Positions 1 through 64,000 are shown, numbered from the stretch's first letter. The stretch is 64,000 nucleotides of DNA from an uncultured virus (IMG/VR IMGVR_UViG_3300042473_000519) (IMGVR_UViG_3300042473_000519), one strand, 5' to 3'. Numbers and translations are program-made. The notes: generated by a model from the letters alone, not told the origin.

Positions 1-1182
1 AAATTAGCCACTATATTAAAAGAAAGTAACGGAACAGCTGGTTGGGATGCTATGCAAAGTGTTAATGCAGTGGTAGATCTTGATACCACAAGCCAGTACA
101 GTATTGAACCTAGAATCACATTTAGTGCTCCAGGGTCTGGAACTAGAGCACAAGCAAGAGCCGTGGTAACATCTGGCCGGATTAGTAAATTTAGAGTATT
201 TGAACCTGGCTCCGGATACGCATCTGCACCAACAATAGTTATCGGTGATCCAAATGGTTCTGGAGTAGAGTATCAAATTAGGATCGGAAACGGAGTATTG
301 GCTACGCCCACTTTTAGTAATAGAGGAACTGGATATTTGACATCAAGTGCAATTATTACCGGCGGCACTGGCTACCAAGATGCGTACCAATACGGTTCAT
401 ACCTTTATGTTAGTGGCCTTACATCGGTTCCTGGCCCTGGAGCAAACGTAAACTTTCTTAGTACAAGCACTAATTTTAGATTGGTAGCAGCCGAACATAT
501 AACAGGAACTGGTCCATACTCTGCTAGATTTACCGTTTATCCTGAAATATTGTTAGCCGAAGCACCACCACAAGGTCAAACAGTTACTATTACAACTAAC
601 TATAGCCAAACACGATTAACTGGACACGATTTCTTAGAAATTGGTACAGGAAATACCGCTGAGACAAATTATCCAAATATCGACGTAAGCGAAGTTAAAC
701 CGCAAAACCTGGCAGTAGAAAGTGGTGGTGGCCGAGTGTTCTACACAGCAACAGATCAAGACGGTAACTTCCGTGTTGGTAACTTGTTTAAAGTTGAACA
801 AGCCAGCGGAACAGCAACATTAAATGCCAGCTTCTTCCAACTTAACGGGCTTTCTCAATTAACACTGGGCGGCATTGTGCTTGGTGGAACTAGTGCAACA
901 GTTACTGAAATCTCAACAGATGCAACATTGCCTGCAAACAGCGACAATGTATTAGTAACACAGCGAGCAATTAAATCATATATTGCAAGTAGAATTGGTG
1001 GAGGCGGTGCAAACGTAAATGTTAACGAAGCAACAGCGGGCCAAATTAAAATTGCAACATCAAATCAAATAACAAACACTCTTGGTACTGCAATTAATTT
1101 TAAAAGTAAAGTTAATTTTACAGGTGGAGTAAGTGGTAATATGTTGGCAACAGCTTCATTTATATCAAGCGGAGCACGTTAA
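1..1182 (+). CDS. Virion structural/tail protein, C-terminal part (5' truncated by window); paralogue of the 2750-aa protein
   Basis: Frame is open back to base 1 (KLATILKESNGTAGWDAMQS...). Shares SIEPR.TF.AP, EPGSGY, YSQTRLTGHDFL.IGTG and GGGRVFYT.TDQDGNF.VG.LF.V.Q with 1227..9479. Confidence 0.8.
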   Translation, partial: KLATILKESNGTAGWDAMQSVNAVVDLDTTSQYSIEPRITFSAPGSGTRAQARAVVTSGRISKFRVFEPGSGYASAPTIVIGDPNGSGVEYQIRIGNGVLATPTFSNRGTGYLTSSAIITGGTGYQDAYQYGSYLYVSGLTSVPGPGANVNFLSTSTNFRLVAAEHITGTGPYSARFTVYPEILLAEAPPQGQTVTITTNYSQTRLTGHDFLEIGTGNTAETNYPNIDVSEVKPQNLAVESGGGRVFYTATDQDGNFRVGNLFKVEQASGTATLNASFFQLNGLSQLTLGGIVLGGTSATVTEISTDATLPANSDNVLVTQRAIKSYIASRIGGGGANVNVNEATAGQIKIATSNQITNTLGTAINFKSKVNFTGGVSGNMLATASFISSGAR

Positions 1183-1192
1183 AATGTATATT

Positions 1193-1200
1193 GATAAATA
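1193..1200 (+). promoter_or_regulatory. T4-like late promoter (GATAAATA)
   Basis: Resembles the T4 late -10 box TATAAATA; intergenic, upstream of GGAG SD and ATG 1227. Confidence 0.65.
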
Positions 1201-1226
1201 TTTAGAACTTAAATCTGGAGTAGAAT

Positions 1227-4200
1227 ATGGCAGAGTTTAAATTAGGTAGGATTAGATTTGTCTGGAAAGGTGTCTGGGCGGGAACTACCACATACGTAAA
1301 AGACGACGTAGTTAGAGTTAGTGGTAAAGTATATATTTGTACCACAGGGCACACAAGCTCGGCAGATTTTTATACTGATTTAGCATCAAAGTGGAACATT
1401 ACCGCCGACGGCCAAACATGGAGAGGCACTTGGACCACTCCTACATATTACAATATTAATGACCTTGTGCAATATGGCGGCCGCGTTTATATTTGTAACA
1501 CAGGTCATACCAGCAGTACTACATTAGAAACAAATCAAAGCAACTGGACACTGTTTGCCAGTGCATTTAATTGGACTGGATCTTGGTCACAAACTACAAC
1601 ATACAAAGTTGGAGATGTTGTCAAGTACGGAGCATCGGTTTACATTTGTAATGCCGCACATACTAGCCAATCTACTTCAATAGGATTAGAAGGTGATACA
1701 TCATCTTGGGATTTAGTCAACAGAAGTTTTGACTATAAAACAGACTGGTCAGGCACAACACGTTACAAACTTAATGATGTTGTCAAGTACGGTGCTGATT
1801 TATGGATTTGCACAACATACCACACATCTGCTGGCACATTTGACGATACCAAATGGGCAATATTTGTAGAAGGTTTGCAATTTGAAAGCACATGGAGTGG
1901 TGTAACAACTTACCAAAAAGGCGATGTTGTTACATACGGCGGCTATAGTTATGTGGCTCTGCAAAATCATACAAATCAAACTCCTAGTACAGCAACATTG
2001 TATTGGACTGTGTTAAGCACAGGATTCAACTTTATTGGCAACTGGTCTGGAGCAACTGCTTACAAAGTAGGCGATGTTGTGAGATTAAATGGTTATACAT
2101 ATCTATCAAAACTAGATCACACCAACAACGAACCACCAAACGGCACATACTGGGAATTGTTAAACCCAGGATATCAGTGGTTAGGTGCATGGACAAATGG
2201 CACTGCATATAAACTTGGGGATTCAATCAAGGATGGTGTAAACACATATGTTTGCGTGTTGGGCCACACTGCTGCCACTGCAACAAACAAACCAACTGTT
2301 GATTTAGTTGGTACTTATTGGAACTTGTTGGCTGCTGGATCGGAAACTGCGGTGTTAACAACACAAGGCGACACGCTATATTACAGCGGCGCAGGCCCAG
2401 CAAGATTGCCTATCGGTACCGACGGTCAAGTGTTGACAGTACAGGGAACAAACTTATACTGGAACACATTTGGTAATATTAACAATGTTTATTATGTTGC
2501 TGTTGGTGGTACAGACACCGCAGCAACTGATCAAGGTAAAACACTTGACAAGCCATGGGCAACTATTGCCTACGCTTGCTCTCAAGTTGCAGCGGGAACA
2601 TTATTTCCCAATGCTATCTATTTGTTTGGCGAAAACGTTAACTGGGCCGTTCGTGAAATGTATCAGTATGGCGAATATGCTAAAACAACTAGTATTGCAC
2701 CGTTTGCACCGGGCTCAGTATATGACGGTGTAAAAACATTGCGTGATTCAAGAATTATTTTAGATGCTATCACTCAAGATTTACGTAGTGGAAGTAATAC
2801 TAACACTGTAAATGCAACAATGATGTATTTTGCTACTTCCACTACATTTGTTAATGCAGCCACAACATCAGCAATGCCGTTTATTATTGCATTGCTACAA
2901 AGATTAAAAATTAATATTGTTACTAATGCATTAACAAATACTGCTCCAGGTACTAACTACCAAACATTAACCAGTTATACTCCAGCAGTTAATCAAGTGA
3001 TTAACTTGTCTTACACATCAGAAGCTGGTGCAACAACTGCGGCAGGAGCATTGTTTGATATTGTTATTAACGCATTAACCGCAGTAGACACAGCTGGTAT
3101 TCCGTTGCCAACGACAGGATACACTAGTTCAATTTATGTTAAGTCTGGTGTTTATTCCGAAGTACTGCCTATTAGTATTCCTGAAAACTGTGCAATTATT
3201 GGCGACGAATTGCGATCAACTGTAATTCAACCCTCCAGCGGATACACAACCAGCAATATGTTCTACATGAGAAACGGCTCTGGCCTGCGTAATTGTACAT
3301 TGCAAGGATTAAGCGGCACACTAGGTGCAGCAAACAGTTATGGAACACAGCGTCCCACAGCAGGTGCATATGCAAGTTTAGATCCAGGTGCAGGCCCAGA
3401 TGATGCTAGCGTATGGATTTCACGCCGTAGTCCGTATATTCAAAACGTCACTACATTTGGATCTTGTGCAATTGGACTAAAAGTAGATGGTGCATTACAC
3501 AACGGCGGAAATCAATCTATTGTTGCCAACGACTTTACACAAGTTATTGACAATGGTATCGGTGCTTGGATTACTAACCAAGGCCGTGCTGAATTAGTTT
3601 CGGTGTTTACATACTACGCACACATTGGTTATCTTGCAGAACACGGTGGCAAGATTCGTGCCACCAACGGCAACAACTCTTACGGTAAATTTGGCAGCGT
3701 ATCTGAAGGAGTTAACAGTTCAGAAACTCCTATCACTGCTACTGTTAATAACCGTGCTGTTCAAGCAGTGGTTGGAAATACATTCACCAGCGGTGCAAGT
3801 ATCTATAGATTAGAATATAGTAATGCTGGTAATGCATATCCTAATTCAGGAACAACTTTTACCTTTAACAGTGCAAACGGCATCAATGCCACAGCAGTAG
3901 GTGATGAAGTTCGTGATAATGCTGTATTTGAAAACAGAATGTTAACTACTGGTGCAGGATTTGTATCAGCAACAAACACGGCACAAAGCGGTACAACTAC
4001 AACTATTATTATTGCTGGATCAGATACTGCGGTTAGTGCATCCTATCTTGGCATGCGTTTACTAATCACAAGCGGCCTAGGTGTTGGTCAATTTGGTTAT
4101 ATTGCATTTTATAACGCTGGAGGCAAGCAAGCATACATTGCTAAAGAAAGTTTCACAGCATTGACAGCCAGTGCAGTTACAGCAACTGGTGCATTGGTCA

Positions 4201-7200
4201 CAGTTGCTAGCACTTTAACATTGTATGTTAATCAACCAATCGTCTTTACAGGCACTGCAATCGGCGGCTTTGCTGTGGCCACTGTTTACTATGTACAGGC
4301 CATCACTAGTGCAACACAGTTTGCAGTCAGTGCAACAAGCGGCGGTGCTGCAATCAGCACTGGTTTGACCGATGTAACTGCCAGTACAATGATTGTAAAT
4401 GCAGCAGGTTGGGATCATGTGGTTGTTGGAACAGCAATTAGTGCAACAATGGACAGCACAACAACATACAGCATTGAACCAAGGGTAACATTTACTGCTC
4501 CAAGTTTTGCCACTACCAGTCGCACAATGCCAGGAACTGCAACAAATTGGAGTTCTACCACTTATGCAAGCGGCCGTTTTGTGGCAGTTTCTTCCAGTGA
4601 TGGCAACAGTGCATACAGCGTAGACGGTGCAAACTGGAGTGCAATGACTGGCTTGAGTTCTGCTAGTGCATATGTTGGAGTTGCAAGTGGTGCAATAAGT
4701 GCCACAACTTATTTTGTAACAGTTGCAGGAACAGCAGCAACTACAGTTGCATATTCTAGCACCAATGGCACAAGCTGGACAGCAATGACTGGATTACAAT
4801 CTGGAACATGGACCAGCGTTGCTTATGGTAATAGCCGGTTTGTTGCAGTTGGCAACGGAACAGTAACAGCTTACAGTGCTAACGGCACATCTTGGAACAA
4901 CGGTGGCTCAGTTGCCAACGCTAACTACATAGCTGTTGCATATGGCACTGGCCCAGAACGATTTGTTGCTATTACAGGCGGCACTGTGTTAAGCCAAGCC
5001 ACTGCATATTCAGTAGACGGAGCAGCTTGGACAGCTGGAGCATTACCACAAACAGCATACTGGACAAGTATTGCATGGGGCAATGGCCGATTTGTTGCAG
5101 TTGCCCAGGGCGGCACAGCAACAGCATACTCAACAGATGGTATTACTTGGACAACTCCTAATACAGTTTTACCATTCAGTTATGCTTGGAAAAATGTTGC
5201 CTACGGTCAAGGATCGTTCCTTGCTACAGCAGCTTATTTGACACCCACAGTTACAGCAGCCTACACTGGTAGTAATCAAATTACTTTAAGCAGTACAGCT
5301 GGTATGGCAACAGGGCAAGCGTGGACACCAACAGTCGCTAGTCAAACTACTAACGCAACAGCTACTACAAGAGCAGTTGCATCTTTAAACAGTTCTGGCA
5401 CAATAGGTATTACTGGTGCTGGCAATGTGTTAACACCTGGGTCAGCAAATCAAGGAACTGTTGCTACAGGTATGGTTGTTACTGGTAATAATGTACAAAC
5501 TGCACAAAACATTGCAGTAACAGGTGTCACTGGTTCTGGATCAACAGTAACAGTCACTTATGCTCAACAAACAGAAGCATTAACTGGAGTTGTTATTGCA
5601 GGAACAGCCGGGCAATTTACTTGCACAGCAACAGCATCTGCATTGCAAGTTGGACAGCTAGTAACTGTTAGTGGTACATTGGGCGGCACTGGCTCTATTA
5701 CTGGTTATGCAAATCCAACAACTTATTTTATTAACAAGACTAACAATAACAGTACAGGATTCCAGTTGTCAGGCGGAACAGCCGCAGCAGGCCAAACATT
5801 TACCGGCAACGGCACATCCGCATTGGCAATGGCTAGTACAACAAATATACAAGCTGGAATCCCAATTTACTTTACAGGTGCAAACTTGGCAACAATTGGT
5901 TTGGTTGCTAATACTCCTTACTATGTGTTGAGTGTCGTAGCAAGTACCAGTATCACAATCAGTTCTGTTCCAGGTGGAACAGCATTGACATTTACCGCAG
6001 GCACAGCGGCAACTAGCGTTTACGTAGTACCAACAGTTGGTGTTGTTACAACTACAGGAACTCCAACTGGCTTAACATACACTTATGTTAAACCAGTACC
6101 GTTTGTATCAGGTCAAACTATTGATTTACAAGGTGTAGCCCCTATTGCTTACAATGGCAGTTACACTGTTACTGGACAACCAACTGCTACCAGCGTGACA
6201 TTTGCAGGCACAACAACTACTGCATATGTATCTGGCGGAACAGTATTCAGCAAGCCATTGTATATTACTGGAAGTAACAGTTTTACAAGTACAAGTTCCA
6301 GCGTAAGCGGTGTAACATTAACTGTTGGTGGTACTATAACAGGTACAGTGGCAGTTGGACAGGCTATCAGCGGGCCAGTTGTTACTAACAACTTTGCAGA
6401 AGTTAAGAACGGCGTATTAAGTTTGCAAGGTACTAGTGTTGGAACTCCAGCGGCTGGTGCATATGTGAGTGGTCCTAATATCACAGGAGCCAGTTATACT
6501 ATTGCTGCTTCAGCACCAAGTTCATTCTTTGGCGGCATCACAGCCGGTACAGCAGTGACATTTACTGCCAGCATTGCACCAGTAAGTGCAACGGATGTAG
6601 GCCTAGGCGGCATTATGTCTGTGACCAGTGCTCCATCAGGAACAGGCATTGTTGTGGGATATGTGATAAGCGGCACAGGCGTTACTGGAGGAACTTATGT
6701 TTCTGCAGGTTTGAGCGGTACTGCAACCAGTAATCCAAGCACATGGTTAGTTAACTTGAGTCAGACAGTTACAAGTACCACAATCACAGCAACTCCTATT
6801 ACACTAAACGTATCGGGTGTGGGTTCTGGCACTGTTGTTCCGGGTACAGTTATCAGCTGGACAAACGGTTTCGTTGCACAAAGTTTGGCAATCAATAATG
6901 TTAACGGTAACGGATTAAGTGCTACAGTTACATTCAGCAGTGTACAAGCAAGTGCTCCATTTGCCACAGGACAAGCAATCACAATCACAGGCAATGCCAA
7001 CAGCAACTTTAACGGCACATTCAAAGTAACAGCTTGTTCAGCAAGTATCTGTACATTTGACAGTGCCACAAGTGCAACTGGTGCTGGCGGAACCGTAGTA
7101 AGTGCAGGATCATTTGTTACTGCTAACGGCACAGGCACTGGTGGATCAGGAACTTATTTCATAAGTCCAGCACCCACAGCAACCGTGGGCGGAGGCACAC

Positions 7201-9479
7201 TATTTGCAGGTCAACATTATACATTAACACAGCCCGTATTGGCCAATGTTAATATTATTGGAACTGGCGGACAGTTTAATTGTGATGCAACAACTCTTGC
7301 GGTTGGTATGACTATAACAATTAGTGGCACACTGGGCGGCACTGGCTCTATTACCAGCTATGCCAATCCAACTACTTATTATGTGATTGCTACAAATGGT
7401 CGTACAACATTCACACTGAGCACAACCAGCAATGTTAATCCTAACGTAACAACTGGTGTGGTAACTACTATTGGTACTCCAACTGGCCTAACATACACAT
7501 TGGGATATGTTTCTTATCAAAACAATGCTATCAAATTAGATAATTTGACTGGATATATTACTGCTCTTGGCTCAGGCTCTGGAGGTGCAGGCACATACAC
7601 AGTGAGTTCTGCCATTGGTGCAACTGGTAGTATTGCAATTTCTGGATCTAGTTATTCTTTGAACGCAAGTCAAACTGTTACAACTCCAGGTTTGATAACC
7701 GGTACTAATAATTTGATTACCGTTGATTCTTCTACTGGCATGGCAGTGGGCGAGAGCTTTGTAACTGATGTATCGGGAGCATTTGGTGGCTTGTCAAATA
7801 GTACAACATACTTTGTCACAGCAGTTCCAAGTGCAACAACTGTAGCAGTAAGTGCTAGCTTTGGCGGAACTAATTTGGCAGTTACAACTGCTACTGGTAC
7901 ACAGGCAATCACAGCAGGTGCTGCATTTGGCGGTTTAACATCAGCCACAACATATTACGTTGTCTCAATTAATCAGACTAATAGTCAGATACAAGTTAGT
8001 ACAAGTGCAACGTTAACACCAATTACTACTATTTCAAGTAATGTAGGCGGCAACTGGACCAGTGTAACAGGTGCAGGTGCAGGTGCAACAAGTCCGGATG
8101 GCATTAACTGGACTCCACGCACACTGAGCAATGCATCTTGGAATGCTTTGACATTTGGTAATACCAGCACTAGCTTTACTGGTAGTATCACTGGAACAAC
8201 ATTAACTGTTACAAGTACTCCAACTGGCAGCGGCATTATTACTGGTGCAGTGTTGAATGGCGTTGGTGTAATTGCTGGCACAACAATCACTGCTAACTTG
8301 ACTGGAACACAGTTTGGTTCAAGCAGTACTTGGACAGTTGACACTAGTCATGCTGTTTCAACAGGCAGCACTACTATTACCAGTGCGGCTCCTACATGGG
8401 CAGTTATTGCAAGTAGCAGTACAAGTGCATTGAGTATTCCTAACTTTACACGAGCAGAAGCCCGTGCAGTTGTTACCAGCGGACAGATCAGTAGTTTTAG
8501 AATCTACGAACCAGGTTCTGGATACACTACTCCTCCAACAATCACACTTGGCGACCCAAATGCCACGTCAACGGCCACGTACACAGTGAGAACTGGTATA
8601 GGCGTTTTGGGCAACCCAACATTTACCAATCGCGGCACTGGCTATACCAGTTCCACTACCACAATCAGTGGTAGCGGCTATGCTGACATTTTCCAAAATA
8701 ATCAGTACATGAATGTAAGTGGTATGACTGCTATTCCTACATTGGGTAGTAACATACAATTTGCAGGCAATAGTTCGTACTACAAGTTGGTAACAGTTAG
8801 TAGTCAAACAGGAACACCGGGTAACTACAGTGCTACATTACAAATTAGTCCTGTTATGACCATTGCACTTGCACCAGTACATGGTGTAGCAATCACAATG
8901 CGTATATTATACAGTCAAACTCGACTAACTGGACACGACTTCTTGAGTATTGGTACCGGCCCAATTGCCACAACCAATTATCCAAACACACCACTTCAAG
9001 CAGCCGACATAGCAAATGAAACTGTCGAAGCGGGCGGCGGGCGTGTGTTCTACACAAGTACTGACCAAGACGGTAACTTTAACGTGGGCGACTTGTTCAC
9101 TGTTCAGCAATCAACAGGTATTGCCACATTGAATGCCAATGCGTTTAACTTGAGCGGCCTACAAACATTACAATTAGGTAGTGTTACATTGGGCAGTTCA
9201 AACACAAGTATTAGTCAGTTCAGTACTGATGCAACATTCAGTGCAAACAGTGATACGATTGTGCCAACGCAGAAAGCTATCAGGGCATATGTTGCTAGCC
9301 AAATTGGCGGCGGCAACAGCACAGTTAACGTAAATACGCTGGTAGCAGGAACTATCGAAATTACAGGATCTCAGATTCGTAACACGGCAGGAACTCAGAT
9401 AAATATAAAGAATAAAGCTAACTTTACACAGGGTATAGACGGTAGTCCCTTAGCATTAAACTACTTCTTACTAAGATAA
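1227..9479 (+). CDS. Giant modular tail fibre/virion protein (2750 aa): N-terminal W/Y repeats, beta-helix-like region, Asp-box-like propeller, Thr/Gly/Ser-rich beta modules
   Basis: Repeats W.....Y..GDVV.YG...Y.C...HTS; W..VAYG..RFVAV and S.DG..W repeats; C-terminus shared with upstream paralogue; SD GGAG. Confidence 0.85.
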   Translation: MAEFKLGRIRFVWKGVWAGTTTYVKDDVVRVSGKVYICTTGHTSSADFYTDLASKWNITADGQTWRGTWTTPTYYNINDLVQYGGRVYICNTGHTSSTTLETNQSNWTLFASAFNWTGSWSQTTTYKVGDVVKYGASVYICNAAHTSQSTSIGLEGDTSSWDLVNRSFDYKTDWSGTTRYKLNDVVKYGADLWICTTYHTSAGTFDDTKWAIFVEGLQFESTWSGVTTYQKGDVVTYGGYSYVALQNHTNQTPSTATLYWTVLSTGFNFIGNWSGATAYKVGDVVRLNGYTYLSKLDHTNNEPPNGTYWELLNPGYQWLGAWTNGTAYKLGDSIKDGVNTYVCVLGHTAATATNKPTVDLVGTYWNLLAAGSETAVLTTQGDTLYYSGAGPARLPIGTDGQVLTVQGTNLYWNTFGNINNVYYVAVGGTDTAATDQGKTLDKPWATIAYACSQVAAGTLFPNAIYLFGENVNWAVREMYQYGEYAKTTSIAPFAPGSVYDGVKTLRDSRIILDAITQDLRSGSNTNTVNATMMYFATSTTFVNAATTSAMPFIIALLQRLKINIVTNALTNTAPGTNYQTLTSYTPAVNQVINLSYTSEAGATTAAGALFDIVINALTAVDTAGIPLPTTGYTSSIYVKSGVYSEVLPISIPENCAIIGDELRSTVIQPSSGYTTSNMFYMRNGSGLRNCTLQGLSGTLGAANSYGTQRPTAGAYASLDPGAGPDDASVWISRRSPYIQNVTTFGSCAIGLKVDGALHNGGNQSIVANDFTQVIDNGIGAWITNQGRAELVSVFTYYAHIGYLAEHGGKIRATNGNNSYGKFGSVSEGVNSSETPITATVNNRAVQAVVGNTFTSGASIYRLEYSNAGNAYPNSGTTFTFNSANGINATAVGDEVRDNAVFENRMLTTGAGFVSATNTAQSGTTTTIIIAGSDTAVSASYLGMRLLITSGLGVGQFGYIAFYNAGGKQAYIAKESFTALTASAVTATGALVTVASTLTLYVNQPIVFTGTAIGGFAVATVYYVQAITSATQFAVSATSGGAAISTGLTDVTASTMIVNAAGWDHVVVGTAISATMDSTTTYSIEPRVTFTAPSFATTSRTMPGTATNWSSTTYASGRFVAVSSSDGNSAYSVDGANWSAMTGLSSASAYVGVASGAISATTYFVTVAGTAATTVAYSSTNGTSWTAMTGLQSGTWTSVAYGNSRFVAVGNGTVTAYSANGTSWNNGGSVANANYIAVAYGTGPERFVAITGGTVLSQATAYSVDGAAWTAGALPQTAYWTSIAWGNGRFVAVAQGGTATAYSTDGITWTTPNTVLPFSYAWKNVAYGQGSFLATAAYLTPTVTAAYTGSNQITLSSTAGMATGQAWTPTVASQTTNATATTRAVASLNSSGTIGITGAGNVLTPGSANQGTVATGMVVTGNNVQTAQNIAVTGVTGSGSTVTVTYAQQTEALTGVVIAGTAGQFTCTATASALQVGQLVTVSGTLGGTGSITGYANPTTYFINKTNNNSTGFQLSGGTAAAGQTFTGNGTSALAMASTTNIQAGIPIYFTGANLATIGLVANTPYYVLSVVASTSITISSVPGGTALTFTAGTAATSVYVVPTVGVVTTTGTPTGLTYTYVKPVPFVSGQTIDLQGVAPIAYNGSYTVTGQPTATSVTFAGTTTTAYVSGGTVFSKPLYITGSNSFTSTSSSVSGVTLTVGGTITGTVAVGQAISGPVVTNNFAEVKNGVLSLQGTSVGTPAAGAYVSGPNITGASYTIAASAPSSFFGGITAGTAVTFTASIAPVSATDVGLGGIMSVTSAPSGTGIVVGYVISGTGVTGGTYVSAGLSGTATSNPSTWLVNLSQTVTSTTITATPITLNVSGVGSGTVVPGTVISWTNGFVAQSLAINNVNGNGLSATVTFSSVQASAPFATGQAITITGNANSNFNGTFKVTACSASICTFDSATSATGAGGTVVSAGSFVTANGTGTGGSGTYFISPAPTATVGGGTLFAGQHYTLTQPVLANVNIIGTGGQFNCDATTLAVGMTITISGTLGGTGSITSYANPTTYYVIATNGRTTFTLSTTSNVNPNVTTGVVTTIGTPTGLTYTLGYVSYQNNAIKLDNLTGYITALGSGSGGAGTYTVSSAIGATGSIAISGSSYSLNASQTVTTPGLITGTNNLITVDSSTGMAVGESFVTDVSGAFGGLSNSTTYFVTAVPSATTVAVSASFGGTNLAVTTATGTQAITAGAAFGGLTSATTYYVVSINQTNSQIQVSTSATLTPITTISSNVGGNWTSVTGAGAGATSPDGINWTPRTLSNASWNALTFGNTSTSFTGSITGTTLTVTSTPTGSGIITGAVLNGVGVIAGTTITANLTGTQFGSSSTWTVDTSHAVSTGSTTITSAAPTWAVIASSSTSALSIPNFTRAEARAVVTSGQISSFRIYEPGSGYTTPPTITLGDPNATSTATYTVRTGIGVLGNPTFTNRGTGYTSSTTTISGSGYADIFQNNQYMNVSGMTAIPTLGSNIQFAGNSSYYKLVTVSSQTGTPGNYSATLQISPVMTIALAPVHGVAITMRILYSQTRLTGHDFLSIGTGPIATTNYPNTPLQAADIANETVEAGGGRVFYTSTDQDGNFNVGDLFTVQQSTGIATLNANAFNLSGLQTLQLGSVTLGSSNTSISQFSTDATFSANSDTIVPTQKAIRAYVASQIGGGNSTVNVNTLVAGTIEITGSQIRNTAGTQINIKNKANFTQGIDGSPLALNYFLLR
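9398..9405 (+). promoter_or_regulatory. Putative late promoter (GATAAATA) inside the 3' end of the giant gene
   Basis: Same octamer as 1193 and 45402; about 90 nt upstream of the 9495 cassette. Confidence 0.45.
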
Positions 9480-9494
9480 TTGGAGAATTAAATT

Positions 9495-9815
9495 ATGGCA
9501 ACAGGAAGATTAGGCACAGCAGATCTGTCAGCAGCAACGAATACCACTTTGTATACTTGCCCTACAGGTACATTTGCTATTGTAAACATAACAATTTGTA
9601 ATAGGAATGCGTCAGGTGTTACAGTTAGACTAGCTCTTGCTAGTAGTGCAACACCGGGTGGTGCAGAGTGGTTAGAATTTGGTACAACTATTCCAGCAAA
9701 CGCTGTACTAGAGCGTACAGGTTTAGTACTAGATGCTGGAAAAGTATTAGTTGTTTATTCAAGCACAACCAGTGTTAATGCTGTAGCATACGGTATTGAA
9801 ACAAGCACAACTTAA
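9495..9815 (+). CDS. Small beta-rich virion protein (probable fibre-tip adaptor)
   Basis: TTLYTCP...NITICNRN...LERTGLVL..G...YGIE pattern typical of small phage tail proteins; SD GGAG. Confidence 0.6.
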   Translation: MATGRLGTADLSAATNTTLYTCPTGTFAIVNITICNRNASGVTVRLALASSATPGGAEWLEFGTTIPANAVLERTGLVLDAGKVLVVYSSTTSVNAVAYGIETSTT

Positions 9816-9830
9816 TAGGAAATAGATAAT

Positions 9831-11528
9831 ATGGGACGTTTTGTACCAGTATTAACTACTTGTATTACTTCTGAAAAGCAAGCTGCATTTAAAATGACAG
9901 CCGCAAGTTTGGGTGGTAGCATTGCACAAAGTCAAGCATATGGCACAACCTTACGTTACGGCGGAAAAGCATGTTACGACGGCAAGCAATGTTGGCAGTA
10001 CAAGTTAGTTTTAGATAAACCCGGAGCATATTGCTGGACAGTGCCAGCTGGCATAGTTTGTGCCAGAACAGTTCTTGTTGGCGGCGGCGGCAAACCAAAA
10101 TGCGGCAGTGTGCCTGATGCAAGCGGTTCAACGTGCGCAAGTGCTGCTGGCTCAGGCGGAGCATACAGCGAGAAAAATCACGCAGTAACAGGCGGCTCCA
10201 CATATTTCTGTATCCAAGTAGGCCGTCAAGAGCAAGATACAACAGTAAGTTGTAATGGTGTTGCTTCTCACACAGCAGGCGGAGCATCTGGCTGTGTTTC
10301 TGGCGTTGCTACAGGTGGAGATTGGAATAGTTGCGGCGGCTTGTCAGGATATTCTTGTAACAATTGCGGAAGTTCTTACAGTCACTATTGCGGAAGTTGT
10401 AAATGTTTTAGTGTTACAACTTGTTGTGGATACTGTGTAGTTTACCAATATACTGAAGGTGGACATGACGGTAACGGTTGCTGTAGTGCAAATATTGTTG
10501 GCGGTGCAAGCGCAGGTTCTTGGTTAGCAACTTGTGGCGGCGCATCTTGGTGTACTTGCGGCTACGGCGGCACAAGTCACGGAGCAGTTGTTGGTGGTGG
10601 AGCAGGTATTGGCGACTGGATCGCACAAGGCTGTACTTGGCATTATAACTGCTGTAACTGTATTTGTATGCAGGGGTGTCAGTATATTCCTCCTTATTTG
10701 ACTTGGTGTACAAATTGCCCACCGAGCGCCCAGGGCGGCGGTGGCACAAGTTTAGGACAAACACAATGCAGAAGTTGGGCGAGTCAAGACTGCATGTCTG
10801 GTGTATGGAAAGGTGGTGACGGAGGCCGTGGTGGCGCAAACCCTAAAGAATCACAAGCATGGCACGTTGAGTGGGGTTATGGAGCATATTGTTCGTATCC
10901 TTTTGGTTCTGCTTACTGCTATACTACGCATTGCTACGCTTGTAGCGAAGAAGGCCCTCAAAGACAAGAATGGTGGGATATACACGATATGGCCGGATCT
11001 GGTGCACCAGGCACAGTTGCAAGTAGAGCAAACACTAACGGTTGCAGAGGATTTTTCATCGGAGTTCGTCCACGAAACTCAGGTGAAGGTGCAGGAACTG
11101 GCGGCATTGCTACTACTTGCTGTAATCCTTTAATGATGGGTAACATGATTGGTACAACAGCTGGAGCAAACAGCGGAACAAGCGGAAGTCCAAACGTTAA
11201 CTGGTGTAAAATTTGCCAGTTAGGCGTTTGCGGCTGGTGTGATCAGGCATGGTTAATGCAGGATGCATTATTTCCATTCTTTATTACTTGCGCAGGAACA
11301 TTAGGCGGTTCTGGCGGTGTGTCGTGGTGCGGATATTCATCCAAAGCCGGCAAAGGCGGTGGCGGCGGCCAAGCAAAATGTCAATTCCTTTGTGTATGTT
11401 GGGGCGGTGCATTTGATTGCTGTAACGGTACAGCAGCTACACCACTAGCATTTCCTCCTTGCTTACTAGATCAAATGGTCAGTAATGCAGGTACAGGAAT
11501 GGCAATTATATATTATAGGGAAGCATAA
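9831..11528 (+). CDS. Gly-rich, Cys-rich adhesin-like virion protein A
   Basis: WTVPAGIV.ARTVLVGGGG start and G.GMAIIYY end of the phage glycine-rich domain; about 53 Cys in 565 aa by hand count. Confidence 0.65.
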   Translation: MGRFVPVLTTCITSEKQAAFKMTAASLGGSIAQSQAYGTTLRYGGKACYDGKQCWQYKLVLDKPGAYCWTVPAGIVCARTVLVGGGGKPKCGSVPDASGSTCASAAGSGGAYSEKNHAVTGGSTYFCIQVGRQEQDTTVSCNGVASHTAGGASGCVSGVATGGDWNSCGGLSGYSCNNCGSSYSHYCGSCKCFSVTTCCGYCVVYQYTEGGHDGNGCCSANIVGGASAGSWLATCGGASWCTCGYGGTSHGAVVGGGAGIGDWIAQGCTWHYNCCNCICMQGCQYIPPYLTWCTNCPPSAQGGGGTSLGQTQCRSWASQDCMSGVWKGGDGGRGGANPKESQAWHVEWGYGAYCSYPFGSAYCYTTHCYACSEEGPQRQEWWDIHDMAGSGAPGTVASRANTNGCRGFFIGVRPRNSGEGAGTGGIATTCCNPLMMGNMIGTTAGANSGTSGSPNVNWCKICQLGVCGWCDQAWLMQDALFPFFITCAGTLGGSGGVSWCGYSSKAGKGGGGGQAKCQFLCVCWGGAFDCCNGTAATPLAFPPCLLDQMVSNAGTGMAIIYYREA

Positions 11529-11530
11529 TA

Positions 11531-13171
11531 ATGGGACGTTATGTAAGCACTGGTACTTCTCAAGCTAACAGTTGTCAGCTTGCAGTATCTACTACTTGTT
11601 ATCAGTCAAATACTCAAAAATATTCTTATAGTTCCAACGATTGTTGGCAAAATAGAGTTATTTTAGACACTCCTGGTAACTATTCATTTACTGTTCCTTC
11701 CGGAATTACTTGTTTACGAGTAGTTTCAGTAGGCGGCGGCGGCAAACCAAAATGTACAGAAACTTGTTGCGGGTATGCAGGCGGCGGCGGCGGATATGCT
11801 GAACGCTACGACACTGTGTCCCCAGGCTGTGTTGTTTCGGTTGTTGTTGGTCGCCAAGAACAAGATACAACAATAAGTTACACTAACTCAAGTGCTGTAG
11901 CAAGAACAGTAACCGGCGGCGGAGCAGCCGGTTGTACACCAGGCGCAGCATCTGGTGGAGATTGGAATAGTATTGGCGGCACAGGCGGCAAAGGTTGTAA
12001 CTATTGCGGTGGTTCTCTCAGCCATTATTGCGGAACATGTATTTGTTTTTCTTTAACAACTTGCTGCGGGTATTGTATTGTTGTTGCCGGCGTTGGCATT
12101 GGCCAAACTCCAGGCCACGGTTCTGATCAATGTTGTAATGCACGTTATCCCGGCGGTGCAAGTGCTGGATGGTGGGGACATTTATGTGGCGGCAACGGAC
12201 AAGGCGCACAAAATTCAGTTGATATATACGGCGCATCAGGCGGCCACGGAGCAACTGCCGGCGGCGGCGGCGGCGTAGGTTATACCTTTAGACAAGATGT
12301 ACGTAGCGGCCCTTGCAGTTGTATGTGCGGCTCAGCAAACCAAGGCGGGCAAGGCGGGCCGCATCAGCGTAATGCCTGTTTTCCAAACAGCGCGGGCGGC
12401 GGCGGCGGAACAAAATGGCAAATTTGCACTTGTTGTGAATGCCAAAATATGTACAATACCAATTGTACCTGCGGATTCTGGATCGAAGGCCACGGCGGTT
12501 GGGGTGGCTATGATAACCACTCAGGTGTTGGCGGATGTATTGATTGGGATTGTATCGGCTTCTATTGCGGTAATTATGCGTCGTGTACTATGTACACACC
12601 ACCGAGTAAAGATCCAATAGTTCACAGCTGGCACGACATTCACAGTATGTGCGGATCCGGCTCTGCTGGTAGAAGCCATCACAGGGATAATGACTACTGG
12701 TGCGGGTCAATTCTGTGGGCAACACGAGAAGATCAAACAACTCGTCCAGCAAATGCAGGTGAAGGCGCAGGAACAGGCGGCGTAGTATTTGTTTGCTGTG
12801 CTACACAGTTCCATTACAATAATAATTCACTATATGTAAATTGGCCATTCGTATGTTGCCTAGGATTGACAGGTAAGGTATGTTGCTCAGATAGATTTGC
12901 ACAATCGTTGTTTCCTAACATTATTAGTTGTGCAGGAACATTGGGCGGATCAGGCGGAGTAGGAATCTGTACCATGATGTCAAAAGCAGGTAAAGGCGGT
13001 GGTGGCGGCGTATTTAGAAACTATATCTTATGCGTTTGTTATGGTAATAGTACGTTTAACACTTGCAACGGCGACGGAGTTACTGCTTTAGCATACCCTG
13101 CATGTGAGTTAGATTGGAGAATTAGCAATGCTGGTACTGGTATGGCTATTATCTATTGGAAAGATGCTTAA
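11531..13171 (+). CDS. Gly-rich, Cys-rich adhesin-like virion protein B (paralogue of A)
   Basis: Shares VGGGGKPKC, VGRQEQDTT, SHYCG.C.CFS.TTCCGYC, CAGTLGGSGGV and SNAGTGMAIIY with A; about 48 Cys in 546 aa. Confidence 0.65.
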   Translation: MGRYVSTGTSQANSCQLAVSTTCYQSNTQKYSYSSNDCWQNRVILDTPGNYSFTVPSGITCLRVVSVGGGGKPKCTETCCGYAGGGGGYAERYDTVSPGCVVSVVVGRQEQDTTISYTNSSAVARTVTGGGAAGCTPGAASGGDWNSIGGTGGKGCNYCGGSLSHYCGTCICFSLTTCCGYCIVVAGVGIGQTPGHGSDQCCNARYPGGASAGWWGHLCGGNGQGAQNSVDIYGASGGHGATAGGGGGVGYTFRQDVRSGPCSCMCGSANQGGQGGPHQRNACFPNSAGGGGGTKWQICTCCECQNMYNTNCTCGFWIEGHGGWGGYDNHSGVGGCIDWDCIGFYCGNYASCTMYTPPSKDPIVHSWHDIHSMCGSGSAGRSHHRDNDYWCGSILWATREDQTTRPANAGEGAGTGGVVFVCCATQFHYNNNSLYVNWPFVCCLGLTGKVCCSDRFAQSLFPNIISCAGTLGGSGGVGICTMMSKAGKGGGGGVFRNYILCVCYGNSTFNTCNGDGVTALAYPACELDWRISNAGTGMAIIYWKDA

Positions 13172-13188
13172 TAATTCAGGAGAAATAA

Positions 13189-13713
13189 ATGATTTGGGCA
13201 AAAATAGTAAACAATGAAATCATGCAAACGCATGACGAAGATCCTTCGGGACTGTGGCATCCAGATCAGATCGCAAAAAACGATCTGCCTGGGTATTGGG
13301 AACAAGTTCCTGACCATGTTAATGTAGGTTGGAAATTTAAGAACGACGAATGGATCAGTGGCGGACAGTGGTTAGAAGAGCACATTGCTGAAAACCCAAC
13401 ACCGCCGCCAGGGCCGCCGTTCGCTGACTGGTCTAACTACGTTGTTAAAGACAACGGCAACACTGTCAAACTGGGATTCCATGCAACTCCTAACGGTATT
13501 TGGGATACTTACAGTTGGGTTATCAACGGAGAAGAATACGGCCAAGAAGAGTTTGTCGAAATTGAATTTGTAAAACAAGCAACAAAAGTCGTAATTAGTG
13601 TAGTTCTAACAGTAACTGGTCCAGGCGGAACTGTAACTAGCGAGCATAAAGATCCAGTGGAGATTCAGGCAAAACCACTATCTTTAGTACCTGTAGAAAT
13701 TCCTACAGTTTAA
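13189..13713 (+). CDS. Fibre-associated protein with C-terminal PKD/Ig-like domain
   Basis: MIWAKIVNNEI-type N-terminus, Pro linker, then P.AD...YSW...V.LTVTGPGG; SD AGGAG. Confidence 0.5.
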   Translation: MIWAKIVNNEIMQTHDEDPSGLWHPDQIAKNDLPGYWEQVPDHVNVGWKFKNDEWISGGQWLEEHIAENPTPPPGPPFADWSNYVVKDNGNTVKLGFHATPNGIWDTYSWVINGEEYGQEEFVEIEFVKQATKVVISVVLTVTGPGGTVTSEHKDPVEIQAKPLSLVPVEIPTV

Positions 13714-14252
13714 ATAAAGTTAGGGCCGTAAAACCACCCAAAGATTGCATATCTTACACCTGATGTAACTTGTGTGATTCGATGGGGAAGAAAAGAGGGG
13801 AGAACCAAAAGTTTTCCCCTTTCCTTTTCTATATAGGTATTGCCTAACAATTCAAATTGGCCGCCTTCAAAATCGTCGTTCAGCATTAATGTAAAAGTTA
13901 TTTTACGCTGATGATCACCAGGCACACAATCCATATGCAGTTCTTGGTAATGCATACCCGTTTCATATTTTGCAAAAAAACAATCAGATTTAAGTGCATT
14001 GACGTTGAGTCTATAATATTCAAAATTAGCAGATAATACTTGATCCCGTAATCCCGGGATTTCGTTAATATCAATATCTTTTATTTTAACAGATCTATAA
14101 GATACATTATTGTCGCCATCTTGATTTTTTAATTCTAAATCAGTATCGTAGTTTTTAATCAGTTTATCACATACATCTTCTTCTAACAAGTGCTTAGATA
14201 ATACTCGAATTTGTTCGTACACAGATGGGTTATAGAATGGTGGCGTTGGCAT
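13710..14252 (-). CDS. 2OG-Fe(II) oxygenase, prolyl-hydroxylase/PKHD type
   Basis: HMD...RKITFTLMLNDDFEGG...PSFLPHRI..V..G.RY; start moved to ATG 14252, which has an AAGGA SD. Confidence 0.85.
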   Translation of the reverse strand: MPTPPFYNPSVYEQIRVLSKHLLEEDVCDKLIKNYDTDLELKNQDGDNNVSYRSVKIKDIDINEIPGLRDQVLSANFEYYRLNVNALKSDCFFAKYETGMHYQELHMDCVPGDHQRKITFTLMLNDDFEGGQFELLGNTYIEKERGKLLVLPSFLPHRITQVTSGVRYAIFGWFYGPNFI

Positions 14253-14808
14253 AAATGTTTTCCTTAGTGTAGTATTTTGAACTGTGATTAGATGTTGCAA
14301 TCTCCATATTAATTGCTATTCTATAATCAGTCGACGAGTGATACTGCGGCTCGTGCGGAACATAGCTTGGCATTATGACAAGATCGCCTTCGTCCGGCTG
14401 AAATGTACCGTACAGTTTTTCATCTTTTACCAGTGACAATCCGCCTTCATTATTAGCAATGTCATCGGGTATTTTTAGATAATAAATTGCGTTGATAGAA
14501 CACGTTCCTTTATGTTCGTGCATGTTTGTTCTAAAACTATCTTTGTTATAAACATTTGCCCAACACCAAGATCTGTTCTTAGGAGCAAGCATTAACTTTC
14601 CAAATATTTTTTCAGTGCATTCGATAGTATAGTTATACAGTTTTTTAAAATCGCCTTGTTCTGTATCTACAACTCGAAACGTGTAGCCACCGTAATAATT
14701 TCCAATATCTTTTTGTGACAAGACAGTATCGATCATCCGTTGCCTAGTCTCAGCAGTTATTGCAAATGTTGTTTGTAGTATTTCTGGAAAATTAGGATCG
14801 TATATCAT
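14230..14808 (-). CDS. Putative 2OG-Fe(II) oxygenase (HxH, TIGR02466-like)
   Basis: WANVY...HEH...AIYYL...P.EGDLVIMPS..PH...RIAIN. Confidence 0.8.
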   Translation of the reverse strand: MIYDPNFPEILQTTFAITAETRQRMIDTVLSQKDIGNYYGGYTFRVVDTEQGDFKKLYNYTIECTEKIFGKLMLAPKNRSWCWANVYNKDSFRTNMHEHKGTCSINAIYYLKIPDDIANNEGGLSLVKDEKLYGTFQPDEGDLVIMPSYVPHEPQYHSSTDYRIAINMEIATSNHSSKYYTKENIYANATIL

Positions 14809-15443
14809 GCTTTAATATTGAAACTGATAATAACTCGATCTTCGCCGGACATATTAGGATGTGATTCATGTTTGACATACCCAGGAAAAACATACATCTT
14901 GCCCGGAATTGCTCCCATTATATGGCGATTATTGCCACGCCATTTAGTGTTTGCAGGTTCGTTGCTTAACGAATATTCTTTAGGATCCGAGAATATTAAA
15001 TCACCACATGCAGGATCTGCTTTTACATAGTAGACACCACTCCAGTGACTGCTACCGTGATTATGACTAGGAACCCATGCACCTTCCGGATATACACTTG
15101 CCCATGAATTTTCAAAACTCCACTTATTGATAAACGGGGAAGCTTCGGGAAAATTTAGTTGTTTGAAAAAATCAGTGATTAACGGAGTAATTATATCAAA
15201 GAACTCTTTAAAATTAGGATTATCTACTAGACTTGCATGATTAAACGAACTATATCCTGTTGCTGGTTTTGGATTATCTGTTAGTACAAAGTTGTTCCAT
15301 TCATAACTCAAAAGTCGCTTGTCGTCCATATCAGAAAACATAGCAGTTATATTTTCATAAAGAGAAACGTTCAACGCATCAACATTATCAAATTGAGTTT
15401 CTAATATAGGTACGCTAAATGCATTAACAATTTTTTTCAACAT
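14805..15443 (-). CDS. Putative 2OG-Fe(II) oxygenase (HxH, TIGR02466-like)
   Basis: SWASVY...HNH...WSGVYY...GDLIF.DP...FPGYVKH...RVIISFN; start moved to ATG 15443 (GGAG SD). Confidence 0.85.
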   Translation of the reverse strand: MLKKIVNAFSVPILETQFDNVDALNVSLYENITAMFSDMDDKRLLSYEWNNFVLTDNPKPATGYSSFNHASLVDNPNFKEFFDIITPLITDFFKQLNFPEASPFINKWSFENSWASVYPEGAWVPSHNHGSSHWSGVYYVKADPACGDLIFSDPKEYSLSNEPANTKWRGNNRHIMGAIPGKMYVFPGYVKHESHPNMSGEDRVIISFNIKA

Positions 15444-15520
15444 GATAAATCTCCAGTTTAGGCACGAAACAGTTTTTGTTTGCATATATATAGTCTAGGA
15501 TATACTTTCAATAACAGATA

Positions 15521-15638
15521 ATGGCAAGACTTTTTACTTTTGGTTGTTCGCTTACAAACTATGTCTGGCCACATGGAGCAACAATTTGAATGGGTTGCTA
15601 AACAACAAACAAACATTGGGTATCCGTACAGTACATAA
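15521..15638 (+). pseudogene. Remnant of an SGNH-like gene (internal deletion/frameshift)
   Basis: Reads MARLFTFGCSLTNYVWP then goes out of frame; the FGCS motif parallels NGDSF of the next gene. Confidence 0.55.
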
Positions 15639-15641
15639 TTC

Positions 15642-16409
15642 ATGAAAACACTATATGCAAACGGCGATTCATTTATCTTTGGAATGGAGATTATAGAAGA
15701 TTACAACCGAGAAGAACATAATAAAGAATATGCATTTCCAAAAGTTATTGCATCCGGATTAAATTGCGAAACTTATATAAACAATTCTTATAACGGTGCA
15801 ACCAACGATTTTATTTTTAGAAATACTATCTTTGATCTACTTGAGTTAGAAAAAACTGGCACTAACCCTGAAGATGTATTTGTTATAATTGGTTGGTCTA
15901 GTTTGCATAGAACAGAAGTTGATGGTACTGCTTGGTTTAGCAAAATACCAAATTTTAATCTTAATCTTAACAATATTTTTTTAAGCGAACATGCACCTAT
16001 AGAATTTAAAGATTTTGGTACAATGTTTGTCAACCCAACTTGTGGAACCGTTGTCCAGACCAAGGGTAAACTTCATAGTGTAGTTGAAGATGTTGTACCA
16101 TTTTGTGTAGATTATTTGTGGACAGACGAACTGCAACGTCCCCAACAGGAAGCTAGAATAATTGCGTTACATGAATTTTTAAAATCAAAAGGTTACAAGC
16201 ATATATTCGTAAACACAGTTGATAAAGTTGACTATAAAATTATCGATACAAGCTGTGTAAATTTTTACAAATTGAATTCAGAAGCAGTTTACAATTGGGG
16301 AAGTGTTAATCATATTGACCGTCGCCGAATGGCCGGCCACTTTGATGCAATAGTTCACGAAGAATACGGCAAAATTTTGCTTGACTATATATCAGAAAAC
16401 CTTGTATAG
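15642..16409 (+). CDS. SGNH/GDSL-like hydrolase/acyltransferase
   Basis: LYANGDSF (catalytic Ser block), N.SYNGATN, IIGWS, C-terminal GHF...H. Confidence 0.7.
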   Translation: MKTLYANGDSFIFGMEIIEDYNREEHNKEYAFPKVIASGLNCETYINNSYNGATNDFIFRNTIFDLLELEKTGTNPEDVFVIIGWSSLHRTEVDGTAWFSKIPNFNLNLNNIFLSEHAPIEFKDFGTMFVNPTCGTVVQTKGKLHSVVEDVVPFCVDYLWTDELQRPQQEARIIALHEFLKSKGYKHIFVNTVDKVDYKIIDTSCVNFYKLNSEAVYNWGSVNHIDRRRMAGHFDAIVHEEYGKILLDYISENLV

Positions 16410-16430
16410 TATTATATGCTAGTATAAATA
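16381..16430 (+). promoter_or_regulatory. Tandem sigma70-like (TTGACT-18-TATAGT) and late (TATAAATA 16423-16430) promoters
   Basis: Exact T4 late consensus upstream of the GT9/carbamoyltransferase operon. Confidence 0.6.
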
Positions 16431-16449
16431 TCCAGACTATAGGAATCAT

Positions 16450-17373
16450 ATGAAAAAAGTTGTCTTTATTAATGGTGGCGCAGGCCGTGTTATAGCAAGT
16501 ATACCCGCTCTAGAAGAATTAGATAGCAGAGGTGAACTTGCAGGAATTGTTTGCGAAGGCGGACTAGAGATGTTCATGGGACATCCGACATTACAGGCCA
16601 AAGCCTGGGACGTTAACCACAAGGGGTTATTTGAAGATCTTATTAAGGACAATATCTGTGTTAGTGCAGAACCTTATAGAGATCATGAATACTACAACCA
16701 GAGAAGTAGCTTACAGCAGAGCTTTTGGTGGGATATTTTAGGCGAGCGTACTGATAAAAATCAAAAGCCCACCCTAAACTTAAACAAACACGAAGAAATG
16801 GCAGCTGTTGGATTAATGACTCAAGTAAAACAACAGCATCAGAAAGAAAAAACAATTGTGATTCAGCCGTTTGGCCGTAGCAGTCAAATGGGTCCAGGTA
16901 TTGTATATGACGGAAGCAGTCGTAGTATTGAACAAGCAACGTTTATGGAACTTGTAGCAGAACTATCTAAAGACTATAACATGATTTACATGGGTGAACA
17001 TAAACTAGACGTAGTAAACTTGCCTTTGTTCCAACCTCAAGAACAAGTTCCATTGCGGGTATGGGCTGCAATCATTGAAAGCTCCGACTATTTTATTGGT
17101 TGCGATAGTGTAGGACAGCATCTTGCATATACTTTTGATAAACCTGGCACTGTAATCTTAGGAAGCACTTTTGGCATTAATGTTTCATTCCCAGAGCATT
17201 TCAATATTGTTGAAAAGAAAGGTGCAAAGAAAGTTTATAGTCCTATCAGGATTGCTGGATTTGCAAGCGAAGAAGCGGATAGATTAAACGATACATTGAT
17301 GGATTTTAGCAAAGAAGAATTAAAAACTATCATTGCAGGCATCAAAGAACATATTAAGAAAACAACAAAATAA
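16450..17373 (+). CDS. GT9-like (heptosyltransferase-like, GT-B) glycosyltransferase
   Basis: INGGAGRVIASIPAL; IVIQPFG; AAIIE.SDYFIGCDSVGQHLA...KPGTVILG resembles the GT9 C-terminal D-S-G..H-L-A motif. Confidence 0.75.
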   Translation: MKKVVFINGGAGRVIASIPALEELDSRGELAGIVCEGGLEMFMGHPTLQAKAWDVNHKGLFEDLIKDNICVSAEPYRDHEYYNQRSSLQQSFWWDILGERTDKNQKPTLNLNKHEEMAAVGLMTQVKQQHQKEKTIVIQPFGRSSQMGPGIVYDGSSRSIEQATFMELVAELSKDYNMIYMGEHKLDVVNLPLFQPQEQVPLRVWAAIIESSDYFIGCDSVGQHLAYTFDKPGTVILGSTFGINVSFPEHFNIVEKKGAKKVYSPIRIAGFASEEADRLNDTLMDFSKEELKTIIAGIKEHIKKTTK

Positions 17374-17385
17374 GGATACCTAAGC

Positions 17386-19098
17386 ATGTGGTTAATGGCT
17401 ATTAATGTAGGGCACAACGGTGCTTGTGCGCTGTACGAAGATAACAAACTAGTATACTATATCGAAGAAGATCGATTAAGCAGAATGAAGTACGATGGCA
17501 ATCCTTTCTTAGGCATGGAAGAAGCATTCAAATATACTGATCATATTGATTTCTTAATTTTATGCGGGACTAGAAATGCGTTTGGACAAGTTCCTTGGAC
17601 AGCCGAAGATGCATATACCTGTTATGTAAGAAAGAAACAACCTGGGCATAAGATGGAAACTATTAAGTTAGGTGATGATCATCACATGACTCATGCAGTT
17701 TGTGCATTTTATAATTCAGGATTCGACGATGCCGCAGCTATTGTTATCGACGGCGCCGGCAGCGGTTTAGACTTGCCTGATATGGAAGGTTTAAAACATG
17801 AATCGTGGGAAGTAGAATCTATCTGGAGTTTGTCATACCCAGCAGAAATTACCAAACATCTAGTGCATTACGGCACTAATTTAGTAGATAGTTTCAGCCT
17901 AACCGACAACGATACATATATTGAAATGTCTGACGGCCATGGTATTACAAAGAGTTACGAAGCTGTAACACAATACTTAGGATTCCATGCTATTGAAGCT
18001 GGCAAAACTATGGGCATTGCACCTTACGGTAAACCAAATGATAGTATTAAAATTCATGAAGGTAAATTTAACAATCGTAACTTGATTAAACCTAAGTTTC
18101 CAGCAGGCAATGTAATTCGATGCGATTTAAATCCCGAGTTAAAAGAGCACGAAAGTGATGCATCGTGGCATAAGGATGAATCTGCAATTAACGATCTTCA
18201 AAAAGATCTAGCTTATGCTGTACAAAAATCTACAGAAGAGCGGGTAATTGCGTTGATCAAACAGACTATCGAAATTACAGGTAAAAAGAAAATTGTAATG
18301 GCCGGCGGTTATGTTTTAAACTGCGTTGCAAACTACGAATTTTTGAAAGAATTCCCAGATGTTGAATTTTATCACGAACCAGTTAGTCACGATGGCGGCA
18401 CAGTTATGGGTGCATGCCAGTATGTTTATAGGAAAATTACAGGTAACAACGAGCCAACACCATTGACATCGTTGTACATTGGTCCAGATAGATCCGGAGA
18501 ATATGCAGCCGCAAACTTTGACGGATTTACCGTTGAAGGTACTACTGCTAGTGATGTAGCTAAACTTATTGCAGACGGTAATATTGTTACATTGTTCCAA
18601 GGACGTAGCGAAGCAGGCCCACGAGCACTGGGTAACAGAAGTATTTTATTTGACCCAACTGTGCCTGACGGTAAAGACATTGTTAATCTAGTTAAAAACA
18701 GAGAATGGTTCCGTCCATTTGCTGGATCATGTTTAGCAGAACACGCATTAGACTGGTTTGACCTTGCAGGTAGGAAAGAAAGTCCTAGTATGATGTATGC
18801 TGTTGACGTACTAGCAGACAAACGTGATAAGATTCCAGCAATTACACACGTAGACGGTACTTGTCGTGTGCAAACAGTTACACAAGAGCAGAATCCTCAC
18901 TATTATAACTTGATCAGCGAGTTTAATAAAATTAAAGGTGTACCTATTTTGTTCAATACTAGTTTTAACTTGGCAGGAGATCCGCTAGTTGAAAAAATAA
19001 GCGAAGCATTAGACACTTTGAATCGCTCTAGCATGAAATACTTATGGTTGCCTGAAATTGGAAAATTGTTAACGAAGAATGAATTGCAGGAAGTTTGA
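17386..19098 (+). CDS. Carbamoyltransferase, NodU/CmcH/TobZ family, full length
   Basis: EEDRLSR.K, HH.THA, VIDGAG, GKTMG, GPRALGNRS, REWFRPFA, HVDGTCRVQTV, NTSFN. Confidence 0.93.
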   Translation: MWLMAINVGHNGACALYEDNKLVYYIEEDRLSRMKYDGNPFLGMEEAFKYTDHIDFLILCGTRNAFGQVPWTAEDAYTCYVRKKQPGHKMETIKLGDDHHMTHAVCAFYNSGFDDAAAIVIDGAGSGLDLPDMEGLKHESWEVESIWSLSYPAEITKHLVHYGTNLVDSFSLTDNDTYIEMSDGHGITKSYEAVTQYLGFHAIEAGKTMGIAPYGKPNDSIKIHEGKFNNRNLIKPKFPAGNVIRCDLNPELKEHESDASWHKDESAINDLQKDLAYAVQKSTEERVIALIKQTIEITGKKKIVMAGGYVLNCVANYEFLKEFPDVEFYHEPVSHDGGTVMGACQYVYRKITGNNEPTPLTSLYIGPDRSGEYAAANFDGFTVEGTTASDVAKLIADGNIVTLFQGRSEAGPRALGNRSILFDPTVPDGKDIVNLVKNREWFRPFAGSCLAEHALDWFDLAGRKESPSMMYAVDVLADKRDKIPAITHVDGTCRVQTVTQEQNPHYYNLISEFNKIKGVPILFNTSFNLAGDPLVEKISEALDTLNRSSMKYLWLPEIGKLLTKNELQEV

Positions 19099-19712
19099 TG
19101 AATAGTTTTTTTAATTTGTCAACTAATTTAATTTTAATTAAAGACTTGTCTGATGAGATTGATTTTGATCTCATCAGATCAGAGTTTGACAAACTTGAAT
19201 TTACAAAAAATCTACATAATGAAATAAGTATCAATCGAGATTTATTTAATAGACCTGAATTTAAAGAAATTAAGGAAGCATTAGAGAAGGAATGCGAGGA
19301 CTATTTAAGAAATGCATACAATGTTAATCTATTTGAAAAAATAGAAATTACTAACTCGTGGGCTAATAGATCCACGCAAGGCGGTAGCCATCAAGACCAC
19401 GCACACCCATTTAGCGTTGTCAGTGGTGTATTATACTTAGACGATAATCCTGATAATTTAAATTTTGCTATGAATACTAGTTCCCAAGAGATTCCTTGTT
19501 ATTTGTATAAAAAGCAAATACAAGCAACAATTAGAGATTTAGCTGGCTCCGAAGATAATCTTAAAAATCATTTGCTACTGATATTGTCAAATGTTGGACA
19601 TCAAGTTTTTCCTGCACAACTAGATACAGCACGTAGGACTATTGCATTTAATACATTCTGGAAAGGATGCACTGGAAATGCAGATGATATATTAAATTCT
19701 AGAGTATTTTAA
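19095..19712 (+). CDS. Putative 2OG-Fe(II) oxygenase (HxH, TIGR02466-like)
   Basis: SWAN...H..HAHP.SVVSGVLYL...H.V...R.TIAFN. Confidence 0.8.
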   Translation: MMNSFFNLSTNLILIKDLSDEIDFDLIRSEFDKLEFTKNLHNEISINRDLFNRPEFKEIKEALEKECEDYLRNAYNVNLFEKIEITNSWANRSTQGGSHQDHAHPFSVVSGVLYLDDNPDNLNFAMNTSSQEIPCYLYKKQIQATIRDLAGSEDNLKNHLLLILSNVGHQVFPAQLDTARRTIAFNTFWKGCTGNADDILNSRVF

Positions 19713-19713
19713 T

Positions 19714-19741
19714 AAAAAAGGAGCATTTAGCTCCTTTTTTT
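19714..19741. terminator. Bidirectional intrinsic terminator
   Basis: AAAAAAGGAGC-ATTTA-GCTCCTTTTTT between convergent genes. Confidence 0.85.
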
Positions 19742-20321
19742 ATTCCAGCGAATTAGCAAAATCTAATAAACTGCTAAATTCTTTTACTTTAGTTTGATGC
19801 GTTAGTTCAAACGCTTTGAGTTTAGACTCGCTATTAGCAGTTTTAATTAAAACAGGAATAGCTTTCATTTTAGTAGATGCTTTAACATCGTTTGTTTCGC
19901 TTCCTACAAAATGCACCCCATCCCATTTGAGATTATTTTCTGATGCCGCACGCTCCCACATACCCGTATTTGGTCTAACATACGGGTCATTTTTATCAGT
20001 ACCCGGTGCATAATAAACATTGCGAACTCGGCCGCCTAGTTGTTCGATAAACTGTCTTGCTCCAGTGATAATATTTTCAAAATCGTGCATTTCTAAAGCA
20101 CGGGTTCTGCTAGAAGGTTGGCCCGTAATAATGATAAAATCGTATCCTTTTTGAGACAGAATCTGTATTGCTTTGTCAACACCTTCTACAGGCATAATTG
20201 CATCACCGGGTGTAAAAACCCGTGTGTTGTCAACCAATACATTGAACAATCCCACACCCATAACCTTGCGGTTTGCCTGCAACTTCCATACTTCTTTGAA
20301 ATATTCCGAATAACGACCCAT
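19740..20321 (-). CDS. GmhB-like HAD IIIA phosphatase homologue with degenerate active site
   Basis: Overall GmhB layout (GV..AI..L..KGY...IIT.Q; .P..GM; FVG....D..A....A.PVL), but the motif I DxD is missing. Confidence 0.7.
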   Translation of the reverse strand: MGRYSEYFKEVWKLQANRKVMGVGLFNVLVDNTRVFTPGDAIMPVEGVDKAIQILSQKGYDFIIITGQPSSRTRALEMHDFENIITGARQFIEQLGGRVRNVYYAPGTDKNDPYVRPNTGMWERAASENNLKWDGVHFVGSETNDVKASTKMKAIPVLIKTANSESKLKAFELTHQTKVKEFSSLLDFANSLE

Positions 20322-20342
20322 GTCAAACTCCTAATTTATATT

Positions 20343-20371
20343 AATTTAGCATTTTTAGCGAGCACAGTCAA
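20343..20371 (-). promoter_or_regulatory. sigma70-like promoter for the GmhB-like gene
   Basis: TTGACT-17-TAAATT with extended TG, followed by an AGGAG SD. Confidence 0.5.
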
Positions 20372-20385
20372 TATATCTGACTATG

Positions 20386-20393
20386 AATAAATA
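20386..20393 (+). promoter_or_regulatory. Late promoter (AATAAATA)
   Basis: Upstream of the structural operon starting at 20414. Confidence 0.6.
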
Positions 20394-20413
20394 CATTGTA
20401 CTAGTGAGACTAT

Positions 20414-21604
20414 ATGAACTTTGCAGACTACTTTGTTAGAGGCTTAAGAAATACCCTAAGACTTAAAAGGGGCGTAAACTGGTCTGTAAAAGGATCTGAA
20501 ATACCTATTCCAACGGCCACTGTGATAGACACGTGGTTTGTTGGTGAGTTTTCCAGTGCGGTTTATGAAATTGTTGCAGAGTACGGAAAAAACGATGTTG
20601 AGCATATTAATGTAAAAATATCAGCTCGCCCTGAACAAGCATCAATTACAGTAAGTGGCAGGAATAATAATGGTAGAGATTTAGTAAGTTTCAGTGCCGT
20701 GGCAGATGCATCTAGGGTAATTGTAACAGCCAGCCCATTTTATCAAGATGATGGTGTTACTCCATTAGTAAATGTCAAGTTAACTTTTAAAGTTACATAT
20801 TTTGAACGTCTAACTCCTACTTATATTCCAACAATTGACGGTGAAAGTTCAAATGCCGGCGGCGAATTAGGTGTGTTCAGAAATTGGAATAACACTAACC
20901 TGTCAGACGGATTCATGATAATTAACGAAACTGGATCCGTGGCAATTGGTAATATTGGGTTAATACAAGTTCCTGGCCAAACCGAGCTTGCTCCAGATTT
21001 TATTCTAACAAAACTAAACATTTTAAATACAGATGGTGCTATTACAATTACAACTGCTCCTAGTGCAATAACGTTTAGTTTAGAAAATATTGCTAATTTA
21101 AATGTAACTACTACATTCACAGCAAATACTGTAGAAGTATCCAATTTTAATAATGTGAACATAGGAACACTTACGCCAGAGTCTGGAACATTTACAGAAC
21201 TGACAGCAATAGGAGCGGTGTCTGCTGTTAGTAATAATCAGCTAATTTCGTTGGCACCAACAGGCAGCGGCACTGTTACAGTCAATCCAGCAACCGTGGG
21301 AACTATAAATAATACCACTATAGGATTAGTAAGTTCTAATAGTGGTTCTTTTACAACGTTCACTGTTAATAATAACGGAATCTTTAACAGCAATAATCAA
21401 ACAGTTAACATAAGCCCTGGCGGTACTGGTACAGTTAATATAGGGCCTAGTAATATAGGTTCTATAGATAATGTAAATGTTGGATCATCAATACCGGCTG
21501 CTGGTAGATTTACTACTATAACAGTTTTAAATCAAAGCACTCAGGGCAATCAACTTATCACACTTGGCCAGTTACAGGCTATTCTTTTAGGAGCAGCAGT
21601 ATGA
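20414..21604 (+). CDS. Tail fibre shaft-like structural protein
   Basis: Three NN..IG......G.FT repeats with P.G.GTV.(I/V) linkers. Confidence 0.65.
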   Translation: MNFADYFVRGLRNTLRLKRGVNWSVKGSEIPIPTATVIDTWFVGEFSSAVYEIVAEYGKNDVEHINVKISARPEQASITVSGRNNNGRDLVSFSAVADASRVIVTASPFYQDDGVTPLVNVKLTFKVTYFERLTPTYIPTIDGESSNAGGELGVFRNWNNTNLSDGFMIINETGSVAIGNIGLIQVPGQTELAPDFILTKLNILNTDGAITITTAPSAITFSLENIANLNVTTTFTANTVEVSNFNNVNIGTLTPESGTFTELTAIGAVSAVSNNQLISLAPTGSGTVTVNPATVGTINNTTIGLVSSNSGSFTTFTVNNNGIFNSNNQTVNISPGGTGTVNIGPSNIGSIDNVNVGSSIPAAGRFTTITVLNQSTQGNQLITLGQLQAILLGAAV

Positions 21605-22275
21605 ACAGTTATACACAACTTGCGGTCAGTGGGCAAGATGCCATTAATCTTCACGCATCCAACAGCGTATTAAATGTGGTGGGAACAAACGGAATAGCTG
21701 TCACAACAAATGCAACCACAAACACGTTGTTTATTAATACCGGTAGCTCAATTGCAGATTTAACAGTGACCAACAGTTTAGCAGTTAATCCAGTGACAAC
21801 TGGTGCAATGAATAACGTTATTATTGGTGCTATAACACCTAAAGCAGGAACTTTTACAACATTAACTGCAACTAGCACTGTAAATCTTAATTCTTCAAAT
21901 GCTGTAATAACATTAAGCCCAACTGGCACTGGAACTATAACAATAGCACCAGCAACAACAGGTTCTATGAATAATGTCACTGTTGGCAATATTACCCCAG
22001 CTGCCGGTGCATTTACTGCATTAACTGCATCAGGCAATGTTGCATTTAGCGGCTCAAATGCAATTATATCTATAACTCCGTCGGGGACTGGAACATTTGT
22101 TGCAAACCCAAATACCACTGGTGATATTAATAATGTTTCAATAGGTGCCACCACAGCATCCACTGGAAGATTCACAACATTAACAATGACCAGCCAGCCT
22201 GCAGGTGTAAACAGTGCCGTTACATTTGGTTATGCAGCCGCCCTAGCAGCCGCATACGGCATGGCAATGGTTTAA
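21601..22275 (+). CDS. Tail fibre shaft-like structural protein
   Basis: Three G..NNV.(I/V)G..T...G.FT.L repeats; 4-nt start/stop overlap with the upstream gene. Confidence 0.65.
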   Translation: MNSYTQLAVSGQDAINLHASNSVLNVVGTNGIAVTTNATTNTLFINTGSSIADLTVTNSLAVNPVTTGAMNNVIIGAITPKAGTFTTLTATSTVNLNSSNAVITLSPTGTGTITIAPATTGSMNNVTVGNITPAAGAFTALTASGNVAFSGSNAIISITPSGTGTFVANPNTTGDINNVSIGATTASTGRFTTLTMTSQPAGVNSAVTFGYAAALAAAYGMAMV

Positions 22276-22285
22276 CGGAAAACAT

Positions 22286-23479
22286 ATGACTACAGTTTCT
22301 AAATTATTTAGATCAGCACACGGCTACGTTAGCCCTTATTTTGTTGTAGATGTGCAAGGAAACTTGGTCACAAATACTATCACTGTGACTGGTACTAAAA
22401 TTGAACTTACTACTGGATCGTATTTAGGTTACAACGGCGATGAGTTACTGACTCCTACCACACTAGGACCAAGTGTAACACATATTGCAGGAACATTGGA
22501 CGGACTAACTGTTGACGGAACTGTTAACATTTCTGGAAATTTAAATTTAACGTTGAATTCTTTTAGTTTAAGTCCAACTTCGACTGGCACATTAAACAAT
22601 GTAAGTATAGGTGTAACAACAGCAGCCGCTGGTAGATTTACTACACTGACCACAACCAGCACAGTGACTTTAAGTCCAACCGGTAATGTAACAATCAGTC
22701 CAACAGGATTGGCCACTATAAGCCCTACCAGTACACTAACACTCGGAACAGCTGGACAGCTTACTACGTTTTTAGGCCAGCTATCAGCGGTATCTACCAA
22801 TCAAACAGTGACACTGAGCCCGCTTGGTACTGGCACAGTTACCATTAATCCAGCAACTGCCGGCACAATTAACAATGTCACCATTGGTGCAACAACGGCA
22901 TTATCAGGAGCATTTACCTCATTATCTGCCACCAGTATAAGTGGCACTGGTTTTAGCAGTTACTTGGCAAGTCCTCCTGCAATTGGCAGTGCCACAGCAA
23001 GTTCTGGAAAATTTACAACTTTAATATCCACTGATGTTACCGCATCCAGCAGTGCAACAACTGGAGCAGTTACAGTGGCTGGCGGTATAGGAGTCAACGG
23101 TGTCAGTTATTTTGGCGCCGCAGTGTATCTAGCTGGCAACCCAACTACTGATTTACAAGCTGCAACAAAAGGTTATGTGGATGCTTCAGGCGGCGGCGCT
23201 TGGTCTACTATCACAACCGCAACAACCGCAGTGGCAGGTGCAAAATATTTTGCCAATACTGCCACATCTGCATTTACCTTGACATTGCCAGCAACACCTG
23301 CAACTAATGCAACCATATACATTGCTGATTTGGCTGGAACATTTGACCGTAACAATTTAACTGTTGCAAGAAACGCCAGTTTGATTATGGGGTTAACAGA
23401 AGATTTAATTTTAAACATAAAAAACGTAAGCGTTGCACTGGTGTATTCAGGCGTAACTTACGGTTGGAAATTGGTATAA
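22286..23479 (+). CDS. Tail fibre protein with C-terminal gp34-like connector domain
   Basis: Same repeats, AATKGYVD motif, then TLTLPATP...I.D..G.F..NNLT(V)...GW. Confidence 0.7.
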   Translation: MTTVSKLFRSAHGYVSPYFVVDVQGNLVTNTITVTGTKIELTTGSYLGYNGDELLTPTTLGPSVTHIAGTLDGLTVDGTVNISGNLNLTLNSFSLSPTSTGTLNNVSIGVTTAAAGRFTTLTTTSTVTLSPTGNVTISPTGLATISPTSTLTLGTAGQLTTFLGQLSAVSTNQTVTLSPLGTGTVTINPATAGTINNVTIGATTALSGAFTSLSATSISGTGFSSYLASPPAIGSATASSGKFTTLISTDVTASSSATTGAVTVAGGIGVNGVSYFGAAVYLAGNPTTDLQAATKGYVDASGGGAWSTITTATTAVAGAKYFANTATSAFTLTLPATPATNATIYIADLAGTFDRNNLTVARNASLIMGLTEDLILNIKNVSVALVYSGVTYGWKLV

Positions 23480-23488
23480 GGGAAATAA

Positions 23489-24895
23489 ATGGCGTTATTA
23501 TCTAATTTTGTAGGTGGGAATGTTCCAGGTCAAGCGTACAAGCAACCTGCATTTGCCTGCTGGAGCAACAACGGCAGTCAAGGCGGCTGGTCCATATATG
23601 ATCACAATTTTCACTGCATTGGTAGATTCATGCTGAATGACAGCAACGTCAACGGCGGAGGTGCAATGACTTCTACTTCAGCAAACGAAATGACTGACTC
23701 ATATTCTGCCAGTGCATTCACCCGAACCAGCACCACCACTGGTAACAATGATACGTATGCACAGTCGCAGTTTAATAATTATCTTGGTAACTGCTTATTG
23801 TCAATAGGCTTCACTCAAGGGTCAAATGCCTGCGGAGACATCATGGGGTCATCTGGGTATGAACAACGTGCCCGTGGTCTTGCAGATTGTGGAGTTATAG
23901 TAAATGAAACCAATCAAGACTATGCAATTTTCATGTCGACTAGCGGTTATTTAAGAATTGGCCAACGCAGTATGAATTGGTACGTGCATCAGCGAGTCGT
24001 CAATACTCAGAATTACACCACAGTCACTGCCAAACAATCTGGTTATAATTTAAATAGTATTCAAGGGCGTATCAGCTATAACGTAAAAACTAAAAAAGTC
24101 TGCATCATTGAAGTCAACGATTCATACGGTGCTAGACCTACTGTGTATAATGCAGTGCCTAATCTTAGATATTATGCACCGTCTTTGTTTAGAGGAGTTG
24201 CAGAGCAGTCTGCCGCATATGCCGCCGGCACTACTGGCCCAGTGTACAACTTTTTTAATACCGCAGCCAATTACAGCACAACATATGTAGCAGCCACTGG
24301 TAAGCCCACAAACAACGGCACTGAAGATAACTATCGAGGCATACCTGTGATGTGTGACAATGATAAAATAGTATGGATACAGATGATTCCTAGTAATAAT
24401 GTTTGGATGAGCAGGTGGAATGCAGATGGTACTCATACCGGTGCATTGATTAATAGAAGTTTGACTACTAGTTACGGAACTGATCAGGGATTTAGATATG
24501 GTATTAGACATCAAGTGTCGTCAGATGGCAGATATGTGTTGGTACATTGCCCGTACAATTATTATGGTTCGGGCACTAAAGTATTCCTAGTGAGAGTCAG
24601 CGATGGCAAAACTGTATGGGATGAAAGTAATGGTGGCAGTTATGCGAATTTTTACACCCCAATTGGCAAGAGTGATTTTGTGAGGTTAGAAAATGTCAAT
24701 GCCGATAGCGGAGCTGGCATACACCATCAAAGTATTTCGAGTGATTCCATAATGAATGAAACAGCGGATCTTGCCCAGGCAAACATATGCAGAACTTATC
24801 TTCCTGGATTTATGCACAGTAATTTTTACTCAACTGATTATCCAGCGTTTGCATCTGTACAATATGATACTGCATTGTTCAATATTAATGCATAA
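23489..24895 (+). CDS. Putative receptor-binding/fibre-tip protein C
   Basis: Asn/Tyr/Gly-rich; paralogue of 24919..26316 (PTNNGTEDNYRGIPVMCDN, VSSDGRYV, TPIGKSDF, STDYP). Confidence 0.55.
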   Translation: MALLSNFVGGNVPGQAYKQPAFACWSNNGSQGGWSIYDHNFHCIGRFMLNDSNVNGGGAMTSTSANEMTDSYSASAFTRTSTTTGNNDTYAQSQFNNYLGNCLLSIGFTQGSNACGDIMGSSGYEQRARGLADCGVIVNETNQDYAIFMSTSGYLRIGQRSMNWYVHQRVVNTQNYTTVTAKQSGYNLNSIQGRISYNVKTKKVCIIEVNDSYGARPTVYNAVPNLRYYAPSLFRGVAEQSAAYAAGTTGPVYNFFNTAANYSTTYVAATGKPTNNGTEDNYRGIPVMCDNDKIVWIQMIPSNNVWMSRWNADGTHTGALINRSLTTSYGTDQGFRYGIRHQVSSDGRYVLVHCPYNYYGSGTKVFLVRVSDGKTVWDESNGGSYANFYTPIGKSDFVRLENVNADSGAGIHHQSISSDSIMNETADLAQANICRTYLPGFMHSNFYSTDYPAFASVQYDTALFNINA

Positions 24896-24918
24896 TATGA
24901 ATCCAAGGAATCGATAAA

Positions 24919-26316
24919 ATGCCAACCTTATTAGGCAATACTTTAACAAATTACACACCAAGCAATGCATACTTGCAGGCAGCGTTTGCAGTGTGGTCAA
25001 ATCAAAGTGCAAATGGCGGCTACTCCATATATGATCATAACTATAATTGCGTAGGTAGATTCATGTTGAATAATAGTAATCGTGGTGGTGGTGGTGCAAC
25101 CATGAGTAGCACAGGAGCACCTAGTAGTGAAGAATACTATGGAAGTAGATATGCGCTAACCAGTAGTCAACCGGGCGGCACATCGGATTGTTACAGTCAA
25201 GGTGCACCAAGTGCAGGATTTTTAGGCAATCTGAGCCATGCCATGGGCTCAGGGTTTGCCGGCGATCTTATTAGAGAAAGTACTGAATTGACTCGACGTG
25301 GCCAAGCCTTTAGAGATGTAGGCACAGTGGTCAACGAATCAGATCAAGTGTATGCTATTTTTAATAACAGTGCTGAAATTTCTGTTGGGCCAAGAAGTGC
25401 AACTTGGTACGGCTTTCAGAGATTTAGTTTAGGCAAAGGCTATGTCACAGTTACTACTAAAAATGCAGGATATAGTAATACTAGATACGGTCGCGTCAGC
25501 TACAATGCCAAAACAAATCAGCTGTGCATTATAGAAAGCAACGGTAGTTATGTTCACAAACCTGTGGTTTACAACAATGTACCAAGATTAAGTCAGTACT
25601 CGAATAGAGAATTTTTTGGAACCACTGAGCAATTAGCAGCCTTTACACAAGCCACTTCCAGCAATCTGTACACATATTTTAACACTGCGGCAAACTACAG
25701 TACTGCGTATGCGGCAAGTACTGGAGTCCCAACTAATAACGGAACCGAAGACAACTACCGGGGCATTCCTGTGATGTGCGACAATGGAAAAATTGTTTTT
25801 GTTAACATGATACCTAGTTATGGATTTTGGGTACACCGATGGGGAACAACTGGCTTAGCAGAAGGTGCAATTGTAAGTCAAAGTAATACCACCAGCTATG
25901 GCATTGACCAAGGTGTGAATTATGGTATTAGATTTGTAGTCAGTTCAGACGGCAGATATGTCATGGCGTACTGTGCAAGTTACTACTACCAAGCTGGAAT
26001 TTACTGTGCATTGATCCGAGTAAGTGATGGCAAAACAATTTATGATTTTGAACATCCCAATAGTCGTGGCTATCAGTTTACACCAATTGGCAAAAGCGAT
26101 TTCATGTGTCAAAACGGTGCAAATGCAAACGGCGGAGCAGGCCTGTATTTCCAGCACATTGCCAGTGATTGGTTGATGAACACCACTGCTGATTCTGCTA
26201 GGGCCAATATGGTACGAACTCAAGCCACTGAAATTATTGGCAGTAACTACAACAGTACAGACTATCCGTGTATTGTGCCGTTAATGTACGACACAAAACC
26301 ATTCAATGATTTATAA
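24919..26316 (+). CDS. Putative receptor-binding/fibre-tip protein D (paralogue of C)
   Basis: Collinear similarity to 23489..24895. Confidence 0.55.
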   Translation: MPTLLGNTLTNYTPSNAYLQAAFAVWSNQSANGGYSIYDHNYNCVGRFMLNNSNRGGGGATMSSTGAPSSEEYYGSRYALTSSQPGGTSDCYSQGAPSAGFLGNLSHAMGSGFAGDLIRESTELTRRGQAFRDVGTVVNESDQVYAIFNNSAEISVGPRSATWYGFQRFSLGKGYVTVTTKNAGYSNTRYGRVSYNAKTNQLCIIESNGSYVHKPVVYNNVPRLSQYSNREFFGTTEQLAAFTQATSSNLYTYFNTAANYSTAYAASTGVPTNNGTEDNYRGIPVMCDNGKIVFVNMIPSYGFWVHRWGTTGLAEGAIVSQSNTTSYGIDQGVNYGIRFVVSSDGRYVMAYCASYYYQAGIYCALIRVSDGKTIYDFEHPNSRGYQFTPIGKSDFMCQNGANANGGAGLYFQHIASDWLMNTTADSARANMVRTQATEIIGSNYNSTDYPCIVPLMYDTKPFNDL

Positions 26317-26328
26317 AACAGGACAATT

Positions 26329-26793
26329 ATGAAATATCTCACATTCGACCCGCTGACTAACGAAGCAACTAATTTTTTCGATGCTGAGTCAGACGCACAC
26401 ACCACCAGCTATGCATATCCATACAATCCAGCAACAGAATTGTTGGCCACCTTGAAGTTGATTGACGGCGTAGTTGTACACACAATGCCAGGCAAAACAT
26501 TGGATCAACAAGTTACAGAATACAACTCAGCTAAAGAAGCGGATTCTTTGCAAAAATATAAAGAATCCAGAATTCCGCAGATCAAGGCTAAGGCTGCTGA
26601 AAAGATAATGGCCCTGGACTGGCAACTAGAAAGAGCCAAAGAACAAGATCAGCTTGAAAATACAACTTCTCGAGTACTTGAAGTGTTACAAGCTAGGCAA
26701 GCAATACGAGATGCAAATAATGCGTTAGAAGCTGAAGTATTGGCGTGTACAACACGCGAAGCAATTGATGCAATTGACATCAAAAACTTTTAA
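26329..26793 (+). CDS. Tail fibre assembly chaperone-like protein
   Basis: Helical C-terminus K..RI..IK......I...DW...RA....RQAIRD..N..E..V..CTT.EAIDAI typical of Tfa-like proteins; follows fibre genes. Confidence 0.6.
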   Translation: MKYLTFDPLTNEATNFFDAESDAHTTSYAYPYNPATELLATLKLIDGVVVHTMPGKTLDQQVTEYNSAKEADSLQKYKESRIPQIKAKAAEKIMALDWQLERAKEQDQLENTTSRVLEVLQARQAIRDANNALEAEVLACTTREAIDAIDIKNF

Positions 26794-26826
26794 ATTACAA
26801 ATCAGCACTAGCAACAATAATTTAAG

Positions 26827-26833
26827 CTAAATA
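26827..26833 (+). promoter_or_regulatory. Late promoter variant (CTAAATA)
   Basis: Intergenic, upstream of GGAG SD and ATG 26862. Confidence 0.5.
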
Positions 26834-26861
26834 ACATTAATAATATTTGGAGAAGTCATAA

Positions 26862-29800
26862 ATGGCCAAAAGTCAGATTAGAAGCTACGTTTTTACCCCA
26901 GGTGTCGCTGGCGTAGGTACTATTAAAGTTCCGGGTAAACTTGACCTTAATCAGTTGTTGATTATTACAAACACCACCCGCAACGTTATTCTTTATAACT
27001 TTGCAGACACAACAAACGCTAGCACAGCAATCAGTTTTAGCAGAGCAAATAGTACGGACTTTCCACATGCATTAGACAGCACTGACGGCATTACCACTAT
27101 TACATTACAAGTTAATACCGCTAGTCATAACGCTAACGATACACTTCAAATATTCTACGAAAAACCCTGGACAGATGTACGTTTGCCAGAAGTTGGTACA
27201 GATGCGTTTGAACGTACTCGTGTATCACAGCCCTTGTCCATGCTGGACGCTGACTTTGAATACGGATTACAACCTACCAAGTGGCAAGCAGTTAGTTTGA
27301 TGCGTGGTTATCCAAGTATTTACGAACTTCCAGGTTCTGATGCAAACGTTAGTGCGGCTGTAACAAATGCTGCAACAGGCGAAAGTTTAATTACCATCAC
27401 AACATCCAGCGTTCACGGATATACAGTTGGTCAGCCCGTCACAATTAAAGGTTTCAACACTGCCATTACTGGTTTTAGTCGTGCTGAAGGAAGTTTTATT
27501 ATTTTTAGTGTGCCTACAACAACTACTTTTACCTATTATGCTAAGGCACAAGTTGGTGTTACAAACGGCGACAATTTATTCAGCCCAATTATTCAACTAC
27601 GTAAGGGTGGTTTTTATACTGGGTCACAAGTAAGTGCTCCACAGTTCACATACAGTGCAGCCGCAACTCCTGTGATCACTGTTACATTTCCAGCTGCCCA
27701 CGGCTTTTTACCTGGCGACACAATTATAGTATCAACTACTAGTGACTCAGGCGACACACTGAATCACAAATTTGCCGGCGGCCCGTTTTTTGTTGAAACA
27801 GTTCCAACATTGACAACACTTACATATACCGCCAGAAGTGCTGTGGTTATCACAGGCACAATTGGTGGTATAATTTACGCTCGTCCTGATGCTTATTTCT
27901 TACATCGTCCATTGGATGGCGGTGTTATTCTAAGCACAGGAAGTCCAAGCTACGGTAGTCATGCAATTCGTATGAGCAAGAAATATATTCGTTATCAATC
28001 TGGTAAAGCCATTAACTACAACACAGGCGCATTGTTTGCTCCTAACTATGACATCAGAAGTGTAACTGCATCTGGTACAACTGTTGGCAGCATTATTACT
28101 ATTATCACAGATGACGTGGATCATTCATGTCAGATTGGCGCAGGTATAGAACTTCACGGAGTACTTACCTCGGGCTATGATGGCTCATACACAGTTACCA
28201 GTATTGTGGATGAAAGAACATTGACAGTACTGGCCACCCAAACACTAGGCGCAACAACTACAGATTTGGCCGGACCAAGTTTCATGGTGGTTAAAAACTG
28301 GACTGGTGCGATTGTTCGTGCAGGCACATTTGACGACCAAAACGGACCTTACTGGCAATACGATGGCCAGACATTGGCAATTGGACGTCGTTCCAGCACA
28401 TTCCAAGTATCTGGAACTATTGCAGTCTCTCCAGATAGCAATATTCTTACTGGAACCAACACTCGCTTTATTGCCCAGTTGGCAGCAGGTGACCGTGTGG
28501 TTGTTCGTGGTATGACTCACGTGGTCAGCCAAGTTAACAGCGATACACAAATCACAGTTACTCCAGACTATCGCGGTGTTAACACCGCATCTGGTATCAA
28601 GATGGCTCGTGTGGTTGACTACACTGTTCCGCAAAGAGAATGGAATGTGGATCGCTGTGACGGCACTGGCGGAGTGCATAACCCCAGCGGTTTTAACATT
28701 GATGTGGGCAAGATGCAGATGATTGGCTTGCAGTGGACATGGTATGGTGCTGGTTTCTGTGACTGGATGATGCGTGGCCCTGATGGACGATACATCACTG
28801 TGCATAGATTGCGTGGTAACAATTTAAATAGAGAAGCTTATCAACGTTCAGGTAACAGCCCAGTTCGTTATGAAGTCATCAACGAAGGTGCAAAGAGTGT
28901 GTTGACAGAAGCAATGACTGACAGTCAAACAACTATTCCAGTATCTGATTTGACATATTTCCCAACAGCTGGCACTGTGTACATTGACAACGAACTAATT
29001 AGATACACTGGCAAAAGTGCCAGTGTTAATGCAGGCAACTTGACAGGTGCAGTTCGTGCCACAACATTCACTCACTTTGTTGCAGGTTCTGCAAGAGCAT
29101 ACAGTGCAGGTGTTGCCGCAACGCATGCCAAGTATGAAGGTGTATTGCAAGTTGCTGCCACAGCAACTCCAAACATCAGTCACTGGGGTAGTGCTTATAT
29201 TCAAGACGGTGGATTTGACCAAGACCGTGGATATTTGTTCAACTATCAAGCCACAAACTTGTTGGTATCAACAACTAAACAAACAGCTTTCATGATTCGA
29301 CTGGCACCCAGCGTGAGCAATGCTCTTATTGGCGACTTGGGTGATAGAGAACTGATTAACCGTGCTCAATTGTTATTACAAGCTCTTGAAATTACGTCCG
29401 ACGGTTACACCGGCACAACTCCATACACGGGTGGTATTGTTATTGAAGGTGTGCTGAATCCACAAAATTATCCACTCAACGTTTCTGACGTGGCATGGAA
29501 CGGATTACAAGGTGCAGGAGCTGGCGGATTGCCCAGTTTCTCACAAGTAGCAAGTGGCGGTGGTATTGTTTGGGCCAGCGGTGCAACGCAGACCACAAGT
29601 TCTATTACGTCAGTGGCGTTTCCAACTGGAACACTTAGCATTGAACTAATTCCTGGTAACAGTAATTCCGTTCTTAGCGGGTATCCGTACTTGTTTATAA
29701 CAGCAGCCAATTACTCAACATATATTGCAGCTGGGCTACAAACTGGGCAACCTATTACAGGATCAAACATACAATCTGGTACTGTTATTAACTCAATAAA

Positions 29801-30368
29801 CTTCTGGGGCAGTTTCAGTGGTACACAATACTACTACATAACATTGAGTAAAAACCCAAGCGGTTCAACTGCTGGTGCCACAACATTAACATCGACAATC
29901 AGCTATCCTCTTACAAGAACTTCACTAATATTCTTCACCAAAGCAAGCTGGGAAGCAACTTCTGCTACCACAGGTACTGAAGTCAACGTTGGCGGTATTT
30001 TTCCAGGTGGTACGTTTGTTTCATCAGTGACCTTGTCCACGTATTTTGCAACACAGTATTATCGTGTGACGTTTAACCAGACATCGGATACTACAACAAT
30101 TACCGCTGGTTCAACCACAGTAACATTCAAGTTTGGACAACCCCCATACGCACAACCAGGCGAGCAGATTTTCTCGTTTATTGCTGCCCCAGGTTCTACC
30201 AATTCACTGAATCTAAGTCCGTTGAAAGAACTTACAAATACCACATTGGGTGGTCGAGGCACATATCCAAATGGTCCAGACGTGTTGGCTATTAATATCT
30301 ATCGTGCTTCAGGTTCAGGAACTATTCCTTGTAACTTGGTGTTGCGTTGGAGTGAAGCGCAGGCTTAA
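26862..30368 (+). CDS. Large virion structural protein (1168 aa)
   Basis: LLIITNTTRNVILYNFAD N-terminus, DADFEYGLQPTKW, repeated IT.T....HG...G..V modules; late promoter upstream and terminator downstream. Confidence 0.7.
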   Translation: MAKSQIRSYVFTPGVAGVGTIKVPGKLDLNQLLIITNTTRNVILYNFADTTNASTAISFSRANSTDFPHALDSTDGITTITLQVNTASHNANDTLQIFYEKPWTDVRLPEVGTDAFERTRVSQPLSMLDADFEYGLQPTKWQAVSLMRGYPSIYELPGSDANVSAAVTNAATGESLITITTSSVHGYTVGQPVTIKGFNTAITGFSRAEGSFIIFSVPTTTTFTYYAKAQVGVTNGDNLFSPIIQLRKGGFYTGSQVSAPQFTYSAAATPVITVTFPAAHGFLPGDTIIVSTTSDSGDTLNHKFAGGPFFVETVPTLTTLTYTARSAVVITGTIGGIIYARPDAYFLHRPLDGGVILSTGSPSYGSHAIRMSKKYIRYQSGKAINYNTGALFAPNYDIRSVTASGTTVGSIITIITDDVDHSCQIGAGIELHGVLTSGYDGSYTVTSIVDERTLTVLATQTLGATTTDLAGPSFMVVKNWTGAIVRAGTFDDQNGPYWQYDGQTLAIGRRSSTFQVSGTIAVSPDSNILTGTNTRFIAQLAAGDRVVVRGMTHVVSQVNSDTQITVTPDYRGVNTASGIKMARVVDYTVPQREWNVDRCDGTGGVHNPSGFNIDVGKMQMIGLQWTWYGAGFCDWMMRGPDGRYITVHRLRGNNLNREAYQRSGNSPVRYEVINEGAKSVLTEAMTDSQTTIPVSDLTYFPTAGTVYIDNELIRYTGKSASVNAGNLTGAVRATTFTHFVAGSARAYSAGVAATHAKYEGVLQVAATATPNISHWGSAYIQDGGFDQDRGYLFNYQATNLLVSTTKQTAFMIRLAPSVSNALIGDLGDRELINRAQLLLQALEITSDGYTGTTPYTGGIVIEGVLNPQNYPLNVSDVAWNGLQGAGAGGLPSFSQVASGGGIVWASGATQTTSSITSVAFPTGTLSIELIPGNSNSVLSGYPYLFITAANYSTYIAAGLQTGQPITGSNIQSGTVINSINFWGSFSGTQYYYITLSKNPSGSTAGATTLTSTISYPLTRTSLIFFTKASWEATSATTGTEVNVGGIFPGGTFVSSVTLSTYFATQYYRVTFNQTSDTTTITAGSTTVTFKFGQPPYAQPGEQIFSFIAAPGSTNSLNLSPLKELTNTTLGGRGTYPNGPDVLAINIYRASGSGTIPCNLVLRWSEAQA

Positions 30369-30382
30369 TTCAAACAGTACCC

Positions 30383-30415
30383 AACAAAAAAGCCGCTTGA
30401 TGCGGCTTTTTTGTT
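30383..30415. terminator. Bidirectional intrinsic terminator
   Basis: AACAAAAAAGCCGC-TTGAT-GCGGCTTTTTTGTT between convergent genes. Confidence 0.9.
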
Positions 30416-30865
30416 TTATAAGTTATCTATTAAATCTATCACAGTTTGTATTTTGGTTTGAATGACTCGATTACGCAGACTTAAATCGAGTCCTCGGTGT
30501 ACGGGTTTAGGAAGCCGATCCAAGCTGAACCAGCCCCAGGCACTGTGTTCGTCACTTAGAATAGGAATAAATTCTTCTTCCACAACACAGAAGTACGTGT
30601 GAAAGTTAAACACACTGTCATTGCTGGTGAATTTTTCTAAAGGTAGCGTTTTATTAATGTAAGGAACTTTTCCTATTTCTTCTTCAATTTCACGCTGAAG
30701 ACCTTGCCAAGGAGATTCTCCAGATATATTAGTACCGCCCACTAGTCCCCAAGTGCCTACATGTTTGCCGTGTGCTTTTTGTAGTAATAAAAATCTTTGA
30801 GTTGATTTGGCACAAAACAATGCACCACTGCATATGATTTTTTCTGTTATAGTTCTATCATCCAT
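30416..30865 (-). CDS. Nudix hydrolase
   Basis: Nudix box G-TNISG-E-SPWQGLQ-REIEEEIG. Confidence 0.9.
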   Translation of the reverse strand: MDDRTITEKIICSGALFCAKSTQRFLLLQKAHGKHVGTWGLVGGTNISGESPWQGLQREIEEEIGKVPYINKTLPLEKFTSNDSVFNFHTYFCVVEEEFIPILSDEHSAWGWFSLDRLPKPVHRGLDLSLRNRVIQTKIQTVIDLIDNL

Positions 30866-32358
30866 TGGCCGGCCTTATATTCACCTTCAAAGCTCTTGAC
30901 CCAGGAAACTCCGTTCCATGCGTACTGAACTCCAGTGTATATATTCGTCTGCCATACCATGGTGTCTGCTTCTTGAATGCTGTTAAAAATTACTTGCCAT
31001 GCTGTGCCACTCCATTCGATAATATCGTTGGCATGTGCCACAAAATCAACATTTGCAGTGCTTTTCCAAGCATCGGCACCGTCTGTATTGATCACACTGC
31101 CGATATCTTCTATTATTAAATAACGTCGACCAGCTGCTAATGCACCGTATCGAGAAACAAATTTTGCATCACTGGGCCCAGTAACCAGTGGGTCCATGAT
31201 GGCATCGAACGTGCCCGGACTACTGGCTCTGTGACACCCGCCTAAATTGTATCCAATATCAGTATCCAAGTATCCATTACTATCTATGCCGGTGTTGGTA
31301 GTAAGTGTATCAGTATCCCATGACACATTAAGTAGTGTATTATCCAATGGGTTGATCAATATAGTACCTATGACACTTGATCCGTTGGGCTGCGTTAAAA
31401 ACAATCTACTGGAACCAGCAACATACTGCTGAGGAAATTGTTCAAACAGCACTAGCCAATTGATAGCTGGCCCTTGTTTAACCGGCAATTCTAAAAGATT
31501 GTTTTTAGGTATTGCATTTTCACTCGAAGCCATTAATCTAACTTCGCCACCGTATACTTGAATTCCAAAGTTACCGCTGGTAGTTTCGGTTATTCTTGTC
31601 AGCTCTGTTGATAATGTTATTGTTGGGCCAGCAAGATCTTGCCCTAGGCCATCTATGTATCCACTTGGGCTTGTGTTTGAATCTTGATAAAAACTTGTGA
31701 TAATTTTGGTAATAACGCCAAGGTGTTTGACTTTAGCAGGCGGACTAATCCAAATTGGAGTTACTACTGTTAGTGTAGCTATGTCAATAGGAGTATCAGT
31801 TCCTACTGGAACAGTTCTACTGCCCCATTTTACATCAGTTAATTCTAAGGTGGTTAAACTGGTCCAATCAATGTAATTGTCAGTTGTTTGTAGTTCCAAA
31901 CTAGGATTAAACAACACCAATAGCTGTTCCATGATTTGTAATTTCTGGTCAGTATTGGCGGCCCATATATCTACTTTCATTGTCAGTTTGAATGGAGTTG
32001 GCATCACACGTTCAACAGTATAATTACGGCCCTGGCTTTGATTATACGTGTCATTCCCAGTTGCTGTGTCAACTTGGATTCCACGTTCTCTAAAGTGTAC
32101 TTTTCCTACAAAACTTGAATCGCTAAGTCTATTACGATCCAAACTTAATTCGCCGATATACACAGAAATTCTAGGAACACTATTAACTTTGTTTTCACTA
32201 TTTTGCCTTATGATACTGGCAACTTGTCTGTCAGCATCACCATACATAACCGGAATACGTACTAGTGTACCGTCGCTGTATTTGACTACAAAATTACTGA
32301 ACACCCGAATTGTTTGTGTTAGATATCTACGTATTTGACCATCGTAAAAATGTTGCAT
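30847..32358 (-). CDS. gp15: Tail sheath stabiliser/terminator (gp15-like) with C-terminal extension
   Basis: HFYDGQIRRY...F; IPVMYG; PRIS; PTPF.L; QIMEQLLVLFNP. Confidence 0.75.
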   Translation of the reverse strand: MQHFYDGQIRRYLTQTIRVFSNFVVKYSDGTLVRIPVMYGDADRQVASIIRQNSENKVNSVPRISVYIGELSLDRNRLSDSSFVGKVHFRERGIQVDTATGNDTYNQSQGRNYTVERVMPTPFKLTMKVDIWAANTDQKLQIMEQLLVLFNPSLELQTTDNYIDWTSLTTLELTDVKWGSRTVPVGTDTPIDIATLTVVTPIWISPPAKVKHLGVITKIITSFYQDSNTSPSGYIDGLGQDLAGPTITLSTELTRITETTSGNFGIQVYGGEVRLMASSENAIPKNNLLELPVKQGPAINWLVLFEQFPQQYVAGSSRLFLTQPNGSSVIGTILINPLDNTLLNVSWDTDTLTTNTGIDSNGYLDTDIGYNLGGCHRASSPGTFDAIMDPLVTGPSDAKFVSRYGALAAGRRYLIIEDIGSVINTDGADAWKSTANVDFVAHANDIIEWSGTAWQVIFNSIQEADTMVWQTNIYTGVQYAWNGVSWVKSFEGEYKAGQWMIEL

Positions 32359-33761
32359 TATAGATCTGCCTTGGGTTTAAGTGCCTTAGAGAGACTTTGC
32401 CTCTCTTCTTCGCGTACATTGTATAGCGTTACAGTCCACGCTCCATCGTAAGGAATTGTTTCTTGTGTTAGATTAATAACTGGCAATGCTATTTGTATAA
32501 AACTACCTGCAATAGAAATTAACTCTGGATGATCTGCAAGTGCATATTCTAATTTGTTTGTATCAAGTTTTAACACAACATACGGTGCTGTGACAGTGGA
32601 CGCAATGTTAGTAAGTACAACCGTATCTCCAATTTCTAATCTTACATAATCAGTAGCAACAATATCAGTATACATGTGATTAGTATTGTTAATAAAGTTA
32701 GTCTTAAAAGTACGTCTTGTGTCGTTATTAGTCATATTCATACGTACTGCATCTTCAACTTTGATCCATCTAGTACTATCAAATCTAAACAGTCTATTGG
32801 GTAAAAAATCAGTACGCAAAAAGAAATCATTTTGTGCTGGTGCCATAGGGAACTGTATTCCAAATCCAAACTCGTATCCGTTAACTGGAAAACCGTCGCC
32901 TACCAAATAACCTGTATATCCAGTACGCTCCGGAACACCATTCACTTGACTTGCTCTTACTGAAGATGCCGCTGATATATCAGTTTCATCCGCGGTTGTT
33001 AATGTTGGTTTGCCCGTAGAATCAACTGCAAGTGTATAAAACTGTCTTGTTTCGTATCCACTCTTGGGTGCATCTGCTTCTGCTTGTGCAACAACTTGAT
33101 CGTTGATTTCCAGTTCTTTGTTGTGTGTACTGAGCAAATCACGCAATGTCATACCACTTGGATCACCGTTAGCATCTGTAGCAGGTTTGTTGAGAATGTC
33201 AGCAAACTGCTGGCTATCTGTTATTTTCTTAAGTTTTAATCTGTACAAATGCGGATACCAAGTTGGGCTAAATCCTTCACTGGCACGGCCCACATCCTCA
33301 ATTACATAATATCGTGGCAAGGCAATATCGTAATCATTCAGTGCAAATTGATCCTTCAAATGCGGTAGTTCTATCACATCGCCACTGATAGGTTTACGAT
33401 CGATATACTTGATAAAATCGTTGATATGCACAGTCATGTAAATTGTATCGTTATCAATGAACAGGCCAAACTGACTTAGATTAAAGTCGATATTTTGCAC
33501 ATTATAAATGCCACGAATACGGTATATTTCTTCTTCGTATTTCCTATCACGGTTTTCTAAAAACAGTAAATCCTGTATGTTTGCCACATTGTATGAATCA
33601 ATTACAGGTTGATCTGCGGTACCGTTTGGGTTTAATTTTGGACCCATATACTTGTGCAAGTATACATCTGTACCGCCAACCTGAAACATCTCAGAAATCT
33701 GGCGATCCATGAATTTATAATCTTGCCCACGTTCGGGTTTATACAGTGATAGTCTTGGCAT
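32358..33761 (-). CDS. gp14: Neck protein (gp14-like) with C-terminal extension
   Basis: E.FQVGG.DVY; DLLFLENRDRKY; LSQFGLF; P.SGDVIELP; adjacent to gp13- and gp15-like genes. Confidence 0.7.
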   Translation of the reverse strand: MPRLSLYKPERGQDYKFMDRQISEMFQVGGTDVYLHKYMGPKLNPNGTADQPVIDSYNVANIQDLLFLENRDRKYEEEIYRIRGIYNVQNIDFNLSQFGLFIDNDTIYMTVHINDFIKYIDRKPISGDVIELPHLKDQFALNDYDIALPRYYVIEDVGRASEGFSPTWYPHLYRLKLKKITDSQQFADILNKPATDANGDPSGMTLRDLLSTHNKELEINDQVVAQAEADAPKSGYETRQFYTLAVDSTGKPTLTTADETDISAASSVRASQVNGVPERTGYTGYLVGDGFPVNGYEFGFGIQFPMAPAQNDFFLRTDFLPNRLFRFDSTRWIKVEDAVRMNMTNNDTRRTFKTNFINNTNHMYTDIVATDYVRLEIGDTVVLTNIASTVTAPYVVLKLDTNKLEYALADHPELISIAGSFIQIALPVINLTQETIPYDGAWTVTLYNVREEERQSLSKALKPKADL

Positions 33762-33765
33762 ATGA

Positions 33766-33785
33766 TATTTATCGCCAGCTAAATA
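33766..33785. promoter_or_regulatory. Back-to-back late promoters (GATAAATA on minus strand, 33766-33773; GCTAAATA on plus strand, 33778-33785)
   Basis: Both lie in the 40-nt gap between divergent neck genes. Confidence 0.7.
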
Positions 33786-33801
33786 TACATGGAGAACTTA
33801 T

Positions 33802-34587
33802 ATGGACGATCTACCAGCAACAACAGAATCTAATTCATTATTGGAACGAAACAAAGTGTTTGACTATGTTCGTGCCATGCTTGGCGATGGCATGATTGAA
33901 GTAGAGCTTGACCCTATTCACTATGAAACTGGACTTGATCGTGCGTTAAATCGCTTTCGACAACGCAGTCCAAACGCAGTGGAGGAAAGTTATAGCTTCC
34001 TTGAATTAATACAGGATCAAAACGAATATCGCTTGCCCGACGAAATTATCAATGTGCAAAGTGTATTTCGCAGAGCAATTGGCAGTAGAAGTGGTATGGG
34101 TGCAGGTGGTACATTGTTTGAACCATTCAACTTGGCCTATACAAATACCTATTTGATGTCGGGTAGTATGATGGGCGGCCTTGCAACATATGAACTATTT
34201 GCTGGCTATCAAAAGCTAGTGGGTAAAATGTTTGGATCGTTCATTGAATTTAGTTGGAAGCCCACAAGTCATATTCTAAACATTTTACAACGCCCGTTTG
34301 CACAAGGCGAACAAATTTTAATTAAGAGTCAGAACTATCGTCCAGACTGGGTATTGCTACAGGATATCTATGCCAAACAATGGCTCAAAGACTATACACT
34401 GGCAAGTTGTAAAATCATGCTGGGAGAAGCCCGCAGTAAGTTTGGTTCTATTGCAGGGCCAGGTAGTGCCATCACACTAAACGGTACAGCATTATTAACT
34501 GCTGGAACAGCGGAACTTAAAGATCTTGACAAAGAAATGGAAACTTACATAGCAGGTGGTACAGGCTATGCATTTGTTATTGGCTAA
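33802..34587 (+). CDS. gp13: Neck protein (gp13-like)
   Basis: YV...LG...IEVEL; WLKDYTLA.CK..LGE.RSKF....GPG..ITLNG..L. Confidence 0.85.
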   Translation: MDDLPATTESNSLLERNKVFDYVRAMLGDGMIEVELDPIHYETGLDRALNRFRQRSPNAVEESYSFLELIQDQNEYRLPDEIINVQSVFRRAIGSRSGMGAGGTLFEPFNLAYTNTYLMSGSMMGGLATYELFAGYQKLVGKMFGSFIEFSWKPTSHILNILQRPFAQGEQILIKSQNYRPDWVLLQDIYAKQWLKDYTLASCKIMLGEARSKFGSIAGPGSAITLNGTALLTAGTAELKDLDKEMETYIAGGTGYAFVIG

Positions 34588-34595
34588 CAAATAAA

Positions 34596-34624
34596 TTGAC
34601 TTTGTAATAAAACTGTTATATAAT
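34596..34624 (+). promoter_or_regulatory. sigma70-type promoter TTGACT-17-TATAAT
   Basis: Near-consensus; upstream of the dNMP kinase. Confidence 0.75.
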
Positions 34625-34646
34625 AGAGCTATTATTAGGGGGCTCT

Positions 34647-35306
34647 ATGATTATAGGCGTTTGCGGTTTTATTGGTTCTGGCAAAGATACTATTGCCGAC
34701 TACCTTACTAACTTTCACGGATTTCGTCGAGAATCATTTGCCAATAGTCTTAAAGATGCAGTGGCACAAGTGTTCGGCTGGGACCGTACTATGTTAGAAG
34801 GACGCACTAAACAAGCCCGTGAATGGCGTGAACAGGTAGATCCTTGGTGGTCAGAACGCTTGAATATACCCAATCTCACACCACGTTGGGTGTTACAATA
34901 CTGGGGTACTGAAGTATGTCGTCGAGCATTTCACGATGATATTTGGATTGCCAGTTTAGAAAACAAGCTACGTAATAGTACAGACGATGTTGTTATCAGT
35001 GATTGCCGCTTTCCTAACGAAATTAAGTCAATTAAAGATGCTGGCGGCATTGTTGTACGTGTTCTCCGAGGCACTGAACCTGAATGGTACGACGCGGCAA
35101 TCAGCATGAATAAAGGTGACCGAGGCAACATGACCTGGGCATTGAGCAAGTCTAAAATAGAAGAATTAGGAATTCATGCCAGTGAAACTGCATGGGTTGG
35201 TACTGAGTTTGATGCTGTATTAGACAACAATGGACACATTGATGACTTGTACGCCCAAGTATACCCTCTTATAAATCGGGAATTAACTTCGGCGGAGTCA
35301 ATTTAA
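34647..35306 (+). CDS. gp1: Deoxynucleoside monophosphate kinase (gp1-like)
   Basis: IIGVCGFIGSGKDT; SFA..LK; TPR..LQ.WGTE; ISDCRF.NE; HASE. Confidence 0.92.
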   Translation: MIIGVCGFIGSGKDTIADYLTNFHGFRRESFANSLKDAVAQVFGWDRTMLEGRTKQAREWREQVDPWWSERLNIPNLTPRWVLQYWGTEVCRRAFHDDIWIASLENKLRNSTDDVVISDCRFPNEIKSIKDAGGIVVRVLRGTEPEWYDAAISMNKGDRGNMTWALSKSKIEELGIHASETAWVGTEFDAVLDNNGHIDDLYAQVYPLINRELTSAESI

Positions 35307-35988
35307 TAGCCACTTGACAGTTTAAACAGATTGTTTTGTATTTTTTATTTTCTTTATTTACAAGTAATTGTTCTGTAAATTTTGATTTAAAATTACATAT
35401 TTCGCAATTTGTTAATTTTTTATAGCCATCCCGCATCCAATCTGGAACCCGTTCTCGTGTATCTCCTTTACTACAAATAGTACAAGTTGATCTATAAAAG
35501 GTCTTGCCTTCTTTGATATAATTAATAGTTTTTGGTCGAATTCCGCATATCTTACAAGATCCCCTATCAAATACTTTTGTTAGATCAGTATGTGCAGATA
35601 AGATTTCATCCTGTATTGTTTTTTCTTTTTTATATTCTTTGCCAGCTTGTCGATATATTTTACTAATTATTGACTTTGCAAGAGCATATTTTTTTGAATT
35701 TAATCGAGTACGTTTTCCGTCACGATCCTGCATAGACATAGCATTAATAGCCTGTGCCATCTTAATTCCACTATCGCCTCTGTACATTTTAGCTAATAGC
35801 AAGTGTGCTACAAAATGCTCCCTTGCAGTTAAGATTACTAAATTTTCAGGAACATCAGCACCTCCTAAACTCCTAGGAAGAATATGATGAGACTCTGTAT
35901 AAACAGTTGGCTTAACACGCATTTTACAATTAGCAATAATCAAAGCGTACCATTTTGTATATTTGTTTTTTATTAAATCTGGATGCAT
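35269..35988 (-). CDS. HNH (Mob-like) endonuclease domain fused to a four-CxxC Zn-binding domain
   Basis: YTESHHILPRSLGG.D..ENLV.LTAREHFVAHLLL; CKIC, CTIC, CEIC, CLNC. Confidence 0.8.
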   Translation of the reverse strand: MHPDLIKNKYTKWYALIIANCKMRVKPTVYTESHHILPRSLGGADVPENLVILTAREHFVAHLLLAKMYRGDSGIKMAQAINAMSMQDRDGKRTRLNSKKYALAKSIISKIYRQAGKEYKKEKTIQDEILSAHTDLTKVFDRGSCKICGIRPKTINYIKEGKTFYRSTCTICSKGDTRERVPDWMRDGYKKLTNCEICNFKSKFTEQLLVNKENKKYKTICLNCQVAIKLTPPKLIPDL

Positions 35989-36011
35989 ACCTTTTAAGAC
36001 CTTTGTGAAAA

Positions 36012-36088
36012 TATTTATACCTTTTCAAGCCTTTTTTGTCAATTTCATTACGCTATATCAGCTAGAAAAACCAAAAAACCTATAAATA
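36012..36088. promoter_or_regulatory. Divergent consensus late promoters TATAAATA (minus 36012-36019; plus 36081-36088)
   Basis: Exact T4 late consensus on both strands, upstream of the HNH and sheath genes. Confidence 0.75.
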
Positions 36089-36120
36089 CATTAGAACATG
36101 TATTCATGGAGATAAAACAT

Positions 36121-39100
36121 ATGGCTCAATTAAGTTCACCAGGCGTAAGCGTAACAGTAATAGACGAGAGTTTCTACACTCCAGCTGCCCCCGGCACTGT
36201 ACCGTTAATTGTCGTTGCTTCCGCAGAAAATAAACAAAATGGTGCAGGTACTGGTACCGCACCTGGAACACTGGCAGCAAACGCAGGCAAAATATATTTG
36301 CTTACTAGCCAGAAAGATCTTTCAGATACATTTGGTATACCCAAATTTTACACTGACTCAAACAACAATCCTATCCATGCTGGTGAACAGAATGAGTATG
36401 GTTTAGAGGCTGCATACAGCTTCTTAGGGGTGAGCAATCGTGCGTATGTGGTACGTGCAGATTTAGATCTTGACCAACTGACAGGCAAAGCAGAAGCACC
36501 TACTGGTGCACCAGCTGACGGAACATACTGGTTTGCTACTGCGGACACCAAATTTGGCGTCAACCAATATAACGCAGACACTGGCACATTTGGCACGGAC
36601 AATGTTCGTTACCCAACAATCATCACTGATGTTAATCAACTAGTCGGAGCAGTTGCAGACGGAGATCCTGCAACTTCAGTTGGTGCCAACGGCGAGTATG
36701 CACTGGTAGCAACTACAAGTCTTAATAGATTGTACTACAAAAAAGTTTTAACAAACACAGCCGCAGGAACATGGGTTAAAGTTGGAACAGGTGCTTGGAA
36801 AGCAAGTTGGCCTGCTGCCACTGGAAACATAGTTAGTCCCACTCTGCTAGTGGGCGACGAAATTGTTATTAACAGTGTTACTGTAACTGGTGTTGAGTCA
36901 GTGACTGCATTGGCTGCTGCCATCAATGCTGCAAACATTTCTGCAGGTGGTGTTAAAGCAGCCGCAATTAGCGGATTTTTAAATCTTTATTCTAGTGGTG
37001 TTGACATTGTGATCAGTGGCACTACTGTAGCAAAAGTTGGATTATCTTCAACTACTTATATCGCTCCTGTATTACAAATCAGCAAACACACTTCAGTTCC
37101 AACATTCGATGCAGACAATGCTCCAACTGGTTCAATCTGGGTTAAGACAACTAAACCTAATCAAGGTGCAGACTATATTATTAAAAAATACAGTGCAACT
37201 ACTGGTGCCTTTGTAGAGCAAGCAGTTTCGTTATACCCAACAGCAGCCCAGGCCCTTAACGGATTAGATCCATTAACAGGTGGACTAGGCCTAGCAATCG
37301 GTACTGTTTATGTAAAAACAAATGATGCCGAAACAACCAACGAAGCAGATTTTAAAATTTATGCACGTTCAGGAGTTGGTCCAACTATAGTAACTTCGAT
37401 TGCAATCACAACTGCCCGTAATTTCACTGCTGGCACTAATACATTCCAATTGGACGTAAGCCGTGCAGGATCAAATACCTACACCAATGTCACTGTTACA
37501 TTTACAGCAGGAACTGATCCTGTGCAAAACGTAAATTCATTGTTGGATCAGTTACATTCTCAACTAACTGGTCTTCCAGTAACTGCCACAAGAACTACTA
37601 CTAATCAAATTGTTATTAGTCACACAGACGGCGGCGACATTAAATTCACCGACGGAACTGGTGCTCCGATAAATCAACTATTTGCAGCTGGTACAACTAC
37701 TAATTTCTACCTAGATCCAACAGGTGTTGCAGATGGTGTTGCAAGTTTGTGGACAGAGTCTTTTGATATTACATCAAGTGACACTGCACCTACATCAACA
37801 CCAACAGACGGTACATTGTGGTACAACACCATGATTGACGAAGTTGATATCATGGTGCATAACGGTACAATTTGGAAGGGTTATAGCAGTATTGCAGGCA
37901 GTAATCCAACAGGTCCGATTGTTAGTGCAACTAGACCAACATTACAGTCTGATGGAACTGCACTGGTAAACGGAGATTTGTGGATCAGTACTGCTGATTT
38001 AGAAAACTTCCCATTAATCTATAAATTTAACTTTACCACTAAGAAATGGGTACTACTTGATAACGCAGATCAAACAACACAAAATGGTGTTTTATTTGCA
38101 GACGCACGTTGGAACACAACTGGTGAAGGTCCTGACGCTAGTCCTATAGTTGACTTGTTAGGCAGCGATTTTGTAGATTTTGACTGTCCAGATCCTGCAT
38201 TGTATCCATCAGGAACATTGTTATGGAATTTGCGTCGTAGTGGATTTAACGTTAAACGTTATCAAGAAACTTATGTTGATGTTCTTGCACGTAACATCCG
38301 ATTTGGTGATGAAGTGATGACAGACTACTATCCAGCTCGCTGGGTTAGCTATGCTGCCAACCAAGTTAATGGTGCTGGATCATTTGGACGCAAGGCTGTA
38401 CGTCAAGTTGTACTTGCTGCAATCAATGCAGAAATCAACGGCAACACAAACATGCGTGATGAAGAATCACTTATTTTCAACTTGATGGCTTGCCCAGGTT
38501 ATACTGAAGCAATTACAGCATTGGTTGGCTTAAACTACGACCGTGGACAAACTGCATTCGTGGTTGGCGATACACCAGCACGTTTAACACCAGATGCTAC
38601 TACACTAAGCAACTGGGGTAACAACACAGCAAACGCAACAGTTAACGGCGATGACGGATTAATTGCAACAGATGCTTATCTTGGTGTGTTCTATCCATGG
38701 GGTTATACCACAGACTTGTTAGGCAACAACATTGTTGTTCCTCCAAGCCACATGATGTTGCGTACAATTGCTCTAAGCGATAATGTCTCTTATCCATGGT
38801 TTGCTCCAGCAGGAACACGCCGTGGCGGTATTACTAATGTTAGCTCAGTGGGTTATGTTGATCCGCTAACTGGTGAATTTAATGCAACTGCATTGAACAA
38901 CGGACAACGTGATACGCTAGCAAGCATTCATGTGAACCCAATCACATTCATCACAGGCACTGGTCTAGTTAACTTTGGACAATATACACGACAATTAACT
39001 GCGAGCTCATTGGATCGCATTAACGTGGCACGTTTGGTGATTTATCTACGTAGACAGTTTGCCCAGTTGGCAAAACCATATGTGTTTGAACCAAACGACA

Positions 39101-39330
39101 CTATCACACGTAATGAAATTAAACAAGCCGCAGAAAGTCTATTGCTTGAATTAGTAGGACAACGTGCATTGTACGACTACTTGGTAGTGTGCGATACTTC
39201 AAATAATACGCCTGCAAGAATCGATCGCAGCGAACTATACCTTGATGTTGCAATTGAACCAGTGAAAGCAGTTGAATTTATTTACATTCCACTACGCTTG
39301 AAGAACACTGGCGAGATAGCAGGTCTATAA
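36121..39330 (+). CDS. gp18: Tail sheath protein (gp18-like) with large insertion domains
   Basis: L.SPGVSVTVIDES; PPS; PWFAPAG.RRG; LDRINVARL; FEPND..TR; IEPVKAVEFIYI; start 36121 has a GGAG SD. Confidence 0.95.
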   Translation: MAQLSSPGVSVTVIDESFYTPAAPGTVPLIVVASAENKQNGAGTGTAPGTLAANAGKIYLLTSQKDLSDTFGIPKFYTDSNNNPIHAGEQNEYGLEAAYSFLGVSNRAYVVRADLDLDQLTGKAEAPTGAPADGTYWFATADTKFGVNQYNADTGTFGTDNVRYPTIITDVNQLVGAVADGDPATSVGANGEYALVATTSLNRLYYKKVLTNTAAGTWVKVGTGAWKASWPAATGNIVSPTLLVGDEIVINSVTVTGVESVTALAAAINAANISAGGVKAAAISGFLNLYSSGVDIVISGTTVAKVGLSSTTYIAPVLQISKHTSVPTFDADNAPTGSIWVKTTKPNQGADYIIKKYSATTGAFVEQAVSLYPTAAQALNGLDPLTGGLGLAIGTVYVKTNDAETTNEADFKIYARSGVGPTIVTSIAITTARNFTAGTNTFQLDVSRAGSNTYTNVTVTFTAGTDPVQNVNSLLDQLHSQLTGLPVTATRTTTNQIVISHTDGGDIKFTDGTGAPINQLFAAGTTTNFYLDPTGVADGVASLWTESFDITSSDTAPTSTPTDGTLWYNTMIDEVDIMVHNGTIWKGYSSIAGSNPTGPIVSATRPTLQSDGTALVNGDLWISTADLENFPLIYKFNFTTKKWVLLDNADQTTQNGVLFADARWNTTGEGPDASPIVDLLGSDFVDFDCPDPALYPSGTLLWNLRRSGFNVKRYQETYVDVLARNIRFGDEVMTDYYPARWVSYAANQVNGAGSFGRKAVRQVVLAAINAEINGNTNMRDEESLIFNLMACPGYTEAITALVGLNYDRGQTAFVVGDTPARLTPDATTLSNWGNNTANATVNGDDGLIATDAYLGVFYPWGYTTDLLGNNIVVPPSHMMLRTIALSDNVSYPWFAPAGTRRGGITNVSSVGYVDPLTGEFNATALNNGQRDTLASIHVNPITFITGTGLVNFGQYTRQLTASSLDRINVARLVIYLRRQFAQLAKPYVFEPNDTITRNEIKQAAESLLLELVGQRALYDYLVVCDTSNNTPARIDRSELYLDVAIEPVKAVEFIYIPLRLKNTGEIAGL

Positions 39331-39347
39331 TAATTAGGAGAACATAA

Positions 39348-39983
39348 ATGTCAATTGCATCATTATCAAGATTTACAGTACCGTTAGCAAGCAATCAAAG
39401 CTCTGCTACACAGGGTCTACTAATGCCAAAAATGAAATACAGATTCCGTGTTTCATTTGAAAACTTTGGTGTATCAGGTAGTACTGTTGAATTAACAAAA
39501 CAAGTCGCTGATGCGGCACGCCCAAGCGTTAAGTTTGAAGACAAGACCATCGAAGTTTACAACAGCAAGATTCATTATGCTGGTAAGCCAACTTTTACAC
39601 CTGTTGCGATCAAACTACGTGATGATATCACCAACGCAGTTACCAAACTTGTTGGCGAACAGAATCAAAAACAGTTTGACTTCTTTGAGCAGGCAAGTGC
39701 TACATCTGCAGGCGATTACAAGTTTATCACACGTATCGAAATGCTTGACGGCGGCAATGGTGCTGAAGCAATCACAGTACTCGAAACTTGGGAATTGTAT
39801 GGTTGCTACTTAGAATCAACCAACTACCAAGCACTTAGCTACACAGGCAGTGCAGATATCATGTTAATCGACTTGTCAATTCAATATGATAACGCACAAC
39901 AAATTGGCGCTGGCGCAGGATTTGGCACTTCTGGATTCCAACAAAAGCGTGGTACTGCTGTTACTGGCGGCGGACTTTACTAA
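39348..39983 (+). CDS. gp19: Tail tube protein (gp19-like)
   Basis: Follows sheath; YRFRV.F; YAGK; ETWELYGC; I.YD. Confidence 0.85.
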   Translation: MSIASLSRFTVPLASNQSSATQGLLMPKMKYRFRVSFENFGVSGSTVELTKQVADAARPSVKFEDKTIEVYNSKIHYAGKPTFTPVAIKLRDDITNAVTKLVGEQNQKQFDFFEQASATSAGDYKFITRIEMLDGGNGAEAITVLETWELYGCYLESTNYQALSYTGSADIMLIDLSIQYDNAQQIGAGAGFGTSGFQQKRGTAVTGGGLY

Positions 39984-39989
39984 GATATA

Positions 39990-40015
39990 TAAAAACCCAC
40001 TTCGGTGGGTTTTTA
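39990..40015 (+). terminator. Intrinsic terminator with C(UUCG)G loop
   Basis: TAAAAACCCAC-TTCG-GTGGGTTTTTA. Confidence 0.9.
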
Positions 40016-40063
40016 AACGACTGATCATTAACTACGTAGTTTATATTTTAAATAAATACTGTT

Positions 40064-41065
40064 ATGGCATTCACTCCAACTAAATTTTTGACAGCAAATT
40101 CGCATGTATTATTGCGTGATTTTCAACACGCAAGTAGAACATTTGTATCGGATCAGTTCAGACTTGCACCCAAGTTTGATTTTCAATTTCACGTGGCATT
40201 TAATATCAATCCGGCGGCATTGAAAACAATAGACCTGTCCCAACGTCATAGAAATGAGATTAGTGTGTTGGTTAAAAAGATCAACTTGCCCAAGTTTACA
40301 ATAAGCACTGACCAAGTTAATCAGTACAATAGAAAAAAAATAATACAATTTCAACACAAATTTGAAGATGCCAGAATTACATTTCACGATGACAACATGA
40401 GCCTGATTAATCAGTTGTGGCAAAACTACTACAGTTATTATTATGCTGATTCATTAAGTGCCAAAGCATCAGGTTCTTACAACAGAAACGCCACTAGAAA
40501 CAGTGATTTTATTAAAACTGCATACGGGTTAGATAACGGTAGTACTGCACCGTTTTTTAATTATATTAAAATATATCAGATGGCCAGACACGAGTATGTT
40601 AGTTATAAATTACATAATCCTATTATTAAAGAATTCGACCATAAAGAAGTAGGATATGCATCCAAAGATTTACATGAATTTTCTATGGCTTTGGGATACG
40701 AAGCAGTCAGTTATGAAATGGGAACTGTGAGTTCGGAGAACGTTGAAGGATGGGGCTTAGAACATTATGACTTAACTCCAAGCCCGTTGCAAGGATTGCC
40801 ACAAGTTGACAATGCAAGCCCAAGTTTTGTATCTCAACAAAATGTTACTAACAATGCAGTAGAGTCATTAAATAATACTGTGACTAGTATTAATTCATAT
40901 CAAAATACACAAACTAGGCCTGCATCCGGTGTATCTGGGCTGTTGTCAACAAACACTATACAAACTGTTGGCGGAATTCAAAATACTACATTTCCGCAAT
41001 CGCTTAACGTAGCGAACAGCAACACCACAGTTGCTAAAAAAATTAATTTAGGTATAGAACCATAA
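40064..41065 (+). CDS. Second tube-fold protein (tube initiator/baseplate-tube junction-like)
   Basis: VKKINLPKF......NQYNRK...ITFHDDN...W..Y; late box 40052-40058. Confidence 0.6.
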   Translation: MAFTPTKFLTANSHVLLRDFQHASRTFVSDQFRLAPKFDFQFHVAFNINPAALKTIDLSQRHRNEISVLVKKINLPKFTISTDQVNQYNRKKIIQFQHKFEDARITFHDDNMSLINQLWQNYYSYYYADSLSAKASGSYNRNATRNSDFIKTAYGLDNGSTAPFFNYIKIYQMARHEYVSYKLHNPIIKEFDHKEVGYASKDLHEFSMALGYEAVSYEMGTVSSENVEGWGLEHYDLTPSPLQGLPQVDNASPSFVSQQNVTNNAVESLNNTVTSINSYQNTQTRPASGVSGLLSTNTIQTVGGIQNTTFPQSLNVANSNTTVAKKINLGIEP

Positions 41066-41430
41066 TGGCCAGTAATTTACCAACCGTTAATACAAATTCA
41101 ACACTTGATACTAAACAGTTCTTTGATAAGTTTTTTGTTAATGCAGTTAGTTTTCCAGCCAACGAAATAGATGCAAGCGTTGGATTTTTCTTAAAACGAG
41201 GATTTGACACAGAAGGTGCAAGAAGCATTGCAATTGTGTTACTTAATCAAGCAAGACTAGATAACGTAAATTCTTTTGAACTGTTAGATACATTGACGTC
41301 ATTAACTGATGTAAAATTAAGTCAGATTATAGCACAGATACTAAACTCTTACAGAGAAAAAATTAGCTTGCTTGGATATCGAATTGCACCACTTGCAGAT
41401 AGCTACGAAAGCCGCAATATCTTAGTGTAA
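41065..41430 (+). CDS. Hypothetical structural protein
   Basis: Coupled ORF in the structural operon. Confidence 0.6.
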   Translation: MASNLPTVNTNSTLDTKQFFDKFFVNAVSFPANEIDASVGFFLKRGFDTEGARSIAIVLLNQARLDNVNSFELLDTLTSLTDVKLSQIIAQILNSYREKISLLGYRIAPLADSYESRNILV

Positions 41431-41431
41431 T

Positions 41432-41869
41432 ATGGCCAGTAAATTTGCCCGCGGTAAGTTTACCATGACACAACCTGAAAAGTATGTGGGCACTAAGATT
41501 CCTACATATCGTAGCAGTTGGGAATGGAGTTTTATGCGATTTTGCGACACCAATAAAAGTGTTCAAAAATGGGCCAGCGAAGCTATCAACATACCTTACC
41601 GAGATCCACTGACTGGTCGCAACACAATATATGTTCCTGATTTTTTCATCCAATATGTGGATAAAAATAACAAAATCATAGTGGAATTAATTGAAGTTAA
41701 ACCCGCAAGTCAGACTATATTAGAACGTGTCGGCAAGAACAAATATAATCAAGCACAGTACGTTAAGAATCAAGCCAAGTGGGCCGCTGCCAGTGTATGG
41801 TGCAGGCAACAGGGCATAAAGTTCCGCATCCTTAACGAAAACGATTTGTTCCACCAAGGAAACGCATAA
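41432..41869 (+). CDS. gp4: Head completion nuclease (gp4-like, TnsA-like fold)
   Basis: PEKYVG...YRSSWE..FM.FCD...WASE..IPY...YVPDF...IEVKP...N.AKW.AA. Confidence 0.9.
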   Translation: MASKFARGKFTMTQPEKYVGTKIPTYRSSWEWSFMRFCDTNKSVQKWASEAINIPYRDPLTGRNTIYVPDFFIQYVDKNNKIIVELIEVKPASQTILERVGKNKYNQAQYVKNQAKWAAASVWCRQQGIKFRILNENDLFHQGNA

Positions 41870-41877
41870 GTATTATT

Positions 41878-42354
41878 ATGAAGAAACTTGAAGAAATTTT
41901 AAACCTACCTGAAAGCAAGAAAGTTGTCAAGGACGAAGAAAAAGCTGCTGCCAAGGCAGAAATGGCTCAGCCGTTCCTCCGTGACATGTCAGAGTTTGAC
42001 AAGATTTCGGCTGCATTACCTGCTGTAAAAGGCCTTGCTGAAAGCGATGCAGAATTTGACGCACTTGCAACCCGTGCTACAGACGCATTTGACGATCTCA
42101 TGGATTTGGGTATGAATGTGGAAGCACGTTATAGTGGACGTATTTTTGAAGTTGCTGGCGGAATGTTAAAAAATGCTATTGATGCCAAAGCTGCCAAAAT
42201 AGATAAGAAATTAAAGATGATTGATCTTCAGCTTAAGAAACAGAAATTAGATAACGATTCAATTCAAGAAGATTCTGGCATTAGTATACAAGGCGATGGT
42301 GTTATTATCACTGATCGCAATAGTTTATTAGAAAAACTACGCAATATGAAATAA
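41878..42354 (+). CDS. Probable terminase small subunit
   Basis: Helical; R.FEVAG.ML.NA; C-terminal I.DRN.LL..L as in T4-like gp16; upstream of the large subunit. Confidence 0.6.
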   Translation: MKKLEEILNLPESKKVVKDEEKAAAKAEMAQPFLRDMSEFDKISAALPAVKGLAESDAEFDALATRATDAFDDLMDLGMNVEARYSGRIFEVAGGMLKNAIDAKAAKIDKKLKMIDLQLKKQKLDNDSIQEDSGISIQGDGVIITDRNSLLEKLRNMK

Positions 42355-42375
42355 ATACACTATCAGGAATCTAAC

Positions 42376-42984
42376 ATGAAATCATTCAAAGAATACTTAG
42401 TAGAGAATAAACAAGTCTACGAATTTAAAGTTAAAATTGCAGGAGACTGTCCTAAAGACTGTTCTATGCTGATTAAACGGGCCTTATCCAAGTTCCAAGT
42501 TGAAAGTTGTAGCAGTGGAAAAAGCACTCCTATTCAAGAAACTCAAACAGATTTTCCAGGATTAGCAAATGTAGGTATCACTATGTTTGACGTATGCACA
42601 AGCTATCCTGCCACCAGTTTAGAAGTACAAAACTTAGTTGCAGAACATTGTGGTGTTCCAGCAGGTTGCATTAAAGTACGTAATTTAAAAGAACAAGAAG
42701 AAGAAGAACTTAATCATGCCAATGACGAACTAAGTGGAGAAGCATTGATTGAAAAAGAATACGACAAAAGTACTGGCCAGGATAAAGTTGGTGAGAAGCA
42801 TGTTATGAGTTTGTTAAAAGAGTTAAACAAAAACAAAGCTGAGCTTACACAGTACAAAGGTGTTAACGAAAAATTGTTGGCAAAAAAAGCTCCAAGCGAA
42901 AAATCTACAAAATCAGAAAAGCTATCATCGACTACCGGGGTCTTTGGTAAAGTAACAAATCCAGACCCGAGGAAAGGAAAATAA
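42376..42984 (+). CDS. Probable head-associated/internal protein
   Basis: N-terminus MKSFKEYLVE resembles the T4 capsid-targeting sequence; late box 42351-42357. Confidence 0.5.
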   Translation: MKSFKEYLVENKQVYEFKVKIAGDCPKDCSMLIKRALSKFQVESCSSGKSTPIQETQTDFPGLANVGITMFDVCTSYPATSLEVQNLVAEHCGVPAGCIKVRNLKEQEEEELNHANDELSGEALIEKEYDKSTGQDKVGEKHVMSLLKELNKNKAELTQYKGVNEKLLAKKAPSEKSTKSEKLSSTTGVFGKVTNPDPRKGK

Positions 42985-42985
42985 T

Positions 42986-43747
42986 ATGAACTTCTCAGAC
43001 ATTTATAAAAAGATTAAAGCTATCGACGAACGTGACATTCACTCGGACGGCGGTGACGGCGGCGATACGGTAATGCCAATACCACAGCCGGCAGCTGATG
43101 TAGAAGAATGTGGCGACATGATGGCACTTCCTACAAGCATGGGCCACGGCCATCCTGCTCAAAGCAACTCAGTTACCATGAATGTTAGCATGAATGGTTC
43201 AGGTGATGGCGGCATCCGTGATTTGATGAATATTCTAAAAGGTATTGAAAATGTTGGCGAGCCACATGCAGACCATGATGCAATTGATGTAGTGTTTGGC
43301 GGAGAGATGGAACCAGAGATGGAAGCATTTGCAAACTCCATGGCAGGTGCCAGCGGTAAGAAAATTTTTCCACCATCCGCAGTCACTGACCTTGGATCAA
43401 ACTCAGGACGCGGTGATCACGAAGTACCCAAAGCCCATGGCGGCGGCAATCCTTACACTCAAGTAAGCGAAGAACTTGTTAGTCAGTTGTCAAGTTTATA
43501 TCAAGAAATTAAAGAAGCCGGCGAAGAAGAAATGGATGCTATCCGCAAAAAGTACAACAAATATGACGAAGCATATAACCCAAATTCAGTAGATGCTGAA
43601 CATCGTCGCGACCTAGAAAAATCACAAGAAGACAGCTTGAAGAAAAAAGCAGCTGACGGAGATGAGTCAGCTAAGAAACGTTTACAAGCATTAAAAGATA
43701 AAAAAGAACGTATGCGTAACGATTACAACGATCGTATGGAAAGATAA
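42986..43747 (+). CDS. Acidic low-complexity protein, probable prohead core/internal protein
   Basis: Acidic, Gly-rich; N-terminal IKAIDE. Confidence 0.5.
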   Translation: MNFSDIYKKIKAIDERDIHSDGGDGGDTVMPIPQPAADVEECGDMMALPTSMGHGHPAQSNSVTMNVSMNGSGDGGIRDLMNILKGIENVGEPHADHDAIDVVFGGEMEPEMEAFANSMAGASGKKIFPPSAVTDLGSNSGRGDHEVPKAHGGGNPYTQVSEELVSQLSSLYQEIKEAGEEEMDAIRKKYNKYDEAYNPNSVDAEHRRDLEKSQEDSLKKKAADGDESAKKRLQALKDKKERMRNDYNDRMER

Positions 43748-43765
43748 ACATTTGTTCAAGATACC

Positions 43766-43793
43766 AAAAAAGCACCTTCGCGGTGCTTTTTTT
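43766..43793 (+). terminator. Intrinsic terminator
   Basis: AAAAAAGCACC-TTCGC-GGTGCTTTTTTT. Confidence 0.88.
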
Positions 43794-43807
43794 ATGTAAA
43801 TAAAGTT

Positions 43808-45403
43808 ATGTCAAAAAGTTTAGATGGTGTAATCACCAAGAAAGCCCACACAAAAGAAAAGTTCACAGAAGCTGATATCAAAGAGCTGTTGGATTGTTCC
43901 GATCCGGTAAATGGCTATTTGCATTTCAGTAAAAAGTTTTTCTATATACAACATCCTGTCAAAGGCAAGTTGTTGTTTGAACCATTTGAATACCAAGAAC
44001 GACTATTACAAAGTTATCACGATTATCGTTTTAACATAAACATGCTGCCACGCCAAAGCGGCAAGACAACATGTGCAAGTGCATACTTGTTATGGTTTGC
44101 TATGTTCCACCCGGATCAAACTATTCTAGTTGCCGCACACAAATACACCGGCTCACAGGAAATTATGCAACGTATCCGTTACGGATACGAACTATGCCCT
44201 GACCATATTCGTGCAGGTGTAGTAAACTATAACAAGGGCTCTATTGAGTTTGAAAATGGATCAAGAATTGTTTCAGCAACTACTACCGGTAATACTGGTC
44301 GCGGTATGTCAATATCCTTATTGTATTGCGATGAGTTTGCATTTGTGCAACCTAACATCGCCACAGAGTTTTGGACTTCAATTTCCCCGACACTAGCAAC
44401 TGGTGGCCGTGCAATTATTACTAGTACACCCAACAGTGACGAAGATGAATTTGCACTAATTTGGAAAGAAAGCAAAAACACATTTGACGAGTTCGGCAAC
44501 GAAAAACCAGACGGCCTTGGCATCAACGGCTTTCATGGATTCCGTGCTGAATGGAATGAACATCCGGATCGTGATGATGCATGGAAGCAAGTTGAGATGG
44601 GTCGTATTGGAGAAGAACGGTTTCGTCGTGAATACGGATGTGAATTTCTAGTGTATGACGAAACGCTTATCAACAGTATTAAACTTAGCGAACTCACTGG
44701 CAAAGAGCCTATTACTAAGATGGGGCAAGTACGATGGTTTAAAAAGCCAACGCCCGGAAACTTGTATGTTGTTGCACTGGATCCCAGTTTAGGAACAGGC
44801 GGAGATTTTGCAGCCATACAAATATTCGAATTGCCCAGTATGACGCAATGTGGTGAATGGCAACACAATCTAACAATTATTCAAGATCAAATTAGAATAT
44901 TTAGAGACATAGTGAGATATATTCAAGACGAAATTGGCCAAGAATACACCAACAGCATTTACTGGTCATGCGAAAATAACACAGTAGGTGAAGCCGCATT
45001 GGTTGTTATCAAGGATCTTGGAGAGGAAACATTCCCAGGATTATTTGTCAGCGAGCCAGTTAAGAAAGGGCATATACGTAAATTCCGTAAAGGATTCAAC
45101 ACCACATTTGGCAGTAAAATATCAGCGTGTGCCCGCTTGAAATACCTAATTGAAGAAAATAAAATGAAGCTAAACAGCAGACCCTTGATCACAGAACTCA
45201 AGGCATTTATTGCGGCTGGCACAAGTTTCAAAGCTAAAACTGGGCAACATGATGACTTGGTAAGTGCATTATTACTTGTAATACGTATGAGTGTTATTTT
45301 AGCAGAATGGGATCCTTTGGTATTTGAAACAATGAGTGTTAACAGCGATTTCGCCGAAGATTGGGACGCACCACTACCCATATTCATTTCCTCTAACGTT
45401 TGA
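43808..45403 (+). CDS. gp17: Terminase large subunit (gp17-like)
   Basis: PRQSGKT Walker A; LLYCDEFAF Walker B; TSTPN; LDPSLG.G.D and HDDLV nuclease motifs. Confidence 0.96.
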   Translation: MSKSLDGVITKKAHTKEKFTEADIKELLDCSDPVNGYLHFSKKFFYIQHPVKGKLLFEPFEYQERLLQSYHDYRFNINMLPRQSGKTTCASAYLLWFAMFHPDQTILVAAHKYTGSQEIMQRIRYGYELCPDHIRAGVVNYNKGSIEFENGSRIVSATTTGNTGRGMSISLLYCDEFAFVQPNIATEFWTSISPTLATGGRAIITSTPNSDEDEFALIWKESKNTFDEFGNEKPDGLGINGFHGFRAEWNEHPDRDDAWKQVEMGRIGEERFRREYGCEFLVYDETLINSIKLSELTGKEPITKMGQVRWFKKPTPGNLYVVALDPSLGTGGDFAAIQIFELPSMTQCGEWQHNLTIIQDQIRIFRDIVRYIQDEIGQEYTNSIYWSCENNTVGEAALVVIKDLGEETFPGLFVSEPVKKGHIRKFRKGFNTTFGSKISACARLKYLIEENKMKLNSRPLITELKAFIAAGTSFKAKTGQHDDLVSALLLVIRMSVILAEWDPLVFETMSVNSDFAEDWDAPLPIFISSNV

Positions 45404-45413
45404 TAAATATCAT

Positions 45414-48161
45414 ATGGACGCTAATTTAGACACAATTGCCAAAGACCTTTACGGAAAAATACAGACACGCTTTCCTGATATTCGTATCGGTGACGAAGAA
45501 GCTAACGTATTGAGTAAAAAACAAGATATACCCAAAGCTCGATTTTTTGAGTTTGAATATAAAGAAGATGGTGACGAAATTGGCACGATTTCCATCACAC
45601 TAGACACCGATGAGGGCGTAGTGTTAGAAGTCAGTGGCGATATTGTTTCAAAGAAACACCCTGGTGCATTTAAATTTATTCGCAGTTTTAGGCAATTTGC
45701 CAAAGATAGGCTATTGAATTATGATGTTAAAAGAATGGGCAAAAGTAATTTAGATAAAAGAGACTATGCGTTTCGCTCCAAAGTTAAGGATGATATGATT
45801 ATGGAAAACAAGTTGTTTGGTACTTCGAAGATGAGCTACCAGGATCTCGGAGAAGCACGATTAATTATTAAACACAGTCAACAAATTAATCCTGAACTCG
45901 CCGCAGGCCGCACAATGCACATTGAAAATATTTACATTGAAAATGCAATGGGAGAACGCTTTCGTTATCCCGTAAAGCATTTAAATGGTGCCCGTGCATT
46001 AGCAGAGCACATTAAAGCTGGTGGTCATCCGTATGACGGAATTGGTCAACACATTACCAGCCTAAGCGAAGAATTAGCAAGTCTGCGTAAGTTTAAGAAC
46101 TACGTTGGACGTCAAGAACAACTGAGTGAAGCAATGGGCGACATTACCAGCAAGGTAATGGAACGCATTGACAGTATAAAGAAAGAAATTCATTCTTTAC
46201 AACGTCCTACTTACTATCAACAATTTGCAGAGTCGTTTGTTGAACATGAAGAACAAATGATTCCAGAAGCAGTTATGGATGACTGGATTGATCGTTTGAC
46301 TATCCGCACATTCAACGAAGAATTAAAAGGCGTATTTCCATATATCTTTAAACTAGTCGACGAAAGCGAATTGCCAATCCGTGAATTAACTGCTGACGAT
46401 TTGTTGGACGAAGAAACTTTACCTTGGGAAACTGACGACGAAGCCAAGTCACGTGAAGGCGGCAAGAAAGAAAAGTCGCCGTTTAAGAAACCAAACAATC
46501 CTAACCGTACTGGAAGAGATGCTGCCAAGGCATTGGCACAAAAAGGCATTCCTAAGAAGGAAGGCTTTGATCCTGAACAAGCATTTGAAAATTTCATGAA
46601 TGGTATCCTTCCTGAAGACGGCGCTGCCGCACTTAGAGGAATTTTTGATCCGCAACAACGTCCTGGTGCAGTTGCTGAATTAAATAATATTTTTAAGACT
46701 GAACTCAAAGGTGGCCCAGATGGAATGAATCTTAACAAAGTTAAAGAATTAATTCCTGATCCAGAGTTTGCTTCTATGTTAGATCAGTTAAGTGGTACCA
46801 ACAATTTAGATATGCGTTCAGGTATAGAAGTAATTTTAAATCAAATGTCTGAACACAATAAAGACCTTGCAGATTTAATTCAATCAGGACAATTACAATT
46901 TAGTAGTCCAGAAGGCAGTGACATGCCAGTTGGCGGACAAGATATGCCAGCACCAGAAGCACCTCCTGCAGAACCAGCTGTACCTACAGAACCTACTGCA
47001 CCAGCCGCTCCAGCAGCACCGCCGGTAGCAGAAAGCATGGGCATGAGCAAGTTAAAAGCCAAGCTGATCAAAGCAGTTGAATGCGGTGCTGGCCCCGACA
47101 CACAATTAGATTTTGGTTCTAGAAAAATGAGCCTAATGAGTGCGTTACAAGAATGTGGTATCGATCCAACAAGCATTGGCATGAAGTCGCGTAGTGGCGG
47201 TGATGGCGTACAAGAAATTTTAAAAAGCATTTCTGGTTTTTGGAATAGAGATGCCACAATTACAGAAGGTAACTTTACCAAAGGTGGTACTTGGACCAAA
47301 CAGCATGTTGTTTCTAACTTTAAAAACGGCGAATACAAACATGCTACTAAGGAAGATGTTGGTCGAGTATTGGCCATGATTGAAAAGATGGATCCCAGCA
47401 GTGATGCAGGCGGATTAAATCGCATGAAACAAATGGCTGGAATTCCTCAACCTCACGGTACAAACGAAGGGCCTGAAGATGGGGATTTTGACATGCCTGA
47501 CGAAACAGATTCAGAAGATGATAATTTTGACATGCCTGGTGTTACAACTCCAACTGCACCGCAAGCAGGCCAAACAGCAAGCAATAATCAAACTGGCACA
47601 ATAGATGGTAAACCAGCTAACTATGCAGATGCAATGGCCAAGTTTAGAAACATGGTTACCGGCATGGGATTTGATGGATCTAGTCCAGAAGCTATGCAAA
47701 AAAGTATTCAAGGCAAACTTGGCAGCATGATGAAAGGTATGAATATGCCTGGAATGGGTGCCGACGGCCAACTGGATCCACAAGCCATGATGAAGAGTAT
47801 TATGAGCAAGATGCCTAAACAAGGCATGAACATGCCAGGTGCACCATCCAACAAAGCGTTACCAGGTGCACCCGGTAACTTGGACGACCTTGAAATGGGC
47901 ATATACAGGCCTGGAGTGACAAGGTCAATCACCACACCTGAGCCGCCAGAAGAAGACCTCCACACAATTGGCAGTATTGCACCAACAAACACGATGGATT
48001 TCAAACCAGGTAATCAATCTAATTTACTACAAGTTGACAATCCTGAGTATGTGGCAAGACGTGCAGCCGCACTTAAAAAACCCGGAGCAGTTGTGGGACA
48101 AACCACTATGGAATCAAACAACGAATTAGCATCATGGCTAAAGATTGCAGGAATTAAATAA
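45414..48161 (+). CDS. Large acidic protein, probably head-associated; globular N-terminus and low-complexity Pro/Met/Gly-rich C-terminus
   Basis: Start taken at ATG 45414, 4 nt after GATAAATA; L..(M/L)K.(M/I)AGI-type motifs. Confidence 0.6.
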   Translation: MDANLDTIAKDLYGKIQTRFPDIRIGDEEANVLSKKQDIPKARFFEFEYKEDGDEIGTISITLDTDEGVVLEVSGDIVSKKHPGAFKFIRSFRQFAKDRLLNYDVKRMGKSNLDKRDYAFRSKVKDDMIMENKLFGTSKMSYQDLGEARLIIKHSQQINPELAAGRTMHIENIYIENAMGERFRYPVKHLNGARALAEHIKAGGHPYDGIGQHITSLSEELASLRKFKNYVGRQEQLSEAMGDITSKVMERIDSIKKEIHSLQRPTYYQQFAESFVEHEEQMIPEAVMDDWIDRLTIRTFNEELKGVFPYIFKLVDESELPIRELTADDLLDEETLPWETDDEAKSREGGKKEKSPFKKPNNPNRTGRDAAKALAQKGIPKKEGFDPEQAFENFMNGILPEDGAAALRGIFDPQQRPGAVAELNNIFKTELKGGPDGMNLNKVKELIPDPEFASMLDQLSGTNNLDMRSGIEVILNQMSEHNKDLADLIQSGQLQFSSPEGSDMPVGGQDMPAPEAPPAEPAVPTEPTAPAAPAAPPVAESMGMSKLKAKLIKAVECGAGPDTQLDFGSRKMSLMSALQECGIDPTSIGMKSRSGGDGVQEILKSISGFWNRDATITEGNFTKGGTWTKQHVVSNFKNGEYKHATKEDVGRVLAMIEKMDPSSDAGGLNRMKQMAGIPQPHGTNEGPEDGDFDMPDETDSEDDNFDMPGVTTPTAPQAGQTASNNQTGTIDGKPANYADAMAKFRNMVTGMGFDGSSPEAMQKSIQGKLGSMMKGMNMPGMGADGQLDPQAMMKSIMSKMPKQGMNMPGAPSNKALPGAPGNLDDLEMGIYRPGVTRSITTPEPPEEDLHTIGSIAPTNTMDFKPGNQSNLLQVDNPEYVARRAAALKKPGAVVGQTTMESNNELASWLKIAGIK

Positions 48162-48162
48162 T

Positions 48163-49101
48163 ATGAAAAAAATTACAGAAGCAGAATTATCTAAGCGTGT
48201 CAATTCACTAAGGGAAAAATTAATTTTAGAAGCAGGCGAAGTTCGGCCGGTTGGTAGTCATGACGAAACTATTACTCGAGATCCAGGTGTTGATCCTAAC
48301 ATAGCACTTAATAAAATGACGCCAGCATTGCAAGATGTTACAAGATTAGCCACACACAACGGTCAAGTAGTTGCCGTGAATCCAGCCGGGTTAGTTCGCG
48401 GAGTTTATGATGGAAAAGGTGGCTGGAAAGCTGGCCAAGCCATGCCAGCTGAATTGCAAAATATAACAGTGCCAGCAGCACCAGCCGCAGTGACATCACC
48501 AGTTACACCTCCTGCACCAATAGCCAGCACAGATCTGCCACCTGTAGCACCAGAGGCTAATCCAACAGATCAAAGATTAGCTAACAAAACTCAAACAACA
48601 CCTGCGGCAGCACCTGCGGCAGATGCTAGCCCTGCATTTTCACCAGCAGCATCAGACGCAGCCTTCAATCAAGCACTGGCTCGCATGAACGAGCCGCAGG
48701 CAGATTCAGCTGCAAAAGTTTCAACACCTGCCGCAGTACCAGTAGATCCACGTGACGGGCCAACCGGTCAAGCGTTAGCTAGAATGGGAATCAGCAAGCA
48801 AAACAGACTTGATCAAGCATTTGTAGATAGAATGTTAGGTGCTGGAAAATATAAAGCAGGAAGTGCAGAATCCAATTTGGCTTTGTTAAAAACTAAACCA
48901 ACGGATGACAAATATCAACGGTTTGATAAAGCACCAGTAGTGCCGCCAGTACGAAGAGATGCTGGAGGTAAGTATTACACTACAGGCAATCCACCAAGGG
49001 AATTAACTGCTGACGAAATGAAGAGATATGGTTTAAAAGAATCGGTTACATATGCAGACGATCAAACTTTGGCAAGAATAGTTTCATTGGGTCGTAGATA
49101 A
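48163..49101 (+). CDS. Pro/Ala-rich probable internal head protein
   Basis: MKKITE...LRE..ILE N-terminus; LARIVSLGR C-terminus; ATG 48163. Confidence 0.55.
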   Translation: MKKITEAELSKRVNSLREKLILEAGEVRPVGSHDETITRDPGVDPNIALNKMTPALQDVTRLATHNGQVVAVNPAGLVRGVYDGKGGWKAGQAMPAELQNITVPAAPAAVTSPVTPPAPIASTDLPPVAPEANPTDQRLANKTQTTPAAAPAADASPAFSPAASDAAFNQALARMNEPQADSAAKVSTPAAVPVDPRDGPTGQALARMGISKQNRLDQAFVDRMLGAGKYKAGSAESNLALLKTKPTDDKYQRFDKAPVVPPVRRDAGGKYYTTGNPPRELTADEMKRYGLKESVTYADDQTLARIVSLGRR

Positions 49102-49137
49102 TTGGTGAAATTAAACCACATTTAAGCAAGATTTCTC

Positions 49138-49166
49138 TTGCAAAGATAAATAAAAACGTATACAAT
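49138..49166 (+). promoter_or_regulatory. Overlapping sigma70 (TTGCAA-17-TACAAT) and late (GATAAATA 49145-49152) promoters for the SSB gene
   Basis: Motifs lie in the 163-nt intergenic region. Confidence 0.6.
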
Positions 49167-49264
49167 AACATGTATGCGTTTTTTGCTTTAGTAGGTTCTA
49201 AAGCAATACAGGCACATAAAAATAGCAGAAATGCAAAACATAGGCTTACAACAGGAGAAATACT

Positions 49265-50251
49265 ATGGCTACATTAGCAGAAATCAGAGCAAAACTTAAG
49301 GCAGCAGAATCGAAAGGTTCAGACGGTAACAGAACAGGTGGAGACAATTCCATTTATCCATTCTGGAATCTCAAAGAAGGCGACGAAGCATCACTCCGCT
49401 TCCTACCAGATGGTAACGCCAATAACACTTTTTTCTGGGTTGAACGTGCAATGATCAAATTGCCATTCGCTGGAATCAAAGGTGAATCAGAAAGCAAACA
49501 AATCACAGTACAAGTTCCATGCGTAGAAATGTATGGCGAAGGCAATACATGCCCGATCTTGTCAGAAGTCCGTGCGTGGTTCAAAGACCCAGCATTGGAA
49601 GACATGGGCCGTAAGTACTGGAAAAAGCGTAGTTATATTTTCCAAGGATTCGTTGTTGAAGACGGCCTTGCTGAAAAAGAAACTCCAGCAAATCCAATCC
49701 GTAGATTTATTATTGGTCCTCAGATCTTTACATCAATCCGTGCGGCATTGGTTGATCCAGAGTTGGAAGACTTGCCAACAGATTACGTACACGGTATTGA
49801 CTATCGTATGAAGAAAGGTAGTAAAGGCGGTTACGCTGACTACTCTACTAGTACTTGGTCACGTCGTGAGCGTCCATTGAACGATACAGAACAAGCGGCA
49901 ATTAAACAACATGGTTTGTTTAACTTGAGCGACTTCTTGCCTAAAAAGCCAACTGATGTTGAGCTCAAGGTTATGAAGGAAATGTTTGAAGCATCAGTTG
50001 ATGGCGAGCCGTATGATATGGAACGTTGGGGTCAATACTTCAAGCCAGCTGGCATGAGCCAGAACACTGGTGATCCACAAAAGACATCTACTCCTAGAGC
50101 GGCTCCTGCACCAGCAGTAAGCCATGACGAAGATGACACACCTGCTCCAGTAGCAAAAGCTACTCCTGCACCAGCACCAGCGGCTGATGCAAGTGGCGGT
50201 GACAATCGTGCCCAAGACATCTTGGCAATGATTCGTAATCGTCAGAAGTAA
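49265..50251 (+). CDS. gp32: Single-stranded DNA-binding protein (gp32-like)
   Basis: LRFLPD; C.E.YG...CP; YWKKRSY; GGYADYSTS; precedes uvsX. Confidence 0.88.
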   Translation: MATLAEIRAKLKAAESKGSDGNRTGGDNSIYPFWNLKEGDEASLRFLPDGNANNTFFWVERAMIKLPFAGIKGESESKQITVQVPCVEMYGEGNTCPILSEVRAWFKDPALEDMGRKYWKKRSYIFQGFVVEDGLAEKETPANPIRRFIIGPQIFTSIRAALVDPELEDLPTDYVHGIDYRMKKGSKGGYADYSTSTWSRRERPLNDTEQAAIKQHGLFNLSDFLPKKPTDVELKVMKEMFEASVDGEPYDMERWGQYFKPAGMSQNTGDPQKTSTPRAAPAPAVSHDEDDTPAPVAKATPAPAPAADASGGDNRAQDILAMIRNRQK

Positions 50252-50317
50252 AACGTTCGACTCGGGCCACTGTGACTTAGTCATACGCCCGGGTTATCTT
50301 ATTAGGAGAAATAACTT

Positions 50318-51370
50318 ATGGCTACAAAAGCCTTCGATTTATCGAAATTTAGAAAAACCTTGACTAAGTCAATTGACGGTCTGGGTGTAGGATTTAACGA
50401 TCCTACAGACTGGGTAGGCACTGGCAATTATGCCTTGAATTCCCTTATTAGTGGCGACTTTCACAAGGGTATTCCTTTGGGCAAGGTTACTGTGTTTGCC
50501 GGTGAATCTGGTGCAGGTAAGAGCTACATTTGTTCTGCAAACATTGTTAAAAATGCACAGGAACAAGGTATCTATGTTATCTTGATTGATAGCGAAAATG
50601 CACTTGACGAAAAATGGCTACATGCACTTGGTGTAGATACAAGTGAAGATAAATTGCTTAAACTCAACATGGCTATGATTGATGATGTTGCTAAAACCAT
50701 CAGTGAGTTCATGAAAGAGTACAAAGCAATGGAGACTCGTCCTAAAGTCTTATTTGTCATAGACTCATTGGGTATGTTGCTTACCCCTACTGACATTAAC
50801 CAGTTCGAAGCTGGTGATATGAAGGGAGACATGGGCCGTAAACCTAAAGCACTTACCAGTTTAGTTCGTAATTGTGTTAATATGTTTGGCAGTTATAATG
50901 TGGGTATGGTATGTACCAATCACACATACGCAAGCCAAGACATGTTTGATCCAGATGACAAAATTAGTGGTGGACAAGGATTTGTTTATGCTTCTAGTAT
51001 TGTTGTTGCTATGAAAAAACTCAAACTTAAGACTGATGAAAATGGTGTTAAGACAAGCGAAGTACATGGCATTCGTGCTGCCTGCAAGATTATGAAAACA
51101 CGTTATGCAAAACCTTTCGAGTCATTGCAAATTGAAATCCCATATTCAACAGGCATGAGTCCTTACAGTGGTCTTGTAGATCTTTTTGAAAAACAAGGAC
51201 TGCTGACACAACAAGGCAACAGACTAAAGTATGTTGACCCGACCTCCGGAGAAGAACACTTATTCTACCGAAAAGAATGGAAAGATGATAAATTAGATAT
51301 GATAATGAATAATTATCATCTTAAATCTACACCTACTATTCCTGAGGAGAAAACAGAAGATGTTGAATGA
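50318..51370 (+). CDS. uvsX: RecA-like recombinase
   Basis: GESGAGKS; IDSENA; VIDSLG; GDMG; NHTY; SGG.G..YASS. Confidence 0.95.
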   Translation: MATKAFDLSKFRKTLTKSIDGLGVGFNDPTDWVGTGNYALNSLISGDFHKGIPLGKVTVFAGESGAGKSYICSANIVKNAQEQGIYVILIDSENALDEKWLHALGVDTSEDKLLKLNMAMIDDVAKTISEFMKEYKAMETRPKVLFVIDSLGMLLTPTDINQFEAGDMKGDMGRKPKALTSLVRNCVNMFGSYNVGMVCTNHTYASQDMFDPDDKISGGQGFVYASSIVVAMKKLKLKTDENGVKTSEVHGIRAACKIMKTRYAKPFESLQIEIPYSTGMSPYSGLVDLFEKQGLLTQQGNRLKYVDPTSGEEHLFYRKEWKDDKLDMIMNNYHLKSTPTIPEEKTEDVE

Positions 51371-51596
51371 AACACAAATTGGTGATATCTGGTTAAACTT
51401 TGTCGAGTATCTCGATAAGAAACAATTAGAAACAGTAGCAGAACGCTATATTGATCTACTTGCAGATTTTGGAGTACCTGACAAAGCATTGCAAGCAGCT
51501 ACGGGTGTTGATGAAACACTTGATCAAGCTATTGCATATTATCTCAATGACGATGGCTTCGGAGACGAAGACGATACACCAGAATTGGACTTTTAA
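51360..51596 (+). CDS. Hypothetical acidic protein
   Basis: Coupled ORF between uvsX and uvsY with an SD. Confidence 0.65.
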   Translation: MLNETQIGDIWLNFVEYLDKKQLETVAERYIDLLADFGVPDKALQAATGVDETLDQAIAYYLNDDGFGDEDDTPELDF

Positions 51597-52051
51597 TGGG
51601 TTGGTATACTAAGATAGCCAAGGATATTTCTAATATTCCGGATGCTGTGGATCATTTTGAATCTGAATTACAAGAAGCCAAGAGAGAAGTAAAAATCTTT
51701 GGCAACTTGGAAAAGTCAGCGGCTGATCTTCCGGGTGTAGTTGAACAACGCTTTGGACAATTACAAGAAATTGAGGCTATCTTGGAATACCTGAACATTG
51801 AATTGCGAAGATTAAAGAGTAGTCATTTTAGAAAATACCTTGAAACATATCAACGTGCTCTTAGCAGTCGTGATTGTGAAAAGTTTGTGGAAGGTGAAGC
51901 AGATGTTGTTGACTTTGAAAAGATTATCAACGAGTTTGCTTTACTTCGCAACAAGTGGTTGGGTATTACCAAAGGTCTTGACCAGAAACAATGGCAAATC
52001 ACTAATATTGTAAAATTGCGTATTGCAGGTATGGAAGACGCAAGTATATAA
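51596..52051 (+). CDS. uvsY: Recombination mediator (UvsY-like)
   Basis: Helical; KFVEGEADV; KGLDQKQWQITNIVKLRIAG. Confidence 0.8.
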   Translation: MGWYTKIAKDISNIPDAVDHFESELQEAKREVKIFGNLEKSAADLPGVVEQRFGQLQEIEAILEYLNIELRRLKSSHFRKYLETYQRALSSRDCEKFVEGEADVVDFEKIINEFALLRNKWLGITKGLDQKQWQITNIVKLRIAGMEDASI

Positions 52052-52074
52052 TCAATTCCACCAAAAGGTGACCT

Positions 52075-52106
52075 ATAGGCCTTAAATATTTACGGCCTAT
52101 TTTTTT
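52075..52106 (+). terminator. Intrinsic terminator
   Basis: ATAGGCC-12 nt-GGCCTAT-TTTTTT. Confidence 0.7.
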
Positions 52107-52117
52107 GTCTAAAAGGT

Positions 52118-52145
52118 TTGACATTAGACAAAACTATGCTATACT
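52118..52145 (+). promoter_or_regulatory. sigma70-type promoter TTGACA-16-(TGc)TATACT
   Basis: ATG 52152 lies 6 nt after the -10 box. Confidence 0.7.
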
Positions 52146-52151
52146 ACACAT

Positions 52152-53336
52152 ATGATAACAGTTGATCACTTATTGCTTAAAATTGTAAATTTTACTGGTC
52201 CCACTATTGAAGAAATAATGCCCAGTAGAGACTCGCGAGTTTTACGAAGTTTAGCAACAGCAGTGGGTACTCATTATTTTATTACTGAAAGCCAATCAAA
52301 ATTGTTATTGAAGATTTTGAAGGAACATAGTGAAAAAATAGCCCTAAATTGCCAAGACCTAGTTCACGCATTAGAGTTACCAACTTGGTCTAAAAACTTT
52401 AGAAAAGTTGAACAAGTGAAAAAATTCTTTATCGGTAAAAACTCGTCAGACGATTTAACACTTTTTGTAGAATTCACGTTTTCTGCCAATTTTCGCAAAA
52501 TTATACAAAATAATACAAAACACATCGAGAACTTGATTATAGTTGCACCTGGTAAAAGTTACCAAGCTGACTTAACAGAAAAGAATGTGGTAGTGTTATG
52601 CGAATTACTATTGCCATTAGAATTCGAAGTCGATGAGTTGATAAAAAAGTACTACGAAACCATAAAATCCTGGGAAAAATCAACATTTCAAGACCAGTAC
52701 TTGATCAGCAATATGCCCGGTAATGCCTTTCAAAAGACCATTACTGAAGACCTTGGACTCAGTACAACCATTGACAAAAACATCATTAATGACAGAAGTG
52801 TCAGGTACCAGTATTTCACAGAAAAACCGGAAAAAACCGGAAATTCCCTGGTTGAGCATATTGCCAATAGACCACAGTCTCGCTTGTGGATTGACAGTAC
52901 AATACACACTGTGGACAATGTGATAACGTCCTTAATTGCACTTAAACGATTTCCACTACTGGTTGTGTTCCCCAATTGGCTACCACAAAAACTCCAAGAA
53001 AATATGGTGATTTTGAGCGATTGTTTGGAGAAAAATAATATTGCAGATAGTGTTGGAATTTATTTTAGAATGGATAATGATACGCAAGGAAAATTATTCA
53101 ATCAACTTATCGCTGAGAAAAAATATAATAGTCAGCTGGATAACACTACACAAGTAGTTGGTATACAAACTGGAAAATTACCCAAATTTTTGATAAAAAA
53201 TGACTGGACTCCTATGAGTGTAATTTCGTTCGATGCTAATCTCAGATATAACAAAGCATCGCTATATACCAATTGTTGCGACCTTGTTATTACATATTCC
53301 GAAGCACCTACTATTATTGAGCAAAGATTAAAATGA
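52152..53336 (+). CDS. Hypothetical protein
   Basis: Long ORF coupled (ATGA) to the helicase. Confidence 0.7.
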   Translation: MITVDHLLLKIVNFTGPTIEEIMPSRDSRVLRSLATAVGTHYFITESQSKLLLKILKEHSEKIALNCQDLVHALELPTWSKNFRKVEQVKKFFIGKNSSDDLTLFVEFTFSANFRKIIQNNTKHIENLIIVAPGKSYQADLTEKNVVVLCELLLPLEFEVDELIKKYYETIKSWEKSTFQDQYLISNMPGNAFQKTITEDLGLSTTIDKNIINDRSVRYQYFTEKPEKTGNSLVEHIANRPQSRLWIDSTIHTVDNVITSLIALKRFPLLVVFPNWLPQKLQENMVILSDCLEKNNIADSVGIYFRMDNDTQGKLFNQLIAEKKYNSQLDNTTQVVGIQTGKLPKFLIKNDWTPMSVISFDANLRYNKASLYTNCCDLVITYSEAPTIIEQRLK

Positions 53337-54799
53337 CAATACGATTAGTAATTAAAGACGAAGTTAACATTAAGTTAGAGAATTTGCCACTGGATGCTCG
53401 CAAGAAATTAGCCAACGCATTTAAGTATGAAAATCCATATGCAAGATATCATCCTGCATACAAACTTGGACGTTGGGACGGAATGGTCAGTTTGTTTGGG
53501 CTTGGCGGCAACGGTTATCTTAGTCAGCTTGAAACTATCTTAGACGTATTAAACAAACTGGGAATTAGTGTTGAAGAAGTAGACGACTTACGTACCACTA
53601 GCAAGATATCTTTTGAACCTGTGACAGAATCTTATTGGGCAGACCAAGGCAAAGTATGGCCAAAGGGTCACCAGCAAGCAGGTCAGCCTATTATGTTGCG
53701 TGACTATCAAGTTGATGCAATTAACACATTTTTAACCAATACTCAAGCACTACAAGAGATTGCAACAGGTGCTGGAAAGACCATTACAACAGCAACATTA
53801 AGTCAGCTTGCAGAAAAATATGGTCGTACAATTACTATTGTTCCTAATAAATCTCTAGTGGAACAAACAGAAGAAGACTTTATTGCAGTGGGATTAGATG
53901 TTGGTGTTTATTACGGAGATCGCAAAGATTTAGGTAAGACACACACCATTTGCACTTGGCAAAGCCTTAACATTCTCGATAAGAAAAGTAAAAATCACGA
54001 GCATGACATTGTTACACTTGCTGAATTTCTCGACGGAGTTAAGACTGTTATTGTTGACGAAGTACACATGGCCAAAGCGGAAGTGTTGAAGAATTTACTC
54101 ACACAAAACTTGTGTAATGCTCCCATTCGTTGGGGATTGACAGGAACTGTGCCCAAGGAAAAATTTGAATACGAACAAATTTTTGCAAGTCTTGGTCCAG
54201 TAGTTGGCGGCATCAAAGCACACGAGCTACAAGATATAGGTGTGCTTAGTGCATGTCACGTAAACATAGTTCAAATGGTAGACTTGCCGGTTTTTACATC
54301 ATATCCAGACGAATTAAAATATCTTGTCACAGACGATGACAGGATGATTTATGTTAGTAAACTAATTAAAAAAATATCACAATCAGGCAACACACTAGTA
54401 TTAGTTAATAGAATTGACTCAGGCAAATTTATCATCAACGAAATTGAAGACGCAGTTTTTGTCTCGGGTGAGGTAAAAACTAAGGATCGCAAAGAAGAAT
54501 ATGACGAAATTAAAACAAGCACTAACAAGATTATTGTGGCGACTTACGGTGTGGCCGCTGTGGGTATTAATATCCCTAGGATTTTTAATTTGGTTCTTTT
54601 GGAATCCGGAAAGAGCTTTACCCGAGTTATACAGAGCATTGGGCGAGGCATTAGAAAAGCAGAAGACAAGGACTTTGTCCAAATCTGGGACATAACCAGC
54701 ACCTGCAAATATGCCAAGCGGCATCTTACTGAACGTAAGAAATTTTACAAGGACGCTAAGTATCCTTTCACATTAGAAAAGATAGACTGGCAAAAATAA
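53333..54799 (+). CDS. uvsW: SF2 DNA helicase (UvsW-like)
   Basis: LRDYQ; ATGAGKT; VDEVH; GLTGT; GINIP; QSIGRGIR. Confidence 0.92.
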   Translation: MTIRLVIKDEVNIKLENLPLDARKKLANAFKYENPYARYHPAYKLGRWDGMVSLFGLGGNGYLSQLETILDVLNKLGISVEEVDDLRTTSKISFEPVTESYWADQGKVWPKGHQQAGQPIMLRDYQVDAINTFLTNTQALQEIATGAGKTITTATLSQLAEKYGRTITIVPNKSLVEQTEEDFIAVGLDVGVYYGDRKDLGKTHTICTWQSLNILDKKSKNHEHDIVTLAEFLDGVKTVIVDEVHMAKAEVLKNLLTQNLCNAPIRWGLTGTVPKEKFEYEQIFASLGPVVGGIKAHELQDIGVLSACHVNIVQMVDLPVFTSYPDELKYLVTDDDRMIYVSKLIKKISQSGNTLVLVNRIDSGKFIINEIEDAVFVSGEVKTKDRKEEYDEIKTSTNKIIVATYGVAAVGINIPRIFNLVLLESGKSFTRVIQSIGRGIRKAEDKDFVQIWDITSTCKYAKRHLTERKKFYKDAKYPFTLEKIDWQK

Positions 54800-54805
54800 G
54801 GAACT

Positions 54806-55312
54806 ATGCAAATATTAACATTAGAAAATAAAATGTTCTCATTGAACAACTTACCAGAAGAAGTGGATGAAAATACACGGTTTGCTGTGTTGGACAACAG
54901 CGATCCAACTGAGCCCGATTTTTTCTTTATGCCATTAATCTTTCTGGAAAGTTTTAACGCACCTGCAATGGTACTTAGAATTGGCAACGATGAAGTAACA
55001 ATGCCATTGGATTGGAGTATTGCAGTGGGCGATAGTAGCAGTGCCAGTGACATTGAAATTTTACCGTTAACAAGTCTTAATGATAGAGGATTCGAAGCAT
55101 TAGTTTTTAACCCATTAAGTAGCTTTAGAGTAGAGTTTAAAAAGATAGAGATTGTAAATTTTTATAATGATGTTAAATGGTATTTTCCAAAGATGAAAAA
55201 TAATCAACTATTAGCAACTCCTACACGCGGCGGCGACAAACCAGATTGTGTTTATTTTGTTAAAGAAATTTCACGTCAGTGCGAAATCATTCAGTTGGAT
55301 AAAATATTATGA
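54806..55312 (+). CDS. Hypothetical protein (possible degenerate Hint-like fold)
   Basis: ORF with AAGGA SD; beta-rich pattern. Confidence 0.6.
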   Translation: MQILTLENKMFSLNNLPEEVDENTRFAVLDNSDPTEPDFFFMPLIFLESFNAPAMVLRIGNDEVTMPLDWSIAVGDSSSASDIEILPLTSLNDRGFEALVFNPLSSFRVEFKKIEIVNFYNDVKWYFPKMKNNQLLATPTRGGDKPDCVYFVKEISRQCEIIQLDKIL

Positions 55313-55896
55313 CATTAAAAGTAGCGTATTTTCAACCTATCATAGTTGCGGCTGCACCTGTTCCACCAGCGGATTTTGTTAAGATTTATAATCTCGTGGA
55401 AGCAGTTCACTCGCAAATTACAGCACAAGAAGTACAGTTATATCCCAATGAAACCGACGTGGATTACGGCTGGCTTGTATCGCTAATTGAAGAAATGTGT
55501 AAAGGTTATATGGATCTAGTATCCACACAATCTGTTACAAAGGATCTAGATTACTGCAACCCTAAAGTAGTAAATATTAGAACTGTTAAACAGCTCAGTG
55601 GTGACTATATGGAAATGCACACTCATCCTGCAGGAAATTTAAGTGGTCATATTTACACCAGTGTTCCAGAGTATGGAGAAGGTAAAAAGCCAGCAGACGG
55701 AAATTTATTATTAAGGCTTCCGCAAACTAGAGATTTAACTAGATTTATTATGCAGGATACTTGGAAATTTCAACCAGAGCCTGGCACATTTGTATTGTTT
55801 CCAAGTCATATTCCGCACAGTGTTAATCCATGGCATGGACAAGGAAGTCGGACATTGCTAGCATTTGATGTAATATTAGTGGCCAAGGAGATGTAA
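55309..55896 (+). CDS. Putative 2OG-Fe(II) oxygenase (HxH)
   Basis: HTH..GNLSG..Y...P.PG..VLFPSHIPHSV.P...R..LAFD. Confidence 0.8.
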   Translation: MTLKVAYFQPIIVAAAPVPPADFVKIYNLVEAVHSQITAQEVQLYPNETDVDYGWLVSLIEEMCKGYMDLVSTQSVTKDLDYCNPKVVNIRTVKQLSGDYMEMHTHPAGNLSGHIYTSVPEYGEGKKPADGNLLLRLPQTRDLTRFIMQDTWKFQPEPGTFVLFPSHIPHSVNPWHGQGSRTLLAFDVILVAKEM

Positions 55897-56171
55897 TGGG
55901 AGATCTTAAACCTGGTGCAAAATATATCTACGAGCGTAACGGCGAGGAAATATATGCGAGAGAGTTTGGAGATAACGAGCGTAAGTTAATTGGTTATCAG
56001 TACGAAAATGGAACAGATCCTCGAACAGCAGATGGGCGGCCCCTGCATGAGCACATGAAAGAAGATCAATTGTGGGGACAAATTCGGAGAGAAGCAAAGA
56101 CCAATGTGACTTTACAAAAGGCCCTGGATCGTGCTATAATGATATACAAACTTAGTAAAGATAAAGTATGA
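55896..56171 (+). CDS. Hypothetical protein
   Basis: AAGGAG SD; coupled ORF. Confidence 0.65.
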   Translation: MGDLKPGAKYIYERNGEEIYAREFGDNERKLIGYQYENGTDPRTADGRPLHEHMKEDQLWGQIRREAKTNVTLQKALDRAIMIYKLSKDKV

Positions 56172-56647
56172 GTGAAAAAGTAGAGCTTAAAGAAAAACTG
56201 GCTGCAATAGATCAGAATGTTAAAGAACTGTGGGATGCCATGGATGCTGAACAACAAAAAGCTCTCAAAGGAGAATACTTTATTCTCAATCGCTATGTTA
56301 GTAATGTTCAAAGTTCTAAACGAGAAGTACAGGAACATTTTGTATTGACTGTCAACGAATACTTTAACAAGAACTGGAACTTGTTGCAAAAGCATCCTAA
56401 ACTAATGTGGCAATTACTGTGTATGTGTAGCTACAATGGAGAAACAGTTTTCTTTCATCAATGGTTAGGTAATAAAAAGAAAACAGGCACAGGCGGCAAG
56501 AAGTTGAAGTTTCTTGCAGAGATTTATCCTAATAAAAAAATGGATGAGTTGGAACTACTGGCAGATCTTGCCACAGATAAAGACATGAAAGAGCTGGCCA
56601 GAAAACACGGCTTTGATGAAGCAACTATTGCTAAAAAACTTAAATGA
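56168..56647 (+). CDS. Possible clamp-loader small subunit (gp62-like)
   Basis: L.AID; YFILNRYVS; VNE..N; H.KL.W.LL; L.EIYP; internal promoter TTTACA-18-TATAAT at 56111-56140. Confidence 0.5.
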   Translation: MSEKVELKEKLAAIDQNVKELWDAMDAEQQKALKGEYFILNRYVSNVQSSKREVQEHFVLTVNEYFNKNWNLLQKHPKLMWQLLCMCSYNGETVFFHQWLGNKKKTGTGGKKLKFLAEIYPNKKMDELELLADLATDKDMKELARKHGFDEATIAKKLK

Positions 56648-57336
56648 TGCTACTGGAAAATATATCTTATACTTGTCAGTATTGCAAGAACAAATTCAGT
56701 AAAGAAAAAACTTTGGCTGTGCATATCTGCGAGCAAAAACGCAGAGCACTTGCTAAGACTGAAAAACATGTGGTAATGGGATATGATACTTATAACAGAT
56801 TTTACAGAAAAACGCAAAACAGTAAGCAGGATAAAACTTATGAGGATTTTGCTAAAAGTCCTTATTATAACGCTTTCGTTAAGTTTGGCAGCTTTGTTAG
56901 TAATGTTAATCCTTTATACCCGGACAGATTCATTGACTACGTGGTGGTTAGCGGCGTTAAACTGGATCAATGGTGTAGAGATGAACTTTACGAAAAATAT
57001 GTACTTGATCTTATCCGGGTCGAAACAGTAGAAACTGCACTACAACGTAGCATTACACACATGATGAAATGGGGTGATGATAATAATGCACAATGGAATC
57101 ATTACTTTCTATATGTTAGTTTAAGTCGTGCTTGTTATGATATTAAAGATGGAAAAGTGAGTCCGTGGCTAATTTTAAATAGCAATAGCGGTAAAGAGAT
57201 GTTGCGTAAATTAAATGATGAACAATTGTCAGCAATTGGATCAACTATTGATCTCCAATTCTGGATGAGTAAATTTAAAAAACTTCCAGCAGATGTTGCG
57301 TTGGTTAAAGAAGTAGTTAGAGAGAGTAATATATAA
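56644..57336 (+). CDS. Conserved protein with N-terminal C2H2/C2HC zinc finger
   Basis: YTCQYCKNKF..E..L..HIC. Confidence 0.65.
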   Translation: MMLLENISYTCQYCKNKFSKEKTLAVHICEQKRRALAKTEKHVVMGYDTYNRFYRKTQNSKQDKTYEDFAKSPYYNAFVKFGSFVSNVNPLYPDRFIDYVVVSGVKLDQWCRDELYEKYVLDLIRVETVETALQRSITHMMKWGDDNNAQWNHYFLYVSLSRACYDIKDGKVSPWLILNSNSGKEMLRKLNDEQLSAIGSTIDLQFWMSKFKKLPADVALVKEVVRESNI

Positions 57337-57911
57337 TGGATGTTGATATTGACTTTGCTGATAGATCAATTGCTTTGAAAAAATTCAAGCACGTGGTTGC
57401 GGCTATTGACGACAAGGGTATTTTTAAAAAACACAATACTGGAGTATATTGCACTAGTATTCCGTACAATCCTATCACAGGAATAAGTACTATAGATTAT
57501 AAAACAGCAGAAGATAGAGGTTATTTTAAAATAGATTTTTTAAATGTTAGTGTGTATGATGGTGTTAAAAGCAAAGAGCATTTGACTCAATTATTGGAGA
57601 CTGAACCACTATGGGATTTACTCTTGGAAGACGACTTCGTGAACAATTTGTTCCACGTGAATGGGCATGGACCTATTCTTCGACAAATGAAACCTGGATC
57701 TATAGAACAGTTAGCGGCAGTGTTGGCAATGATACGTCCGGCAAAACGTTACCTGATTGGGAAAGATTGGACGACAGTGATGACGGAGATTTGGACCAAA
57801 CCAGAGAATGATGAGTATTTTTTCAAACACAGTCATTCTATAGCATACGCACACGTGATTGTTGTGCAAATGAATCTAATTTGTGAAAATTTAACGAACC
57901 TTTCGAACTAA
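57336..57911 (+). CDS. Miniature DnaE (Pol III alpha, family C)-like catalytic core
   Basis: DVDIDF, KH.TGV, GYFKIDFL, KP.SIEQLAAVLAMIRP and YFFKHSHSIAYA occur in DnaE order. Confidence 0.8.
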   Translation: MDVDIDFADRSIALKKFKHVVAAIDDKGIFKKHNTGVYCTSIPYNPITGISTIDYKTAEDRGYFKIDFLNVSVYDGVKSKEHLTQLLETEPLWDLLLEDDFVNNLFHVNGHGPILRQMKPGSIEQLAAVLAMIRPAKRYLIGKDWTTVMTEIWTKPENDEYFFKHSHSIAYAHVIVVQMNLICENLTNLSN

Positions 57912-58265
57912 CTGTACACTCTTGCGTTTCACACGTTTGAGAGTCAAGTTCATGAGATTTACACACGGGCCCAACAATAATCGTGTATCTTTGCTGTTGA
58001 ATGTTTTGATAGCATAGTGGAATGGGTGTATCATTTCTCTGCAGAATATGTTGATGGGAAATTGTCTATTTGATTCCCACCACCATGTTTCGCCTATTTC
58101 TAAGAACAATGTTTTCTCTTCAGCAGTCTTAATGGCATTAAGGTCATAAAAACTTGTGACGAATTGATCCTGGTTTATAATAATGCCCACGTATTCTTCC
58201 TCACCGTAGTTTAACACGGATATAAAGGGTAATTTCTGTTCGATATCGTCTCTTAGTTTTGCCAT
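57891..58265 (-). CDS. Conserved hypothetical protein
   Basis: EYVGII.N; WWWESNR.FPINIF; own promoters. Confidence 0.65.
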   Translation of the reverse strand: MAKLRDDIEQKLPFISVLNYGEEEYVGIIINQDQFVTSFYDLNAIKTAEEKTLFLEIGETWWWESNRQFPINIFCREMIHPFHYAIKTFNSKDTRLLLGPCVNLMNLTLKRVKRKSVQLVRKVR

Positions 58266-58290
58266 AAATAGTATATAAAGGTCCTGTCAG

Positions 58291-59118
58291 ATGCAAAAAA
58301 TTTCAAGTTATTTATATCCTAATAGAGTTGAACTATTAGCCAATTTGGCAGGATTTACTGTGGAGTATACAAACGTGTATCAGAGAAATGTAAAAATATA
58401 TAATGGCATCGATAACACCATTGAGTTCGATATAAAGAACGCAGATCAAAAACGCATCGATTTGGCCACGCTGACTCAGATAGAATTAAACATAATGGAT
58501 GCTCAAGGAAATGCTTTAGAAAATAGTCCATACACTGTTACTCCAACTGCATTGAAAGGTATTGCCGCTGTTACTATTCCTCAAGAAGATTTAACTGAAT
58601 TATCCAGCCAATATTTAAAATACAGTGTTACTGCCCTTAAAGATGGCAACGATGTTATGTTGTATGCTGACAGTAGATTCGGAGCAGTGGGCAAATTTGA
58701 ATTAGTTGGAGATGCAATGCCAACATTTAGGAATGAGAAAGTTTACGATAGATTCAGCGGTGAAATTGATTTGATGGGTAATGTAAAAAATCATACCAGT
58801 GCTATTCCTTGTAAATTTTACGAAGCTATACCAACAACTGAAATGTCATTTGATATAACTTATACCGATTATACCGGTGAGATGTATATTGAAGCAACCA
58901 AGGATTCTACCATTAGTGTAGAATCATTTAATCGTAATGGTGTAAAATTAGTTACATTTACACCTCCAGTAGGTACTGGAACATTTACTCAATCGTTTAC
59001 ATTGCCAGTTGGTGATTACAATTATTTTAGAGTAGTCTGGACATATTTAGATCCAACATTACTTGGACTATATGGTGCTAGTCCAACCGGAACTGTTGAC
59101 AAAGTAGTGGTAAATTAA
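58291..59118 (+). CDS. Putative late structural (beta-sandwich) protein
   Basis: Late box CATAAATA 58263-58270; KIYNGIDNTIEF.IKNADQK. Confidence 0.55.
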   Translation: MQKISSYLYPNRVELLANLAGFTVEYTNVYQRNVKIYNGIDNTIEFDIKNADQKRIDLATLTQIELNIMDAQGNALENSPYTVTPTALKGIAAVTIPQEDLTELSSQYLKYSVTALKDGNDVMLYADSRFGAVGKFELVGDAMPTFRNEKVYDRFSGEIDLMGNVKNHTSAIPCKFYEAIPTTEMSFDITYTDYTGEMYIEATKDSTISVESFNRNGVKLVTFTPPVGTGTFTQSFTLPVGDYNYFRVVWTYLDPTLLGLYGASPTGTVDKVVVN

Positions 59119-59125
59119 GTATAAT
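59096..59125 (+). promoter_or_regulatory. sigma70-type promoter TTGACA-18-TATAAT
   Basis: Consensus hexamers; ATG 59131 lies 5 nt downstream. Confidence 0.75.
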
Positions 59126-59130
59126 TAGGC

Positions 59131-60111
59131 ATGGGCCTAATAGCAGACACACTACTACAATACTTACCTGGTAAAAGAAAACAAACTCCAAGCGGATGGA
59201 TAAGTTTTAATGCCCCTTGCTGTGACGATAAAAGACAGCGTGGCGGCTTTATTATTAACGGTGGCGATGCAGTAAGCTATCATTGTTTTAATTGCCAGTT
59301 CAAATGCAGTTGGCAACCCGGCAGAACTATTAGTCAAAAGATGAACAAGTTCATGCAATTGCTCAACATGGGCGATGATACTATTAGCCAATTAAAGCTA
59401 GAAGCACTGCGTCTTAATGACAATTCCAATACAATTATACAAAGCATAGTACCCAAGTTTGAACCTAGAGCAATGCCTTTGGATAGCGAACTTATATCAA
59501 GTTTAGACCATATCCCGGAAAAGCTCATTCCTGTGCTTGAATATCTTTCAAGTAGAAGTTTATATCTCGAAGATTATCCATTTTATTGGACACCTAAAAT
59601 AGGGTTTAGCAATAGAGTAATCATACCGTTCCTCAAAGACAATGTCATTGTGGGTTACACAGCTCGGGCCATAGGCGACACTAAACCCAAGTACATCAGT
59701 GAGCAACAACCGGGATATGTGTTTAATTTAGATAGGCAAGCAAATAATCGAGACTTCGTAATTGTATGTGAAGGCCCGTTTGACGCGATAAGTATTGATG
59801 GATGTGCATTGTTAGGTGCTGAGATTAAAGACAGCCAAAACTGGCTACTCAAGCAATTGGGTAGGGAAATTGTTCTTGTTCCCGATAGAGATCACGAAGG
59901 ACCTAAGACAATAGAGCAAGCATTAGAGTATGGCTGGTCAGTAAGTATGCCCAACTGGCCCGAAGGCATTAAAGATGTAAACGATGCAGTAGTTAAGTTA
60001 GGTAGACTAGCAACATTATACCTAATAACATCCGCTAAAGAATCCAACAGCCTTAAGATACAACTTAAGGCAAAGAAATGGTTTAAGGAAGAACATGAAA
60101 CGAATAATTGA
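59131..60111 (+). CDS. gp61: DNA primase (gp61/DnaG-like)
   Basis: Zn-binding CC...YHCFNC; IIPF...GYTAR; PKY; TOPRIM EGPFD, PDRD, KDVND. Confidence 0.92.
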   Translation: MGLIADTLLQYLPGKRKQTPSGWISFNAPCCDDKRQRGGFIINGGDAVSYHCFNCQFKCSWQPGRTISQKMNKFMQLLNMGDDTISQLKLEALRLNDNSNTIIQSIVPKFEPRAMPLDSELISSLDHIPEKLIPVLEYLSSRSLYLEDYPFYWTPKIGFSNRVIIPFLKDNVIVGYTARAIGDTKPKYISEQQPGYVFNLDRQANNRDFVIVCEGPFDAISIDGCALLGAEIKDSQNWLLKQLGREIVLVPDRDHEGPKTIEQALEYGWSVSMPNWPEGIKDVNDAVVKLGRLATLYLITSAKESNSLKIQLKAKKWFKEEHETNN

Positions 60112-60208
60112 TTTTTTATTACGACCTTGGTACAAGTATCAAGAACGCAAACGTTTTAAAGAACGGCTCGAAGAATTACGCAAACGTGATCCATTTATCT
60201 ACAAATGA
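60095..60208 (+). CDS. 37-aa basic microprotein (missed by the ORF track)
   Basis: MKRIIDFLLRPWYKYQERKRFKERLEELRKRDPFIYK; AAGGA SD; ATGA-coupled to the carbamoyltransferase. Confidence 0.7.
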   Translation: MKRIIDFLLRPWYKYQERKRFKERLEELRKRDPFIYK

Positions 60209-61161
60209 TTCACTGGGGGATTAATGCACTTAATCACGGCAGTAGCCTTGCAGTGTTTAAGGACGAGAGACTAATAAGTTTGGATGTTTCACACGAAGAT
60301 GAAATACCTAGCGAGATTAAACTTAAGGCATTAAATTATGGTGGTGCACCGGATCGCATATATTGGTATGAACGTCCGTGGGTAAAGAAGGCAAGACAAA
60401 TTTATGCTGGACAATATCGTACTGCCATGGATATAAGCAACTTACCAAATAACTATACACAAAGAACAGGATTACATTATGCACCAATTACGTACACTCC
60501 ACACCATGCTAGTCACGCGGCGGCAGGTTATTATACCAGCCCTTTTAATCACTGTGCTGTTGTCGTGCTTGATGCTATCGGTGAGTTTGAATGTGCTACA
60601 ATTTGGAATTGCAGTCACGGCGAAATGAAGAAAGTGTGGAGTAGAAGTTACCCACATAGTTTAGGATTGTTCTACAGTGCCTTTACTCAGTTTATTGGGT
60701 TAACTCCAATAAAAGACGAACACTTATTACAGAAAATGGCAGAACAAGGTAATCCTTACTTGTTTAGAAGAACAGTAGGTAACTACTTTGGAACAGGAGT
60801 AGTTGACTTAGAATACAACTTTCATAGAGGAGTTGGGCATTGGGATGACAATAAATTAGAGACGTTACAGCTACAATGCGACCTTGCTGCCGCAGTACAA
60901 GAGCGTTTTGAAATAGAAGTAGGCAAGATAATGCGTCTGGCTAAGACATTAACTAATGCAGACTGTTTAGTCTATATGGGCGGTTGTGCTATGAACAGTC
61001 AGGCCAATCGTAACGAAGTAGAACCACAGTTTAAGTACATATGGAGTTTACCTAACCCTGGCGATCCTAGTAGTAGCATGGGCGCCGTGTTATATCATAC
61101 AAAAAATCGAGTGCAGGATTATCCGTGGGATCCAGTCAAACACATTGATATTAAAGTTTAA
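60205..61161 (+). CDS. Carbamoyltransferase, N-terminal (Kae1-like) domain only
   Basis: GINALNH; YERP; HHASHAAAGYYTSPF; VLDAIGE; SLGLFYS; GGCAMN; PGD..S..GA; stops before the GPRALGNRS domain. Confidence 0.85.
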   Translation: MIHWGINALNHGSSLAVFKDERLISLDVSHEDEIPSEIKLKALNYGGAPDRIYWYERPWVKKARQIYAGQYRTAMDISNLPNNYTQRTGLHYAPITYTPHHASHAAAGYYTSPFNHCAVVVLDAIGEFECATIWNCSHGEMKKVWSRSYPHSLGLFYSAFTQFIGLTPIKDEHLLQKMAEQGNPYLFRRTVGNYFGTGVVDLEYNFHRGVGHWDDNKLETLQLQCDLAAAVQERFEIEVGKIMRLAKTLTNADCLVYMGGCAMNSQANRNEVEPQFKYIWSLPNPGDPSSSMGAVLYHTKNRVQDYPWDPVKHIDIKV

Positions 61162-61173
61162 AGAGCGTATAAT
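61145..61173 (+). promoter_or_regulatory. sigma70-type promoter TTGATA-17-TATAAT
   Basis: ATG 61179 lies 5 nt downstream. Confidence 0.7.
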
Positions 61174-61178
61174 ACATT

Positions 61179-62642
61179 ATGACAGATGATAAAAAAGCAA
61201 GACAAAACGTGGACTATGGATATGACATCCAGAAAGTCTACTTGGAAATGATGCTGGCAGATGCAGGCACATTTGTACGCTGCCAAAGTATTTTTGACAG
61301 CAGTTTATTCGACCGTAAGCTACGTGAGCCAGCGGAGTTTCTTACTGCATATGTAAGTGAGAACAATGTGTTACCCACGCCTGACATTCTAAATGCGGCA
61401 ACAGGCAGTAATCTCAAGGCAGCAACAGAACTACGTGAAGAACACTTTGAATGGTTGCTCAACGACTTTGAAACGTTTACCCGCCACAAAGGACTGGAAC
61501 GTGCTATTCTAGAATCGGCAGATTTGCTGGAAAAAGGTGAGTACGGTCCAGTGGAAGAAAAAATCAAACAAGCGGTACAGATTGGATTACAAAGAGACAT
61601 GGGTACTGATTATTTCAAAGACCCAAGAGCACGATTGATGAGGATCAAGGACAAGAATGGACAAATTTCAACAGGTTGGAAAGCTGTCGACGATAAGTTA
61701 TTTGGGGGTTTTAATCGCGGGGAACTTAATATCTGGGCTGGTGGTAGTGGCGCTGGTAAAAGTCTTTTCCTAGCTAACTTAGGTGTTAACTATGCAACAT
61801 CTGGACTTAACGTACTGTATCTCACATTAGAATTGAGTGAAGAACTTGTATCCATGCGTGTGGATGCAATGATAACCGGAATCCCTACAAGAGAGATTTT
61901 CAAGAACATCGATGACGTTGAGATCAAAGTCAAAATGATTGGCAAGAAATCTGGACAGTTCCAAGTCAAGTACATGCCAAGTGGTAAGACAGCCAATGAT
62001 ATTCGTGCTTATATGAAAGAGTATGAAATCAAAATGGGCCGTAAGATTGATGTATTGCTAGTTGACTACATGGACTTGCTAATGCCCTTGAGCAAGAAGA
62101 TCAGTGCAGAAAACTTGTTTGTCAAGGACAAGTATGTTAGTGAAGAACTACGTAATCTAGCAGTGGAAAAGCAATGTGTATTCGTTACTGCGGCGCAGTT
62201 GAATCGTGGAGCAGTGGAAGAAATTGAGTTTGACCACAGCCACATATCGGGCGGGCTCTCCAAGATTCAAACAGCAGATAACGTGTTTGGTATTTTTACA
62301 AGTCGTGCTATGCGTGAACGTGGCAAGTATCAAATTCAGCTGATGAAGACACGCTCCAGCAGTGGTGTCGGTCAAAAGATTGATCTGGACTTTAATATTG
62401 ATACACTGCGTATCACAGACTGTGAGCAAGAAGATACATATGGTTCTGGACAAGCCAGTGCAGGATCCAGTTTGTTAAGCAGTATCAAAGCCCGTCAAAC
62501 TGTAACAGATGAAACCAAACCTGCATGGGAACGTGCCACACCTGCGGAAGGTTTTGACCTGGGCAAGCCTAGAATCAAAGCACAGGTCGAAAGTAGCAAG
62601 CTAAGAGATTTACTGAACAACTTACCACAGGATGATGTGTAA
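61179..62642 (+). CDS. gp41: Replicative DnaB-like helicase (gp41-like)
   Basis: ISTGW..VD; GGSGAGKS; LELSEE; VDYMDL; SEELRNLA; AAQLNR; TAD; MKTR. Confidence 0.94.
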   Translation: MTDDKKARQNVDYGYDIQKVYLEMMLADAGTFVRCQSIFDSSLFDRKLREPAEFLTAYVSENNVLPTPDILNAATGSNLKAATELREEHFEWLLNDFETFTRHKGLERAILESADLLEKGEYGPVEEKIKQAVQIGLQRDMGTDYFKDPRARLMRIKDKNGQISTGWKAVDDKLFGGFNRGELNIWAGGSGAGKSLFLANLGVNYATSGLNVLYLTLELSEELVSMRVDAMITGIPTREIFKNIDDVEIKVKMIGKKSGQFQVKYMPSGKTANDIRAYMKEYEIKMGRKIDVLLVDYMDLLMPLSKKISAENLFVKDKYVSEELRNLAVEKQCVFVTAAQLNRGAVEEIEFDHSHISGGLSKIQTADNVFGIFTSRAMRERGKYQIQLMKTRSSSGVGQKIDLDFNIDTLRITDCEQEDTYGSGQASAGSSLLSSIKARQTVTDETKPAWERATPAEGFDLGKPRIKAQVESSKLRDLLNNLPQDDV

Positions 62643-62689
62643 TCATCCTGTAACACAACTTTAAGACAAAAGACATAAGTACACATATA

Positions 62690-63151
62690 ATGACCATGGA
62701 ATTCATACGCATAACTGATCCGAAAGATCCTAGAGCAAGTTGCATCAAGGACGATCCGGTACGACCCCACATTCCACTTGAACAGCGTATAAATGAAGCA
62801 GCTGAAATCTTGATACTGAAAGCAGGCGAGGAAATACTTGCGGCCACATGCATGCAATGGCTCAGCACTATTCCCAAGAGCGAAGAAGATTTGGTCACCA
62901 TGGACAAGGACAAACGTGTGGCAGTGTTCTATACCATTTGGAGTTACGCACCAGGTGCAGGCGCCCGCTTGATCAAGGAAGCCGCAGAATGGATTCTAAA
63001 GGACTACAAGGATGTGGACGATATTGTTACACTTAGTCCCCAGACTGAGATGGCACGCCGATTCCACACCAAGAACGGTGCCACTGTGCATCAAACCAAC
63101 GATACCACAGTTAACTATCAATACTACCGTCGCAAGAAGCCCACTGAGTAA
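62690..63151 (+). CDS. GNAT-like protein
   Basis: FYTIWSY..GAGARLI...TLSP...A.RFH.KNG resembles GNAT motifs A/B. Confidence 0.55.
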   Translation: MTMEFIRITDPKDPRASCIKDDPVRPHIPLEQRINEAAEILILKAGEEILAATCMQWLSTIPKSEEDLVTMDKDKRVAVFYTIWSYAPGAGARLIKEAAEWILKDYKDVDDIVTLSPQTEMARRFHTKNGATVHQTNDTTVNYQYYRRKKPTE

Positions 63152-63168
63152 ATTCGCATAAATATTGC

Positions 63169-63903
63169 ATGCGAGTACATGAAATAATCAGCGAAGGAAT
63201 TGGATCCAAGATATTGGGTCTATTTGGCAAACAAGCGCCAAAAGAACTGCCCCGTATAGATCCCGTAATGGGCAAGCCCAGTGGTGCAACCCCCACTCCC
63301 ACACGGCCGGATCTTGGTCAAACATCCAAACCCACTGGTGCAACTCCCACGCCCACTCGTGATCCTGATCAAACTCCTAGACCCACTCCCATATACACCA
63401 CACCCAAATCCACAGCCGGACTGGATACCTTTCCTGCACTGGCCGCCAAAACAGCTCAAGCAGAAAGGGTTGGATTGCAGTTGCACAATCTTCCGGGCAC
63501 ACAGGATAAAATAGTGCAGATAGGTACTAGACCCATAGTGGTGGTGGACATAGATGGTTTTGCTGCTCCGTTTTATGTGAGCACAGGCAGTGGTGGCAAA
63601 ACCGGAGTGCCTGTGGGCAAATGGTATCCGTTCTTTGGCATTGGTGCCAAAGGCTGGTTCAACAAAGGTTGGACAGAAGAAATGATCAATACGTATTATG
63701 GCAATGCCAAACTGGCACGTGTGGCCCATGTGCTGGACAGCTCCATAGGCGATGTGAGAAATTTGGCAGGAGAAATGATGTCGGGTCAACCAGCCCTGAG
63801 CGTTATCAATGCGGGCAAACAGCCTTGGCCTTCACACATAATGAAACCTGATGAACAGCGTGCCTATGAACGATACATTACTGCTTTGGTAGACAGCATC
63901 TAG
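63169..63903 (+). CDS. Probable packaged/internal protein with Pro/Thr repeat linker
   Basis: MRVHEIISE N-terminus; late box 63158-63164; KP.GATPTPTR twice. Confidence 0.55.
   Translation: MRVHEIISEGIGSKILGLFGKQAPKELPRIDPVMGKPSGATPTPTRPDLGQTSKPTGATPTPTRDPDQTPRPTPIYTTPKSTAGLDTFPALAAKTAQAERVGLQLHNLPGTQDKIVQIGTRPIVVVDIDGFAAPFYVSTGSGGKTGVPVGKWYPFFGIGAKGWFNKGWTEEMINTYYGNAKLARVAHVLDSSIGDVRNLAGEMMSGQPALSVINAGKQPWPSHIMKPDEQRAYERYITALVDSI
63274..63360 (+). repeat. Imperfect in-frame direct repeat, 54-nt period
   Basis: aagcccagtggtgcaacccccactcccacacgg vs aaacccactggtgcaactcccacgcccactcgt. Confidence 0.75.
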
Positions 63904-63918
63904 GCACCCGCTGGTTCT

Positions 63919-63962
63919 TGCTACGAAGTAGCAGCGAAGCGCAAAATCGGAAAGCAGATTTT
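63919..63962. other. Cluster of three adjacent hairpins, two with GAA loops
   Basis: TGCTAC-GAA-GTAGCA, GCGAAGC, AAAATC..GATTTT. Confidence 0.6.
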
Positions 63963-64000
63963 AGGTCAGTTAACAGCCCACATTATCACTCTCACCAAAT

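Follow-up and report, generated by a model that had tools for sequence, protein, structure and literature searches.

A glycosyltransferase–carbamoyltransferase pair beside predicted Cys/Gly-rich fibre tips in an uncultured jumbo phage

Introduction

Why would a phage encode a glycosyltransferase (GT) and a carbamoyltransferase next to Cys/Gly-rich fibre genes? An earlier note on this DNA had proposed that the phage glycosylates its own fibre proteins—possibly S-linked on the many Cys—and then carbamoylates, hydroxylates or acylates the glycan. Here, we describe the locus within the window, i.e., the whole analysed stretch of 64,000 nucleotides from an uncultured virus (IMG/VR IMGVR_UViG_3300042473_000519), and weigh this proposal against its alternatives.

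Results and discussion

Phage identity and layout of the region

All ORFs named in the earlier note are present, coordinates included (Table 1). Terminase and sheath place the phage with the PA5oct-like jumbo phages, and a cyanomyovirus identity is rejected on the same two proteins. The best explanation for the region is a tail-fibre module, serving host recognition, in an uncultured T4-superfamily jumbo phage, and the fibre and structural genes on its flanks bear out that the block sits between structural genes.

The fibre operon opens with the gene of a giant fibre, which carries five CBM_5_12 carbohydrate-binding modules (PF02839, five stretches). The module itself is opened by g106, which co-occurs with the GT in cyanomyoviruses, is present in 33 of 52 metagenomic loci by HMM count, and has homologues in the phage database only in GT-positive cyanophages and Acidithiobacillus phage AcaML1. 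Downstream of the fibre tips, g174 is syntenic in relatives; profile searches (Pfam, PHROG) gave no family match for it and the Atlas leads are weak and PKD-like. Possible roles are those of an assembly chaperone or an accessory protein. The hairpin that follows is likely the end of the fibre operon.

Table 1. Features of the fibre module and the adjoining enzyme genes.
Feature	Position	Strand	Remarks
Giant tail fibre	1227..9479	+	2750 aa; phrog_9851 tail fiber, E 2.7e-188
g106, small conserved protein	9495..9815	+	phrog_11338 and phrog_693 'tail fiber'
CysA	9831..11528	+	565 aa; 53 Cys (9.4%), 105 Gly (18.6%)
CysB	11531..13171	+	546 aa; 48 Cys (8.8%), 105 Gly (19.2%)
g174, conserved small protein	13189..13713	+	174 aa
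ox1	13710-14300	-	PF13640, 50.2 bits (cut-off 27)
Terminator-like hairpin	13794..13822	+	12-bp stem and T-run
ox2	14230-14808	-	PF13759, 35.2 bits (cut-off 27)
ox3	14805-15485	-	PF13759, 69.4 bits (cut-off 27)
DUF6071/SGNH-like protein	15642..16409	+	PF19547, 35.6 bits (cut-off 27), spanning only profile positions 12–84 of 247
T4-type late box	16423..16430	+	TATAAATA; 20 nt upstream of the GT ATG at 16450
GT, GT-B fold, GT9-like	16450..17373	+	307 aa; phrog_8954
O-carbamoyltransferase, NodU/CmcH/TobZ family	17386..19098	+	Both domains
ox4	19095..19712	+	PF13759, 44.2 bits (cut-off 27); overlaps the carbamoyltransferase stop by 4 nt
HAD-IIIA phosphatase-like protein, GmhB-related	19740..20321	-	TIGR01662, 46.5 bits (cut-off 44.6)

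Cys/Gly-rich fibre tips

CysB is a paralogue of CysA (44% identity in the alignment). CysA comprises a TNF-like domain and an expanded glycine-rich domain, and VIA-align matches its model to the Pam3 fibre 7ypx with a Z of 11.2 (rmsd 3.3, 132 residues, 26% identity)—a fold match carried only by the N-terminal sandwich and the last strand. Further matches are the Bxb1 tail tip (Z 10.2) and the ALK GRD (Z 7.4–8.2), with the next at 4.7. The model is poor overall (pLDDT 32.7) and confident only at approximately residues 55–165 and 555–565. Neither CysA nor CysB matches PF21722, even at E 10. A 272-aa relative from one locus (L027) does match it (43.8 bits, cut-off 24.3), and hhalign relates the CysA/CysB alignment to PF21722-type small Cys/Gly-rich relatives with 95.4% probability. 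The CysA-family alignment displays conserved Gly motifs and variable segments.

Modeling thus supports CysA and CysB as predicted tail-fibre tips of the Pam3 gp24 type, and the Pam3 match agrees with their earlier description as adhesin-type fibre proteins. S-linkage of a sugar to Cys is pure conjecture. Of the 53 Cys of CysA, 15 are invariant, a pattern that disulfides of a structural kind or metal sites would explain no less well.

Glycosyltransferase, late box and carbamoyltransferase

The AF2 model of the GT (pLDDT 97.4) shows a two-Rossmann GT-B fold, for which Foldseek returns 3tov (E 3e-9, TMq 0.64), 1psw, 2gt1, 2h1f, 6dfe, WaaF and WaaC, as well as TibC (4rap; E 6.5e-9, TMq 0.60). The C-terminal D(S/T)GxxH nucleotide-sugar motif of GT9 is present: D219 and H224 fall in a DSxGxH motif, are invariant in 86 GT-family sequences, and the family profile aligns this motif with WaaF and WaaC. 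The designation 'GT9-like' hence holds for fold and motif, and fails for family-model matches of the window protein itself, which does not hit PF01075 even at E 10 and reaches 17.4 bits with TIGR02201 (cut-off 170); 44 of the 86 relatives match PF01075 at E 0.01 or better. Gly12-Arg13 is nearly invariant in the family and may occupy the position of the Gly-Asp of WaaC, whose Asp13 is the N-terminal catalytic base. Taken together, the structural evidence supports a predicted soluble, GT9-fold enzyme whose close structural matches include the protein heptosyltransferase TibC.

For the T4-type late box, five copies in the 64-kb window compare with 5.4 expected by chance, so that the count alone is uninformative. 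Its position does matter, since relatives keep the box ahead of the GT—exactly in 28 of 79 and as ATAAATA in 44 of 79, compared with 1.3 and 3.3% of windows in the background, respectively. The exact late box reported ahead of the GT/carbamoyltransferase unit is therefore present and conserved.

The carbamoyltransferase was rightly called a complete NodU/TobZ-type enzyme, as both its Kae1-like N domain (PF02543, 74.4 bits, cut-off 24) and its YrdC-like C domain (PF16861, 202.9 bits, cut-off 27) score above cut-off. Its PDB homologues are NovN (1.4e-54), GdmN and TobZ, and His99, His100 and His103 align with the His-rich metal motif of NovN 9s2t. With 142.8 bits against the NodU equivalog NF041651 (cut-off 1000), it is a NodU-family member rather than NodU itself. 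The phage has another Carbam_trans_N gene, which stands by itself among the replication genes (60205-61161).

Accessory genes and sugar supply

None of the accessory genes—oxygenases, SGNH-like and HAD—is universal, but all of them recur in the loci. ox1–ox3 form a separate minus-strand unit of 2OG-Fe(II) oxygenases that is variably present in relatives (ox3 is missing from L004-type relatives), where it is surrounded by unrelated cargo that includes genes for a halogenase, a luciferase-like monooxygenase, a TctA/TctC transporter and a GATase; these three oxygenases, too, are probably cargo that a hyperplastic region has taken up and unrelated to the module. They do come after the Cys-rich genes, although not directly, as g174 lies in between and the oxygenases are on the opposite strand, and the notion of a natural-product-like tailoring island is overstated for a trio that is separate, variable and amid unrelated cargo in relatives. 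The fourth oxygenase named earlier, ox4, scores above its PF13759 cut-off, and 30 of 70 loci have an oxygenase gene that starts no more than 300 bp behind the carbamoyltransferase. The 'SGNH-like' reading also fits: next to the DUF6071 match, Gly-Asp-Ser at residues 8–10 represents SGNH block I. Of the 80 GT loci, 27 encode a homologue of this protein, frequently next to the GT or the carbamoyltransferase.

The label 'GmhB-like' is not supported for the HAD protein, which stays below the cut-offs of the GmhB equivalogs (NF006506, 65.3 bits, cut-off 178; TIGR00213, 19.2 bits, cut-off 149.6) and whose motif I—Asp30-Asn-Thr in the window and five close relatives—misses the second Asp (Asp+2). Marine homologues retain an Asp-Arg-Asp-Gly motif I, and in marine relatives a nucleotidyltransferase, a PfkB kinase, a cupin and an SDR epimerase adjoin the HAD gene, i.e., an NDP-heptose-type supply. 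The 108 kb record encodes neither a kinase nor a nucleotidyltransferase, a cupin or an epimerase. Given this and the HAD protein without Asp+2, the donor would have to be supplied by the host or by genes in the ~70% of the genome that is unsequenced.

Linkage of the enzymes to Cys-rich genes

The forward survey covered 80 metagenomic phage GT loci, with a Cys-rich ORF defined as at least 200 aa and at least 7% Cys. The carbamoyltransferase adjoins the GT in 73 of 75 loci, and 45 of the 55 loci having at least 6 kb upstream carry a Cys-rich ORF within 10 kb of the GT. Among the ten others, three have it beyond the flank on the same contig, five have homologues with 4.8–6% Cys, and two are real exceptions. 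The median distance to the GT is 871 bp, tip genes ranging from below 1 kb to 12 kb. These neighbors make up at least eight BLAST-unrelated families, and the link holds across 40–80% GT identity. Conversely, 21 loci were anchored on CysA and extend at least 7.8 kb downstream of it; the GT lies within 10 kb in 16 of them and at 11–12 kb in three more. In the GT-negative genomes of S-T4, Sf-CH8, PA5oct and S-CAM8, none of the 415 frames of 200 aa or more attains 7% Cys. The co-occurrence check proposed earlier thus finds GT, carbamoyltransferase and Cys-rich genes tightly co-inherited in both directions, and no long Cys-rich frame in the four GT-lacking genomes; hundreds of aquatic phages show the pairing. 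N4-like Vibrio phages, an independent lineage, encode a GT homologue (25% identity) between tail-fibre genes, beside a 925-aa tail protein with 4.4% Cys.

Proposed mechanism and its alternatives

Starting from the observed gene identities, folds, linkage and late box, we infer donor sugar, acceptor and each chemical step as follows. Two late units would be at work: the fibre operon, which encodes the giant fibre, g106, the two Cys/Gly-rich tips and the small accessory protein, and a unit of the GT9-fold GT, the TobZ-type O-carbamoyltransferase and a 2OG oxygenase, with the HAD-IIIA gene adjoining. Late in infection, the GT might transfer heptose, or else a related NDP-sugar, to a cytoplasmic protein that the phage itself makes—most probably to the Cys-rich tips encoded just upstream, in a mode like that of TibC/AAH on autotransporter adhesins. 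The carbamoyltransferase would then O-carbamoylate the sugar, as proposed for WapO and heptose II in the LPS core of Pseudomonas. Further tailoring of the glycan may fall to the SGNH-like enzyme and to the oxygenase encoded behind the carbamoyltransferase.

That the phage enzymes in this way glycosylate and carbamoylate the phage's own fibre tips, the acceptor being deduced from the genes, is our preferred but tentative reading, to which we give slightly less than an even chance. The earlier self-glycosylation proposal persists in its fibre tips, GT9 fold, linkage, late box and the supply genes of relatives; its tailoring island is overstated and its GmhB is not supported. Against it also count the Cys-poor fibres of one locus (L049), a GT standing alone in another (L033), the missing GT9 Pfam match, Gly12-Arg13, the supply genes missing from the 108 kb record and the poor CysA model; furthermore, linkage inside a fibre module might reflect co-transfer of a host-range cassette without any enzyme–substrate relation.

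Alternatively, GT and carbamoyltransferase might act as 'LPS genes' that alter a host surface glycan or lipid, e.g., for superinfection block or progeny release. Such host-envelope remodeling predicts neither the two-way tie of the GT with Cys-rich fibre genes nor the absence of such genes from the GT-lacking genomes, and sits poorly with a conserved late box, genes embedded in a fibre module and the same GT family between tail-fibre genes of the unrelated N4-like phages. Heptose is moreover not known from marine picocyanobacterial LPS. We thus consider remodeling unlikely, even though LPS-core heptosyltransferases represent the classic GT9 role, a passage in PMC8005017 describes the combination of heptose and carbamoyl in the Pseudomonas LPS core, and parts of cyanophage and pelagiphage papers (PMC3037559, PMC12801897, PMC7029224) read such genes in this sense.

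The acceptor might also be another virion protein (the 2750-aa CBM fibre or an 1168-aa structural protein), be modified transiently in a chaperone-like fashion, or be a small molecule, the usual substrate of the TobZ family. L049 speaks for this, as its carbamoyltransferase and GT lie beside Gly-rich, Cys-poor giant fibres (0.1% Cys). However, Cys-rich ORFs are the most constant neighbors at their short median distance, whereas other structural neighbors vary, which renders a different acceptor improbable.

The tips and the enzyme cassette might lastly lack any functional link and merely travel together as a mobile host-range block. The region is indeed plastic, with halogenase, luciferase-like, TctA/TctC, GATase and many oxygenase insertions in relatives, tip–GT distances vary, and the module crosses phage families. 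Yet an association across so many unrelated Cys-rich families and such divergent GTs, together with four GT-lacking genomes without long Cys-rich frames, makes us doubt a mere co-transfer.

DNA hypermodification by base glycosylation or carbamoylation is extremely unlikely, as DNA-modifying enzymes act with replication, whereas the GT has a late box and a site among fibre genes, and its GT9 fold and heptose-supply linkage are a misfit. In its favor, sections of PMC12619734 and PMC12801897 review DNA glycosylation as common for phage GTs, and the replication module holds the stand-alone Carbam_trans_N gene.

Within the preferred reading of fibre-tip modification, a more specific version is very unlikely: that a phage GT9 branch with Arg for the catalytic Asp, together with the carbamoyltransferase, puts carbamoyl-heptose on the tip Cys (S-linked) or on Cys-flanked sites. 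If true, this would be a new viral protein modification that tunes host range or shields the tips, and its carriers would number in the hundreds among aquatic phages, with cyanomyoviruses at one end and jumbo phages at the other.

Comparison with known systems

Freeman et al. (2023) are said to have found that mycobacteriophage GTs beside structural genes glycosylate virion proteins. That case concerns other GT families, capsid and tail-tube targets and other hosts.

For the tips, Pam3 gp24 with its chaperone gp25 (7ypx; PMC9608196) and T-even/S16 gp38 combine, like CysA, a TNF-like domain with a glycine-rich receptor-binding tip, and a small gene after the fibre is common to Pam3 (gp25) and the window (g174). 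CysA and CysB differ from Pam3 gp24 by ~50 Cys each and a much larger insert; the word 'disulfide' is absent from the main text of the Pam3 paper (PMC9608196).

For the enzymes, Pseudomonas WaaC/WaaF and the putative WapO (PA5005) represent the same pairing of a GT9 heptosyltransferase with a NodU-family carbamoyltransferase, and a passage in PMC8005017 ascribes O-carbamoyl-heptose on heptose II to WapO. The acceptor of WaaC/WaaF is Kdo-lipid A, whereas here late phage genes stand in a fibre module. TibC/AAH (4rap, 4rb4) share the GT-B, GT9-like fold at 12–13% identity and, according to part of PMC4358343, heptosylate adhesins—TibC on Ser—in the cytoplasm with ADP-heptose. With 307 against ~400 aa, the window GT is ~100 residues shorter and is paired with a carbamoyltransferase; it is likened to TibC/AAH by the catalytic-domain fold alone, their hallmarks being a dodecamer, a beta-hairpin thumb and an iron finger.

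A further related system is the cyanomyovirus cassette that adjoins tail-fibre genes (P-SSM2 PSSM2_302-313; S-CAM1 SXBG_00216-00228; S-CAM3, S-SSM7, P-SSM5, Sf-FS3), described in part of PMC3037559 as LPS genes of unknown use. Its gene order is the same: a g106 homologue, two to three Cys/Gly-rich proteins (8–12% Cys), a GT (38–41% identity) and a carbamoyltransferase (48–51% identity). The kinase, nucleotidyltransferase, isomerase and epimerase of that cassette are missing from the 108 kb record, and the HAD motif I is degenerate here, unlike there. The carrier in our case is a PA5oct-like jumbo phage instead of a cyanomyovirus, and its tips are about twice as long—546–565 aa compared with 278–356 aa.

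Gene organization and carrier of the block

All open reading frames (ORFs) named in the earlier note are found in the window, and the block lies, as proposed there, among structural genes, with more fibre and structural genes beyond the HAD-IIIA gene. From the giant fibre gene through g106, the Cys/Gly-rich paralogues CysA and CysB and on to g174—g106 and g174 being small flanking proteins—the intergenic gaps measure only 2–17 nt. Near its N-terminus, the giant fibre carries five CBM_5_12 chitin/carbohydrate-binding modules. A nucleotide search of the phage database returned no match to the block among deposited phages.

Table. Features of the block, with the sheath and large terminase genes of the same window
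Feature	Coordinates	Strand	Remarks
Giant fibre gene	1227-9479	+	2750 aa; phrog_9851 match; first of run
g106	9495-9815	+	After giant fibre
CysA	9831-11528	+	565 aa, of which 53 Cys and 105 Gly
CysB	11531-13171	+	546 aa, of which 48 Cys and 105 Gly
g174	13189-13713	+	After CysB
Strong terminator-like hairpin	13794-13822		3' of g174
Three 2OG-Fe(II) oxygenase genes	13710-15485	-	
DUF6071 protein	15642-16409	+	Gly-Asp-Ser motif at N-terminus
GT-like gene (GT)	16450-17373	+	
Two-domain carbamoyltransferase	17386-19098	+	
Fourth oxygenase (ox4)	19095-19712	+	Overlaps carbamoyltransferase stop
HAD-IIIA gene	19740-20321	-	
Sheath	36106-39330	+	Nearest PA5oct, Atu_ph07/Phosso, Rak2-like jumbo phages
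Large terminase	43808-45403	+	Nearest PA5oct, Atu_ph07/Phosso, Rak2-like jumbo phages

The best named relatives of the carbamoyltransferase, GT and g106 are the cyanomyoviruses S-CAM1, S-CAM3, P-SSM2/P-SSM5, S-SSM7 and Sf-FS3, at 38–51% identity. The large terminase shares 53.8% identity with that of the Pseudomonas phage PA5oct group, 51% with that of Sinorhizobium phage Phosso and ~46% with those of Rak2-like jumbo phages; the sheath is nearest to those of PA5oct and Atu_ph07, and cyanomyovirus sheaths align to its last 27% only. Taken with a record that is a 108-kb fragment rated 30% complete, and with close metagenomic relatives whose contigs span 280 and 356 kb, these affinities make the carrier a jumbo phage of the T4 superfamily. 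The host-recognition module is common to this phage and the cyanomyoviruses; the core is not. The genome is hence a mosaic, in which the host-recognition block moves across phage families. ‘Moraphage’ was considered as a further relative and set aside, as the accessible part of its description (PMC12619734) offers no tie to this lineage. A homing-endonuclease gene (phrog_655; 35269-35988, minus strand) lies on the opposite strand, with the gene for a dNMP kinase on one side and that for the tail sheath on the other.

Linkage of the glycosyltransferase to Cys-rich genes

The earlier note placed GT and the carbamoyltransferase in one block with Cys-rich genes, and this association recurs in the relatives. 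Scanning IMG/VR with the GT alignment matched at least 603 stretches, at least 588 of them encoding relatives, of which the best 80 loci were retained. Among these, the carbamoyltransferase lies within 1.5 kb of GT in 73 of the 75 loci that extend 2 kb or more downstream; it is absent in locus L033 and 2.8 kb away in L065. Cys-rich ORFs (≥200 aa, ≥7% Cys) are present in 45 of the 55 loci that extend 6 kb or more upstream; in 43 loci they lie upstream of GT, at a median distance of 871 bp. HAD homologues (43/66) and g106 homologues (33/52) recur in the same set of 80.

Ten loci lack such a Cys-rich ORF. Three of them (L023, L028 and L084, from the window’s own clade) have CysA/CysB 11–12 kb upstream, just past the flank, and five carry Gly-rich homologues at 4.8–6% Cys, which leaves two real misses: L033, with GT alone, and L049, the natural locus that departs most clearly from the cysteine link. 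In L049 (1142-18810), the order is reversed, with the carbamoyltransferase before GT, and the flanking giant proteins (2141 and 990 aa) contain 20% Gly and 0.1% Cys. The Cys-rich neighbours range from 205 to 1397 aa and form at least eight groups that BLAST does not relate to one another; therefore, it is cysteine richness, and not one protein family, that is constant.

The reverse test, confined to the CysA/CysB family, started from 27 CysA/CysB-anchored loci, of which 21 have at least 7.8 kb downstream. GT lies within 10 kb in 16 of the 21 and at 11–12 kb on the same contig in three; two were scored neither way. At the scale of whole genomes, the phages S-T4, Sf-CH8, PA5oct and S-CAM8, all without GT, have 415 stop-to-stop frames that are 200 aa or longer, none of which reaches 7% Cys; frames that do reach it number 6 of 114 in S-CAM1 and 3 of 61 in the window’s record. 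S-CAM8 carries a carbamoyltransferase paralogue and lacks both GT and a Cys-rich ORF. Thus, the link is to GT and not to the carbamoyltransferase as such.

More distantly, N4-like Vibrio and Aeromonas phages encode a GT homologue of 25% identity, located between tail-fibre genes and without a carbamoyltransferase. In one of these loci (L019, Vibrio phage vB_VspP_SBP1, 8001-11522), it is followed directly by a 925-aa tail protein of 4.4% Cys.

Cys-rich proteins as predicted fibre tips

An alignment of 13 CysA/CysB homologues from six contigs shows 15 invariant and three nearly invariant cysteines, along with invariant glycine blocks separated by variable stretches. The AlphaFold (AF2) model of CysA, built on this shallow 13-sequence alignment, is poor overall (pLDDT 32.7) and of moderate confidence only at residues ~55–165 and in the last strand; the fold match was taken from this confident part only. 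In an exhaustive structural comparison, it is closest to the fibre of cyanophage Pam3 (7ypx; Z 11.2, rmsd 3.3 over 132 residues, 26% identity), followed by the Bxb1 tail tip (Z 10.2) and the glycine-rich domains of ALK (Z 7.4–8.2), with the next-ranked match at 4.7. In Pam3, a chaperone gene follows the fibre gene, according to the available part of PMC9608196.

Pfam searches gave no match for CysA or CysB. Two of ten shorter Cys/Gly-rich proteins scanned from marine relatives match PF21722 (Gly_rich_2), one of them at 43.8 bits (cut-off 24.3), and the profile of the shorter proteins aligns with that of CysA/CysB across the N-terminal 90 columns, with a probability of 95.4%. Nothing matched in tblastn with CysA as query—probably owing to the low-complexity filter—and PDB sequence and profile searches for CysA/CysB, g106, g174 and DUF6071 returned nothing usable. 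On the modelled fold, the Cys-rich proteins are predicted to be fibre tips.

Glycosyltransferase, carbamoyltransferase and HAD protein

GT belongs to PHROG 8954, a family without functional annotation, and has no Pfam match of its own; PF01075 is reached by 44 of its 86 relatives at E ≤0.01. Its model, based on an alignment with 86 diverse relatives, has a pLDDT of 97.4, and Foldseek places GT9 enzymes at the top (3tov, E 3e-9; TibC, 6.5e-9; then WaaF and WaaC). The GT9-like reading of the earlier note is hence backed by the predicted fold. The family profile matches WaaF and WaaC at the DSxGxH motif, with D219 and H224 invariant. The N-terminal motif of GT reads Gly-Gly-x-Gly-Arg; LPS heptosyltransferases presumably have Gly-Asp, with the catalytic base, in place of this Gly-Arg.

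The carbamoyltransferase is complete and of the NodU/TobZ type, as was proposed: both Pfam domains are present, homology to NovN, GdmN and TobZ spans the full length, and the His motif is retained. A separate, stand-alone Carbam_trans_N (Kae1-like) protein of 318 aa (60205-61161, plus strand; PF02543, 85.6 bits) lacks a YrdC-like C domain and lies between primase and DnaB-like helicase; it may have to do with the modification of nucleic acids and not with the fibre cassette.

For the HAD protein, the GmhB-like label is not supported: the protein exceeds the HAD-IIIA model cut-off and stays below the GmhB models. Its motif I is Asp-Asn-Thr in the window and five relatives, and marine homologues retain Asp-Arg-Asp-Gly.

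Oxygenases and cargo

Only part of the tailoring island described in the earlier note recurs. Among the best 80 loci, an oxygenase starts within 300 bp past the carbamoyltransferase in 30 of 70, and a DUF6071/SGNH-like gene is found in 27 of 80; these two we read as the only recurrent accessories of the cassette. The minus-strand trio is variably present—its third member is absent in some close relatives—and is read as hyperplastic-region cargo. Its neighbours in relatives are an inserted tryptophan halogenase, a luciferase-like monooxygenase, TctA/TctC, GATase and more oxygenases. In the close relatives L084 and L003, the stretch of this island that runs from the fibre tips to the HAD gene contains the insertions (halogenase, TctA/TctC tricarboxylate transporter, luciferase-like and GATase; L084:6832-8442, L084:14596-16032, L084:18378-19379, L003:15591-17059). 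A fifth 2OG-Fe(II) oxygenase gene (55309-55896, plus strand) adjoins the helicase in the replication module. Scattered multi-copy 2OG oxygenases are a known feature of cyanomyoviruses, as far as the available part of PMC3037559 describes them.

Timing and sugar supply

The T4-type late promoter box noted before GT is present as an exact TATAAATA at 16423, 20 nt 5' of the ATG, and recurs in relatives. Between positions -120 and +60 relative to the start of the GT ORF, the exact TATAAATA is found in 28 of 79 loci (background, 1.3% of equal-size windows) and ATAAATA in 44 of 79 (background, 3.3%). Six of the 12 plus-strand ATAAATA sites of the window lie no more than 60 nt upstream of a gene start, among them the starts of the giant fibre and the sheath; the late-box total over the whole window is at chance level. 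Sigma-70-like promoters in the block are not above chance either (40 seen versus 32.8 ± 5.4 expected).

The genes that flank the HAD gene in marine relatives encode a cytidylyltransferase-like nucleotidyltransferase, a PfkB kinase, a cupin and an SDR epimerase; this set, also annotated in P-SSM2 and S-CAM1, looks like a self-contained NDP-heptose supply. No heptose-supply gene was found in the ~30% complete 108-kb record (PF13580 and PF01467; tblastn with the marine kinase, nucleotidyltransferase, cupin and epimerase). Either the donor comes from the host, or its supply is encoded in the portion of the genome that the record lacks.

Proposed role and rival explanations

In the best-supported model, a phage protein would be glycosylated in the cytoplasm late in infection, with the Cys-rich fibre tips as the most likely acceptor. 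The GT9-fold enzyme would use a heptose nucleotide as donor, and the transferred sugar would then be O-carbamoylated.

One rival is the published reading, in which the enzymes remodel the host envelope: the accessible part of PMC3037559 labels the cassette genes ‘LPS genes’, with their use not assigned. No link of these genes to Cys-rich tips or virion glycosylation was found in the literature on cyanophage carbamoyltransferase and heptose, phage virion glycosylation and PF21722/gp38 adhesins. Alternatively, the enzymes might act on another acceptor. The S-linkage to Cys raised in the earlier note is conjectural: as parts of an extracellular tip, the conserved cysteines may simply serve in disulfides or metal sites. 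Tips and enzymes might also be merely co-transferred; the window shows the module moving between phage families within the host-recognition block. Modification of DNA by the enzymes comes last.

If, as the glycosylation model has it, the enzymes decorate fibre tips, the cyanophage ‘LPS genes’ would constitute a virion glycosylation system on receptor-binding proteins. Phage-made glycans would then play a part in the host range and particle stability of abundant aquatic phages and in recognition, and a protein heptosyltransferase family would be added beyond bacterial pathogens. New in the window are the jumbo PA5oct-like carrier of the module, the double-length fibre tips, and a neighbourhood that has lost the supply genes, together with a degenerate HAD protein; the negative controls at whole-genome scale are likewise new here.

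Both halves of the model have a precedent. For heptosylation, this is TibC/AAH, where TibC is a protein heptosyltransferase and heptose is put on adhesin serines, according to the available part of PMC4358343. For carbamoylation, it is the putative WapO, which carbamoylates heptose II of the Pseudomonas core, as given in the accessible portion of PMC8005017.
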